This document shows positions 1 through 64,000 of a DNA stretch of 64,000 bases, piece by piece. The stretch lies in the NCBI GenBank assembly GCA_964019335.1, contig OZ025713.1:372001-436000 (forward strand), in the 5' to 3' direction. Position 1 is the stretch's first letter. Every line of letters starts with the position of its first letter. The translations under genes and the position numbers were made by a program. Source of the DNA: Diplonema japonicum (taxonomy: Eukaryota > Protista > Euglenozoa: Diplonemea). The notes below the pieces were generated by a model. The model saw nothing but the letters and a program-made list of their open reading frames with translations, had not been told where the DNA came from and searched no databases.

Positions 1-842
1 CCTCCATCGTAGTCACCGTTCCCAGGGCACACCATCACAGGGACGGACCCATTGGCACTGGCACGGAACACGTCACGCATGAAAGCGTTCTCATTCTCAC
101 CGTTGTCCCAGTACACGAAGTCTCCGTACATCACTACCGTGTCGACAGCCCCTGCCTCACACTCCTCCTGCAGCAAGGGAAGGATCTGGTTGTCTGTCCA
201 ACCAATGTCCCCAAAGAAGACCATTCTGGGGACGAAGCTGAGGTCGTCCCTGGGAGTCACCGTGAAGAACGAAACCACCTGTGACTCCTCCGTCTCTTCC
301 CATCCTGTGCTGTACTGGTACTTCGATCCGGGGGTGAGCCCAGTGAGGAGGGCACGGTAGTTCACGTAGGGGCCAGGGCCCTTGATGGTGTGCTGGGGGG
401 CGACAGTTGCCCATTGAGAAGGGGAGCTACCAGCTAACCCGTACCTCACAACAGGAGAGGGAAGCTTCCCGGTGCTTGTCGGGACAGCCCACTGCACGAG
501 GATGGCATCAGTGGTGTTCCCGTAGGCAACGTGCTGCTGCTGCGGGACGGGAGGGGCCCCTCCTGTGCAGTTCGAAGCACTCCTCTCTGTCGGCTCTCCG
601 TAGTCGTAGGCGATGGCCCCAGCCGCAAATTGGCAGGCGTTCACACCATCCCCAGGGCTGTGCCAGCAGCACCCGTTCTGGTTCTTCGCTTCGCACGCAC
701 TCTGGCACTCGGCGGCGGTGCAGTTGCTCAGAAGGTTCACGTACCCAGTAGGTTTGCAGGCACCCCCAGCAAGGAAAGGGCCGCAGACAGACGCCCCACT
801 GCCCGTGGCCAACGCCAGGAGCAACACCACGTTGCGGAACAT
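1..842 (-). CDS. Purple acid phosphatase-like metallophosphoesterase, 5' part of a tandem duplicate (runs off window edge)
   Basis: 1-864 matches 6637-7500 with about 5 substitutions seen by eye. Same signal peptide, GDIG and GD(F/Y context) motifs. ATG at 842. Confidence 0.85.
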   Translation of the reverse strand, partial: MFRNVVLLLALATGSGASVCGPFLAGGACKPTGYVNLLSNCTAAECQSACEAKNQNGCCWHSPGDGVNACQFAAGAIAYDYGEPTERSASNCTGGAPPVPQQQHVAYGNTTDAILVQWAVPTSTGKLPSPVVRYGLAGSSPSQWATVAPQHTIKGPGPYVNYRALLTGLTPGSKYQYSTGWEETEESQVVSFFTVTPRDDLSFVPRMVFFGDIGWTDNQILPLLQEECEAGAVDTVVMYGDFVYWDNGENENAFMRDVFRASANGSVPVMVCPGNGDYDG

Positions 843-1227
843 GTTTCCCCCCAAAGTGTCACTGCTGAGTTATTGAGGAAGAAAAAAGAAAGAATGAAGG
901 AACGAAAGAACGAAAGGACGAAAGAAAGAAAGAAAAAAGGACAAGGTCAGTGTGCAGGAGTGCTCACTGTCAAAGAGGACGGAAGGAAAGAAAAAAAGAA
1001 TATGATTGACGCTGTGCTGTGGTCAATTTTCTTTTTCCTTCGCATTCTTCTATGTGTCTTGCCGCACCGGGCGGAAAGGGACACATCTGACCGTGTCGGC
1101 AAAAGGAAGTGCTTTCTGAAATTCCCTTTTCTCCTCAGACCTAAAAAGGGATAATTCCCCACCACACGATTCAGAGGTGTAGCTACATTGAGAAACGAGA
1201 CGCGAATAGTATTTTTAATTTCTTTAT

Positions 1228-1941
1228 CCCCTAAAGGCCCGGAGCCTATCTACGGTACCCTCCCATTTTCGTTGTTGCTTTAAATACTCAAAAAAAGGGC
1301 AGCATGCAACCATAGGAAGGTGCAAGGAAAGGGTAAACGGTACTAAAATTTTCAATTCCAGGTGCCAGATTCAGATGAGAACACTTAACTATGTGTGTAA
1401 GAGGGGGGTTGAGGGGGTACTTTTTATGTCCGATTTTGGGGGGTCTTCTTGTCGTGGGGGGTCCGTGGAGTTATGGCTGGGCTAAAAAGGGCAGCATTCA
1501 GCCCTATTTGGTGCCCTGAACTCTAGGATTGAGGTCAGTCTGGAGACTTTTTGGGGCTGTGGGATGAAAAAAGCAACTTGTGAGTTTTTTTTCCAGCTGG
1601 GGTAGCATGCAAGGGTAAAAAACACGTTTTGCATAAGGGACCTTAAACCCATTAACAGGACCAACCCAAGCCAAATTTTGTACTCTAGGATGGAAAGATT
1701 CAGATTCCGCTGTTTTTTTTGAATCGAAACGACCGTTCGTGGAAGAAACTATGAGCTCAAGTACCGCGTGTGCAAAAAAAAAAGATTAAAAACACCCTCC
1801 TCATTGGCCGCTTCACCTAGAGGTGTCCTGAGCCCACCTTTTCACGGAAATGATATGTTTTGGGCCTTTGGGAGTATTTCTCTTTAGCGAAAAAGCAAAT
1901 TTTGAAATAAGGACAAAAATGTCCGCACGGGCGTTTAGGGG
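1228..1941 (-). mobile_element. Non-autonomous piggyBac-like element (MITE/deletion derivative) with TTAT target duplication
   Basis: 13-bp TIR cccctaaaggccc / gggcgtttagggg (1 mismatch) with TTAT on both flanks (1224-1227, 1942-1945). The interior is the reverse complement of 59542-59770 joined to ~60410-60781, a piggyBac transposase remnant. Confidence 0.8.
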
Positions 1942-2413
1942 TTATTTATTTATTTATTTTTTTTTTCTCTTCCAGTGGGGAAGCAGAAAAAGGGGAACGC
2001 CCAAAAGGTGAAAGGTTCTACCCGAGAGCGAACCGGAAGGAAACAAAAAACAAAACAAAAACAAGAAGGGGGTGGTGGGGAGAAAAAAAGAAGGGGGGGA
2101 AAAAAAAAAGGCAAAAATGAGTTTTTCGAATTCCATTTCTTGCACTTCGAACAAAAATAGCTTTCTCGGGTAACTATACCCCTAAGTTCAGGGATATGCT
2201 CAAAAGCAAACCCCCTTAGTTTTGAGGAAATGCCCAAAGACCTATCAACTAGGAGGGTCTCCCCCAATGCCATAAATCGCAACATATCAAGCACATCTGC
2301 AGCTAGGCAGGTGGATGACCCTGTTCCTTGTGAAGGATTCTGGAGGAGAACATGGCAAGCGAAAAAAAACACCTAGCGTTTTTGGAGACTTTGGGGGCGG
2401 GCTTTTGAGTGTT

Positions 2414-2458
<45 letters not shown>

Positions 2459-2688
2459 TGGGAGGGAGTTAGCACTTTTCTTTTCCCGACTTCTCTTTCC
2501 CTTTTCCTCAAAAACAAAACAGTAAATAAAGGTTAAAGCGCTTTTTGCTGCTTTTGACTTTTAACGCAAAGAAGAGAGAAGAAAGACAGGGAGGAGAGGA
2601 AGAAGCCGGTTTTGAGCACTATACGTTGTTTTGACATGAAACGTTTTTTTTTTTTTTTTTTTTTTTTTTTTGTATACTTGTATATATA

Positions 2689-5013
2689 GGTCGATTTCAA
2701 AAAAAAAACCCCCCCCAAAATGAGGCCAATTGACACTTTCGTTGCATCTTTGGGCATGCCGCCCCCTTTAAAAAAAATTCTCCATATTTCCCGGCCCATA
2801 TTAGGAAAGAACCCGGGTCAGAAATCGCTCAAGAGTGCTATTTTGACCTATGAAAAATTCAGTCTTAGGGTAAAATCGGGTTTTAGTGGTTTTGGTAAAG
2901 TCAGAGATTATGCTTTCAATAGCAAGAAATAGCGGAACTCACTGCTAGAAGGTGGCTGAAATGATGTTGAAGGTGGAAACCTTCATTTCTTAGTCTTCTG
3001 CAGTTTAGATGTGCTGCTGCTGCTGGGTGGGTGACCTCGTTTCTGTTTCATATTAGGCCTTCTTACCGCGTTTTGGGGCTTGTCATGCTCTTCTACGGGG
3101 GAAGTGTCGAGTTTCTTTTGTAACTTGATAACAATTCTTTCCCGTTTTTCAAGTCCGGGAAGGCTATCAGGAACGTCTTCATCCTCATCACAAGATTCAT
3201 AGACTGGGGGCCTTTTCTCTGCCCTGTCTGCATCGAGTGCTTTGATGACGTACTTTAGTTCCTTCCAGCTCGTGGATGCACATGTTGTAGCAAATACACC
3301 CTCCGGAGGAGTACTCTTGAACCCATATGCGCCTGGGCCAAAGACATCAGTAACTACAAATGCAGAGGTGTACCGTATCGTATTGGTGATGTTCGCTATT
3401 TGTTCGACAGTTTTAATTGTTGTGGAACGAGACACCCGAAGCCAAACACGAGAAAGCACTCCGAAGTGGCTGTCCCTGCCGTTTTTGCCGTGTTTCTCCC
3501 CCAGAAACCACAGGGGATCAGCATATGACGTCACGAAGACCAAAAAGAACAAAATAGCAAAATTCCTTTGCACGAAAGTGACGCCCACTGTCAGTCCAGA
3601 GTATCCACTCCATTTTTTTCGGGGATCGCAAACCCACTAGCCAGGACAGTTTTCAGGCACTCGATAACGCATTTCACATCAGTATTCAGACTTGAAAGCA
3701 CACAATCAACATGCAGCGCCCTACGAGCACCATGCCCGTCAATCCAGTACACCCCGATTCCCAAAGCACTAAACGATTGCAAATGGTAAAAATCGTAGCT
3801 TGTTGATACAGGACCCATTGGTAGGGACCCCTTGGACTTGAAGTCGATGTCAAGAACTAATGCATCCGGTGGGGGAGAAGTCCTGTGCTCATTGTACAAC
3901 CTTCTTTGGGACATACACCTTTCAACATGTTGCTCCCAAGGCTTCAAGTTTGCAACAAGTTCACGTACCTTTTTCTTTGGGTACTTCCATCGAATCGCAT
4001 CAATGCAATTTAGGGTCTCTTGCATGTCCGAAACACTGAACTGCAGGTCCCATTTGACCCCACGTGATGTCATCGTTTGCAATAGCGAAAGACGCATCCG
4101 TTGTGCTTTTGTACAGTACTCGCACATATCCGTGGGTTTGGCACAGTGCATAAATTCCTTCCCTCTCCTCAGTGTGCAAGCCAGGCCGGCCCAGTGCGAC
4201 GTCCTTGGAGGATGACACAGAGATCAATTCTGATCATCTAGCAGTCAGCCAGCCAACATCGCGGGTCCTCCGGCGTCTCACACGCAAACGCCACAGGATG
4301 ACTACCGTAAGGTCACTCGAGGTGTCATATCAAGATGTTTTCCGGTCATCCGCCCTTATGAATAAGATTTCCTATTCAACATTCCCCCATGCTACTGTAG
4401 AACAAGTCTTTTCCAACAGTAAGGCCAGCTGCCCTTATTTCGTCGTGTGTGATGTGGTCAAGCCGCATGCCTCTGACCAATTGGCGCCGTGTGGCGTCTT
4501 GTTGTCTATTAAACCAACCAGAAAATGATGGCAGAAGTGCCGCTAAAAGTTCCCCTTTACACACTACGTCACAAACTAGTGCAGCACAGTCGTTGCCACT
4601 GAGCTTCTCAAGAACCTCTTGGCGAGTGTCCTGATCGCCGATGTGTTCCCATTTACCCTTTCTCGGTCCGAATACCTTTTTTTTACCCCTAGTTTCTCAA
4701 CTGCAAGTTTAAAAGCGTCCATTTTTGGAACCCCCCCCTCTTTTTCTGAAGTTGTTTAAAGTGGGAAAACCTATTTTTGGAACCCCCCTCTTTTACTGAA
4801 TTTATGCAAAGTGAAAAAACCCATTTTTGCCCCGAGGACTGAATTTTTTGGCTACTAGTAACACTCACTTTCCAATTTTATGGGGTGTTTTTTTTCCTAA
4901 CCTGGGCCGGGAAAGTTGTAGAAATTTTTTTCTTTGGGAAAAAGTACTTAGAGAAATATTGAAAGTGTCAATCGGCCTCATTTTTTTTGGGGGGGGGGTT
5001 TTGAAACGATGCC
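2689..5013 (-). mobile_element. Sola2-like DNA transposon, degraded
   Basis: Imperfect ~130-bp TIRs (aaaatgaggccaattgacactttc...tttcccggccca.attaggaaa at 2690-2810 vs reverse complement at 4890-5013), flanked by (TA)n. Internal transposase fragments. Confidence 0.7.
2983..4564 (-). pseudogene. Frameshifted Sola-type (DDD) transposase
   Basis: DMCEYC..H zinc motif, LVLDIDFK, WTDSGRHFRAKEF (in a shifted frame at ~3570-3600), FLGEKHGKNGRDSHFG. Split over several ORFs. Confidence 0.7.
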
Positions 5014-5114
5014 ATATATATAAGCTCTTTTTTATTATTTCCACCTTTTTCTTTTATTTTTTTATCAACGCGGCTCTTCAGAAATCAGTGAAACGATCAA
5101 TTCCATGTGAGAAT

Positions 5115-7478
5115 TTATGGACATTTCTTACACTTGCCACTGCACCCTTCGGGCCACTCAAAGTAAGCAATATGAACACAAGGAGGGGACCCCCCAGGGC
5201 ACTTCATCAGAGGATTCCCACTTACATAGATTTCACCATACGTCCTATCACAGTACTCCGTGGGGACGGTGCCAGTGAAGTTGTTTCGAACTGCCCACAG
5301 AAGACACGCCACTTCCCCTCCAAGAGTGGGGTCATACAGCTGGTTGTTGCCACTGGCCGATGGGTGGTGGCACTGCAGCTCACCCCACGAGTCAGGGATG
5401 TCCCCTGTCAACGCATTCCTGCTGAGCCCAAGGTACCTCAAGTTCGGGAGCCCCGTCGACAGGCCCATGTCAACAGGAAGTGTCCCACGAAGGCGGTGCT
5501 CGTCGTCGTCCGTCTGCGGCTCAAGGTACAGGGTGTGAAGGTAGGGAAGCCCACGGAGAAGGTTTTGAGGAAGGACCCCCACCAAGAGGTTGCTCGACAG
5601 GTCAAGGAGCTGGATCGTGTCAGCCAGTGCTGTTCCCAGCGAGGGAGGGATGGGCCCAGTCAAGTTGTTTGAAGGAAGCTGGATAGCTGTCACCCCTACC
5701 TTCGTCCACAGCTTCTGCAGGGTGCGCTCCGTCACCTTCACACAGGTCACACCGTACCAAGGTGCACTCCCATCGCAGGGGTCCTTCCCGTTCATCCAGT
5801 TCGTGTTGTGCCTCCAGCCATGCCCGTTCGTCGAGGTGTACAGGTCCTGCAGAGCGGCCAACTGTGCGGCAGGGATCGACGCCCCAGGGTCGTTCTTCGC
5901 CTGCCATGCCTTTTGAAGCTTCGCAGCAGCGACAGAAGAAGCGTCGTTCTGGGGCTTCACAACAGCAGCCTCCGTGTGGGTGCAGTACTCACCGAAGTTG
6001 CAAGCTTTCGTCTTCGTGAGATCAACTGAATCCAAGATAGCCCCTCCAAGGTTGGTGGACATGAAGTCCAATGAGAGCGTGTTCTGGTCCTGCACAGTGA
6101 CGTGTGTGTAGCCGAACATGTAAGACCTCCATGCCGTCCAGGCATCAAAACCCCTCTCGAAGAGGTTGGTCTCCTCAGCGTTGCCAGGATTCCCGCTCAC
6201 AATGTACACAGGTGCCTTGGCATCAGCATAAGGGCGAGAGGCATCAGGCCCCGCCATCAATGTTTTGTTGAACACAGGGAGGGTGCGCTCCTGGTTGTGC
6301 ACGTGGCCAGCAAACACAATGTCAGCACCATACTTGTACATAAGGGGTTCGAACACTTCGTAAGGGATAGCATCCGTGCCACCAGTGCTGTAAGAAGGCC
6401 TGTGGTAGTGAACAATGATCCAGGGCCTCTGCTCCCTCTCAGCGTTGGCTTGCTTCATGTCGGCCTCGAGCCAAGCAAGCATCTCAGCCTTCTTCTGGGG
6501 ATAGGGGACACCCCATTCAAGGACCTCGGTGTTGATCGCCACAATGTGGGCCCTCCCAGAGTTGAAGCTGTAGTACATGCTCTGTGTCTGCTCCCAGTTC
6601 GGCATCCCCCACTGCTGCCTGTAGCGCGTGTAGTCACCTCCATCGTAGTCACCGTTCCCAGGGCACACCATCACAGGGACGGACCCATTGGCACTGGCAC
6701 GGAACACGTCACGCATGAAAGCGTTCTCATTCTCACCGTTGTCCCAGTACACGAAGTCCCCGAACATCACTACCGTGTCGACAGCCCCTGCCTCGCACTC
6801 CTCCTGCAGCAAGGGAAGGATCTGGTTGTCTGTCCAACCAATGTCCCCAAAGAAGACCATTCTGGGGACGAAGCTGAGGTCGTCCCTGGGAGTCACCGTG
6901 AAGAACGAAACCACCTGTGACTCCTCCGTCTCTTCCCATCCTGTGCTGTACTGGTACTTCGATCCGGGGGTGAGCCCAGTGAGGAGGGCACGGTAGTTCA
7001 CGTAGGGGCCAGGGCCCTTGATGGTGTGCTGGGGGGCGACAGTTGCCCATCGAGAGGGGGAGCTACCAGCTAACCCGTACCTCACAACAGGAGAGGGAAG
7101 CTTCCCGGTGCTTGTCGGGACAGCCCACTGCACGAGGATGGCATCAGTGGTGTTCCCGTAGGCAACGTGCTGCTGCTGCGGGACGGGAGGGGCCCCTCCT
7201 GTGCAGTTCGAAGCACTCCTCTCTGTCGGCTCTCCGTAGTCGTAGGCGATGGCCCCAGCCGCAAATTGGCAGGCGTTCACACCATCCCCAGGGCTGTGCC
7301 AGCAGCACCCGTTCTGGTTCTTCGCTTCGCACGCACTCTGGCACTCGGCGGCGGTGCAGTTGCTCAGAAGGTTCACGTACCCAGTAGGTTTGCAGGCACC
7401 CCCAGCAAGGAAAGGGCCGCAGACAGACGCCCCACTGCCCGTGGCCAACGCCAGGAGCAACACCACGTTGCGGAACAT
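5115..7478 (-). CDS. Secreted purple acid phosphatase-family metallophosphoesterase fused to a C-terminal LRR domain
   Basis: Signal peptide MFRNVVLLLALA; Cys-rich N-domain; FN3-like PAP N-domain; GDIG, GDFVY, GNGD, VHYH, GHVH motifs; then LRR N-cap (ALQDLY..TNG..W..NW..DPC..WYGVTC) and LxLxxNxLxGxIP repeats. Confidence 0.9.
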   Translation of the reverse strand: MFRNVVLLLALATGSGASVCGPFLAGGACKPTGYVNLLSNCTAAECQSACEAKNQNGCCWHSPGDGVNACQFAAGAIAYDYGEPTERSASNCTGGAPPVPQQQHVAYGNTTDAILVQWAVPTSTGKLPSPVVRYGLAGSSPSRWATVAPQHTIKGPGPYVNYRALLTGLTPGSKYQYSTGWEETEESQVVSFFTVTPRDDLSFVPRMVFFGDIGWTDNQILPLLQEECEAGAVDTVVMFGDFVYWDNGENENAFMRDVFRASANGSVPVMVCPGNGDYDGGDYTRYRQQWGMPNWEQTQSMYYSFNSGRAHIVAINTEVLEWGVPYPQKKAEMLAWLEADMKQANAEREQRPWIIVHYHRPSYSTGGTDAIPYEVFEPLMYKYGADIVFAGHVHNQERTLPVFNKTLMAGPDASRPYADAKAPVYIVSGNPGNAEETNLFERGFDAWTAWRSYMFGYTHVTVQDQNTLSLDFMSTNLGGAILDSVDLTKTKACNFGEYCTHTEAAVVKPQNDASSVAAAKLQKAWQAKNDPGASIPAAQLAALQDLYTSTNGHGWRHNTNWMNGKDPCDGSAPWYGVTCVKVTERTLQKLWTKVGVTAIQLPSNNLTGPIPPSLGTALADTIQLLDLSSNLLVGVLPQNLLRGLPYLHTLYLEPQTDDDEHRLRGTLPVDMGLSTGLPNLRYLGLSRNALTGDIPDSWGELQCHHPSASGNNQLYDPTLGGEVACLLWAVRNNFTGTVPTEYCDRTYGEIYVSGNPLMKCPGGSPPCVHIAYFEWPEGCSGKCKKCP

Positions 7479-8150
7479 GTTTCCCCCCAAAGTGTCACTG
7501 TTGGTAAAGAGCTTTGAAACACTAGAGAAGTACTGCTAATACGTTAAAGAAAAAGTGTAGAGGAAAATGGAATTTATTTCTACCCATATAGTTTTTGCCC
7601 TACAAGTTCACCGAAGTGCAATCAACTAGCGCTCTCCGTACGAGGTATTAGCAGCAAGAAGAATCAGCAGCTATAAATATAAGATAAAGGCCTGTGTTGG
7701 TGGCGCCCTGCACAAGCACTGTCTACCTGACAACAGGGTGTCTCCAACTGACTATCTTGTAGGCAGCATCACGTAGGGGATTCCTGGGGCTCCTTTGGGC
7801 ATTTCATCAGAGGCTTCTTGTTCGATGCAAACATCACCATATACTCACAGCGGCAACAGTTGTACACTAGCACCACTAATGCTAAAAGCAGCCTTGCATC
7901 ACAGAACACATGCCCTCCCCCTGTGGTCGTTTTGGTAAATACAGCATTTGAAAAAAAAGGGGAGGGGGACCATGCTATGGAAGAGGGAACAGCAAAAAAG
8001 GGGGGAGCTTATTTCTGAGTAATAGCTTTCTTTTATGCCAAAGGAGCTAGGGGTTTTGTAAGAGAGAGGAAAAGAAAAAAAAAGAAGAAAAAAAAGGGGG
8101 GGAAAGGGGGGGGGGGAAAAAAGACATGTATTTAAAGAAAAAGGTAGAAA

Positions 8151-8258
8151 AAACTAGTTTGGCGCTTCATCTGTTTGTGCGCACGAGCGGAATTTTACCT
8201 AATAAAATAAGCTCATTACGCTAGTTTTTTTAGTCTCGACAATAATATTGTTAAAACA
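8151..8258 (-). repeat. Short interspersed ~100-bp repeat (ACTAG-bounded), copy 1
   Basis: Reverse complement aligns with 35316-35435 and 12800-12895 (actag..gcgtaatg..ctcgtgcgca..gaagcgccaaactag). Confidence 0.65.
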
Positions 8259-8363
8259 AGAAAAAAACAAAGAAGAAATTAAAATAAACGAATATCCGTA
8301 TCAAAATCAATGACACACAACTAAGTGTCTCTTTTATTTTAACGGCTATGGCTAGGGGTGTTT

Positions 8364-11300
8364 CTATTCTTCAACTTCAGGCGTTTCCTCCCACTCGACA
8401 AGAGGATCGTACGCAGCACCCGTGTTGTGGACCATGTCGCAGCAGGAGTCGTGTTCATATTCATCGCTGTCCCACTCCTCATTGTTCCACCCATATACGT
8501 CCCACCCATTGCCATAAAAATGCCCTCCACAGGTGGGTGGGTCGTCAAATGATCCATCTTCCCGGCTGCACCCTTCGCTAGAAGCTTCGGTGGCATCGTC
8601 ATCGTCGGAGGTCTCGCCATGATCAGTTAGCAGTGGCTCTGAGGGGGTCTCAGAGGGTGTTGGCTCTTCTTGCGGGGCCTCGATGGGTTGCAAACACAAC
8701 GGTGGTGACTTGAACCACAAACCTGCATCAAGCTCCGCTGCCCTATACCATCTCTCTCTTTGTTCAATATCGCCACCAGCAGCGTCGGGTAGGTCGTCGT
8801 AATCGGCGTCGTCATCGTGCTGGGCGGCTTTTCCCCACCCCTCCCCTCCCTCTCCGTCTCTGCGCCACTGTGTCGAGTACTTGGGTGCCTTCCACCAGTT
8901 GTCGCGCAGCCATTGCTCTCGTACGGAAACTTCGTCGTCAGAGAGCCCTTCAATTTCCTGCATCGTTGTAATGGACTGCTTTGCGTCCTCTTGGTACGCT
9001 GCGATTGCGGTTGGTTTCTGCCAGTGTTGGTCACTGCCGAGTCCTAGAAGCTGCCATTGCAGCGGTTGTTGTTTCAGTTCTTCCTCCGCCTCCATCGCAC
9101 GATAGCTGCCCTCTTCCTCCAGACGCATCATGTCCCACTTTTCCAGCTCTATACGTTCTTCTATTGCTAGAATCTCTTTCTCATCACGATTTGGCGGAAC
9201 GTAGAAGGTCGTGTGCACCACAGCATCTAGGAGCTCGTCGGTAGCGATTGCAGGTTCTTCGCCTTCAGTGCCCTCAGCTAGTGGTGTGCGGAGGTCGTTG
9301 TTCTCCCTGTGCCGACACCACTCTATTCTGTCCACGATGTCCTGCACCTGCTGTGCTGTGGGTGGCTTGCCTGCGTTGATGGCCTCAAGAGCTTTTGGCA
9401 CCTCTTGCAGCAAGATGTGTTTCTCATTCTCCCTCCGCTCCCGTAGCCACTCCATGCGCTGTGCTTTGCTATCATCGCTAAGCTGCGTCCTGTACCAGTT
9501 GTCACGCCTTGTCAATTCTGCTTTGCTGGGCTTCGCTGGACGAGGAGCTTCCTGGTTGGCCATGTACCACTGTTCTCGTGCAGCAGCTTCCGCCTCTCCA
9601 CACGGGTGCTCCTGTCCCCCTCTTCTGTTTGCGTTCTGGCGGCAGTCAGCCGTCCATGCCGTCCCTTCCTGGCCGTCCCATTTCCAGTCCTCGAGGTACT
9701 GTGGTTCCTTCCACCATTCATTGTCAGATGCCTGGCGGTACCAGGTGTCCCTCTTCTCCCGCTCGGCTTGTCCACATGGATCTTCCCCATCTTTGGCCTT
9801 CATGTTCCCCGCGCACCACTGCTCTCCTCCCGCGGTCCAGTCAGCCACGTACTCGGGTGCTTTCCACCAGTTCTCGCGGTACCACTGGTCTCGCTTCACT
9901 GCATCTGCCCTGGAGCATGGTGTGTTGCACGCTTGCTTCGCAAACCCTTCTGTTTCCCCTGCCGCACGCCACATGTCACCAGCAGGACGGAACCAAGCCT
10001 CGCGTGCTGCCATTTCTTCTGCGCTGCAAGGAACTTGGCAGCCCTCCCTCTCTGCGCACCATGCTGACCCCTTCTTTCCATTCTTAGCCCAGTCCCATGC
10101 ACAGGATGGTGCTTTCCACCAGTTGTCTCTGTACCATTGTCTGCGCAGCATCTTCTCGCTTTCTTCCGTTGGGGCGTCTCCTGTGCCTTCTATCCCAGCT
10201 GTTTCGCCCGCTGCAGTCCACTTCATCCCGTCTTCTGCATTCAACTGGAAGTCTTCTATGTACTGCGGTTGCTTCCACCATTCCTCCGTAGGTGCGTGGG
10301 CACGGGCCCAGTCCTCCCTGAAGGGGGCTTGCTTCCACCACTCCTTGTCTTGGTGTGCATCGTTGCTCTTTGCTGTCCATGCCGCTCCCTCAGATCCGTT
10401 CTTGTAGAAGTCGTCTGTGTACTTACGCTGCTTCCACCAATTTGCCTTGTACCAAGCTTCGCGCTTCTGCTTCTCTTGTGATGCAGCTGGCTTTTCCAGA
10501 CCTCGCCCTGCAGTAGAGTCAGCCAAGGTCTTCGCAGTCCAGTGCCTTCCTGCTTCCCTGTTCTCGAAGTAGTCTTCGACGCAAGGTGGCTGCATCCACC
10601 ACTCGCTGTCAGCATTCTTATACCACTCCTCTCGGTGTGCCTTCTCTGCATCTGCGACAGGGGTTTTGCACTTTCCGGAGTCAGCTGCCTTCTGAGTGCT
10701 CTCTTGCCATGCCTTGCCTTGCTTCTTCCAGTCCTCCTTGTACTTGTCCTGCTTCCACCAGTTCTTGCCGTACCACTTTTGCCTTCTTGCTAGTTCTAAT
10801 TTCGGTGCCTCGCTGCCACCTTCGACATCAGCTCCTTCCTCTGTTACAGCTGCCCATTTCCTTCCACTTGCAAAGTAGTCCTCGCGGCACGGCTCCTGCA
10901 TCCACCACTCGGTGTCCTGCGGTTCTGCGGCTTGTGTCAAGGCAGACGCGTCAGCACCATTCTCCTTGAAGTCTTGTCTGGCTGCCTGCTGCTTCCACCA
11001 GTCTCCGTTGCGGTAGAACTCCTCGCGGGCGAGCTTGTCGGCAACGCAGCACTTCTCCATGTCGCCCTGCGTGTCACTGTTCCACCTCTTCACAAGTCCG
11101 CACGGCCCGTTCGCCTCGTACCAAGCAGCACGGCGTGTCTGCTCCTCTCTGCTTGCGATGTATGTCTGGCCCTTGCCCTCTAGGCCGCTGGTCTCGTCTG
11201 CCGCCAGCCAACGCGTGCCTAGGTTTCCGTCCTGTTGCCAATCTTTGATGTATGGCTCTTCCTTCCACCACTCTGCGTCCCGTGTTGCAACCCAGTCGTT

Positions 11301-12035
11301 TCTGTACTTGTCGCACTTCCACCACTCCCATCCTTTGAAGAACTCCTCACGCCCGCAGAGCTCCGTGTCTGTGGCTCTCTCCGCGGCTCCTTCCAGCACG
11401 GCGGTCCACAGCGCCCCGTTCTGCTTCTTCTTCTCCCAGTCCTTGCGGTACGGCTCTGCCTTCCACCATTCCCCGTCTTGGTCCTTCTCGCAGTTGTCGT
11501 AGTCGGAGACCCTTGTGGCGTACGTGTCGAAGGCAGCTGCGATGGTAGCGGTGGCAGCGGCAGGCATGTAGTCGACAGGCTGCCATGGTGCGCCGTTGTC
11601 TTGAAGGTCTTTTCTAGTCTGTTCTAGTTTTTGCTGCTGGGCTTCGCGTTGCTTTTCCCTTTCAGGCTGCATGGCGTGGCGCAGGCGGGTGTGCTCCTCT
11701 TCCATCTGTGCGAACTCTTGGTGCTTGGCAGTGTTGCATGCCTCAAGCTGCTTGAAGTCGGCGATAGGGTCCGCGGGTGCTGCCTTCGTGGAGTCTTGCT
11801 TGGCAGGGGCTGCCCTCTTCTTGTTCCCCCTTGCTTTCATCTTCAGCCACGCCAAGATGGTCTCGGGCTCCTCCCCTTCCTCCAGCATATCAAACACCCT
11901 CGCAAGCTGCTTCACAGTGACGTGTTTCAGCAGCAACACTGTGCCTTCCTCGATGACACCACCGCTGCATTCCACTTCCATCAGGATCTTTTGGATGGGT
12001 CCGCCCAGGTTCTCGAATTGGTTAAGGCCGTGCAT
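8364..12035 (-). CDS. Hypothetical 1223-aa Trp-rich tandem-repeat protein (RxxWY..NWWK.P.Y..DW...G..W.A repeats), possible degenerate EF-hand, acidic tail
   Basis: Long ORF with coding-like composition, more than a dozen WWK/WWM units, N-terminal coiled coil, upstream polypyrimidine tract. Confidence 0.85.
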   Translation of the reverse strand: MHGLNQFENLGGPIQKILMEVECSGGVIEEGTVLLLKHVTVKQLARVFDMLEEGEEPETILAWLKMKARGNKKRAAPAKQDSTKAAPADPIADFKQLEACNTAKHQEFAQMEEEHTRLRHAMQPEREKQREAQQQKLEQTRKDLQDNGAPWQPVDYMPAAATATIAAAFDTYATRVSDYDNCEKDQDGEWWKAEPYRKDWEKKKQNGALWTAVLEGAAERATDTELCGREEFFKGWEWWKCDKYRNDWVATRDAEWWKEEPYIKDWQQDGNLGTRWLAADETSGLEGKGQTYIASREEQTRRAAWYEANGPCGLVKRWNSDTQGDMEKCCVADKLAREEFYRNGDWWKQQAARQDFKENGADASALTQAAEPQDTEWWMQEPCREDYFASGRKWAAVTEEGADVEGGSEAPKLELARRQKWYGKNWWKQDKYKEDWKKQGKAWQESTQKAADSGKCKTPVADAEKAHREEWYKNADSEWWMQPPCVEDYFENREAGRHWTAKTLADSTAGRGLEKPAASQEKQKREAWYKANWWKQRKYTDDFYKNGSEGAAWTAKSNDAHQDKEWWKQAPFREDWARAHAPTEEWWKQPQYIEDFQLNAEDGMKWTAAGETAGIEGTGDAPTEESEKMLRRQWYRDNWWKAPSCAWDWAKNGKKGSAWCAEREGCQVPCSAEEMAAREAWFRPAGDMWRAAGETEGFAKQACNTPCSRADAVKRDQWYRENWWKAPEYVADWTAGGEQWCAGNMKAKDGEDPCGQAEREKRDTWYRQASDNEWWKEPQYLEDWKWDGQEGTAWTADCRQNANRRGGQEHPCGEAEAAAREQWYMANQEAPRPAKPSKAELTRRDNWYRTQLSDDSKAQRMEWLRERRENEKHILLQEVPKALEAINAGKPPTAQQVQDIVDRIEWCRHRENNDLRTPLAEGTEGEEPAIATDELLDAVVHTTFYVPPNRDEKEILAIEERIELEKWDMMRLEEEGSYRAMEAEEELKQQPLQWQLLGLGSDQHWQKPTAIAAYQEDAKQSITTMQEIEGLSDDEVSVREQWLRDNWWKAPKYSTQWRRDGEGGEGWGKAAQHDDDADYDDLPDAAGGDIEQRERWYRAAELDAGLWFKSPPLCLQPIEAPQEEPTPSETPSEPLLTDHGETSDDDDATEASSEGCSREDGSFDDPPTCGGHFYGNGWDVYGWNNEEWDSDEYEHDSCCDMVHNTGAAYDPLVEWEETPEVEE

Positions 12036-12799
12036 TTTGTCTTTTACTCACTAACGAGTTACCTGAATGTGCGGGGTGGAGAAAGGAGAAGAAACAGAAT
12101 AAAAGGGAGGGGGGGAAATAATAATAAAAAAAAAAAAAAAAAAAAAGATACAGCTAGCGATGAAAGAAGAAAAAAAAAAAAAAAAACAAAAAAACTGGAA
12201 GCAAAAAAAAAAAAAAGAAAATATATTTTTACTCAAAGTACATGGTGTTGCTCAATGATCAAAGCAAGATTTTCAAACATGTAAAATTAAAAACTTTGTC
12301 AACAATAAGATAAGGAGAAAAAAAAGGGGGGGGGGAAAGGAGGACTCTTTTCTTCCCCAGCTTCGTGGGACAACATTCTTTTTTTTTTTTAATGCAACTT
12401 CCTCTCTTTTTTTTTTCTTTTTCTCCTTTTTTTTCTTTTTTTATTCGCGTTAGGGAACAACAACGGGGGGGGGGGGGGGGGGGGGGACGGTGGGGAAAGA
12501 ACTAAGAAGTGAGACGCTCAAAGCGAGAGAGGGTTTATTTGGAAGGAGGTTGTGGCTTGGAGGTGGAATAGTACAGTCCAACTAAGCGATTCCCTCTATA
12601 GCAATAGGGGAGGGAAGGAGGACATATTAGTAATTCGCGTCAAAACAACTGCATAAAGGCTGGGGGGGGGGGGGGGGGGGGGGGCACTCTTTACATGACA
12701 TAACTCTTGCACTCGGTACGCAGAATGAGGCCAGAGGGGGATTTTTTTTTTTCTTTCGATTGTTGTAAAGTGAAAAATGCCTACAAAAAGAACTAGGCG

Positions 12800-12895
12800 A
12801 ACTAAACTAGTCGATGGCAGCGTAATGGGTTATTTTTTTATTAAGGGTAAAAATAACACTCGCGCGCATAAACGAATGAATCGCCAAACTAGTTT
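12800..12895 (+). repeat. Short interspersed ~100-bp repeat (ACTAG-bounded), copy 2
   Basis: aaactagtcgatggcagcgtaatg...cgccaaactagt, similar to 35348-35435. Confidence 0.65.
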
Positions 12896-13129
12896 TCTTT
12901 TTTTTTTTTTTTTTTTTTTTTTTTGTTGTGCACAATGGCTCATAAAAAACTCGGTAATTTTGTCACTTTTTTTTTTTCCAATTTACAAATAACTTTATGC
13001 GTTCGACAGTTGGGGGAGGCATTCCACACAAAAAAAAAACTTTTTAAAAAACCATGTTTCTCAGGAGAGTAAGCGGTTACCCCCTACCGACCTTTTCAAA
13101 AAAGAAGAAAGAAAGAAAAAAAAGAAGAA

Positions 13130-13620
13130 GAAGAAGGGCTATGTACAAAATCAGCCCCAAACCTTTGGTAACTTTGGCAACCTTTCTTTGGTACAAAATT
13201 GACCACCAGCTTTTTTTTTTTTTTTTTTTTTTTTACCACTAAATTTTTTTTAAAAAAAAAAAGAGGGAATTTTGCTCCCTTTTGTACTTTACTGAAGGTA
13301 AAGGTGCAAGGCAGTACATTCTTTACAAAGTAGGGGTCAATTTTGTACTTTTTTGAAAGTTGGGGGGGGGGGGGGGGGGGGGGGGGGCAAGGTCGTACCT
13401 TTTCGAACCTGAGGGTGCAAGGCTGTACTTTTCAACGAGTTGGGGTCATTTTTGCACTTTTTTTTTCGAAGGTTAGGCATTGTACCTTTTTCCGAAAAAC
13501 CTAGGGGTGCAATGGCTGCACCGCTCTTAAAAAGCTGGGGGGGGGGGGGGGGGGTAACTTTTGTACTTAAGTACAAAAAGTAACCCCACTACCTACTTTT
13601 CGCAGCGGTACAACGTCGCA
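13130..13620. repeat. Degenerate GTAC-containing repeat region ending in a palindrome centred on TTAA
   Basis: Recurrent ggtgcaaggc.gtac.tt units; ggggtaacttttgtacttaagtacaaaaagtaacccc at 13551-13587. Confidence 0.5.
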
Positions 13621-13956
13621 CCAGCCATTTTAGCTTTGACAAAAACTTCAGAAGACAAGAGGTTCAAAAAAAAAAAAGGAGAGAAAAAAAAAGTGTTTTT
13701 TTTTTGTTCGTTTTTTTTTTTTTTTTTTTCCCCAGTCCCCTCATTCGTTTTCCCTTTCGCTCTCTCTTTTTTTTTCTTCTTTTTTTTTTCTTCTCTTCAC
13801 TCGCTTTTTGTGTAAGCGCTCTTCACAAAAAGGAGAATAAAGAAAAGAAAAAAAAGGGGGGGGAAAGAAAAAGAGACATTTAAAGAAGAAAACTAAACGG
13901 GGAGCAGAAAAGGAGAAAAAAAAGGGGGGGAGAGAACCTAACATGTACGCACTAGC

Positions 13957-13997
<41 letters not shown>

Positions 13998-14449
13998 TCC
14001 CCCCCCTTTTTTTTTTATATTCCCGCGCTCAAAATACGAGCACGAAAATTTTAGCAGGTTAAAAAAAAAGGGGGGGGTAAATAAAGATGCAAGCAAGGAC
14101 AAAACATATGGCAGAAGGAGGGGATAAAATTACTGCGGTATGAAAAATAAAAAAATAAAAACCCCACCCCCAAGCCATAATAAACTAAAGGGGTAAAAGA
14201 ACATATAAAAAAAAAAGAGAATTACATTTTTTTTTTTGCCTTAATCTGATGAGCACCTTTTCCTTTCACTATCCAACTAGCCCTGGGAGGGAGAACCACC
14301 AATTTTCGGAGGGGGAAAGCTTTTGTTCACTTTGACCATTTTCCCAGACCTACTCTACCCACGTAGAAGCAATAAAGAAAATTGGACCCCTCCCCTGTAG
14401 CTATGCCGGGGGGGGCATCAGTGCATCAGGTTAAACTAGTTGCGGCTAC

Positions 14450-14487
<38 letters not shown>

Positions 14488-15540
14488 TTTAATTCTGAGC
14501 AGCTCTCTCAAAGAATTTAGGCCGGAAAGATATAAATCAGGTTTCGGGCGTGAAATAAAGTATCTGATTTTTTTTTTTTTTTTTTCCCTCATGTTTTTAA
14601 GCCAAGGTACTTTATTTCACGCCCACAGTCATTTCTAGCAAAATGGGAAGAAAACCGCAAGCAACGGCAAGCAAAATAGCCTAGAAGAAGGACAAACCCA
14701 ATAGAAAAGCAGCATCAGCTATTATAAACATCAGTACAATCAAGGACTCGCTAGTTCCTCCATCTGGACAAGCTACAGTAGGCCCAATGGAGAGATGAAG
14801 TCGCAATATACACGTCTGCAAGAGTGGCCACAGCTGTTCACGCTGGAACAAATGAAAGCCTACTTCGAAGACGCAACTTTGTACACCGACAGAAGGAGGA
14901 TGCTGGATGCAAAGTGACGATCCAGCACAAAAAGAAAAAGGGGCATAAATTCTTTTCGAGAGCAGCTCATCATTAAATAAAATGCAGTATTGAATAAAAT
15001 CAGAGCATGATTTCACTTTGTGGGGTCCCCCCCCTTTTTTTTTTTGACTCGTTTTTTTTTTTTTTTTTTTTTTTTTTTACTCACTCGTCAAAAAAGGGGA
15101 CCCTTTGTAAGTTTTCTTGGAGCCCTGTGGCCCGGTTCCTGTAGAGCCAAAAAAAATAAAATAAGAATTCAGACTTTTAAACTAAAAGGTATTATAAGTA
15201 AGGGCTGCTTTTACAAAGACCAGCCACAGTCACGTGGGGGCAAGTTTTATAGTTCATCATCACGTCAAGCATGATCGGTACCTTTACCCCTTGTGCCTCG
15301 CGGAGGGAAGGTATTTCGTCTGCCAAAATAAAATATAAGAACCCCTTTTTCTTTTTCTTTTTTTCTTTTCTTTTTTTCTTCTTCTTTTTTTTTTTTTTTT
15401 TTCTTCTTCTTCTAGGAGAACGAATAAAATTAGAAATCCGAAGAGGGCTATTTTTTATTCTTTTCTTCCGAAAAGAAAAAGAAAAAAAAAAGAAGAAAAA
15501 AAATACTGTAAAACGAAAAACTCCCACAGAAGGAATGTCT

Positions 15541-15581
<41 letters not shown>

Positions 15582-15845
15582 CTTTTTTATTTGGTGGGCC
15601 TGCGGCTTTCGTAGCCTTTCTTGCTGCAAAGTTTGTTCCTCGCTATGGTATGGGAGGAAGAAAAAAAGCAGGAGCCGGAAAAAAATGTCCGGTTTTGTTT
15701 TGGTGTCCGGGAGTTTTTTCTATTCGTTTTACAGTGTATAAGAGTTAAAGGAGGTGTTGCAGTGCCTTTGAAAAAAAAGAGGGGGGGGGGGAAGAAAAGG
15801 AAACACAACTTAAAAGAAATATAATATTATTAATAATTATTTTAA

Positions 15846-17629
15846 CCATTAAGCCCACAGGCAAAAAACCGAAAAAAGCCCATTTTTGAGGCGATTCCAA
15901 AGAATTCAAAAAAATGGCAGCATTTAACCATACAAAGTGTTCTTTTTATGGAGAAATGACCTCTGGAGACATTCAGGTGAACTTATGATTTTTGACCCAA
16001 CACCCTTTTTGGTAAGGGGGGGAAGAGGAGTAGAAAAAAGTGAATAATAAAATGCACTAAAAACCCCTTGTAACACTATTCTAGCCCAGATTTAGCTTGC
16101 GTTTCACACCCCTCTGGCCAGTGGAGGGGGTCCGGGGGTCCATCAGTGAGTTTCTGGTACTTGTCGGTGTTTCGGGCTCCTGAAGATCATCCTCGGTGAT
16201 GTCTCCGTTCAGGTGGTAAAGCCAAAAGCAAGATGTGGAATAGAGGCACTTGCCACAGGTGGAACATTCATAGCCAGAGGACCCTCTGGGACCCATGCAA
16301 TGATGGACTATGCACCTATTATGCTAATTTTTGCAGGAAAATGCTCTTTGATGCGGTCAAACCTTACACCCTTCGAGTCTTGTGGTCTCGATGGTGCAGG
16401 TTCTTTGCCCATGCATTTACAGAGGCCGTGTGCGATGCATTCTTCCAGTTCATTGAACTTGATGGGGGAATTGATGCTCTTCGCAAGTACCCAGCAGCTG
16501 AAGAGGCTTTTGTCAAGCAGGAACCTTAATATTTTCATCTGCCACCGGCGGCTTTGGACTACTTTGTGTTGCGTTGGGTGGCAGCGTCGTTCCCATCTCC
16601 ACCCCCCATAAGGGAGGTGTAGGTTTCAACGACCTTTGGAATGGGAAAGGCGACCCTGGACTTTTTCTTTGCCTTGCCGGCCCATCTTTGACGAGTGGCG
16701 GTCATCTTTGGCTTGAAAGGGGAGAAGCACAAGCTTTCCGCCCTGCCACAAAAAAAAAAAGTGCATGCCGGGCCTGTTTCGTTGGAACACCCGGAACTCT
16801 CCCCTTTTCATCACCTGCCCCCGTTCCTTGATAGTCCGAGAGGCCTTTCCCCAACGCTGCATCGCAGCTTCAACCAGCCAGCGGGCCTTGTAGAGTTTGT
16901 CATGCCGGGCTGATCTCATCTCGATCAGGGTCCCGGGATGGGTCCTTGCACAGATATATGTTTCCAAAGAACAGCTCAAACCGGTTTCCGGACATGACGC
17001 GTGCAAACCCCTGAGTATGCATAATGGAGTCAGGACCGGTTTTCCAGTAGTCATGGAAGTTGGGACGGGTGGTGAGGTCCATTAACACCCATAGGCCCAG
17101 AAACGCTCGGATTTCGGCTTCCGTGGATTTCTAGCGTGGATTTCGGCTTCCGTGACTCTTTTGCGGCGCTCCAGGTGGTTGTTTGTGAATGCTGTCAGGC
17201 ATCGGAGGGTGTATGGTGTAAAAAACGAATAAAAAAGCTGGAGAGGGCTCTTCCCTGTTGGGTCGTCTGCTGGTTCGATTACACTGCCTCTTTCCACCCC
17301 ATTTCCTCCAATTCTTCCACACTTTCCTCCCCCCAAGTACTACTAGACTCAGAACTACCATTTTCTGACATTTCTTAGCATTCTTCATCACTCACGACCA
17401 GCCCTCTGCTCCAGTCGAGTATTCTTCATTCTCAAATCATTTTTTCCCGGATTTTCGACCTCTCAAATTCTTAAAATAATGAAAAAGGGCAGCATTTAGC
17501 CAAACAAAGTGGAAAAAATCGCGCAATGGCGTCAGAAAAGTGAAAGAAAGGTCATAATTTGACCAAAAGGCCTATAGATTTTTTTCTTTTTTTTTTATGT
17601 CATATATATATGACATGTGGGTTTAATGG
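15846..17629 (-). mobile_element. piggyBac-like DNA transposon, internally deleted/frameshifted
   Basis: TTAA TSD at both ends; 14-bp TIR ccattaagcccaca / tgtgggtttaatgg. Transposase remnants: SPLQLFYSFFT, FHDYW..MSGNRFE, YGGVE..D..RW, C-terminal C..C..CSTCGKCL..CFWLYH. Confidence 0.88.
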
Positions 17630-17722
17630 TTAAAAAAATAAATAAATAAAAGAGGAGGAATGTTACGGGAAGGACTTTGACCATGATTAGATTGGCCATG
17701 GTTTCTTTTTCTTTTTGTTTTT

Positions 17723-17777
<55 letters not shown>

Positions 17778-18237
17778 CGTTCTCCTTTTTCTTTGTTTTC
17801 TTTCGATCTTATCGGTTTTTTTTTTTTTTTTTTTTTTTTTTCTTTTTCCTACCGTAAAATGATCCAAAACAAGTAGAGCCGATAACGGCTACCTTAGAAT
17901 AGAGGGAGAGTTGGCGTGAGTCTGCTCGTGTCGTATATATAAAAAGACCTTTCTTTCAAAAAAAAAAAAAAAAATCGGTGGCTGTGGTAGGGGGCGGTTT
18001 GGCTCTAGGAGAAGAGTGGTTTGTCATAGGGCGTGTACCCTCGTCATTGCGTTGGTCTCTGCTATTCAGGTGTATCGCATCCTTCCAGTCCTGTGAGCCG
18101 GGTGGTCAGCTCACAGAGGCCATTCAGTCACGCTCCGTTCGATTTTCTGGTGGAAAAAAAAAAAAGAAAAGAAAAAAAAACAATTACACGTTGTCATAGA
18201 ACCCCGTCAAGCAGGGAAACAAAAACAAAATTTAAAA

Positions 18238-18287
<50 letters not shown>

Positions 18288-18445
18288 AGTTTTCTCAGAA
18301 GATTTCTTTTTCAAAAGATCTCCTGTGGATCCCTTTAGCTTGACAGGTACCCGCGGTGCTTTATGTATGTCAACTTACTTGTAAAGAGCAAGGAAAAGAG
18401 AAGAAAGGAAGTTTCGGCCACAGAGCGAAGGAGGGAGAGAGAAAG

Positions 18446-18476
<31 letters not shown>

Positions 18477-18850
18477 AAATAATAGTTGTTGGTGTTGATT
18501 TGATTTCTTTCTTTTTTTTTTTTTCTTTCTATTCGTGGCCGCTTCGCTGTTCCCCTGAGAGTTGGAGCCCTCTCCCTCAGCAGGGGAAAAGAAAACAACA
18601 ACAGTATTTTCAAAAGCTTTTTCTTTTTTTTTTTTATCCATTTCATATCTCTCAAAAATGCCGATTTCCCTTAATGTTACTTCATTTCGCCGACGCCCCC
18701 CAAAAAGAATAGTAGTTTTCTGGATGGTCAGCTCGGTTCGAATTGGTAATTTTACTTCTTTTTCAACTTGGTCTGGTAGTGCCAGGTGTAGCGGGGGAGG
18801 TGGAGGTATGAACCAACACATCTTACGTCACTCAAATTTACTTTCAAAAC

Positions 18851-18894
<44 letters not shown>

Positions 18895-19778
18895 AAAGGC
18901 ACTAGAGATATGTGGATGTAAAGTAAGAAGAAAAAAAAGAAAGAAAAAAAGGGTTTTTTTTTTTTTTTTTTCTTAAAATATCCCCGCTATGAAAACACTG
19001 GGCGAAGGGAGGCCCTCATTTCTTTTCATTCATTTTTTTTTTTCTTTTCTTTTCATTGTGCAATATAAAAGGTATTCCCCCACTACCAGCGGCCGGAGCC
19101 CTCTGAGAAACTCCTACAGTTCCTTTGTGTGTGGGGGGGAGGAGGTGGCGCTTAGGTACTTGCACTTCAAAATGCGTACTTTGCTCGCCCATGACGGGCC
19201 TCGCAAGAAGAAAAAGGGAGGTAGAAAAAAAAATAGGATGATAGGGCTTATAGGTAAACAAAGGCTTTTTTTTTTTTTTTTTTTTTTTTGTTGCCATATG
19301 TTCGTTAGGGTGCTCCTAGCTCATCATTTTCTCATTTTTTTTGGGGGGGGGTCAGAGAAAGAAAAACTTGCTTTTTTTTTTTTTCATCACTTTATTTTTT
19401 TTTTTTTTTTTTTTTTTTTTTCCAAAACTTGTGATGATTCCTTTCCCATCAGCCTGCCACTATAAGGAAGCGCTGATCTTACTGTAAAACCCGAGAGCTC
19501 ACCAAACTTGTATAAGCCCTCGGACCCCACTGCCCCTTGCAAGGCTCCTTTGTTACCTGATGGCTACTAAAGCACAAGAGGGAGGATGTACACTTGCCTT
19601 TCTTTTCTTTTCAAAGAGATCACGAGCGAAGAAAGAAGAAAAAGAGAGAGAGAAAAAAAGAGGGGGAAACCCACGTAATCTCATCTACGAAAAAAAAAGA
19701 AATAAAGAAAGAAACAAAAACAAAAAAAAAAAAAAAAAAAAAAAAGCATCTTTTTTCTTCTTTCTTTCCCCAAGAACC

Positions 19779-22700
19779 TCACACCCGCTCCCTGTTCAAC
19801 CAGCTGTCCCTCCTGTCTACACTATCCTCGATCATCACTCTAGTGTAAGAGCTGAGGCTCTCCGTCCTTGAGATCGCCTCGAGACCACTTCGGTTAGTAG
19901 ATGAGCTGAGCAGGATGCTTGTCGGTTCCTCGTAGGGCTCCGGCATCAAGTCCTCCACCCTCATCAAACAAGGCCTCATCTGAGCGTCCATGTTTTCTTG
20001 CAACCGTGTGCGCCTGCCATCGCACAAGATGTAGACCTCAGATATGAGGTCAAGGACGACCTTCCCCAGTAGGATGAAGACGGCGCCCAGCATCAGATTC
20101 GACGCGATAGTGAAGGTAGGGTGCTTGAGGTCCCCCGCGTAGTAACCGCAGCCCGCCAAGCCTAGCGAGGCTGCTTGCAAACCGAGCATTACAAAATCAA
20201 CAGCAGAGTCCCGCTGCCTGGCGTGCGGCCAGATTAAAGCTTCGCACACCAACATGATTGCGAACACTGCAGAGGTGAAGAGCTTCTTGTGCCCGCACCC
20301 CACATAGTCCTCTGTCTCCGCGGCTTGCATCGCAGAGATGGCAAGCGAGCCTGCAAACTCCACAACAGCATACCATGCGACCTCCTCCCTGTACACCCGC
20401 ACCATCGATGTCCACCGCTGCACCCAGAAGCACGACTTCTTTGTGTTGACCCACTCACCCTCTCCAATAAGCATTCTCTTTGCACCCGTGCAGCCCTTCT
20501 CCAACATGTACACAGCATGATACGGGACACCTCTGCGGACAGCCATGAAGACCCCCACAGGGACCATCATGCACATGGCCATGCTGCAGATGCCTACCAC
20601 CAGCCCTGCTACACCCGGCGGGTGGATTATAAGGTTGATGGAGCCCAGGGTCGTGCCTTGGTAGAACAGCAAGAAGACGAACAACGGTGCGGAAGGGAAG
20701 CGCATCCACCCCTGTGTGTCCAGACCCTCGAACAGCTTCGGGAATATCACCGCCCCACCGAGACTGGCAATTTGGACCAGCAGGTAGCAGAGGGCTGTGA
20801 ATCCTAATGTTATGGCGAAGTTCCCCACGACGATGCCCAGGGACTCGCTGCCCCACACCTCCATCTGCGTAGGGTGCAGCGCGCGAGGAAGCTTTTGCTT
20901 CCCATCAATATGGCAGCCCATACTCACCACCACCAGTCGAGTCGCTGCCCCCGCCCCGGCTCCTGCTGCCAACGCAGAGCCTGCTGCCGCCATCGAACCA
21001 ACTGTGTTTATCTCTCCTTCTCTAGTAGGGGCATCCGGTGCTGCGGTGGCAGGAACGGGTGTCAGAGGCGGCATGGTTGCAGGGGCACTGGTAGCAGGAG
21101 CAATAGTGGGTGTTGCTGTTGCAGGGGCAATGGTTGGGTTTGCTGTAGCAGGGGCAATGGTAGGGTTTGCTGTTGCAGGGGCAGTCGTAGGGACTGCCGT
21201 CGGGATCAACGTGGTAGGCGCAAGAGTGGGCTGGGCAGTGTCGGGTGGCAATGTTGCGGGTGCTGGCGTGTCCGGGGCTTGGGTCGAAGGAGCCTGTGTA
21301 GCAGGGAACGAAGTTGCAGGGGGGTTGGTGTCAGGGGCTGAAGTAGGTGGCGCAAACGTGGGGGGTGCATTGGTGTCAGGAGCGGCTGTGTCTGGTGCAG
21401 GTGTATCGGGTGGGCTGGTAGGCGGTGCCAGTGTGTCTGGTGCAGGTGTATTGGGTGGGTTGGTAGGCGGCGCCAGAGTGTCCGGTGCTGGTGTGTCAGG
21501 TGCCCGAGTATCTGGTGCAACAGTATCGGGTGCAACAGTTTCAGGTGCATCAGTGTGAGGTGCAGCCGTTTTAGGAACAGGTGTCCTTGGGGCAGGTGTG
21601 TCTGGCGCTGACGTAGGAGGCACACGTGTTTCCGGAGCTGGAGTGTCCGGTGCATCTGTTGGGGGTACAAGGGTGTCAGGAACAGTGGTGTCAGGAAACG
21701 GCGTGTCTGGAGCAGATGTGTCCGGTGGGATCGTAGGCGGTGCCACGGTATCAGGAAACGGCGTATCCGGCACAGGCGTGTCTGGAGCAGGTGTTTCAGG
21801 AGCAGAGGTGTCCGGGAAAGGTGTATCTGGCGCCATTGTGGGCACGGCTGTGTCCGGAGCAGGAGTGTCGGGTGCGGGAGTGTCCGGCGCCGGGGTGTCA
21901 GCGACAGGGACGTCTGTGATGTCAACGACGACAAGCCCGTAGCTGTCCTGGCACATGAAGACGTAGTCGCCGACGAGACGGAGCGGTTGCTTCGCTGTGC
22001 CACCCACAGACAACCTGTCGATGGGGCTGAAGGAGGGGTTGTTGAAGACGTCAGTCAGAAGCGTGTCCTTCGACGACGTGAAGAGCACTGTGCCGATGCG
22101 GGCGATGCCCACAATGCCTGCCGTCAGCCCAGTGATGAACTGCGAGCGAAGCGGCCATGTGGCCAGCGAGGGGTCGGAGGCATCCACCTCGTCGACGAAG
22201 TACTCGGAGGCGATGAAGACGTCCTTCCCGTCAACAGTGTCGACTGCTGTACCGATGCCAGGGAGGCCGAAGTCGCCTAAGAGGGTGAGCTCAAAGGTGG
22301 TGGGGTTGATAGCGAAGATCACGTGCGCGTGTGAGTGGTTGAAGGTCCCTACCGCGTGCAGGTGCATGGTGCCCTGGTGCACTTGGATGTCGTTGCAAAC
22401 ATCCATTTTGATATAATCAGTGAGCACAGGCACATTTCCTGACGTATCGAAGACTCTGATGCCTGTGTTGATGCATACATAGACTACAGAGCTGGAGGGG
22501 ACTTTCGCTAGCGACACACCATTGGGGTACATCGGATCATCGACACTACTTCCCAAAAGGGCGGGGGCTGATGGAGTGGTGACATCTAGCTTCACTAGAG
22601 TGCCCCTGCTCCCTGTGATGTAACATGTGTCACCCTCCACCAGCACCGCTCTCGTGTCTTCTCCTGTGTACTTCCCAACCTCTGTTAAAGCTCTAGTGGG

Positions 22701-22886
22701 GTTCGCTATGTTCGGTAGACCACTGAAGTCCACTACAACCATCCCTCCCCCTTGGTCCCCTACGAACGCCAGGTTCCCTTTGATGCTCAGTCCTTGTGCA
22801 CCGTTGGCGTTCTCGTAACGGCCTGCCACCTTCTGCCCCATGCTGCTTGTCGCCAGCAGCAGGGAAGCTAAGATTATGTGTTTCAT
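19779..22886 (-). CDS. Surface protein: signal peptide, LVIVD-repeat beta-propeller, PDT/PAT mucin stalk, multi-pass TM C-terminus
   Basis: GNLAFVGDQGGGMVVVD and GDYVFMCQDSYGLVVVD LVIVD-like repeats; long PDTPA repeat; about 7 hydrophobic helices after LPRALHPT. Confidence 0.88.
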   Translation of the reverse strand: MKHIILASLLLATSSMGQKVAGRYENANGAQGLSIKGNLAFVGDQGGGMVVVDFSGLPNIANPTRALTEVGKYTGEDTRAVLVEGDTCYITGSRGTLVKLDVTTPSAPALLGSSVDDPMYPNGVSLAKVPSSSVVYVCINTGIRVFDTSGNVPVLTDYIKMDVCNDIQVHQGTMHLHAVGTFNHSHAHVIFAINPTTFELTLLGDFGLPGIGTAVDTVDGKDVFIASEYFVDEVDASDPSLATWPLRSQFITGLTAGIVGIARIGTVLFTSSKDTLLTDVFNNPSFSPIDRLSVGGTAKQPLRLVGDYVFMCQDSYGLVVVDITDVPVADTPAPDTPAPDTPAPDTAVPTMAPDTPFPDTSAPETPAPDTPVPDTPFPDTVAPPTIPPDTSAPDTPFPDTTVPDTLVPPTDAPDTPAPETRVPPTSAPDTPAPRTPVPKTAAPHTDAPETVAPDTVAPDTRAPDTPAPDTLAPPTNPPNTPAPDTLAPPTSPPDTPAPDTAAPDTNAPPTFAPPTSAPDTNPPATSFPATQAPSTQAPDTPAPATLPPDTAQPTLAPTTLIPTAVPTTAPATANPTIAPATANPTIAPATATPTIAPATSAPATMPPLTPVPATAAPDAPTREGEINTVGSMAAAGSALAAGAGAGAATRLVVVSMGCHIDGKQKLPRALHPTQMEVWGSESLGIVVGNFAITLGFTALCYLLVQIASLGGAVIFPKLFEGLDTQGWMRFPSAPLFVFLLFYQGTTLGSINLIIHPPGVAGLVVGICSMAMCMMVPVGVFMAVRRGVPYHAVYMLEKGCTGAKRMLIGEGEWVNTKKSCFWVQRWTSMVRVYREEVAWYAVVEFAGSLAISAMQAAETEDYVGCGHKKLFTSAVFAIMLVCEALIWPHARQRDSAVDFVMLGLQAASLGLAGCGYYAGDLKHPTFTIASNLMLGAVFILLGKVVLDLISEVYILCDGRRTRLQENMDAQMRPCLMRVEDLMPEPYEEPTSILLSSSTNRSGLEAISRTESLSSYTRVMIEDSVDRRDSWLNRERV

Positions 22887-23343
22887 CTTGTTCCTTCCCA
22901 GAGCATTGCTCTTTTCTTTCGTTTCCCTCTATATAAAACTGTCGGGTTGGGGGTTTTATTTTATTTTACTGCGGTAAAGAAAAAGAAAATAATAGGAGTC
23001 GGTTTACATAAAACCCAATAAAGGGGAGGGAGAGACAAAGCAGAGAAGAGTGTAACACCGCGCTTCATATCTCCACAGATCAAAGCTACACATTGGGGGT
23101 TTTCAAGAAAAAGAGAAAGAGAAGAAGAAGAAAAAAGAAAACCCACATGACAATGCTCTGGGTCTTCTAGAAGTACGATAGTCAAAAAAAAGCGTGGTAG
23201 GTGGAAAACCAGGACAGTAGAGAAGGGGGAAGGGGGTACGTGAATAAAAAGTATAACGTCCTCAATACAACCGCCAAACGCTTCGACATTGCTTCTCTTT
23301 TCTTCTTTGCTTTATTTATTTTTTTTATTTTTTTTTAATCCGT

Positions 23344-24591
23344 TCAGCATATTGTACAGCGAATTCTCTTTTTCTTTGCCTTGGTTTTCGGCAGGGGGGG
23401 ACCAATTTCCGCACGTCGCCTGACGAAGGGGACCCGCCTTTCCTCAGGCACAGCGGTGCCTCCCAGGAAATTAACATCAACATGCTGCAAGTTCACCAAA
23501 CCAGTTACATCAACACAGCGCAGCGCACTACAGTCCGCGGCGAAGTCCGTACCTATGGTAATGACACTGCTGAGGGGGGCTAGATCGAGCGCAGTGAGCG
23601 ACGTGTTGTGGGAGAGGAAGGAATCCTCGATGGACATGAGGCACCCCAAGGGCGACAGGTCAAGCGAAGCCAGCGCTGTGCATCGCGACATGAAACGGTA
23701 GCCCACAGACCGCACGCGACACAAAGGGGCAAGATCCACAGTGGTCAACCCTTCACACCCACACAGAAAGAAACTCTCCACAGCGTCTAACCTTGTGAAC
23801 ACTGAGAGGTCGATCTCCCGCAACCCCGAACACTGATAAAGAAACGAGAACCCAATCGAGGAAACGGAGCTCAGCGGGGACAAGTCGACGGTGGTGAGGC
23901 CCTTGCATCCTGCAAGAAACGAAAATTCTATAGTGGTCAGGCCCTTCAAGCCAGAGAGGTCAATAGAGGAAAGCGACTCGCAGCCCTCTAGAAACCCTCC
24001 CCTGACACAGCGCAGATCTTCTTCAGTGTCACACAACATAATCTGTTGAAGGGCCTCACACTGTGCTAGGAAGTGCTGCCCGATGGCGCGGAGGTGGCGG
24101 AGGTTGGAGATATCAACAGTTATTAGGGTGGTACAACCCCGCAAGAAGCCATGCTCGATACATGTGACACAGCCGGTGGGGGCAGTGACCTTAAGATGCC
24201 GTAGACCTTGAGGGAGATGGAACTTTTCTAGCTGCAGGCGTACGGCTGTTGAGGCGTCGATGACTAGCACCATGTCGGGGTCGATCGTCAGCTGCTTTTC
24301 TATGCTGTCTAGCTGGCCTGCCAGTTCCCTTAGCAACACCTTTCGTGTCCGGTTTCCTTCTTGCATAATAACTTCACACCCATCCCCTAGGCACGTCCGC
24401 CATATGGGCTCGCTCTCCTCTCCCCCTCCTGCTTTGAGCAGTGTTTCTTGGTGGTATAGCAAGAAGGCATCTTCTTGAACGTGAACCGCAATTGCTGTTT
24501 TTTTATACAGATCTTTAACTGTGTTGCTCCCTTCAATGTCTACATCGTGTGCTGTCCCATCGGGTGTCTTGATGAAGACAGTGATGCTCAT
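23344..24591 (-). CDS. Ubiquitin-like domain + BspA/TpLRR-type LRR protein with polybasic CaaX C-terminus
   Basis: MSITVFIKTPDG..TVKDL..L.HQ..LL..LGDGCEV (Ubl); 25-aa LxxxDLSxLxxLxxIxxxFLxxC repeats; ends KTKAKKKRIRCTIC. Start trimmed to ATG 24591. Confidence 0.85.
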   Translation of the reverse strand: MSITVFIKTPDGTAHDVDIEGSNTVKDLYKKTAIAVHVQEDAFLLYHQETLLKAGGGEESEPIWRTCLGDGCEVIMQEGNRTRKVLLRELAGQLDSIEKQLTIDPDMVLVIDASTAVRLQLEKFHLPQGLRHLKVTAPTGCVTCIEHGFLRGCTTLITVDISNLRHLRAIGQHFLAQCEALQQIMLCDTEEDLRCVRGGFLEGCESLSSIDLSGLKGLTTIEFSFLAGCKGLTTVDLSPLSSVSSIGFSFLYQCSGLREIDLSVFTRLDAVESFFLCGCEGLTTVDLAPLCRVRSVGYRFMSRCTALASLDLSPLGCLMSIEDSFLSHNTSLTALDLAPLSSVITIGTDFAADCSALRCVDVTGLVNLQHVDVNFLGGTAVPEERRVPFVRRRAEIGPPLPKTKAKKKRIRCTIC

Positions 24592-24709
24592 TGGGCTGTG
24601 GGGTCTTGTGTGGTCTTGCGTGTTTAAAAAGAAGAAGAAGGAGAAGAGAAGAAGAAAGAGGGGGGGGGGGGGGGGGGGGGATCGTAAATAATCGACGGTT
24701 TTTTGTGTT

Positions 24710-24742
<33 letters not shown>

Positions 24743-25364
24743 CACCGTTGTCTTTTCAAAGGCTTACGACTTTTCTTTTTTTTTTTTTCTTCTCCTTTTT
24801 TTCCCCCCCACCATGGGTGGTATAAGAAAGAAAATGGAGAAAAAGAACAGGGGGAAAAAAAAAAGAATTCAGCTTACAGACTTTGGCGAGGAGGGGAAGA
24901 TTTTGAAGCTACACATTCAGTGCCTTTAGTCCATTTTTTTTTTTTTTTTTTCCGGGCCTCTAAAAAAGGTAAATGGACGAAGCACACAGCACACACGACA
25001 TATCAATACCATAACGTTACTTTTTTTTTTTTTTTTTTTTTTTTTCTGGGTATCGCAAGTGCCCAGGCCACTTTTTGACCTAATTAAAAACCAGGATAAA
25101 TTGGTCGGTACACCGCATATGCTATGTACCGGGGGAACCCCCCCAGTGCACGTGAGAGATAGAGAGAAAGGGAGAGAGAGGGGGGAAACAAACCAGATAA
25201 GGGGAGAGACACAGGAAGAATACACTCTCGTAGCCACAACCGAGAAATATGGAGCGGCTTGTAACACATAAAAAAAAGGAGAATAAGTGGAAAGCACATA
25301 ACTATTTTTTTTTTTTTTTGTCCTCCCACTTTTCTTTTTTCTCTTTTTTCTTTTTTTTTTTTTC

Positions 25365-26702
25365 CTAAGCAAAATCTGCATTCGCCTGCAAAACAGGATC
25401 AGCCATCTTACCCTTACTTTGTTTCTCTTTACTGAAATAGTCAAAAACAACGGTCAAGCCGAAGGCGAACACGGAGCTGATCAAGGTAACAAGCCAAGTA
25501 TCATGGTAGCACGCGTCCCCCGAGCAGGACCCTGAACCAGACGTGTGGGAGTTGTACACAGAGGCCTGGTAAGGCTGGAAAATCCAAGGCCCCACTGCAG
25601 AGGCACAAATAAGAACACCCCAGTTAAGCCCGAAGGACATCTCACCAAATTCAGATGAGGTCAGAATAGGCACGACGCACCACTGCCCTCCGAAGGACAT
25701 CCCAGTCAGTGCTGCGGATGCAATGATCGCACTTTCGAAAGCGAAGAAAAGCAAGACCTGTGCGATGACGAGGAACAGCATCACAACAACCAACAGCAGA
25801 GAGACACGGTAGCCCTTGTGCACGAAGGCTGACGAGGCGGCTCCTAATAGAAATCGGAAACTCCCTCCTGAGATGCTTGCCACAAGAGGGATGGACGTAC
25901 TTAACGAGCTCCCCCCTGAAGGGTGTATCGCAGTAGCAATGTCGCCAGCGTTGTTCACAAGCTGCAAGGCGGTGCCTTGGCCTATCATGAACAGCACAAA
26001 CAGCAACCAGTATGATAGTGATTTCAACGCAGCGTACCTAGAAGCCTCCCTGTGCCCTGCCCCGCCGGAAAGGGAGCTCTCCTTCTCCGCACCGTCGTTC
26101 ACAAGCGCTGCCTGTTCCTCGTCTTCAGCATCGTGCTCCGGTCGCTTCAAGACAGCACACCCCAACACGCTCACCGTGATTATGCTGCAAGCACATGTCA
26201 CCATGAATGCCGAGACAGACATCCCACTTGCTGAGTATATTAACGTGTAGATACCAGCGGAGAAGCCAAACACACAGTCAAGAAGGCCTATCGTCACCCC
26301 GTGAAGGTTCTTCGGGAAGCTTTGGTAGCTTGTTAAGGCTGCCATGTACAGGAAGGTGGAGCCTTGCCCCACACCAGCCATTTCCATGGCGATTGCCCAC
26401 CATGAGTCCTGCACCTTGTGCTGGATGGACAGAGTGAGGAGGAGAAACGACAGCCCGCTGATAAGGCCCCCTATGACGCAGCATAGCTTCGGGCCGCCAA
26501 AGTCTGAAGCCATACCCACAAAGGCGGCAAAGCAGAACCCGACATTTCCTATGGTGATGATGCGGCTGCTTTGTTCATCGTCGAGGTTGCACTCGCTTTT
26601 CAAATCGTCGCTGAAAGCACCGTAAGCGTACAGCACACCGGACACCGACATCATGAGCAAAGACACACACAACCTTATCAGTGACTGGGCGGTCACTTCC
26701 AT
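25365..26702 (-). CDS. MFS transporter, Nodulin-like/MCH1 (SLC16-related) family
   Basis: About 12 TM helices; GVLYAYGAFS..LK, GMASDFGGP, FGGQW..SEFG..FGLNWG, C.GDACY motifs. ATG at 26702. Confidence 0.9.
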   Translation of the reverse strand: MEVTAQSLIRLCVSLLMMSVSGVLYAYGAFSDDLKSECNLDDEQSSRIITIGNVGFCFAAFVGMASDFGGPKLCCVIGGLISGLSFLLLTLSIQHKVQDSWWAIAMEMAGVGQGSTFLYMAALTSYQSFPKNLHGVTIGLLDCVFGFSAGIYTLIYSASGMSVSAFMVTCACSIITVSVLGCAVLKRPEHDAEDEEQAALVNDGAEKESSLSGGAGHREASRYAALKSLSYWLLFVLFMIGQGTALQLVNNAGDIATAIHPSGGSSLSTSIPLVASISGGSFRFLLGAASSAFVHKGYRVSLLLVVVMLFLVIAQVLLFFAFESAIIASAALTGMSFGGQWCVVPILTSSEFGEMSFGLNWGVLICASAVGPWIFQPYQASVYNSHTSGSGSCSGDACYHDTWLVTLISSVFAFGLTVVFDYFSKEKQSKGKMADPVLQANADFA

Positions 26703-28757
26703 TTTTTTTTTTTCTCCTGAAAACCCCCTTGTTGTTAAGGAGTGGCGGGACAAGCACTGTAAACCGGAAGGAGGGGGAGAAAAGAAGAAGGGAAAAAAAA
26801 AGGGTTCTAGCATTTTTTTTTTTCCTTCTTTTTTATGTCAAAAAATGGGATATGTGGGGGTGGGGGGGTGAGAAAAAAAGAGTGTCAACGCGAGAAACAT
26901 CAAAAATCTTTTTTTCTTACAATGGAAACTTCTTCGGTTTGCAGGGCCCATGAAAAAACAAAAAAAAAAAAATTGAAAACAAAAGGGATGAGTTAGCTCT
27001 CCAAACAAACAAGTTTGGAGAGAGGAAAGGAAAGGACGGGGATGACCTTTGAAAGTGCTTTTTTTTTTCTTCTTTTTTGTTGTGTTGTTCTATGAAATTG
27101 GTCGCTTTCGTTCCTTTTTTTTTTTTTTTTTTTTTTTTCTTTTATATTTTTATGTTTGATCGAGAAGAGAAATTCCTTTTTATTAGGATAAAAAGAAGTG
27201 TGTGCAAAGACTACCAACATGAGAAACCCAAGAGGGGATGATTTAAAAAAAAAAAAATAATAATAAAATAAAATAAAATAAATAAAAAGAAATCCCCAAA
27301 AGGGGGGCCCTGTCTTCAGGGCCCATCTCTACTTATGGCTTGTCCCACACACACAGGAAGGAAAACAAAGGAGAGAAAGAAGAGTGGAAAAGAAAAAGGA
27401 GGGGGGAGGGAGGACTATAACGCCCCCCTCCCGGATCAAATTGTACAATATGAGGCTGTCCAAATGCCATCGAAGGCGGTGTGGCACCAGATCACTTCCC
27501 TTGCTGCTGACTACCATAACCACTAGCCAACGATACTTCGATTCGCCTATAAAGGACAATGTATTTGTTAATGTAGTTGGGGAGGGGAGGGGGGGTGGCC
27601 ACAAAGGGTCTTAAACCTTGCCCTTTAGCCTTGGTTGCGTTCCTTTGTTCTGGTTCGATTTTCAATTGAATTCAAGGGGGGGGAGGGGGACTTCTTTTTT
27701 TTTTTTTGGCAGTGGACTTCAAAGAAGAAAAAAAAAACTAAACTCGTACTGCGGAATTAAGTAAAATTGAGGGGGGGGGGGGGTAAAATAAAAACCACAA
27801 GTATTTCAGTCCAATGTACTTTCTGTCCCGAGTGATCGAAAGTTCATTATTTGTTATGGTTTTTTTTTTTTTTTTTTTCTTTTTTTTCTTTTTTTTTTCT
27901 TTCTTTTTTTTTCTCACTGTTTCTAAGGTAAAAAAAAAAGAAAAGGAAATAAAATTAAAATAAAAAAGAAGAAGAAGAAAAGGGGGGGAAGGGTTTAAAA
28001 AGAGAAAAGAATATATGAGATAAAATGATGTCTTTGTGAGACGCCCCCATTGAAGAAAAGTGAAGGAAGGGCATGACAGAAGAACTAAAAAAGATTTTTT
28101 TTTTCTGTTTTCCAGCTAAAGAAAAACTGCTGTTTACAGCACCGAACTAAGAGAAGAAATCTGCAAAGTCCAGCACAATTAGGTAAATAGTGTACACGTT
28201 CGCCTGGCTGGCTACACATGTTCTCTCAGCGTTCTTTTTTATTTTCTCTTTTTTTTTCACAAAAACCGCTTTTCGTCGTGGGGGGGGGGGGGGGGGGGGA
28301 GGTAATTATGGTGTTCATTTTTTTTTCTTTTTTCATCTTTTCTTCCCCCTTCTTTCATTTCACCCGTGGCACATGGTCCAACAGCCAAAACAAAAGGGGT
28401 TGAAAGGTCAAGACAGTGTCCTTTTCCTTTTCCTTTCTTCCTTCACCCATTACCGCTTAGAAAGTGGGGAAATTAAAATTGTATAAATAGGGGGGAAAAA
28501 AAAGGGGGGGGTTGCCAAAAGAGAGGGAACTAAGCACCTTCTCACCAACAAAACTTCGACCTCCCAAGCAGGCTGGGACAGGAAGGGAATAGATAGACGG
28601 GTAGCTTCAGCAGACACGTGCCACGAGCAGGCCGAGGCGGGGGACATCACAGGTGGCGCACGCCTGCAGCACTGCCTGAGCGGTGCAAATGAGCAGGAGC
28701 GTGGGCATAATGAGAATTTAAAGGAAAAGGTAAGAAAATAACGAGACCAGACAAGCT

Positions 28758-31574
28758 CTACACCCCATAGACAGAGTTCATGAGCTGCCCCCCGCAGGTC
28801 TGGGATGTGTCGCCCTTGCAGGGGAGGCGGCATTCACTGCTGGGTGCCTTCTGGGTGGGTGCTTCGATCCCACACCAGCACTGTGTCCCTGCCTGCAGGC
28901 CTGCGTACCTGTACCCCCTGTGCTTGCACGCCGCTGTGCACTCCTCCACCGTGTTCCCCCTGCTCACGTAGGCAAGCACAGGGAGCGACCGCTTCTCCCC
29001 ATCGCGGAAGCACCCTTGGTACGTTGCCTTGGGGTACGTCTCAGCCCCCCCGTCCAGGCGGTACACGCTGTGCTTGAGGGCACCGCCGCAGAAGGGTGAA
29101 GCGTCCCCAGCACACAGCACTTTGCAATGAGACCCCACTGTGCGGAGAGACTTGCTGATGTCCTGCCCGCACCAGCACTCGTCCCCTGCCTGCAGGCCTG
29201 CGTACTTGTAGTTGTTGTGCTTGCACACTGCAGCGCACTCCCCCACGGTGGTCCACTGCGAGCGGTATGCGAAGTCCATCTTCCTGTCTGCTACGCTGTC
29301 TTGGAAGCACCCCACAGGCACCGCTTCTGTTGTCGCTGGCTTCGACCCATCCAACACGTAGATGCTGCTCCTGAAGGCACCGCCACAGCTCTGCTCCGCG
29401 TCTCCACTGCAGGGCATCTGACACGTGGCTGCTGTCGTGCGGACGGACTTGCTGATGTCCTGCCCGCACCAGCACTCTTCACCTGCCTGCAAGCCTGCGT
29501 ACTTGTAGCCGTTGCGTCTGCACACTGAAGTACACTCCTTCACGGTGGTCCCACTGCCACTGTAGGTGTGCTCAAGCTTCCTATCCGCAGCGTCGTCCTC
29601 GAAGCATCCAACAAGCTCAGGTGTCGCGTGGGCGGGCATGGGGTAAGGCTCAGAAGTTGGAGCGTCGGCTGGCACAGGAGTAGGACGTGGGGTCGGTACA
29701 GGGGTAGGCTCAGGGGTGGGTGCTGGAATGGCGGGCTCCTCAGAGGTGTCGTCAGTGACAGGAGCACCGTCCACTTCAATGCCACATGACCAGCGCACAC
29801 GGAAGCCGTTCGCCCTGGAAGAGTGGTCGCTGGTGAAGATGATCTTCAAGGGGCCCTCCAGGCTGCTTGGCGTAACAAGCTCGCGCAGTGTGTATACCCC
29901 GTGGGGGTGGTGCACACGGACGAAGTCGTAGTCTTCCTCGACATCGTAGGCTTGCCACGAGAAGTACACCCTGTCATCACAGTTCAGCGGCCACTCGACG
30001 TGCGCATTGTTGGGGTACTGCCCACCATGCGCAGGGTATGCAATAAGGCCCTCGGAGCCCGTGGGGATAGAGGCGGCAACAGGTGGTGAAGGGGGTGCCA
30101 GTGTGTCGTCAATAGGTGCTGCATCAATGGGTGCAGCATCGATGGGTGCGGCATCAATGGGTGCTGCATCACTGGGCGTGGCATCACTGGGCGCTACATT
30201 GTCTGTTGGCATCATGTCAATGGGGGCAGAGATGTCAGCTGGAGCGGCCTCGTCAACAGGGGGCACCGCATCAAAGGGTGCATCGCCCCCCTTGCCTGCT
30301 TCGTCCACTGCAGCGCCACACGCCCATCGCACGCGGAAGCCGTTCCCGGTGACAAAGCGGTCACTGGCGAAAACGATAGTGAGAGGTCCCTGCAGACTGG
30401 TGGGTGTGCTCTGTGCATCCACAACATTGGTGCCATAACCATGGTGCACGGTCACAGTCACATCGATGAGGTCCCATGCCAGGTTCACAAGCTCAAAGCA
30501 GTCGATGGTCCACTCCTTGCGAGCGTTGTTTGGGTACTGCCCACCGTGTGCACGGTACACCACGGTGCCCCGCTCCCCCATAGAGGTGATGTCATCAGAT
30601 GCACGGGGCACATCGCCGGGTGAGACCTCCTCCACAGGGACAACAGAGTCGACAGGTGCGTCGCTGTCCGTCTCCACCTCAGTGCCACATGCCCAGCGCA
30701 CACGGAACCCGGTTTTTGTAACAGTGCCGTCGCTTGTGAAGACGATTGTCAGGGGCCCCTGCAGGCTGGCGCGTGGGGACGAGAGTGTCGGAGTGAAGCT
30801 CCCTTGTCTGTGGTGTACCTGCACGTGGTCGTAGCCCTCCTCCACGTCTAGGTGATCCCATGCGAGGTTCACAGTCTCATGACAGTCAACCGTCCATTCC
30901 TTGAAAACGTTGTTTGGGTACTGCCCACCATGAGCTGGGTATACAAACGTGCCCATAGTAGCCGACTCCACTGTGCCGTCGGTAGGTGCGCTGTCGTCGG
31001 TAGGAGCTGTGCCGTCCACGGGTGCCGTGCTGTCCACAGGAGCTGTGCTATCGGAGGGCCCTGTGCTATCGGAGGGCCCTGTGCTATCGGAGGGCCCTGT
31101 GCTATCGGAGGGCCCTGTGCTATCGGAGGGCCCTGTGCTATCGGAGGGTGCTGCGCTGTCTATCGGCGTCTTGGGGGAGGAAGTGCTTTGGTGCACTTCC
31201 CCCATCTCCTCACCACACGACCACCGCATACGGAAGCCAGACTGCTCCACAGACTGGTCGCTGGTGAAAACAATTGTGAGAGGCCCTTGCAACCTGCTAG
31301 GGGACGTCGTAGGTGTCAGCGTGTACGTGCCGTACCCGTGGTGCACCTGCACAACATCGTAGCCGTCCTCTATGTCGTAGTGGTCCCACGTGAGGTACAC
31401 AGGCTCATAGCACTCCACAGACCATTCCTCATGTGCGTTGCTGGGGTACTCCCCATACTCCGGGAACACCACACTGCCCGTGGTTCCGATGCGCACAGCA
31501 CCATCTGCAGGCGCCTCGTCATCAGCAGGCGCGAGAGCGCACAGCATGCTAGCTGTGAGTAGTGTGAACAGCAT
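28758..31574 (-). CDS. Secreted protein with 4 CUB-like and 3 WSC domains
   Basis: Signal peptide; YPNN..W..D.E..YD.V..FTSD.S...GF x4; GCF.D...R.L..T...C...C....Y.YAGLQAG.ECWCG x3; 18-bp PSDSTG tandem repeat at ~31040-31148. Confidence 0.92.
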   Translation of the reverse strand: MLFTLLTASMLCALAPADDEAPADGAVRIGTTGSVVFPEYGEYPSNAHEEWSVECYEPVYLTWDHYDIEDGYDVVQVHHGYGTYTLTPTTSPSRLQGPLTIVFTSDQSVEQSGFRMRWSCGEEMGEVHQSTSSPKTPIDSAAPSDSTGPSDSTGPSDSTGPSDSTGPSDSTGPSDSTAPVDSTAPVDGTAPTDDSAPTDGTVESATMGTFVYPAHGGQYPNNVFKEWTVDCHETVNLAWDHLDVEEGYDHVQVHHRQGSFTPTLSSPRASLQGPLTIVFTSDGTVTKTGFRVRWACGTEVETDSDAPVDSVVPVEEVSPGDVPRASDDITSMGERGTVVYRAHGGQYPNNARKEWTIDCFELVNLAWDLIDVTVTVHHGYGTNVVDAQSTPTSLQGPLTIVFASDRFVTGNGFRVRWACGAAVDEAGKGGDAPFDAVPPVDEAAPADISAPIDMMPTDNVAPSDATPSDAAPIDAAPIDAAPIDAAPIDDTLAPPSPPVAASIPTGSEGLIAYPAHGGQYPNNAHVEWPLNCDDRVYFSWQAYDVEEDYDFVRVHHPHGVYTLRELVTPSSLEGPLKIIFTSDHSSRANGFRVRWSCGIEVDGAPVTDDTSEEPAIPAPTPEPTPVPTPRPTPVPADAPTSEPYPMPAHATPELVGCFEDDAADRKLEHTYSGSGTTVKECTSVCRRNGYKYAGLQAGEECWCGQDISKSVRTTAATCQMPCSGDAEQSCGGAFRSSIYVLDGSKPATTEAVPVGCFQDSVADRKMDFAYRSQWTTVGECAAVCKHNNYKYAGLQAGDECWCGQDISKSLRTVGSHCKVLCAGDASPFCGGALKHSVYRLDGGAETYPKATYQGCFRDGEKRSLPVLAYVSRGNTVEECTAACKHRGYRYAGLQAGTQCWCGIEAPTQKAPSSECRLPCKGDTSQTCGGQLMNSVYGV

Positions 31575-31919
31575 CTTTACTCTGTTCTCAAGAACCTTTG
31601 TTTGTGGTGATCGATGGTACTGGAAAAGGGAAAGAAAGGAATAAAGAACAGGAGAGGGGGGAAAAAAAAGGAAAGGGGGCAGGGTGCGCTGTAAAGCACA
31701 GCGAAACGTTAACCGTCAGATAGCTTATATGCCACCCTACGGCCATCTTGATGACAGTGCTCTCTGGTGCTTCACTAGTAGCTTGCTAGAGAGAGATGAT
31801 ACCAGAAAAAAGGGGGGCAAAGACAGGGGCGTTGAAGGGGGAAGAAAGAAGTGTAAGAGGCCCCAGAGAGACCATGAAGCGAGGCGATCCCCAAGTGAGC
31901 TTGTGCTAGCTAGATCTTT

Positions 31920-31958
<39 letters not shown>

Positions 31959-32795
31959 TAATTGTGCTCGAGCTGGGCAAAGAGGCATAGAAAAGGCTAT
32001 TCTGGCGCTGGTGTTTGTAGCGGGTCTTACAACTGTGAAGTATTGTGTTTAGTCCAAAGAAACTTATCCTGTGTGAAGTCAACCCACCATGATGGCAATG
32101 TAGTAAAATGGGCAAAAGTGAAGTCGGTTTTAAAGGGGGGGGGGGGGGGGGGGGGGTGAACAGCTAGCACAGCTTTTAAGGGAGTCAAATACAACAGATA
32201 GGAAGAGAGAGAGAGAGAGGGAGAGAGGGAAGTAGCGTGCAGTCAGGCTATTTTTTTTTAAAGAAAAAGAACGAAAAACGAGAAGAAAGAAGAAACTGGT
32301 TAACATGCATCGAGGAGAGGGAATAGATGATAATTATCCTTATGCGGCCAAACTCCTCCACGGTGTTCTCATGGCCGATTTGCTGGCAGGACATGGTGGG
32401 AGGAATTGTTGGACACCTGCCTCATGAAGCAAAATAAAACACCCACTTCACTTCACTTCACTTCACTTTGCTTCGCGAATTTAATGCCCTCCACAGCAGT
32501 GTTCGAAGATCTCGTGAAAACTAATTAGGCAGTTAGTTAGAACCGACCCTCAAATTTCCCCTAAACTGCCCTAATCCAACTTTTTCCGAACACTGCTCCC
32601 AGGGTTAAAATGCAACAAAAGAAAATAATAAAACTGGGGTTTCGTCGTTGATTTTTTTTTTTTTTTTTTTTTTTTTCTCTTCGCTTCGGAGCAAGACGAG
32701 AGGGATATCAAAGAAAAGAAGAAGAAGAAGAAGAAAAAAATAATTACCCAAAGTTGCAATTAAAAAAAAAAAAAAAAAAAAAGAGAGAAAAAAAA

Positions 32796-33062
32796 GATGT
32801 CTTTGAGGGAACCTGCAGTATGTGACAGGATCGCCTAACGACAATCAACTCATCTAGTGTTTGATCCCTTCTGTCGTGGTAGTGCCTTAGGCCCGTCGTA
32901 GTATCTTTTCAGCAGCTTGGGCGTGAAACCAACTAGCGAGTTGTTGAGGATGCAATGCGTTCGTAACTGTTCCTCTAGGATAGGGTGGGTGACCTTCGGG
33001 GATGCGAAGACCGGTCGAGTGGAGTACCCAGTGATGGGTTGGCTGTGGAGCCCTAGGGTATG
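32796..33062 (-). mobile_element. Diverged 3'-end fragment of the non-LTR retroelement at 37221-38870
   Basis: Colinear similarity with 37221-37480 (g.acctgc.gtatgtg.cagga.gcct...gtgg..tg.cctt.ggccc). Confidence 0.6.
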
Positions 33063-33272
33063 CAAAGAGTGTACTGATTTCTAAAAAAAAAAAAAAAAAA
33101 AAAAAAGAAAAAGAGGAACTGGCCGTTGTTTAAAGTTGCAATTAAAAGAAAAAAAAAAAGAAAATAAAGGAAGAGACATTTAAAAAAAAGGGGGGGGGGG
33201 TGAAAGGCAATGCGGTTTATTTGCTTTTTTGTTCCCTTCTTTATTTCTCTAGGCTTATGAACAGGCCTCTCA

Positions 33273-34934
33273 CTAAGAGTCGTACTCAGGTGCACTATCA
33301 ACCTGGTCACCACACGACCACCTCACGCGGAAGCCGCTCCTCTGCACGGTGTTATCGCTAGTGAAGACAATAACAAGCGGCCCTGACAAGCTCTCGGGCA
33401 TCTCGCTGTTCGTGAGGATGAAGATGCCATGAGGGTGGTGCACCTGCACAAAATCGAAGCCCGCCTCAACGTCGTAGGCCTCCCACACAAAGTAGACGAT
33501 GGCGGGGCAGTTGATGAACCATGTCGCACGTGCGTTTTTTGGGTACACTCCTTCTGCAGGGTAGACAATGGTCCCTCCAGTCCCTACAGGAACAGGTGGA
33601 GGCACCACTTCAGACGGTGGGTCAGCAAGGTCGGAAGGAGGTTCACCCGAAGGGACCACACCACACCCCCACAACACTTTGAACCCACTCCTTTGGATGC
33701 TGTGATCGCTCGTGAACTGCACTGTGACAGGTCCCCTCAGCATATTCGGGAAGACCTCATCCGTCAAACTGAAGGTCCCGTTCTCATGACGCACCGAAAC
33801 GAAGTCGAACCCTTGCTCCACCTCATAACGCAGCCACAGAAAGTACACTGTTGCGTTGCAGTTGATCAGCCACTCTAGTTCTTCGTTGGTTCCATACTGC
33901 CCTCCGCCTGTAGGGTGCTCCACGACACCTTCTTCACCCACCGAGACCACCTCCACAGGAGGGGGTGTTGGAAGGACCCCACACCCCCACCGCACGTGGA
34001 AGCCCTCCTTCTCAACAGTACCGTCACTGACGAACTCTATGTTCAGAGGGCCGCTTAGGTTGCTGGGCAGGAAGGCACGCTCCACGCTGAGGGACCCGTT
34101 GGCATGGTGAACGGTCACAACGTCGAAGGCATCCTCAATGTCAAAGAGCTCCCATACAAAGTACACCGTTTCATGGCAGTTTATCAACCACGTCTCGCGT
34201 GCGTGCTTTGGATAGGGCCCGCCGCCTGCAGGGTAGACAATGGTACCTTCGGTGCCGGGAGGGAGGGGCTCACGGTCGACCCCACACCCCCACCACACGC
34301 GGAAGCCAGTCCCTGCCACGTCATTGTTGCTGGTGAAGATGAAGACGACGGGTCCTAACAAATTGTCGGGAAGGTTAAAGGATGTTAAGATGAGCGAGCC
34401 ATCCGGCCAGAAGGCTATCAAGGAGTCGAAGCTCAAGTCGATGTCATAGTGCTCCCACGAGAAGTACACGGTGTCCGTGCAGTTGATGACCCACACGAAG
34501 CGTGCGTTGTTGGGGTACTGCCCACCATGTGCAGGGAAGTCAATGACGTCCTCCGTCCCGACAGGCACGAAGACGCCAATGGGCGAGGGGGGTTCTACAC
34601 CGCAACCCCAGCGCATGGTGAAGCCCGTGCCTCTTATAGCTTCATTGCTGGTGAAGACGATCGTTATAGGGCCCTGCAGAATGGTGGGTTCGCTTGTAGA
34701 AGCGACCGTAATGGACAGCATGCCGCCGGTGTGGCTCACCGTCAGAAGATCGCCGACTTCGATGTCAAAGTGGTCCCACGCCATGGTCACGGTGTCCTCA
34801 CAGTCGATGGCCCACGTCATGCGTGCGTTGTTCGGGTACTCCTCACCTGGTGTCGGGTACACAATATACCCTGTCTCCCCCAACTGCACTGTCGCCATTG
34901 AAAAGCACAGTGCGGCGGTTATGAGGGCGTGCAT
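33273..34934 (-). CDS. Secreted protein with 5 tandem CUB-like domains (paralogue of 28758-31574)
   Basis: Signal peptide MHALITAALCFS; five YP.N..W.INC..W..YD.E..FD..FTSD..GF.VRWGCG units. ATG at 34934. Confidence 0.9.
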   Translation of the reverse strand: MHALITAALCFSMATVQLGETGYIVYPTPGEEYPNNARMTWAIDCEDTVTMAWDHFDIEVGDLLTVSHTGGMLSITVASTSEPTILQGPITIVFTSNEAIRGTGFTMRWGCGVEPPSPIGVFVPVGTEDVIDFPAHGGQYPNNARFVWVINCTDTVYFSWEHYDIDLSFDSLIAFWPDGSLILTSFNLPDNLLGPVVFIFTSNNDVAGTGFRVWWGCGVDREPLPPGTEGTIVYPAGGGPYPKHARETWLINCHETVYFVWELFDIEDAFDVVTVHHANGSLSVERAFLPSNLSGPLNIEFVSDGTVEKEGFHVRWGCGVLPTPPPVEVVSVGEEGVVEHPTGGGQYGTNEELEWLINCNATVYFLWLRYEVEQGFDFVSVRHENGTFSLTDEVFPNMLRGPVTVQFTSDHSIQRSGFKVLWGCGVVPSGEPPSDLADPPSEVVPPPVPVGTGGTIVYPAEGVYPKNARATWFINCPAIVYFVWEAYDVEAGFDFVQVHHPHGIFILTNSEMPESLSGPLVIVFTSDNTVQRSGFRVRWSCGDQVDSAPEYDS

Positions 34935-35315
34935 TTCTTCCTCTTTTTTTTTTTTTTTTTTTTTTCTCAATAGATGCAAATGCAACCTCGAACAAAGCAT
35001 GATAACCACATTATTTTTTTTTAGGGGGAATATAACTGTGGAAAAAAGAGAACGAAAAAAGAAAAAGGGGGAACGGAGAAAAAAAAAAGAGGAAACACCT
35101 CCCGAAGGATGATAAGGAAGGCCACATTGAGAAGACTCTTTTCAACAGCCAAAGTACCAAATGGCCCCAAAAAATGAAACGTGAAGAGAATAAAGATAAT
35201 GCCCTTCCCACACTGCAGTTTTTCAATTTCTCGAACGGTCGGGTTTTACAGTAAACTCTCTCTCTCTCTCTCTCTCTCTCTCCCCCCCCCCCCCCCCCAT
35301 CCCCCCCTTTTTTTG

Positions 35316-35435
35316 TGTTTTAACAATATTATTGTCGAGACTAAAAAAAAACTAGTTGATGGCAGCGTAATGAGCCATTTTACTAGGAAAATACCCGCTC
35401 GTGCACATAAAAATCATACAAATGAAGTGCTAAAC
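35316..35435 (+). repeat. Short interspersed ~100-bp repeat, copy 3
   Basis: Matches 8151-8258 (reverse) including aacaatattattgtcgagact, and 12800-12895. Confidence 0.65.
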
Positions 35436-35498
35436 TTTTTTTTTTTTTTTTTTCCCGTCGCCATCCTCATGGGTGCTAAACCCTATTATGACTTTCTT

Positions 35499-36596
35499 TT
35501 ATAGGTTCGTCCCACGTGAGTAACGGTCAGCTTTCTGCAACTTCCTGGAGACCAGCAATGGGATTAGTTTCGTGTTGTTGATGCCAAGCAGTGTGTCCAG
35601 TGTCTGAAGGATGTCCGTGTACATTTCGTTAGTTCGTTTCTTACGGTTCATAGCCTCGACTGCTGAGTGGTTGTCACCATAGAACATGACAATCTTCGGG
35701 CGGAAGATGCGCAAGGCAAAGGCAATCCCCTCTAGCGCAGCGACCAGCTCCTTCAAGTTGGTGTTGGGAGACTTAAGCAACGGTTTCGAGAAGAGGCCTT
35801 GTGATTTTTGTGCATCTTTGTGCTCCACCATAGGAACGAATGCTTCCTCGACCACTGTGCCCCACCCGACCTGAGAAGCATCAGCCCACACAAACACCGT
35901 GTCCACGCATTCTTTCCTTCCCTTCTTCTCGATCATCCTGTCGAGAATACGTTGTTGTATTGACACAATTTCCAGCTCTTCATCCAAGACTTCCACCGTC
36001 TTTCGTTTCATAAGTTTGAGCTTTTTTTTGCCTTTTTTCTGCAGATTCCTGGCAGTTACCTGTTTGAGCGGCTTTGTTTCAGCCGCTTTTCGGAGATCAG
36101 CCAGTTTCCGTGCCTTCTCCTTTGCCTCCTTCTTCTTCAGTCTGGTTTCTGGGTCTGTCATAAAGGTCAGTGGCTTAAATACAGGTATAGATGCCACGTC
36201 GCGGAACGGGCCAAGACTTGCGAGATCTTGTTCGAACTTTTTGGCTTTTCTCTGCAGCTTCTGGGCGGCTTTCTCATTGCTTAGCTGTTTGGCTTTTTTC
36301 AAATTTATCTGTTTGTGTTTCTTTGTTTCCTTGCGCTTTGCTTCGGCCGCTTTTTTGAGTTCAGCGTTCTTGAGTTTCTGCAGTTGGAGTGCCTTTTCTC
36401 TACGCTTTTCCGCTTTTTCTGCCTTCCTCTCCTTCTTACTCTTCCGTTTGAACTCTATGTTTTTCATAAATGTCACTAATTCAACATCTCTGCTGACCGG
36501 CTTAAATACAGGTACAGATGCCACGTCGCGGAAGGGGGTGAGAGGCAACGCACTAGCGCACCGTCTGGGAACACATCGAAGGATCAAACGTGCCAT
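35499..36596 (-). CDS. Presequence-like N-terminus + Lys-rich tract + DIRS/YR-type RNase H domain (paralogue 1)
   Basis: MARLILRCVPRRCASA; duplicated PFRDVAS.PVFKP; RNase H motifs VWADASQVGWG, NLKELVA, YGDN, QKADRYSRG. Confidence 0.85.
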   Translation of the reverse strand: MARLILRCVPRRCASALPLTPFRDVASVPVFKPVSRDVELVTFMKNIEFKRKSKKERKAEKAEKRREKALQLQKLKNAELKKAAEAKRKETKKHKQINLKKAKQLSNEKAAQKLQRKAKKFEQDLASLGPFRDVASIPVFKPLTFMTDPETRLKKKEAKEKARKLADLRKAAETKPLKQVTARNLQKKGKKKLKLMKRKTVEVLDEELEIVSIQQRILDRMIEKKGRKECVDTVFVWADASQVGWGTVVEEAFVPMVEHKDAQKSQGLFSKPLLKSPNTNLKELVAALEGIAFALRIFRPKIVMFYGDNHSAVEAMNRKKRTNEMYTDILQTLDTLLGINNTKLIPLLVSRKLQKADRYSRGTNL

Positions 36597-36871
36597 TTGG
36601 GTCTATATAGATTGGTGCCGAATGCTCTGAGCTATACCATTGGCTTCCTGCAGTGGCTCAGAGGTGGCTTGAAAAGACAAACAAAATTGAACGAAAAGAA
36701 CATTACGCCTCATGTCTATTAAAAACCCGTCGTGGTGGTGTGCCTCCACTAGGAGGACACAAAAACTTGCTATTTTTTTTTCAAAACATGGCTGCACTGA
36801 ACTCGTATCGCGATTCTCTTCAATGATAGAACGCTTGGTCTGTTTTATTAGTATTATTATTGATAATTTGG

Positions 36872-36903
<32 letters not shown>

Positions 36904-37220
36904 GTGCATTTACCGTGAAAGTACAATGCATAAAAGGGAAACTCAAGACCAGTGTTGAAGAAATGGATCATTATGCCTAAAGCTCTCCCTAGCTTCGTAC
37001 CTCAACTCTGCGAAACAAACTGCGGATATGTATCCCTACTAGTCACTTTCTGTGTCCCCCTGCATACGTATTTTAGCTATGTGTAGACACTGCTGTGTAC
37101 ATAAACAACATGCTTGTCTGTCTCGTCGTCACTCGGGTCCTCTTCACAGTGCGATGCTTGAGTGCACGTTTCGTATGGACAGCCAGCTGTCCGTCTTCCT
37201 TTTTCCGTTAAAAAAAAAAA

Positions 37221-38870
37221 GAGACATTTAAGGGTACCTGCGGTATGTGGCAGGACGCCTGAAGAGTCTCAATCTATCTCTTGATCGAACCTTTCTGCTG
37301 TGGTGTGGCCTTCGGCCCCTCGTTCGCCCTCCTCGGTACCTTAGGTATAAAACCCTCAACCGAGTTGGTAAGGACACAATAGTTGTACAGTTGTTTCTCA
37401 AGGATGTGGTGGGTCGCCGGGGAGGCGAATACCGGTCTAGAGGAGTAGCCCCTTATGGAGCCGTTGTAGTAACCCAACGTGCGTAGGGAGTGGACAGAGG
37501 CTACCGAAGCAGCTGGAATGAGGGGCGCTATGCGCTTATTGGTGTGGATGCGTTCTAGTGCCGCTATCACCCGGCCTATGACACGCACGCTCTCCTGGAT
37601 GTCCTCACCCTCTCCACAAGGCGAGAGTCCCTCTGTGGCAATGAAGTCCACGGCCAGCTCAAGCTGGAGACCTGTCCACCTGTTGTGCCCCAGTGAAGGG
37701 CCGAGAGCCATCGGATGACGTGCGGGAATAGCCGCGGGAGGTACTGTTGCCTCAAACCGTTGTCGTAGTACCACCTCAGTGACCGCGGCTTGAGCAAACT
37801 CCCCTTCTCGAAGGGCCTGTCACAAGTGAACACTGAAGTCCACTGTCTTCTTTCGTGCAAAGGCGAGTTGCAAGTTACCAGTAATCTCCGCCATCATTAG
37901 CTGTAACTCAGCTGTTTCCAGCACGAGTCCCCCCGTCGCAATGCCATGCAGTTGTGTGCACTGGGGCCACTGGTTACGTTGTGCGCATAGTGCCGCCCGC
38001 TTCTCGGATGCTGTCCTGATGTGCTCGTGTGCCTGACAGTCCCAGAGGGTGTGCTCCAGGAGCCTTGATGTGTGTTGCGAAACGTTGAAAGTAGCATCGC
38101 ATCCCATGCATTTCGTCCGCCCCCCGACCGTGTCATTGATGACCTTGGGGTGGAATGGGAAAACGGCCCCCACTATCACCTGTAGCACCCTTCGAGCTTC
38201 GGGCGGATTGCGAGTCGCCAGGTGTAAGTGTAGCCCGTTGGTGGCCTTCTCGTCGATGTTGCCCGTCCCCTGAAAGGAGGGTCTGCTCTCTTCTAGGGCC
38301 GTTCGCAGGTGGGCCTTCAGGAGCTTCCTGACCTCGTGCTTCAGGGCCCTTGGCTCCAGGGGTACCCATTGCCACGCAAACTGTGCCCAGCTGTACCCCA
38401 GTTCCCCCAACAGTTCGTGGGTCTGTCCGAGCATCCCGCAAGGGCCGAGGGGGCTCCCGCCCCGGGCGGCTTCCTTGTACTTGTCCCTGCACGTCTTAAC
38501 GAGTGCCCTGGACCCTTCGTCGCTCTGCATCATTCGCGCAAACGTCGTGATTCTGCGGTATGCGGCTGCTGAATAAGGGTCCAGCCTGTGACCTTTGAAA
38601 GCCACCCCAAGGAGGGCTCCCGATGAGCGAGTCGGGTTGTGTGGGCCCCATATGGGAGAGGTAATTTTCTTCCTGAGGGAGTCCAGAAGCGAGTCCGTGG
38701 GCGGTGTGTAGAGCACTCCATAGAGCGCCGCTGGGAGGATGCAGTCCTCTATCAGTAGAGCCTTACGCGATCTCGTGATGTGGGTTACCGCGAGCCTGTC
38801 GACCGCATCCAGCGCCGTGGCAAACCTAGTGTTCTTCGTTTGGGTGGGCTGCAAGCACACTGTGCACCCC
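37221..38870 (-). mobile_element. 5'-truncated non-LTR retrotransposon (RT thumb + C-terminal zinc knuckle + 3' UTR)
   Basis: LIEDCILPAALYG..LDSLRKKI (post-RT thumb) and C..C..LEHTLWDC..H..IR (CCHC-like). No RT catalytic core. Confidence 0.75.
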
Positions 38871-39232
38871 AGCATAGTAATGCTTTTCACTGTTTCAAAT
38901 ACGGTGTCCCTCATTGCCAGCTTGCCTCTGTATCCCTTCTTTTCCCCGGGTCTAAAAAAAAGCAAGTAAAAGAAAAGAAAGAATAAGATATTTGTACACA
39001 CCTGAGCACCTTCCCATACATGAAGTAAAATGCCTGTTGGACCCTCAAAAAAAAAAAAATAGCCAAATCGCCTTTTTCTAGTTTGGCATCGTCATCAGAC
39101 TGATACTAAAATTCTTCATTCTTTTTTTTTTATTATTATCTCCCCCCCTCTTTTTTTTTTTCTCAGAGAAGTTGTAATCGTTTCATATTATATAATCCCC
39201 CCTAAACCCCTACCGACCCCTTACCCCAGGTT

Positions 39233-41224
39233 TCACACATAAACTCCACCTACTGAACATCCTATGTTTTTCCCTCTTGTGAAGGTGTCGGCTTTCTGAT
39301 GCTTGGAGGGCACCCATTTTATCGTGAGCCTGGTATTGGCGACTTCAAGCAGGCGGGTTATTGACTGCATAATGTAATCCACTGGTTGGTGCACCACCGA
39401 TTTAGTACCGCGGATGAGCTTGACGACTGACATGTTGTCTACTCGGAGGGTGATGGCCCTTGGGTTGCAGGTGCGTATAGCAAAGATGATGCCCTCCCTT
39501 GCAGCGAGCAATTCCTTCAAGAAGATGTCACTAGACTCGGATAGCAGCTGGGAGAAGGTCCCTTGTGCCACATGGGGCTTCGGCAACTCGAGCAGTACTC
39601 CCCAGCCCAAGTGAGAGGCATCCGTCCACACCTCCAGTTCATCGGGATGCCTCTCTACCTCCGTCATCGGCTCGTCCTGGATATCTTGCAGCACTGACAT
39701 AGCAGTCAAGGTCAGTTGCTCATATTCTTCTGCTGTCAGCCTTCTCTGCACGGGAGGTGTTTTTTTCTTTTTTGTTGGTGGTACTTTTGCAGTGGCATAT
39801 TCCACTACAAAGGATACTACGTCTGGCGAAAAATTTAGCAGAGCGTTTTTCACAGATTGCACGTCATTGTTTGTAAAGACCTTCCGTGTTACGTCATCTT
39901 TCTTTGACTTGTTCTGAACTTGGTTACCAGCTTGTCCATCAGTTTTCGCCAGTATTTGCAGCTTCCTCAGAGATCGGATTTGAGCTTTTGGCAGAGCTTT
40001 CTGAGAGCTCAGGCTTTGTTTTTTTTTAGGCTTCAAACTCAGAACTTCGAGTCGTTTATCCAGAATATATTTAACAGTGTTTGCCTGGTCCCTAAGAGCT
40101 GCTTGTTCCTTCGGTTTAGGTTCTTCTTGGGCTTGCTGTTGTTCCAGATCTGTTGCCTGTTGCATTGCAGCTTTTTTCAGGGTATTCCTCAAATATTTTT
40201 CAGTGGTTCGTTGTGCTTTCTTCAGAGATAGCTGTTTCTTCTGAGTTGCCCGTTTCTTCAGAGCTGCCTGTTTCTTCAGAGCTGCCTGTTTCTTCTGCGT
40301 TGCCTGTTTCTTCTGAGTTGCCCGTTTCTTCTGAGCTTTTGACTGTTTTAATTTAGCTACTTTCTTCCGCAGAGCTTTTGCTGCAGTCTTCGCGGCTTGT
40401 TGTTTTTTAGCTTGTTTCTGTAATTTCAGAGCTTTTGCCTGTTTCTGCTTAATTAGAGCTTTCTTTTGTTTCTGTGTCATTGTGGCTTGTTTCTGTGATT
40501 TCTTCTGAGCTTTTGCCTGTTTCTGCTTAATTAGAGCTTTCTTTTGTTTCTGTGTCTTTGCGGCTTGTTTCTGTGATTTCTTCTGAGCTTTTGCCTGTTT
40601 CTTCATTTCAGCTTTTTTCCGAGTTTGCAGTTCCTCAAGTCGTTTTTTAGCTTCTGCCCGTTTCTTCAGGGCTCGACTTTCTTGTTTATTCAGAACTTGC
40701 GCCTGTTTCTTCCGGGCTTGTCCTTCAGTGTCTTCTAGTACGTTCAGTTGTTCTTTTGGAGCTTTTTTTCGGGCTTGTTGTTGGTTTGTCTGTTGCCTAG
40801 CTTTTTCCAGGGCTTGCTGGTTCTCCGTGGCTTTTGCTAACTGCCGTACTTCTTGTGCTATGGCCTGCGCCCGATCAGTTCTCTTTTGAGCCACACTTTC
40901 AGCTGACACAACTTGTTTCCGTAGTTCAGTCGGATTTGTTTGATCATTTTCTTTCCGTTTTCCAGCCATCACCGGCACTTGGTACACAACGTGCCTCTTT
41001 AGAGGTTGTTGTGCAACTTTTGCCAGTGCATCTTGCAGAGATAGGTTTCCAACTTTCGCCTTCTTTGGAGCTCCTTCAAGGTGCTTGGACAGCCGGGGTT
41101 GTAGACTATGAGTCACTTTTAATGACTCAGCCCTCGTGACCATAGCCGGTTGCTGTTGTTGTACAGGAACCTCAGGTGCCATCGGGGGCCGCCTGGGAAC
41201 ACATCGAAGGATCACCCGTGCCAT
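39233..41224 (-). CDS. Presequence-like N-terminus + long K/Q/A-rich repetitive tract + DIRS/YR-type RNase H domain (paralogue 2)
   Basis: MARVILRCVPRRP (ATG 41224); QKKQA/KQAKAQKK repeats; VWTDASHLGWG, FLKELLA, RVDN, WVPSKHQKADTFTRG. Confidence 0.85.
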   Translation of the reverse strand: MARVILRCVPRRPPMAPEVPVQQQQPAMVTRAESLKVTHSLQPRLSKHLEGAPKKAKVGNLSLQDALAKVAQQPLKRHVVYQVPVMAGKRKENDQTNPTELRKQVVSAESVAQKRTDRAQAIAQEVRQLAKATENQQALEKARQQTNQQQARKKAPKEQLNVLEDTEGQARKKQAQVLNKQESRALKKRAEAKKRLEELQTRKKAEMKKQAKAQKKSQKQAAKTQKQKKALIKQKQAKAQKKSQKQATMTQKQKKALIKQKQAKALKLQKQAKKQQAAKTAAKALRKKVAKLKQSKAQKKRATQKKQATQKKQAALKKQAALKKRATQKKQLSLKKAQRTTEKYLRNTLKKAAMQQATDLEQQQAQEEPKPKEQAALRDQANTVKYILDKRLEVLSLKPKKKQSLSSQKALPKAQIRSLRKLQILAKTDGQAGNQVQNKSKKDDVTRKVFTNNDVQSVKNALLNFSPDVVSFVVEYATAKVPPTKKKKTPPVQRRLTAEEYEQLTLTAMSVLQDIQDEPMTEVERHPDELEVWTDASHLGWGVLLELPKPHVAQGTFSQLLSESSDIFLKELLAAREGIIFAIRTCNPRAITLRVDNMSVVKLIRGTKSVVHQPVDYIMQSITRLLEVANTRLTIKWVPSKHQKADTFTRGKNIGCSVGGVYV

Positions 41225-41531
41225 CTTGGTAGTCCTGTGAATGTGAATAGGCTTTGACAAGTGCTGAATGAAATATGGCAATTAGCATACTGCACTTGGT
41301 TTGACCTGCTCCATGGAAACAAAGCAGATTCCCGTTTGCTGAGGGCATGTGTCTGAGGTATGGTTCGAAGGTGTTCGAGGCAAGAGGCAGAATAAAGACA
41401 AATAAGATGGAAGATACTAAAAGTGAAGGGCAAAAGAGGAAGAAAAAAGGCCTAAAGTGAAAGAAAGAGATAACCCAGGGGAGGATTCCTGGACACCCAC
41501 ACCCAACTCATTTACTTCACTTAACTTCACT

Positions 41532-42449
41532 TCACTTCACCACTTCCGTCGAATCAGTTAAAGTGCTCAATCGCTGCTTGAAGGGGGGCATCCACTCCAC
41601 CGTAAGGTCGGTATCGTTGATGCTCAACATGTGAAATATACTCTTTATTATAAGGTTCGCCAGTTTGCTGTGTGCAGAACCCCTGCGAATGTCAGTGATG
41701 GCAGCCGCACCTGGGATGAAGAGGGTGATGGCCTTCGGGTGGTGGGCACGTATAGCAAAAGCAATACTCTCCTTTGCAGCAAGTAGTTCCTTTACATAAA
41801 TATCATCTGACTCAGAGAGTAGGCCTGAGAACTTCCCTTGTACCACACGGGGCTTGTGTGCTTCGTGTCCAGGCAGCTCAAGCACCGTCTCCCAGCTGTT
41901 CAAACGAGTATGTGTCCACACCACTGCCAGCCTTGTGCCAGTAACGTTCAACTGTGTCACTTGCTTACCACGTCGAAGCATTACTAGAGCGGATTTTGCC
42001 TTGTGAGCCAGCTCTTTGTACTCGTGTTTTTTTAGCTTTCTGAAGCCTTGTTTCTTCTTTAATCGTGGCCAAGCCTTTCTAGCGTTCAGGGAACCGGGTT
42101 TTAAATTGTAACACCGCAGCACATGCCAGGTTGGCATGAGCCTCCTGTAGCCCCGCCCACTCTGTGGCCGTACCCCAACAACAAGCTGCTGCAGGCGCCG
42201 TTTCCATGCCCTCTTCGGGGCCTTTTTTCCCTTCATGAACAGCATGGTGACTGGGTGCTCAGACAGTGGTCGGGAGCGGGTGCGGCGGTATGCACGGAGC
42301 CTAGCTACACGTAGGGTGTCCACATTGAGAAGGGGTGTGGACGCGGTTTCAGGTGCAGCTGCATCCCGCTCCTCCAGAGCAAGAGGAGGCTCGGGTTCAA
42401 TGGCCTTTGGCTTTCTAGGTAACCGCCTTGTCGAAAGGTATCGAAGCAT
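41532..42449 (-). CDS. Presequence-like N-terminus + Arg/Lys-rich region + catalytically degenerate RNase H domain (paralogue 3)
   Basis: MLRYLSTRRLPRK (ATG 42449); aligns to paralogue 2 (LELP..KP.V.QG.FS.LLSES.DI..KELLAA.E.I.FAIR...P.AITL) but WTD>WTH, VDN>IPG, KAD>RLS. Confidence 0.75.
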   Translation of the reverse strand: MLRYLSTRRLPRKPKAIEPEPPLALEERDAAAPETASTPLLNVDTLRVARLRAYRRTRSRPLSEHPVTMLFMKGKKAPKRAWKRRLQQLVVGVRPQSGRGYRRLMPTWHVLRCYNLKPGSLNARKAWPRLKKKQGFRKLKKHEYKELAHKAKSALVMLRRGKQVTQLNVTGTRLAVVWTHTRLNSWETVLELPGHEAHKPRVVQGKFSGLLSESDDIYVKELLAAKESIAFAIRAHHPKAITLFIPGAAAITDIRRGSAHSKLANLIIKSIFHMLSINDTDLTVEWMPPFKQRLSTLTDSTEVVK

Positions 42450-42952
42450 AACTCTTGTCAGCTTGGGGCATCCTGTCAGGTTGTGAATACGTTTTACACA
42501 AGAGAGTAAAGGGAGGGTTTCACCCAAAGTCAGATTGTAGTAAAATCAAAGCAGCGTTTTTAGGGGATAAGAAATAATATGAGAAAATATAAGAGCTAAA
42601 AGAAGCTGGTGTTGGTGGTGCCCTACACAAAACTGTCTGCTTGATTACAGTGGGCACACTGCAGCCGAGTTGTAGCTTCTTCTATGTTCTGCACTGTGTC
42701 CTTAATGCATGCAGTGTAAGTTCAACCCCAGCTACCCAGGTCGACCCAGGTAACCAAGATTCGGCACTTGTGCAGTTTACTCTGTATGTGTGAAAAAAAA
42801 AAAAAAAAAAAAAAAAAAAAGTGGGGATTGGTTTTTTTACACAGATTAACAAAAAAAAGGGGGGGGTTAAAACCCAACTCACAGCCTTCACGTGGCACCT
42901 CCTGTAAGTAAGCTTTGGCTGAAACCAATGTGAGCTATGGTAAACAAAAAAA

Positions 42953-42953
42953 A

Positions 42954-43011
<58 letters not shown>
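42953..43011. repeat. (TAA)n microsatellite
   Basis: Direct inspection. Confidence 0.95.
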
Positions 43012-43012
<1 letters not shown>

Positions 43013-43270
43013 ACAAGGGTGAGAGGGTAGGTTTTAAATGATGAGAAGAGTTAACAGAAGGAAGCCAAAGAGAGCAGTAGTGAAAAAGTGAATTGACAAG
43101 GGGGGAAAGAGGGAGGAGAAGCAGACGAAAGGGAAAAGAAACATGCAAGAGTGACACGGGGGTAGGGAACAAGCCCTCCAAGCCAATCCCAAAGCATGGA
43201 ATAACCCTACACTGCAGATCCAAGCTTGAGTACCACCCAACATCAACACTTAGGCACTGCCAAGGCAGAC

Positions 43271-43401
43271 CAGGTGTTGGTCAGTCCCATCCCATCCCCT
43301 AAAACGGAATACAGGCCTGGATGGGAGGACTCGATGGGACTCATGGGACTCTCCCCAACACTGTCATTATTTTTGATTTATTTAAAAAAAGATAGTTTTG
43401 C

Positions 43402-43436
<35 letters not shown>

Positions 43437-46400
43437 CCCTTTGGAAAAAAAAAAAAAAAATGGGGGAAAAAAAAAAGAGAAAAAAATCCTTGATTTTTTT
43501 TGACATACATGATGTGCTTACCTTTTTTTTTTTTTTTTCCTTCTTTTTTTCTTGTCTTCTCACATTTTTTCGCACACCTAAGCCAAGCTGTTGTTTCTGC
43601 TTTCCACATCAAATGTTGTATTTGGATGTAATAGAAAAGAGGGGAAATAATAAATAATATGTACAAGAGGAGGGTGTGTATGTTTATACAACCTGTGTAA
43701 ACAGACTGGTTTCTTGCTTTCAGCACTGCGCCCCTAATGTTCAATGTACAGCTCAACCCCTGCATCACACCCATATGCCTGTTTGTTGCACATATTTTCA
43801 TGTTATCCCCACCCCACCTGAAAATAATATATAGGATCTCAGCAGCCACCACCACGTGTGTGCACCCACCAACCTCAGTCCATCACACATTTCTTTTCGC
43901 TGTCAAAAGGTATGTACCCCTTGTTGGGTAAAGGGGTTGGCGATTAAGGGTGTTGCTTGGGTTCTCGGGTGGGTCATCTCACGATTCTTGTTCATAACGA
44001 ACTCATCTTTCGCCTTTTACTAAAGATGACCGTGGACATGGATCACTAAGTGATAACGTAATTTTTATAAAGGTCCAGCACCTTTCTTTTTTTTTTTGCA
44101 CAGAAGACACCTTCACCTTAAGTAAGGAGAGGAATGTGTTAACCCTTCACGAACGCCTCGTGGCTGTACCCCCGGGTTCCCCTGTCGGCATCTTTTCTTT
44201 TCCTTTTTTATTCTCGAGGGGGGTGAGGATATTTGTACCGCACACTGTGTTTCAAAAGTAAATAGCGATTTGAAAACTAAAAGGTGAAAAAACAACAAGG
44301 TGTGCTGATGCACGCTCAGCCCGCCTCTTCGCACGTCCCAGAGCACATTCCTCTCCTTGTCATGTCCTCGTTGAATAATCGAAGATTACTAATCGTGTTA
44401 TTGTGTTTAAGACAGACATTCGGGTACATATCCATCTTATACTGGATTCTAAGGTTTTCGGGGGTGAGAAACTGAACAAGGTTTCGACTTTAGACAACAA
44501 GGGAAATCTCCTACCCCAAAAAGCAAAAATGGATCACTCAAGGCTATTCGAGATAAAAAATTAAAAAAAAAAAGAAAGATAAAAATAGAAAAAAGAAGCT
44601 CCCAAGAAGGGCAGTTAAAGCGCAGCACTCGGCACGGTTCTGGGCTTCCCCTTGCGGTAGCTGCACACAGACTGTCGCTGTGAGGTGGCCTTGATTGCTT
44701 AACCAATGGAAACTAGCGAGATTTTTTTTCTTTTTTTCTTTTTTAAACCAATGGGGGCGGGGTGGGGCGATTTTTTTCTATGTAAGGTACAACAGAAAAC
44801 AAAGGAAAGCTGTTCCAAATAGCTCAGGAACACTGCGTTGCGGTCAGGAATTAACCTTTTAAGGTTCCTGCATGACTGCAGCACAACGAGTATCCCGGTT
44901 CTATTCTAGTTGCAGCAAGAGCAAACTACCGTCAATCTTGAACTTGCTAGGGGGTCAAACGATTGGGCTACTTTAAAGCGATGGTTGCAAAGCGGCTTTA
45001 CTGTTTTTGTTTTTTAAAAAGCTTCATGAAGGGTGGTGGACATTCTGACACAGGTGAACCTGGCAACCCCGTAGGGTTCCTTCATAGGTCTTTGCCGTGA
45101 GGTGGCTGTCTTCTGTTTTATGAGATCGACATTAAGCGAGATAAAAAGTTATTTTTTTTAAATTTAAGTGCAGGGCAAAATAGCAGGGAATACTGCATGG
45201 CACCACAGGGAATCAAACAGCCATGTATCTGTTCTTATCTTATATCTGATACAGCACCTCGTTATTTGTACCACGCGCACTGTGTTTTGAAATAAGATAA
45301 ATAAGGTTTTGAAAACTAAAAAGGGTGTAAAAACAGCAAAGTGTGCTGATGCACGCTCACAGTGCGTCATCCGCCCACCTCTTCGCACGTTCCAGAGCAC
45401 ATACCTTCAGTAATTGGAGATTACTTATCATTTTGTCGTTGGGGGTAGCTCAGGGCAATCTGAATCTAGGTGAGGTGTTGCCCTGGAGCTGCACAACATC
45501 CGGGAGTTTTTTTTAATCCATGATGTTCGTGCAGCGGAATTGTATTTTGCATCTGGTGAGGAAGAAGAGGAAGCTTCACAGAGCTACAGGAATATGTGAG
45601 TGGGTGTCCTTGATTCACTGTGCGTACGACGCAAGGCCACTGTCCCACGAAACTCCTTCAACAAGTCTGGCCTTGTGAAGCTGCTAAAAGAAAAGGGAGA
45701 GAAGGAGAAGGCCGTTGATACGTTCGGACGGGATGCACGTGCAGAACCTACCCGGGTCGCTGAGGACAAGTCAAGGACACGATGGATCCTACTGGACGGA
45801 ATCTGTGGGAGGAAAGAAAAGGAAGATGGAAATTCTTTTCTCACCTAAAGGCTGCGATTGGCGGACAGGGTATACCAGACGGTTTCTTCGTTCTTTCTGA
45901 CAGACAGAAGGGGCTGGAGGAGGGTGATAAAAGAAGAAGTCCCCCTGTCATGTGGGCAGATGCATGTATGGCATTTCTTCAAGTAATTTTGTTGAAGCTT
46001 AAGAGCAGCAACTGCAAGAAGTGTAAGTGGCACAATGGCTGCGACACTGTGTATCGGATCGATTCCGAGTAGATTGCTTTTTCAGTTTTGGACAAACGTG
46101 TTTCTCAATACCCCTCTTGGTGAAACTGACAGAGGTATGGGTGCCAAACCAACATGCTTCATCATCTTAGCAGATTTAAACTCAACACTGAAGTTAAAAC
46201 TCATCATCCACCAACTTTACAGGTTTCTTGTAAAATTGTTGCTTCAACAAATGTGGGTGGGACTTGAGGGAACACCTTTGAGTTGCGCCTCGTTTTGAGG
46301 AACACAACCCGCTTTCACGGACAAATGTGTCCCAGTAAAGCAAGTTAAATGTAATCTCTTGACAAGATTGACAACGACCCGATTTGACAGCCAAACGCAC

Positions 46401-46704
46401 CACATCCTTGTGTGTATGTCTGGCAGTCAGATCAGTTATCAAACAAGCTCAGCAGACGACTTTTCACTACTTAAATATTAGAACTAGAAGAAACTTGGCA
46501 TGTGGTGCTACCACCCATTTTTTTACACCCGTTTTCATTCCTGCAGCTTTTGTAGCCTTTTTTACTGGTGGAAAAGGACAGCCACTCCAACGAAAAGCCC
46601 CTGCTGTCACCAATTCTGTCCAGAAATCCTCGTATCTTCCACAACACATCACCGTTTGACTCTTCTGTGTGAGTGAAGTAGAGGCTAGTACGTCTCCTGG
46701 GCAT
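43271..46704 (-). mobile_element. Highly degraded hAT-like element(s)
   Basis: 43271-43720 is homologous to 47849-48440 of the adjacent hAT. Two copies of an (C)ERASAH-like hAT C-terminal remnant (44240-44350, 45260-45400). C..C motif near 46370. Confidence 0.45.
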
Positions 46705-46708
46705 CGTC

Positions 46709-46878
46709 TAGTGTTTGTGAAGACGAAAGCAGGAGTTCACGATTTGGAGGTGGCTGGGACGGAGACAGTGGGGAACCTGTACAGGAAGGCGGGGTGTGCT
46801 GTGGTTTGCTGAATGGGATGTTCAAACTAGTTTGGGAGAAGGAGGTCCTGAGCAGGTTCAGGGATGAGGATGTTCAGG
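46709..46878 (+). pseudogene. Truncated Ubl-LRR family 5' fragment
   Basis: Nucleotide homology to 53444-53615 (gtgtt.gtgaagacg...gttcacgat.tgga...ctgtaca.gaaggcggggtgtgctg). Frameshifted and cut at a cagtgttg hAT-like end (46880). Confidence 0.75.
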
Positions 46879-48535
46879 GCAGTGTTGTTACGAGAATGGG
46901 TTGCCCCCCCGAGATTTTCGGGGGGGCAAATCCAGGGGGGTGGGGGGCAAAAAAAATTTTTTATAGTGTCCAAAAAAAATTTTTTTCCACCCAAAAAAAG
47001 TTGTCAAAGACACCCAAAAATTGATTTTTTTTTCCAAAAAAAAATTTTTTTTTCCTCAAAAGTACCTATCCTAGGCCTTAATAGAGGCTTTTAGTGAAGT
47101 GGGGTGAAAGTGAGATGTTTGGGGGTCAAAAAAAGAGGTGCCCAAAAAAAATTATTTTTCACATGAACAAGTGGTCAAAAACACCTGAAAAGTGGTTTTT
47201 TACCTGTCCTGTGCCACCATCTGGACATGTGTGCACTTCAGGGAGTGGGTAGAACAGTGTTGGTCCAGACCCTTGAGGGACTCAGGGGACTCCAAGGGAC
47301 AGGACAGGAGTCCCCTGAAATTTTCAGGGGTCTGGAGGGGACTCAGGGGACTCAGGGGACTGAAGGGACTCAAGGGACTCAGGGGACTCAGGGGACTCTT
47401 GGGACCAAAAAATTTCTTTGTGTTTTTTGTGTCACAAAGACCCAAATTTAGGCTGGGGCTTGCATTTTTTTGGTACTTTTGGTTTCAAAAGTTCAAAATA
47501 AGAGGTCCTAGGTTTGGGTGGGATGTGAGGCAAGGCTCATACTACCTTGTTGTGACTATGTAAAAAAAAGAAAAAAAAAAAAAATTAAAAAAAATGTCAG
47601 GGGGTTTGGAGACCTGCTTTGAAAAAAATATTAAAAAGAGGCCTTTGCAAGAAAAGTACAATGCAAAAAAAAAAAAAAAAAAAGTAAAAAAAGGGATGGG
47701 CAGTGTTGGCCAGACTGGGGTCTGAGGGGTCTGGCCCACAAACCACCCCAACACTGCAAATTTTCGACCACACCATGTGGTGTGTTGTGACATATTTTAC
47801 ACCATATTTCACATACCTGATGTTCCACATGATGTATGCAACACAGGGCAGTGTTGGTCAGTCCCGTCCCGTCCCCTAAAACGGAATACAGGCCTGGACG
47901 GGACTCACGGGACTCCACGGGATAGGACTCGACGGGACTCACGGGACTCCACAGGACTCTCCCCAACACTGTCATTATTTTTGATAGTTTTGCAACTTTT
48001 TTTTTTTTTTTTTTTTTCCCTTTGGAAAAAAAAAAAAAAAAATCCTTGATTTTTTTTTTTGACATACATGATGTGTTTACCCAGGGTTGGTCAGACCAGA
48101 CCAGTCTGGTAAAACCGAAAATACAGGTCTGAGGGGTCTACTGACCAGTCTGGCCCCAACTTTTTTTTTCCTTCGTCAGGTGTCTTGCCACACACCACAG
48201 GTACCCTAAATGTCTTTCTTTTTCTTTTTCTTCTTCTTCATACCACAGACATGCACAGCTCCATCAAGCCATTTGACACATTTGCACCTATCTACTCCGG
48301 TTCACTGCAGCTGCAGGTATGTACATATGTCCTGAAATGTTGAATTTGGATGTAATAGAAAAGGGTGGAAATGATAAATAATATGTACAAGAGGAGGGTG
48401 TGTGTTTACACAACCTGTGTAAACAGATTGGTTCCTTAATCGTATTTAAAAAAAGAAGGGGGGGAAGCAATATATTTTTACAGGTGGGTAATGGGTGAGT
48501 GTGTTTATGTTTTGAACAACTGTGTAAAACAGTGC

Positions 48536-51136
48536 TCAGATATCGACCTGTGTAAACAGATCAGTTCCTTCCTTTCCAAGGTGCTCAGCTCTTTTCGAGC
48601 GGCTTGCCTTTTCTTTCTTCTCGCTCACAAAAAAATTAGGTTGAACCAACTTGTAGTTGATAGCAACACGGATTGATGCATTTAGAACATCCAATGACAT
48701 TCTGCATCTGGCTTTTGACAAAGTCTTTGAAATCACTTTAAAGTGACGCTCCGTTGGTGCCTCAGAGGTTAAACTGTGCCCAAGCGTCAGCACAAAGACA
48801 GCTAGCGTGTGAAGCATGCCAAGCTTCGAGTTCCAAAAAGCAAAAAAGTTTAACGTTGGGCTGCGACCTATTGCTAGGTACTCGTCAATCTGCATCCCCA
48901 GCTGCTGCCGATCTGCCATCATTTTTCGCAATTCAGCGAACGGGACGAGGTGATCCAGCAGTGTGTTTCGCAGTGTGACCAAGTCTGAAAGTTCTCCAGT
49001 TGATACTTTGGGATTCAGAAAAGTATACAACCTGATACCAAGAAACGACATGTTTCGTTCGGCCCTTGCTTCATAAACCTTGATGACTTCAGAGACTGTG
49101 GTAGCATTGAGTTACCCCTCCACCTGGGATTCAAGGAATTTCTTCAAGCTCTTTCCAACAACGAAAATTTCATATGCCACCATAGCCATGCCAGATGTGT
49201 CCCCTTGCACACGATCTGTCGCAACTGCGAAGGGCGTGGAAATCTGTATCGCGAATTCCAGCTCTGCCCCAAACCCTGCCTCTATGCCTGGAAAGAATTC
49301 TAGGAGATCAAGGATGGACTTCATCGTTTCGAAAAACGAATTCCATCTGGTCTTTGTGTACCTCTTGATCTGTCTCGTCTTTTCACGGCATACTCCATGT
49401 GAGACCTGTACGGTGTGGAGTGCCAACTGCCCAGCTTTCGAGGTCCATCTCTTGATCAGCGTTTTCACTTTGGCTCTAATGTTAGCCAGTCGCTCAATCT
49501 TGAAGATGTCACCAAGGGCAAGTTGCATGGAATGTGCAACACAACGATATGCTAGGACACCTTCACAACTCAGCATTGTAGTTGTATCGTTCAAAAGCTG
49601 GTCCATTCTGGCAGAGAGCTCAGTGTTGTCGGAGTTGGTGTCGGTTTCAGAGTTGGAGTCAAGGTCAGTGACACCTGAAGCATCACTACTGCTAATGTTG
49701 CTGCTAACATCCTCAGTGTCGTCGAGTGAGAGGTCGAGTTCCACTTCGAAGTCTCGATGTATCTTTGCAAGCGCTGCTTGCATCGCACTAGCATTATCAG
49801 CACATACTGAAAATACATGTACAACATGGCTCCGAAGTTCCAGTATCATTTCACGGATGTGGGACGAAATGACAGCAGCAGTGGCACTCACTTTTGTAAG
49901 GTCTATCATCTTGCAAAAGTAGCTGTTCTTCCCATCTGACATACTAATGCCAAGGATGCTTCAACGGTTTATTGTGGCCCCATCAACAAGGAGGTACACA
50001 TTCTGCCCTTGGAGCCTGTTTAGGACAGCAGCGTATGTCTCCTGTCCAAGTTCAACAACACAGCTTTGCACGTGTTTCCTGTTGATTCCTTTCAATTTGC
50101 CTGCATCGAAAAAGCTGTGAAAGAACTTTCGATCACACAAAACAAACGGCAGGCAATACAGGCAAAGGAAAATGGACACACGATCCACCATACTCAGGGC
50201 TCGCATCTCTTGGACAACACATCTCTTTGCTGCGAGATTTGAGCCTTGAGAATGAGGCGAACCCTGTGACAGCGACAACCCTGGCATTGGCTCAGAGATC
50301 AGACGGCACTTTTCTTTCACTGGACTGCACTTTTCTTTTGCCAGCTTGGGGATCTTTGCAGCTGTCTTCTTCTTCAGCTTTTCTGCCAATTTCGCTTTCG
50401 CACCAGGGCTGTGTCTGCACTCCCAGTGCTCCTTCAGCTTCCCCGATCTTGACCAGATAGTCACCGCACGTTCAACACACTCAGGGGCAAGACACAGCCG
50501 CTTCTCCATGACCGTGCCATCCTTTTCCTTTGTCACTATCTTGCCAAAGTAGTACTCCTTAGAAGGGTCGATACCATGTGCATCACCAACAGACCATGTC
50601 TTGTTGTCCCAGATGGATGTCTTGGGTGTTGTAGAACATTCCTTGGCAGGTGCTTCCAACATGACTAGTGCGTTTCCGGACGAGGTGTGTGTTGCCTTAG
50701 GTTGTAAGGCTTCAGCCTTCAGAACTTTGATGGTGTCTTGTAGCTCTGTGATTCGTGCTTTTGCAAGACCAAGTTTTGCCATGGTATCACGAAGCTGGTA
50801 TGGGTTGTGGTTTATCGTCTTTATAGCCTCAAGACGATAAACCCGTTCATCTTCCACATTTGGGGGGAAGTGGTGCAGGTACCCAGGATCCTGTGCATAC
50901 TCACACGAAACAGCAACACCTGGCAAGATGCCAACAATCTTCCCATCCCAGACAGAAACCATGTCGTCCTGTGTTGGTTTCTTGTGTCGCTCCCCTCCAG
51001 TGCCCCAGAAGTGGGCTCTGAAGGTTGTGCCTTCTCCTTTCCCCTTCATGAAATGCAACATTTCATCATGGCTGAGGCCATTCTTGTTGCCAGTCTGGGT
51101 AAGGTCTTGTGTTTTCACATATTTCTGTGAGAACAC
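48536..51136 (-). pseudogene. hAT transposase, split into three ORFs
   Basis: BED-like C..PEC..H...H; LLVDGAT; CADNASAM; RCVAHSMQL; TRWNS; FW..SEAPTERHF dimerisation motif. Confidence 0.9.
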
Positions 51137-51894
51137 AGTTGATGCCTTTTGTGTTGAGATGTGTCCATCAATGCTGCCACTGCTGCTGCTTGTACTTGAA
51201 CTTTCTCTTTTGCGCTTCTTTATTTTATTTTATTTTTTTTTTTTTTTTTTTTTTTTCAAATGTTTAAACCTTTCTCTTCATTTTTGTATTGATTTCCTCC
51301 TCTTCTTCCTCCTCCTCTAGTTCAGATTTACCTGAACATAGCCCATACCATGCCATATTGAGTTGGCAGTCATGTTTCTGGTGCTTATCCTCTGCACCCC
51401 TTTCACCTTCTTTGCTATTTGGCACAGCTTCGGTGTCGGGAATGAAGAACAGAAGCAGAACAAGTACCACAATCATTTTATCTGTTAATTGTAAAAAATA
51501 ATACAAAGAAAATGATAAACAAAGGCTAAATACTGTATAAATACACATCGACTCTGACAGCAATGCAACACAATGTGAAGCAACATGATGTGTTTTCTGT
51601 TCACATTTCATTCACTTGACACAAAAAATGTGAAGTAACACAACACAACACACCAAAGTGTCGTTTTATATTGTACCATACAGTGTATAAAATATTTTCT
51701 GTGTCGAAATTTCTAAAAAAAACTCCCAGAAGGGCTGCCCTTTCATAACTGAAAGTTAGATTTTTTCTTCTTCTTTTTTTTTTTTTTTTACATAATTTGT
51801 GTTGTACTTTTGTCATGATAAGGAATACATGCCAGGTCTTTTTTTTTTTTTTTTTTTGCATTGTACTTTTCTTGCAAGCCTCTTTTTAATATTT

Positions 51895-52462
51895 TTATTT
51901 CACTCTTCGTCATTTTCTTCACTCACTAGGGGCCTCATTATTTAACGCGAAATGGCCATTATTTAACGCGAAACGGCCATTATTTAACGCGAAATCGCCA
52001 TTATTTAACTAGTTAAATAATGAGATTTTGCAGTTAAATAATGGCCCTTCAGAGTGAAAAAATGGGTCTTGTCGTGGAAAAAAATGCACCCAACCCCTTG
52101 AAAAATTTTTTTGGGGTGGGGGTATTTTGACTATTTTTGGCCATCTGAGGCCATTCCAGCCCTTAAAAGTGGGAATAAGTGCCTTACTTCCCCTTTAAAT
52201 GCCACGGCAAAATAGCTACCCTGTATTACCTTAGGAAAATCCCCAAAAAGCTGACCTGCGTGAAAAAAAACAGCAGTGAAAGCAGTGAAGAGTGAGTGAC
52301 TCAAATGACGAAGAGTGAAATAAAACGACTTACTTGCCACCAAATGAGCCATTATTTAACACTTGTTACCTGTTTTTTTGCACTCGGGCCCTGCGGGCCC
52401 TCGTGCAAAAAATTCGGGAACTCGAGTTAAATAATGACTCATTATTTGTTGGCAATAAATAG
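51895..52462. mobile_element. Palindrome-rich non-autonomous element nested in the right hAT TIR
   Basis: IR tttatttcactcttcgtcattt / aaatgacgaagagtgaaataaa; 7 copies of CATTATTTAAC in both orientations; hairpin ttgcactcgggccctgcgggccctcgtgcaa. Confidence 0.6.
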
Positions 52463-52873
52463 TTTTTTTTTTTTTTTTTTTTTTTTTTTACATAGTCACA
52501 ACAAGGTAGTATGAGCCTTGCATAAGATCCCACCCAAACCTAGGACCTCTTTTTTTGAACTTTTGAAACCAAAAGTACCAAAAAAATGCAAGCCCCAGCC
52601 TAAATTTGGGTCTTTGTGACACAAAAAACACAAAGAAATTTTTTGGTCCCCTGAGTCCCCTGAGTCCCCTCCAGACCCCTGAGTCCCTTGAGTCCCCTGA
52701 GTCCCCTGAGTCCCCTCCAGACCCCTGAAAATTTCAGGGGACTCCTGTCCTGTCCCTTGGAGTCCCCTGAGTCCCTCAAGGGTCTGGACAAGTTAAATAT
52801 GGCGTCCGGGAGTTTTTCCGTCCGGGAATTTTTTTTTTAGGTAAGGCCGTCAGGGGGCCTGGTCCACTACCAC

Positions 52874-53258
52874 CTAACTACTGGCCTGGGCTGCAAACGG
52901 CAACCGCGCGAAGAAACCCCCCAGGGTTCCCTTTCTGCATCTTTGTCCTCCCTTGCTGCCCCTGAGGCAATCAGCTTGTCGAGCCTTCGTGTGGCCTACT
53001 ACCTTTCTTAATAGATGCTTTACAGCTGCGTTCAACCCAATATCCATCGGTTGAACCATGTAGGTGAACCGCTGCGCGACAGGATGGGATGGCCCCCCTG
53101 TGTCTTGAGCTACACGCAATATTGCCGAGAGGACATGCCTTTGCATACCTGGAAAAACTGCAACGATACTCGGCTGTGGTGGTTGCTACCCAGTCCACGC
53201 ACAACCAAGCTGATGGATTTGAAGGCCGCCTACACTTTCTTGAAGATGTTCGTTTCAC
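52874..53258 (-). mobile_element. pogo/Tigger (Tc1-mariner superfamily) transposase C-terminal fragment
   Basis: WLCVDW (second Asp region) and FTYMVQPMDIGLNAAVK (QPLD motif); frameshifted. Confidence 0.7.
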
Positions 53259-53259
53259 A

Positions 53260-55070
53260 GTAGGTTTTTTTATTTTCTAGAGGTTCTTCTTCTTCATTTG
53301 ACTCCTGCAGCCTTCGAGACAAAGCACACAGGGAAAATACATTAGAAAAAAAGAAAAAGAAAGAAAAAAAAAAAAAAAAAAACAATATTAAAAGAACATG
53401 AATGGAAAGAGAGAGGGATTAGGTGAAGAGGTGAACGATATGACAGTGTTCGTGAAGACGGGAGGCGGGGTTCACGATGTGGAAGTGTCGGGGAAGGAGA
53501 CGGTGGGGATCCTGTACAAGAAGGCGGGGTGTGCTGCTGGTTTACTCGAAGGCAAGTTCGAACTGGTTTGGGAGGGAGAGGTCCTGGACAGGAACGGGGG
53601 TGAAGATATCCAGGAACTCGGGCTCGTGGAGGGCAGCATGGTCCATGTGGAGGCGAAGGTGAGAACCGTTCAGTTGGAGGAGCTTGAGAGCTCAGAAGTG
53701 GTTTCAGAGCTTGAGGAGCTTGTGACAGCTGACCCTGAGCTGGTTCTGGTGGTGGAGGTGGGGAACTTGCCAGCTGTCGAAGTCTTGTCCATGAAGACGA
53801 CGGTCCTTCCTTCCGGACTTCGGTTCCTCGTTGTCACCGACTCCACAGGCTGTGTTACAAGGATAGGCTCTGGGTTTCTTCAAGAGTGCGACCACCTGAT
53901 GTCTGTTGATCTCATCCTCCCCAATGTTTCCACCATTGATGAAAATCTTTTATATGGGTGCAAAAATCTAGAAACCATCAACTTGAATGCGATGACCAAT
54001 CTTTCTTCTATTGGTGATCGCTTCTTGTTTGGGTGCAGAAAACTAGAAACCATCGACTTGAATGCGATGACCAATCTTTCTTCCATTGGTAATCGCTTCT
54101 TGTCTGGGTGCGTAAAACTAGAAACCATCAACTTGAATGCGATGACCAATCTTTCCTCTATTGGTGATTACTTCTTGTCTGAGTGCATAAAACTAGAAAC
54201 CATCAACTTGAATGCGATGACCAATCTTTCTTCCATTGGTGATCGCTTCTTATTTGGGTGCATAAAACTAGAAACCATCGACTTGAATGCGATGACCAAT
54301 CTTTCTTCTATTGGTCATTACTTCTTGTATGGGTGCGTAAAACTAGAAACCATCAACTTGAATGCGATGACCAATCTTTCTTCCATTGGTGATAGCTTCT
54401 TGTTTGGGTGCGAAAAACTAGAAACCATCGACTTGAATGCGACCAATCTTTCTTCCATTGGTGATAGCTTCTTGCTTGGGTGCAAAAAACTAGAAACCAT
54501 CAACTTGAATGCGATGACCAATCTTTCTTCCATTGGTGATCGCTTCTTGTCTGGGTGCGTAAAACTAGAAACCATCGACTTGAATTTAAAAAGAAAAGTC
54601 GGTGTTTAGAAGAAGAAGAAAAAAAGAGGGGAAAGAAAGAAGAAAAAAGAACACCCTGGCACTGAGAAACATCTTTGTGGAAAAACCAACGGAAAGCAAT
54701 CCAATACCTCGAAGACACTGGGGACCTACTCCCCTCTGCAACAACTCCACAACAACCATCTAACCTGCTGAAGTAGCATGCCGATCAGAAGGCGGCTGAG
54801 GCACTTGTCATTTAATCAGAATCCCGAGATCCCATCCCTGATCCCCAAATAGAGAGTGTACCATCCTGTTTCTCGAGGAAACAGAGAACCTACCCCCTCC
54901 CCACCACAGCACCCGACCAATCAGATGCAGCAGTGTGAAAAAAAAAAAAGCCCCCCTCTCCCCAAACAAAACAAACAAACAAACAAACAAACATTTCCCC
55001 ACCCCCGATAACGTATAATTAAAAAAAAATATGGGGGGGGCAGGATACTGAGGTCCGGCACCCTTAGTAA

Positions 55071-55121
<51 letters not shown>

Positions 55122-55476
55122 GTAAAGTGTTAAACAGCCAGCAAAGCTTGTGGAAAGAGAACACCAAGAAAAAAAAAGAGAGAGAAAAAAAGACCAGGAC
55201 ACCCCCTCCCCGGTCGTGAGAGGCCTATGGGTGTGGCACGCCATGTCTGAAACGTTTAGCTCCCTTGAAGCTCACACCAGTGTGCGAGTTTGGCCCATTT
55301 TATTTTGGCACGTTGGCGATGGCTGTGGTGGTCGTCGCAAGAGCGCCTGCAGGAAGTATTGGACGATAACAGTTAATGGGTTTCGTTTTTCTTCTTTTTT
55401 TCTTCTTTTTCTTCTTAGTTTATCACCGTTCTTACTGAGCGCCATTTGACTTGTCACCTTGATGTTAAAAGATCGA

Positions 55477-55513
<37 letters not shown>

Positions 55514-55950
55514 TGCAGGCCGTTGCTAACCACTTCGTTCTGTTATTTTCATTATTCTTTCCGGCGATAGACTGATACGGGCCATGGAAGCAACCTCTGC
55601 TTAATTCCTGGTACGTGGGAGGCTCCTCTGAGGATGTCAGTCACCTTTTTCCCTTTTTTATTCGACTCTCTGTTTTCGTATGCAGTATTTATTCTTTTCC
55701 ACCCCTTTTTATCTATTTTTTCGCTTCTCTATTCTAACTTAACCATCTATCAACGAGCGTCTATATATAGACGATTTGAAAAAAAATCTTTTACGCAAAG
55801 GGCTTTCAATGCAATACGGCCCGGCTCTTTCTTGCCGGCGGGGTCCTGGAAAATATGAAAAATATAAACTAAATGCTGCCCTAACTTAACAAGAAAATGA
55901 AAAAATAAAAAAAACGCCAGCCCAAATTTACCCTTAAAAATCACTTCAAA
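53260..55950 (+). repeat. Segmental/tandem duplication unit, copy A (copy B = 61076-64000+)
   Basis: Near-identical non-coding flanks upstream and downstream of both Ubl-LRR genes. Confidence 0.95.
53398..54609 (+). CDS. Ubiquitin-like domain + 8 near-perfect 25-aa BspA/TpLRR-type repeats
   Basis: MTVFVKTGGG..ETVGILY..LVWEGEVL..LGLVEGSMVHV (Ubl); LETINLNAMTNLSSIGxxFLxxCxK x8. Confidence 0.9.
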   Translation: MNGKREGLGEEVNDMTVFVKTGGGVHDVEVSGKETVGILYKKAGCAAGLLEGKFELVWEGEVLDRNGGEDIQELGLVEGSMVHVEAKVRTVQLEELESSEVVSELEELVTADPELVLVVEVGNLPAVEVLSMKTTVLPSGLRFLVVTDSTGCVTRIGSGFLQECDHLMSVDLILPNVSTIDENLLYGCKNLETINLNAMTNLSSIGDRFLFGCRKLETIDLNAMTNLSSIGNRFLSGCVKLETINLNAMTNLSSIGDYFLSECIKLETINLNAMTNLSSIGDRFLFGCIKLETIDLNAMTNLSSIGHYFLYGCVKLETINLNAMTNLSSIGDSFLFGCEKLETIDLNATNLSSIGDSFLLGCKKLETINLNAMTNLSSIGDRFLSGCVKLETIDLNLKRKVGV

Positions 55951-57200
55951 AAAAGGCGCCCGGAAAGAGGCCGGAAGAGGACGTCATGAGTGATGGCAGC
56001 ACTGATGGCTCATCCCTATTATGCAATTTTGATACAAACAGTGATTCTGACACGAATTCGACCGATTCCGAGTCACAGCAGGGTGATTGGACGGCAAAGC
56101 CGGAGCAGTTGGAAGGCATCCGGTTTCGTGAAGATCGGAATCCTTGTGGACCCTGTTTTGACATCAAAGGCTCAACGCCATACCATATATTCTCCCAAAT
56201 GCTCGTCCCAAACTTTATTCGGGTCATAACTTCGAACAATGTGGCAAATGCGGCTAAAAAAGGTGTCTCCCTGGATCTTGGATATCAAGTCAGATTATTC
56301 TGATTACTGGTGCACTGGCTCCACGTTTCTCAACTACACCCCTGGGTACGCCACCGTCATGTCAAGAGACCGCTTTTTGACTATTCTGGGAAATCTGTGT
56401 TTCCACAGCGAAACAAACAAGCGTGCTGACTTCTACCTATCGCCAAGGCCTCCTGGAGATCATGGATGCCCCAAAGAAGCGAGGCCGCAAGCCCAAGGAC
56501 GCGCATCCCGTGGGGACACAGTTCCACCAGCACGCGAGCATCCTTTGCACCACAACGTGGCATGACATCAAGCCTGTGTGCTTTCTATCGACGTTGGATG
56601 TTCCAGTGAAGTCAAATTTGACCGTCCGCCAAAAGAGAATGAAAGCCGGAAAGGACATCTTGTTCCCACCAAGTGCATATTTACAACACCGCAATGGGCG
56701 GAACCGACGCTGGGTGATGCTGTGACAAAATGCCATAAACGCACCCTTATGACTTAAAAGTGGCCCCTAAAAGTATTTTCGTACTTGTTAGGTAAATCTC
56801 TGGCGAATGCTTGGCTTGTTTGGAAAGAAGCCTTGCCCCCCAACACCCTGAGTACGAACGACAGTGTATTGACGCCTTTCAGAGAGGCAGTCATCGAAGG
56901 GCTACTAGGGGAGGCAGTCTAAACAACAGATAAAGTCAACTACAGAGCAGGCTGCCCCAATACCATGCCCCGAAACACAGAACGAGTGCTCTGAGACCCC
57001 AATGCGCCGTGACAGTACCTTCTGGGGCCATTTCCCCGAAAAAGTAGTGCAACGTGCGGTGCAAGCATTTCAAGTCGAAAAGACCCCTATTTCAGTGTTC
57101 AGCCTGCTTGGTACAACTTTGCGTGACTCCGTGCTTCAAAGACTGCCACCTTGCCGGGGATACCCCCAGAAACCCCTCCCGGGGTCAAAAAAGAAGTCCC
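55940..57200 (+). mobile_element. piggyBac transposase remnant (internally deleted)
   Basis: PYHIFSQM, YSDYW..MSRDRFLTILGNLCF, WHDIKPVCFLST, KWPLKVF..LANAW, C..CSACLVQLCVTPCFKDCH. Confidence 0.8.
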
Positions 57201-58329
57201 CCAGCCCTGGGGCACGTACGAACCGCGTCAAGAAGGCCTTAAATAGCTTTTTATAGAATTTTACAGTCGATTCTTTTTGACTTGTTTTTTGTACCCCCTC
57301 TCGGGCACTTCAGGAACGATATTTTTGACAATGTTGTGGGGGTGGGCCCTGCTGTGGGCACCCTCTCTCTAGAATTGGGACATCCCTTAGTAGCCAAAAA
57401 AAAAAAAAGTGTAAAGTGTTAAACAGCCAGCAAAGCTTGTGGAAAGAGAACACCAAGAAAAAAAAAGAGAGAGAAAAAAAGACCAGGACCACCCCCGATA
57501 ACGTATAATTAAGAATAAAAATTGTGGGGGGGGAAGGATACTGAGGTCTGGCACCAGCGGATGAGGATGCGGGAAAGGGGGTTGCACTGCTTTCCCTGCC
57601 AAAGCTAGTCGAGGGTGCACACCTTGCAACATATGGGGCCCGACGGCACATGGTGACGACAGGAGACCACTTTTCTCCTCGAGCCAAACAGCCCCTTACC
57701 TTGCATGACTCCATGTAATGTTCCTCGCCCAGATGCCGTCCATCTCATCACGACAAACAGCCACCGCAGGCACCAGACAGCAACCGCAGTACGGTGACCG
57801 ATTAGTGTGGATTTCTACTTGAACAGTGAACACTCCCCTATGTGCACTGAAGCTTTATCGATTTTTTTAATTTTTTTTATTTGCTTCCAAGCTTTCTCTT
57901 GAAACTTTTGATTGTTACCTCAAGTTAGTTACCGTTCTTACTGAGTGCCGTTTGACTTTGTCACCTTGATGTTAAAAGATCGACTTTTTTTTTCTTCTTC
58001 TTTTTTTTATTTTTTATTTTCTTCTGATGACCGTGGTGGTCGAGCTTTCTTTACCTCTCCACTTTCGGGGCGAAGTTTAACAAGGGTGACCGCTGTGTCA
58101 CATTCCGCATGGCACCACTAAAATCGAGTCCCCCCTCCCCCTTCTTCTTCTTTTTTTTTCTTTTTTTTTTTTTTCCAGTGTGTCTTCTCTTTTTGTTGTT
58201 CTTCTTTCACAAGCATTATTATTGTGCGCCTGTGGTGTGGGTTTACCTTCAACATGAATACAAGGGGGGGGGGGGGGGGGGGGAAGAAGAAGAAAAAAAA
58301 TGGCGCCGGTGGGAGCATCAACGCCAACA

Positions 58330-58588
58330 CAGTGCAAGTACCTGCCGATTTGGCAGGTTCGAAGCTCTGTGCCGGAGGTACCGCATCGTGATCGGCGAGA
58401 CGTCGGCTCCGTCACAGGTGGGTAGAGTCTTGGGTCTGGAGTTCGACCTCCAATGCAAGAGATGGAGGATGTGCAGCAAGTGGATCGAAGCCCTGAAACC
58501 GGTACTGGAGGACTTCGTGTTTGACAGACCCCTACAGCTTCGGAGGTGGTGGAGGCTCTGCGGTCTTGTACTTTGGCATCAGAGGATA
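58330..58588 (+). mobile_element. DIRS/YR-like reverse transcriptase C-terminal fragment
   Basis: YRIVIGETSAPSQVGRVLGLEFDL..W and LRRWWRLCGLVLW resemble the post-YxDD segment (K/S..PSQ...LG..FD; R....L.G.L.W) of DIRS-group RTs. Confidence 0.5.
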
Positions 58589-59232
58589 ATGGAAGAGTCG
58601 GAGCTAAGCCGGGAGAAGAAGAACAAAATGCTCGTATTTTTCAAGGGGCTGTTGGTGGCTCTCCTGCGGTGCAAACCGCGCAACCCCATCAGCTTCTGTG
58701 AGAAGTACGTTGAAGAAAAAGTAGAAGGCGACGAACTAGAAACCAGCCTGTGCAGAAGCTGGAGGGGAGACTTCAACACCTACGACTTCACCAGAGACAC
58801 CTCAGACGTGTTCCAAGTAAATAACCGAGATGTCTATGGGGAGTACGAGACTATTAGAAAAACCCTCGACTTCAACTACCACGGTAACTACTCAAAAACC
58901 CGACAAGCAGTCCAAGACATAGCGGTCTCCGACGTTGTCCTGGGCGGTGAACTCAAATCCGAACCCTGGCTCGTCTACACAGCAGGAGCAATGGGGGCTG
59001 GGAAGTCCCATGTTATCAGGTGGATGTCCGACCACGGGTATTTCCCACTACCGGACATCGTTCAAATAGACCCCGATCGGTTCAAAGAAATGCTCCCAGA
59101 ATGGCAGGGCTACATGGAGCATGACCCCATGCAAGCTGGGGGTAGAATGCGCAAGGAATCCGGGTATCTAGTTGAAATCGCACAGCACAAGGCAATGGAC
59201 ATGGGCAAGAACGTGTGGGTGGACGGGTCCCT
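58589..59232 (+). pseudogene. RIIa/Dpy-30-like helix pair + Zeta-toxin-like P-loop kinase, C-terminally truncated (or first exon)
   Basis: LLVALLRCKPRNPISF; WLVYTAGAMGAGKS (Walker A); IDPDRFKEMLPEW; KESGYLVE; NVWVDGSL, then similarity stops. Confidence 0.65.
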
Positions 59233-59541
59233 GCCCAGAGCACTGGCTAGGGTTGAGCTGCACACCACATGCATTAAGGACACAACGTGGAACGCAAACG
59301 CGGCCGAGGTGCACCCTGTCACTGGTCTCCTTTACCTCTTTTATTGTTGCGTGGTTTATTTTGTCTTGAAACTACATTTCGCGTTAAAATTTTTGTTTTA
59401 ATTGAAACCGGCAGGGTTGGCTTAAAATGAAATCAGATGGTCAAAATAGCAGCGAAAACGTGAGTCTCCCCCGACTGGTCAGATAAAGAGGAAAAAGACG
59501 ATGAGGTGGTCAAAGAGGGGCCGGAAACGATGCTTGGGTGG

Positions 59542-60781
59542 GAGAAATACTCCCAAAGGCCTGAAACATATCATTTCCGTGAAAAGGTGGGCTTAGGACA
59601 CCTCTAGGTGAAGCAGCCAATGAGGAGGGTGTTTTTAATCTTTTTTTGTTACACACGCTCATAGTTTCTTCCACGAACGGTCGTTTCGGTTCAAAAAAAC
59701 AGCGGAATCTGAATCTTTCCATCCCAGAGTACAAAATTTGGCTTGGGTTGGTCCTGTTAATGGGTTTACACCCGGCACCGAATATGAAAAGCTACTGGGC
59801 AACAGATTCTATTTTAGCCATCCCGGCTTTTGAGAAAATGAGCAAACCGATTCGTTGACATACAGCGCTACCTCACCTTTGACAACCTGGAAAACATCAG
59901 TAAGGCTTGAAACTGCGCCTCATGCACAGGTTTCTTGACATCATTGTCAACCGGTGTAGGACTGTGCGGACCCCTGGCAAGTGGTTGTCTGTTGACGACA
60001 GTGTTATCCCGACAACAATAAAAGTCATGGCACCACGAAAAAAAACAACTCGGTGGGCATCAAGGTAATCGCTACATGCGACTCATAAAACGGTTACCTG
60101 GCGAATTTCAACATTTTCAGCAAGAAGTCCACAACACAGGACCTAGTCATGCATACTGTCGACTCCTATGGGTTTGCTGTCGACCCCTGACCGGCAAGAC
60201 CAGCTCCAGGGGACTGGAGTTTGGCATATGAAAACCCGGAAGTAGTCGTTATTTATTGGGTTCTGGAAAGCTGTGTTGCCAACTCCTCCATAATCTGGAA
60301 GAAGAGCAGGGAATGTGGCAAAAATTATGGCTTCCCGAGCTTCAAAGAAGAACTTGTTGGCAAGCTTCTCACCCATGCCAGGTGCAAACGTGGTGCCCCT
60401 GTTGCAACCCCCCCTTATGCAAAACGTGTTTTTTACCCTTGCATGCTACCCCAGCTGGAAAAAAAACTCACAAGTTGCTTTTTTCATCCCACAGCCCCAA
60501 AAAGTCTCCAGACTGACCTCAATCCTAGAGTTCAGGGCACCAAATAGGGCTGAATGCTGCCTTTTTTAGCCCAGCCATAACTCCACGGACCCCCCACGAC
60601 AAGACCCCCCAAAATCGGACATAAAAAGTACACCCTCAACCCCCCTCTTACACACATAGTTAAGTGTTCTCATCTGAATCTGGCACCTGGAATTGAAAAT
60701 TTTAGTACCGTTTACCCTTTCCTTGCACCTTCCTATGGTTGCATGCTGCCCTTTTTTTTGAGTATTTAAAGCAACAACGAA
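59542..60781 (+). mobile_element. piggyBac remnant, parent family of the 1228-1941 MITE
   Basis: KIWLGLVLLMGL..YW, WLSVDDSVIP, VANSSIIW remnants; near-identity to 1268-1885 (reverse). Confidence 0.8.
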
Positions 60782-61060
60782 TGTGTCCTACCATCGCAGC
60801 ACCCACCTTCTCACGGAGGTGATGCCGTTGATCGGCGATCTCATCTACGGCAACAACGGGCGGAGGTGGGCCGCCTGAGGCACAGGTTGTTCTTCTCACA
60901 CCACCCGCGCGCCCACTCGTAGCCCAGGTCGTCGTCCGTGAGCTGCTGGCAGGAGATTGCAAGCCCTTGGGCGAGGCTTGAAACCCTGCGGTAGCTCAAC
61001 GGGGCGCCGGCCTGTATCTGCTCCTTCACTGTTTCCCGCGGAGCAGCCTGTCTGTCTCAC
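60782..61060 (-). mobile_element. pogo/Tigger N-terminal CENP-B-type HTH fragment
   Basis: GAPLSY..LA...GYEWARGWCEKNNLCLRRPT resembles the S.GW..F..R..L..R..T motif. Confidence 0.55.
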
Positions 61061-61075
61061 TTCAGGTTTAGGTTT

Positions 61076-63118
61076 TAGGTTTTTTTATTTTCTAGAGGTT
61101 CTTCTTCTTCATTTGACTCCTGCAGCCTTCGAGACAAAGCACGCAGGGAAAATACATTAGAAAAAAAGAAAAAGAAAGAAAAAAAAAAAAAAAAAAAACA
61201 ATATTAAAAGAACATGAATGGAAAGAGAGAGGGATCAGGTGAAGAGGTGAACGATATGACAGTGTTCGCGAAGACGGGAGGCGGGGTTCACGATGTGGAA
61301 GTGTCGGGGAAGGAGACGGTGGGGATCCTGTACAAGAAGGCGGGGTGTGCTGCTGGTTTACTCGAAGGCAAGTTCGAACTGGTTTGGGAGGGAGAGGTCC
61401 TGGACAGGAACGGGGGTGAAGATATCCAGGAACTCGGGCTCGTGGAGGGCAGCGTGGTCCATGTGGAGGCGAAGAAGATGAGAACCGTTCAGCTGGAGGA
61501 GCTTGAGAGCTCAGAAGTGGTTTCAGAGCTTGAGGAGCTTGTGACAGCTGTCCCTGAGCTGGTTCTGGTGGTGGAGGTGGGGAACTCGCCAGCTGTCGAA
61601 GTCTTGTCCATGAAGACGACGGTCCTTCCTTCCGGACTTCGGTTCCTCGTTGTCACCGACTCCACAGGCTGTGTTACAAGGATAGGCTCTGGGTTTCTTC
61701 AAGAGTGCGACCACCTGACGTCTGTTGATCTCATCCTCCCCAATGTTTCCACCATTGATGATTTCTTTTTATATGAGTGCAAAAATCTAGAAACCATCAA
61801 CTTGAATGCGATGACCAATCTTTCTTCTATTGGTCATTACTTCTTGTATGGGTGCGAAAAACTAGAAACCATCGACTTGAATGCGATGACCAATCTTTCT
61901 TCTATTGGTGATAGCTTCTTGCATGGGTGCGTAAAACTAGAAACCATCAACTTGAATGCGATGACCAATCTTTCTTCCATTGGTCATTGCTTCTTGTATG
62001 GGTGCGAAAAACTAGAAACCATCGACTTGAATACGTTGACCAATCTTTCTTCCATTGGTAATCGCTTCTTGTTTGAGTGCAAAAAACTAGAAACCATCGA
62101 CTTGAATGCGATGACCAATCTTTCTTCCATTGGTATTGGCTTCTTGTCTTGGTGCGAAAAACTAGAAACCATCAACTTGAATGCGATGACCAATCTTTCT
62201 TCTATTGGTCATTACTTCTTGTATGGGTGCGAAAAACTAGAAACCATCGACTTGAATACGTTGACCAATCTTTCTTCCATTGGTGATGGCTTCTTGTCTG
62301 GGTGCGAAAAACTAGAAACCATCAACTTGAATGCGATGACCAATCTTTCTTCCATTGGTGATGGCTTCTTGTCTGGGTGCGAAAAACTAGAAACCATCAA
62401 CTTGAATGCGATGACCAATCTTTCTTCCATTGGTGATGACTTCTTGTCTGGGTGCGAAAAACTAGAAACCATCGACTTGAATGCGATGACCAATCTTTCT
62501 TCCATTGGTCATAACTTCTTGTCTTGGTGCGAAAAACTAGAAACCATCAACTTGAATGCGATGACCAATCTTTCTTCCATTGGTGATGGCTTCTTGGAGG
62601 GGTGCGTAAAAGTAGAAACTGTCGACTTGAATTTAAAAAGAAAAGTCGGTGTTTAGAAGAAGAAGAAAAAAAGAGGGGAAAAAAAAGAAGAAAAAAGAAC
62701 ACCCTGGCGCTGAGAAACATCTTTGTGGAAAAACCAACGAAAAGCAATCCAATACCTCGAAGACACCGGGGACCTGCCCCCCTCCGCAACAACTCCACAA
62801 CAACCATCTAACCTGCTGAAGTAGCATGCCGATCAGAAGGCGGCTGAGGCACTTGTCATTTAATCAGAATCCCGAGATCCCATCCCTGATCCCCAAATAG
62901 AGAGTGTACCATCCTGTTTCTCGAGGAAACAGAGAACCTACCCCCTCCCCACCACAGCACCCGACCAATCAGATGCAGCAGTGTGAAAAAAAAAAAAGCC
63001 CCCCTCTCCCCAAACAAAACAAACAAACAAACAAACAAACATTTCCCCACCCCCGATAACGTATAATTAAAAAAAAATATGGGGGGGGCAGGATACTGAG
63101 GTCCGGCACCCTTAGTAA

Positions 63119-63170
<52 letters not shown>

Positions 63171-63525
63171 GTAAAGTGTTAAACAGCCAGCAAAGCTTGT
63201 GGAAAGAGAACACCAAGAAAAAAAAAGAGAGAGAAAAAAAGACCAGGACACCCCCTCCCCGGTCGTGAGAGGCCTATGGGTGTGGCACGCCATGTCTGAA
63301 ACGTTTAGCTCCCTTGAAGCTCACACCAGTGTGCGAGTTTGGCCCATTTTATTTTGGCACGTTGGCGATGGCTGTGGTGGTCGTCGCAAGAGCGCCTGCA
63401 GGAAGTATTGGACGATAACAGTTAATGGGTTTCGTTTTTCTTCTTTTTTTCTTCTTTTTCTTCTTAGTTTATCACCGTTCTTACTGAGCGCCATTTGACT
63501 TGTCACCTTGATGTTAAAAGATCGA

Positions 63526-63563
<38 letters not shown>

Positions 63564-64000
63564 TGCAGGCCGTTGCTAACCACTTCGTTCTGTTATTTTC
63601 ATTATTCTTTCCGGCGATAGACTGATACGGGCCATGGAAGCAACCTCTGCTTAATTCCTGGTACGTGGGAGGCTCCTCTGAGGATGTCAGTCACCTTTTT
63701 CCCTTTTTTATTCGACTCTCTGTTTTCGTATGCAGTATTTATTCTTTTCCACCCCTTTTTATCTATTTTTTCGCTTCTCTATTCTAACTTAACCATCTAT
63801 CAACGAGCGTCTATATATAGACGATTTGAAAAAAAATCTTTTACGCAAAGGGCTTTCAATGCAATACGGCCCGGCTCTTTCTTGCCGGCGGGGTCCTGGA
63901 AAATATGAAAAATATAAACTAAATGCTGCCCTAACTTAACAAGAAAATGAAAAAATAAAAAAAACGCCAGCCCAAATTTACCCTTAAAAATCACTTCAAA
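61076..64000 (+). repeat. Duplication unit copy B (runs off window)
   Basis: Matches 53260-55950. Confidence 0.95.
61214..62656 (+). CDS. Ubiquitin-like domain + 11 near-perfect 25-aa LRRs (paralogue of 53398-54609)
   Basis: Near-identical N-terminus; three additional 75-bp units. Confidence 0.9.
   Translation: MNGKREGSGEEVNDMTVFAKTGGGVHDVEVSGKETVGILYKKAGCAAGLLEGKFELVWEGEVLDRNGGEDIQELGLVEGSVVHVEAKKMRTVQLEELESSEVVSELEELVTAVPELVLVVEVGNSPAVEVLSMKTTVLPSGLRFLVVTDSTGCVTRIGSGFLQECDHLTSVDLILPNVSTIDDFFLYECKNLETINLNAMTNLSSIGHYFLYGCEKLETIDLNAMTNLSSIGDSFLHGCVKLETINLNAMTNLSSIGHCFLYGCEKLETIDLNTLTNLSSIGNRFLFECKKLETIDLNAMTNLSSIGIGFLSWCEKLETINLNAMTNLSSIGHYFLYGCEKLETIDLNTLTNLSSIGDGFLSGCEKLETINLNAMTNLSSIGDGFLSGCEKLETINLNAMTNLSSIGDDFLSGCEKLETIDLNAMTNLSSIGHNFLSWCEKLETINLNAMTNLSSIGDGFLEGCVKVETVDLNLKRKVGV

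Follow-up and report, generated by a model that had tools for sequence, protein, structure and literature searches.

We have analyzed three adjacent genes of the diplonemid Diplonema japonicum, termed here P1, P2 and P3. Each encodes a protein in which an arginine-rich leader and a polybasic region precede an RNase H-fold domain related to that of tyrosine-recombinase (YR) retrotransposons. The reading that we favor, with a probability of about one half, is that these constitute a tandem host gene family in which a YR-retrotransposon RNase H, equipped with a polybasic grip, acts on RNA:DNA hybrids in the mitochondrion. The architecture, RNase H fold, retroelement ancestry and non-mobility of P1-P3 are established by the data below; for the mitochondrial role we offer a working hypothesis.

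Architecture and genomic setting of P1, P2 and P3

The window, by which we mean the whole stretch of 64,000 nucleotides that was analyzed, contains a long gene array at 5115-51136 in which all the genes lie on the minus strand, and P1, P2 and P3 are part of this array (Table 1). A CUB-domain gene is located at 33273-35009. The initial annotation had described them as three intact open reading frames on the same strand with one shared architecture. The minus-strand frames were verified, all three being intact, and the coordinates were corrected. Each encodes a C-terminal domain of about 130 amino acids. P1 is present in the genome as one copy, and P2 and P3 as two copies each.

Table 1. Positions of the genes, their parts and neighboring features within the window
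Feature	Position	Strand	Description
P1 gene	35499-36596	minus	365 aa; leader followed by basic region, then RNase H retaining D-E-D-D
P1 RNase H core	35502-35897	minus	residues 234-365
P1 polybasic K/E/R-rich region	35898-36506	minus	net charge +35
P1 acid-free Arg-rich leader	36528-36596	minus	23 aa
Later insertion block, outside the RNase H family	36840-39001	minus	LINE and a further 370 bp ending in an A-run
Duplicated 15-kb segment	36872-51902		second copy 50,221 bp further along the contig
5'-truncated LINE body	37210-39001	minus	ORF 37820-39001 is the post-RT C-terminal part
P2 gene	39233-41224	minus	663 aa, ATG at 41224; RNase H with intact D-E-D-D
P2 RNase H core	39236-39637	minus	residues 530-663
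P3-P2 intergenic region	41282-41531	minus	long polypyrimidine tract, then AG dinucleotides; read from sequence
P3 gene	41532-42449	minus	305 aa; leader, R/K-rich region and degenerate RNase H fold
P3 catalytically degenerate RNase H-fold domain	41535-41927	minus	alignment and AF2 model

The N-termini are rich in arginine and free of acidic residues, as originally noted; the first acidic residue is found at position 24 in P1 and at position 18 in both P2 and P3. The basic segment had been called a tail, and this description has to be changed: in all three proteins it follows the leader and precedes the RNase H domain, and is not C-terminal. The net charge of this middle region is +80 in P2 and +33 in P3, comparing with the +35 of P1, and the pI values are in the range 10.3-12.0. 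The motif PFRDVAS[VI]PVFKP is repeated within the basic region of P1, occurring at about residues 20-32 and again at about residues 129-141. That of P2 is very long and rich in lysine, glutamine and alanine, with tandem repeats of 18, 27, 54 and 78 bp. To judge from its sequence, the region between P3 and P2 is likely to provide the spliced-leader acceptor context for P2. Similar polypyrimidine tracts are located at about 36640-36700 before P1, and at about 42480-42610 before P3. A search of 35000-43000 against Rfam gave no match.

The three genes stand apart from any YR element. Comparison of element proteins with the whole window by tblastn revealed no YR-element reverse transcriptase (RT) or tyrosine recombinase near P1-P3; the only matches were the three RNase H domains themselves and a small scrap of RT at 58346-58591. 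The earlier statement that no RT adjoins the genes is therefore correct for YR elements, and requires amendment in that P1 and P2 are separated by an open reading frame that represents the post-RT part of a LINE. This LINE exists in more than 100 genomic copies, and has no relation to the RNase H family. The block of which it forms part is deduced to be a later insertion, because a DNA contig of sequencing run X8 connects 39002 directly to 36839 with the block missing. Within the 62.5-Mb genome the leader and basic parts of P1-P3 match only themselves and a segmental duplicate. The view that this is an RNase H free of RT and recombinase is thus upheld, at a single non-mobile locus with no copies of the leader or basic region beyond that duplicate.

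The two copies of the duplicated segment are 99.7% identical overall, and 36992-51151 is identical except for one homopolymer indel. The duplicate carries the LINE fragment, P2 and P3, and excludes P1; the relative depth of P1 and P2 in DNA run X7 (1:2) is consistent with this. The amplification postulated at the outset can now be described as a tandem duplication, followed by a recent 15-kb segmental duplication that doubled P2 and P3. Since the P2 and P3 copies are identical between the duplicates, the pair gives no signal of selection. The possibility that a LINE mediated the 15-kb duplication was considered and set aside; the boundary of the copy lies 8 nt past the A-run, not at it. A search of sequencing runs for the locus gave none recorded as RNA, and four runs were compared with it. 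The sizes of their contig sets, about 61-66 Mb with one of 706 Mb, and the lengths of the contigs, up to 100 kb, identify these as DNA assemblies that carry no expression information.

Fold, catalytic residues and ancestry of the RNase H domain

Scanning P1, P2 and P3 against Pfam and NCBIfam at E values up to 1 gave no match, and this includes the curated models PF00075, PF13456, PF17917 and PF17919. Some distant relatives in the protein library do match these models. The fold was nevertheless clearly recognizable from structure prediction. AF2 models of the domain were obtained with pLDDT values of 84 for P2 and 83 for P3, and in both the order of elements is b1-b2-b3-aA-b4-aB-aD-b5-aE, with no inserted helix C. 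Just a short loop separates aB from aD in the P2 model, from which the basic protrusion seen in cellular RNase H1 is missing. A Foldseek comparison of the P2 model with the PDB returned RNase HI chains at probability 1.0, with TM scores of 0.58-0.70; the matches at this probability comprise archaeal and bacterial RNase HI, together with the RNase H domains of the HIV, Ty3 and CaMV RTs. These high-confidence models and matches bear out the RNase H fold that was initially proposed. The ESM Atlas provided weak leads only, to RT-type RNase H clusters with scores no greater than 0.87.

The C-terminal domains of the three proteins align with each other at 39-44% identity, with BLASTP E values of 1e-23 (P2/P1) and 2e-27 (P2/P3) that greatly exceed chance similarity, and that of P2 is the least diverged. 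P1 and P2 are just 39% identical over the domain, yet the D-E-D-D motif is intact in both and is in register with that of the RNase H domains of elements. The motif does not extend to P3, where three of the four positions are occupied by HTR, PG and RLS and the glutamate alone is retained. Since P1 and P2 keep all four metal-binding carboxylates, they are predicted to cleave RNA in its hybrids with DNA. RNase H of the RT type normally depends upon the polymerase for substrate binding. The polybasic segment most likely supplies the nucleic-acid grip that the isolated domain would lack, because the basic protrusion is absent from the model and the RT and connection domains have been lost. P3 has lost its active site while the fold remains, and we therefore suggest that it may serve as a non-catalytic binding protein or as a partner of its paralogues.

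Where did the domain come from? The sequences closest to it are C-terminal RNase H domains carried by the RT-RNase H polyproteins of YR retrotransposons from diplonemids. Within the same genome there are RT-RNase H open reading frames in which RVT_1 is recognized and a recombinase-like motif is found upstream; the P2 domain shares 45% identity with their C-terminal RNase H (E = 2e-17). A profile search of 1.84 billion representative proteins gave 79 matches, of which nearly all the long ones are RT-RNase H polyproteins, and the best E value outside the genome itself was 9e-23. One relative is a D. papillatum protein named Gag-Pro-Pol, with weak, sub-threshold matches to Phage_integrase and RVT_1. 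The DIRS-type origin suggested in the initial annotation is accordingly supported by the closest relatives, which place the domain in the lineage of RNase H found in YR retrotransposons (DIRS order, VIPER/TATE-like). Homology to the connection region of the elements upstream of the RNase H core is marginal at best.

In the tree, the P1, P2 and P3 domains form one group (91/72), within which P1 and P2 pair (96/83). The group is placed outside the main Diplonema element clade, and P1 and P3 lie on long branches. From these sequences a common origin of P1-P3 is probable. The founder gene would have arisen when the 3'-terminal RNase H part of a tyrosine-recombinase retrotransposon pol was placed behind a new leader and polybasic segment, the source being a DIRS-order element laid out in the manner of VIPER/TATE (recombinase, RT, RNase H). 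Tandem duplication of the founder would then have generated P3, P2 and P1, and the recent segmental duplication would have added the second P2 and P3 pair.

Selection, expression, location and alternative readings

The ratio dN/dS for the RNase H domain was about 0.5-0.6 by the NG86 and YN00 methods and 0.06-0.57 by maximum likelihood, with dS saturated. Purifying selection on the domain is thus at best moderate, and poorly measured. The divergence between paralogues corresponds to dS of at least 1.1, yet frames of 305-663 codons remain open; from this persistence of open frames despite saturation we infer coding constraint. A EukProt protein (P0001) is identical to the last 170 amino acids of P1, and EukProt is its only source. 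Another diplonemid entry in EukProt bears a TRINITY name, and for diplonemids, with the exception of D. papillatum, the protein sets were derived from transcriptomes (PMC12699882). Since the diplonemid sets of EukProt thus appear to come from transcriptomes, P1 is probably transcribed. The profile search found no entry for P2 or P3 among the 1.84 billion representatives, and exact look-up of full-length P1 and P3 in the protein collections found neither.

No orthologue having the architecture of P1-P3 was found elsewhere in the same representatives, which include the D. papillatum proteome and other diplonemid transcriptome sets, although low expression in species known from transcriptomes alone could hide such orthologues. 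A word-indexed homologue search with the P1 domain gave no match, and scanning JGI metagenome contigs with the domain alignment gave no relative. The description of the genes as domesticated therefore stands in part. It is favored by the frames that stay open despite divergence, the conserved leader, and the presence of P1 in a probably transcriptome-derived set; it is weakened by the failure to find an orthologue, the dN/dS of about 0.5, and the lack of a transcript record for P2 and P3. On this balance P1-P3 are probably a lineage-restricted, exapted RNase H family.

The leaders comprise 17-23 acid-free residues including four or five arginine or lysine residues, and as a descriptive computation the hydrophobic moment is 0.72-0.83. 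Those of P1 and P2 are identical at 11 of 12 amino acids and at 32 of the first 36 nucleotides. The leader of P3 can be aligned with them; its ancestral ATG is now CTG, and a new ATG is found 4 codons downstream, with an out-of-frame upstream ATG ahead of this new start codon. The leader sequences are plausibly compatible with mitochondrial targeting. The Hsp60 of the same genome likewise begins with a short, basic, acid-free leader rich in serine and threonine. Judged by composition, the conserved acid-free, arginine-rich, amphipathic leader would most likely direct P1-P3 to the mitochondrion, where hybrids of RNA with the multi-circle mtDNA, for example primers or R-loops, may be their substrates. 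Against this reading, which is drawn from composition, lysine-rich stretches are equally typical of nuclear and nucleolar proteins. D. papillatum proteins have been used to benchmark TargetP2, MitoFates and DeepLoc (PMC12699882).

The location could indeed be different. P1-P3 might be expressed host genes whose products are nuclear or nucleolar, with an RNase H that resolves R-loops or attacks the RNA:DNA intermediates of LINE and YR elements; the lysine-rich segment would then be a nuclear localization signal and a binder of chromatin or nucleic acid. If retroelements are the target, the family would be a fast-evolving restriction factor itself derived from a retroelement. Such genes in conflict would be expected to resemble these in being lineage-restricted, duplicated both in tandem and segmentally, and on long branches with raised dN/dS, and the targets are at hand, the genome containing LINE copies by the hundred, near-identical and apparently recent, as well as several families of YR elements. 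(When the genome was searched with PF00075 for its cellular RNase H1, matches from more than 150 LINE copies obscured the result.) Long stretches rich in lysine and arginine are also common in nuclear proteins. However, the first 12 residues of P1 and P2 are near-invariant, arginine-rich, acid-free and amphipathic, which is better explained by an organellar presequence, and we consider a nuclear role unlikely, if a serious competitor.

A less interesting reading is that the genes do nothing. A 3' fragment of a retroelement could have come to lie behind a low-complexity open reading frame, been duplicated and now be drifting, with any transcription of P1 resulting from read-through of the polycistronic array; in that case the locus would be ordinary. 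This would account for the lack of known orthologues, the loss from P3 of three catalytic residues and the ancestral start codon, a dN/dS value near 0.5 that is in any case unreliable, the absence of P2 and P3 from transcriptome-derived protein sets, and the toleration of a LINE between P1 and P2. Yet with dS at or above 1.1 and lysine codons that are one step from stops, neutral frames should by now hold many stop codons and frameshifts. The leader is strongly conserved, the catalytic residues of P1 and P2 have survived divergence to 39% identity, and the structural core is conserved enough for P2, and even for P3, to be modeled with confidence as an RNase H. Idle remnants are accordingly rather improbable. 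Very much more so is an unrecognized mobile or non-autonomous retroelement coding only for a fusion of basic protein and RNase H. The domain is of the retroelement type, other transposon pieces are present in the region, and P2 and P3 each occur twice; but both copies are contained in one 15-kb segmental duplication together with unrelated sequence, the leader and basic parts are unique in 62.5 Mb to the locus and its duplicate, and the paralogues, deeply diverged from one another, lie side by side rather than dispersed. P1-P3 have the appearance of a young family of host genes, and not of debris left by transposons. In its most specific form, the favored mitochondrial reading is that a captured retrotransposon RNase H, a mitochondrial presequence and a polybasic handle together make an enzyme family, comprising two active members and one inactive partner, that deals with the hybrids of mtDNA; we advance this form only tentatively.

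Relation to known systems

Host genes made from parts of transposons are well known, and those catalogued mostly contain gag, protease, integrase or transposase domains. We found no report in the literature of a YR-retroelement RNase H kept alone as a host gene. The closest sequence relatives of the RNase H of P1-P3 are the YR (DIRS-order) elements, especially the euglenozoan VIPER/TATE-like elements and their diplonemid kin. These share with the family the motifs DAS..GW, KEL, DN and KAD..TRG, and the position of the RNase H at the extreme C-terminus. In contrast to the elements, P1-P3 have no RT, recombinase or gag within the open reading frame or adjoining it, occupy a single locus, and have a unique leader and polybasic region ahead of the RNase H. 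The conclusion is that they derive from a DIRS-order element but are not one.

In NYNRIN, both RNase H and integrase have been kept. This gene belongs, with CGIN1 and others, to the retroelement-derived domesticated genes of vertebrates (PMC3670739). Genes of the NYNRIN/CGIN1 type resemble P1-P3 in being single-locus host genes in which an enzymatic domain from pol is joined to unrelated N-terminal sequence. They originated in LTR elements or retroviruses, have been conserved throughout the mammals, and their expression is documented, whereas P1-P3 come from a YR element, are known in a single species, and have RNase H as their sole domain.

A cellular counterpart is RNase H1, which in mammals has nuclear and mitochondrial isoforms (PMC9410905). 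It has the same fold and D-E-D-D chemistry, and its plan is the one proposed for P1-P3, with an N-terminal targeting peptide, then a module that binds nucleic acid, and the catalytic domain at the C-terminus. P1-P3 differ in lacking the hybrid-binding domain, a match to PF00075 and (in the P2 model) the basic protrusion, and in their retroelement ancestry.

In layout, the nearest parallel is a 21-member family of mitochondrion-targeted proteins in D. papillatum that are rich in alanine and lysine, most having a C-terminal DNA-binding HMG motif (PMC12699882). These too have a leader, a long lysine-rich region of low complexity and a C-terminal domain directed to nucleic acid. The kinetoplast-associated H1-like proteins of trypanosomatids are of the same layout class as such Ala- and Lys-rich mitochondrial proteins. 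P1-P3 end in a nuclease fold, not HMG, and the likeness to the D. papillatum family is one of layout, not of demonstrated sequence similarity. A Pfam HMG_box search for members of that family in the present genome gave only ordinary HMG proteins.

If P1 and P2 are active, they would constitute a natural experiment in which an RT-type RNase H has been made autonomous by the addition of a polybasic segment. They would also be candidate factors for mitochondrial replication and RNA biology in diplonemids, or for the control of retroelements. Should the mitochondrial enzyme family prove true, it would be the first known organellar enzyme to have descended from a tyrosine-recombinase retroelement.

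Architecture and origin of the three proteins

The segment between 35499 and 42449 contains three intact ORFs, each encoding a leader, a low-complexity basic region and a C-terminal domain of ~130 aa that ends no more than 15 residues before the stop codon. The leaders of P1, P2 and P3 begin with 23, 17 and 17 residues free of acidic side chains, with four or five Arg or Lys in each. The basic regions carry net charges of +35, +80 and +33, respectively. What the initial annotation took for a basic tail is an internal linker, lying between leader and domain. Tandem repeats of 18 to 78 bp make up part of this region in P2. In P1 (36190-36540, minus strand) the motif PFRDVAS[VI]PVFKP is duplicated internally with a Lys-rich stretch after each copy, and the region seems to have grown through module duplication.

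Positions of the three RNase H-domain ORFs in the window
ORF	Position	Strand	Length	Remark
P1	35499-36596	minus	365 aa	
P2	39233-41224	minus	663 aa	ATG at 41224
P3	41532-42449	minus	305 aa	

The C-terminal domains are 39-44% identical in pairwise comparison (BLASTP E 1e-23 and 2e-27). Conservation of the leader is far above that of the remaining protein, the first 12 residues of P1 and P2 being identical at 11 positions (32 of 36 nt). The P3 leader can also be aligned, with CTG now replacing the ancestral ATG and a new ATG four codons downstream. The architecture proposed for the three ORFs is thus real. An out-of-frame ATG ~20 nt upstream of the P3 start (42449-42475, minus strand) opens an 18-codon frame overlapping P3, and could dampen its translation, depending on the splice acceptor.

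Scans of the three proteins against Pfam and NCBIfam gave no model matching the domain. AlphaFold models calculated from a small alignment of genomic relatives (pLDDT 84 for P2 and 83 for P3) have the RNase H order of elements, lacking the inserted helix C and hence the basic protrusion. On searching the PDB with Foldseek, the P2 model matched archaeal and bacterial RNase HI (Sulfolobus, Halobacterium, Mycobacterium) as well as RNase H domains from the HIV-1, Ty3 and CaMV reverse transcriptases (RT), each with probability 1.0. The D-E-D-D signature noted earlier is present in P1 and P2, but in P3 only the Glu is kept, the three Asp being replaced by H, P and L.

Multi-copy ORFs of the same genome that bear RVT_1, with a recombinase-like HSIRRGALH motif upstream, end in a domain 45% identical (E 2e-17) to that of P2; a second element family is ~30% identical. 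Searching 1.84 billion representative proteins with a profile gave 79 matches. Leaving aside an exact fragment of P1, nearly all the long ones have the RT or connection region of this element type, or RVT_1. Named matches were polyproteins of Diplonema papillatum ('Gag-Pro-Pol/Gag-Pol polyprotein') and one transcript of D. ambulator. The matches also set the host among the diplonemids. One D. papillatum protein of 1,238 aa has weak, sub-threshold matches to Phage_integrase and RVT_1 before the RNase H. The order recombinase-RT-RNase H matches that of VIPER/TATE, the branch of the DIRS order found in euglenozoans (PMC6681497), and TATE-like ORFs have been reported in D. papillatum (PMC10161547). 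This direct homology to element RNase H domains, both in the genome and among the representatives, upholds the assignment to the DIRS/YR type.

A maximum-likelihood tree was calculated for 32 RNase H domains, leaving out long-branched or short library matches of an earlier quick tree. P1, P2 and P3 are set apart together by a single branch (ultrafast bootstrap 91, SH-aLRT 72, 88% of bootstrap trees), outside the 20-member clade that contains the Diplonema elements. P1 and P2 are sisters (96/83). The branch of P2 is short (0.54); those of P1 and P3 are long (2.1 and 2.3). Taken with the shared leader, this grouping speaks for a single capture, with tandem duplication afterwards.

Genomic setting

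P1, P2 and P3 are not part of an element. When element proteins were compared with the whole 64-kb window by tblastn, the only match beyond the three domains was an RT scrap at 58346-58591. The leader and basic parts matched only themselves and one duplicate in the 62.5-Mb genome. The statement that no RT adjoins the genes is not quite exact, as the gap between P1 and P2 holds the post-RT end of a LINE. The scrap (plus strand) comprises 79 aa sharing 91% identity with the RT of a tyrosine-recombinase element (L019 family), enclosed in an ORF (58109-59401) with a Zeta_toxin match further downstream.

The LINE sequence is an ORF of 393 aa (37820-39001) with >100 genomic copies, some within ORFs of 1,450-1,780 aa. 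In a longer copy RVT_1 ends about where the window fragment begins, identifying the latter as the post-RT end of a 5'-truncated LINE. The four sequencing runs compared with the locus were DNA assemblies, and in one contig of run X8 39002 is joined straight to 36839, omitting the block 36840-39001. The block is thus a later insertion into an ancestral tight tandem P3-P2-P1, and may be polymorphic among the sequenced samples of the organism. Runs X3 and X8 had no contig over P1 (35600-36599) while covering P2; such holes prove nothing. The 3' end of the LINE family lies at 37210-37420, with contig depth about 100-1000x that of the flanks. All 40 scored copies (of 41 matches and 667 first-look candidates) begin at 37210 on the plus strand, preceded by an A-run that is a T-run past the element end on its coding strand. 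Its first 53 bases also occur alone, beside a full copy.

A 15-kb segment (36872-51902) containing the LINE fragment, P2 and P3, with P1 outside, recurs on the same contig at an offset of +50,221 bp (459093-474142). The copies are identical over 36992-51151 save for one homopolymer indel. DNA depth in run X7, 16.5 over P1 and 31-34 over P2, agrees with one and two copies. The left edge of the duplication is 8 nt beyond an A-run (36872-36903). The mitochondrial-type Hsp60 gene, on another contig (G000:C20), has at least three exons and two copies ~36 kb apart (625646-627713 and 661498-663819), which shows that spliceosomal introns exist in the genome and that other segments of it were recently duplicated.

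Gene status and possible function

Pairwise dS is at least 1.1, yet Lys-codon-rich frames of 305-663 codons remain open, where many stops would be expected under neutrality. All four catalytic residues are kept in P1 and P2 despite 39% identity. Around the trio, ordinary genes on the same strand form an array (5115-51136), among them those for purple acid phosphatase, LVIVD, BspA-type LRR, Nodulin-like transporter and WSC/CUB proteins, and a polypyrimidine tract and AG dinucleotides precede each ATG, as at euglenozoan trans-splice sites. The protein P0001, whose sole source is EukProt, coincides exactly with the C-terminal 170 residues of P1. Such diplonemid sets are transcriptome-derived (PMC12699882), and one further EukProt entry from a diplonemid bears a TRINITY name; P1 is therefore probably transcribed. 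Against gene status, P2 and P3 had no entry among the matches from the 1.84 billion representatives, no other protein of this architecture turned up in the collections named below, neither the active site nor the ancestral ATG is left in P3, and dN/dS is ~0.5-0.6, a figure not trustworthy at such divergence. We put the chance that the genes are non-functional remnants in drift at about one in five.

An isolated retroviral RNase H of this type binds substrate poorly, and needs the polymerase and connection domains or an added basic element. The trio domain has the RT-type fold with neither basic protrusion nor polymerase partner, and the polybasic segment would stand in for the missing substrate grip. 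This would let P1 and P2 act by themselves as nucleases on RNA:DNA hybrids, and P3 would serve for binding or as a partner, without catalysis.

The leader resembles a mitochondrial presequence, and Hsp60 of the same genome has a similar short basic, acid-free leader. In D. papillatum, an Ala+Lys-rich family of 21 members is predicted to be imported into mitochondria, and most of these proteins have a DNA-binding motif at the C-terminus (PMC12699882), providing a lineage precedent for a leader, Lys-rich region and nucleic-acid domain. Judged from such sequence features, mitochondrial targeting has roughly even odds, provided that the genes are functional. The chief alternative is that the proteins work in the nucleus, where they might among other things restrict the many active retroelements; this would also account for the lineage restriction, duplications and fast evolution.

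The trio domain descends from DIRS-order elements, from which the proteins themselves are excluded because they lack the features defining such elements. Their layout recalls that of cellular RNase H1, with a putative targeting peptide, a putative binding module and a catalytic domain, but they have no hybrid-binding domain and a different ancestry. No other protein with the leader-basic-RNase H architecture was found among the 1.84 billion representatives, a word-indexed collection and JGI metagenome contigs, and a limited literature search found no report of a stand-alone host RNase H from a tyrosine-recombinase retroelement. NYNRIN and other vertebrate genes derived from retroelements (PMC3670739) provide a parallel, but the trio comes from another element class, with RNase H as the sole domain.
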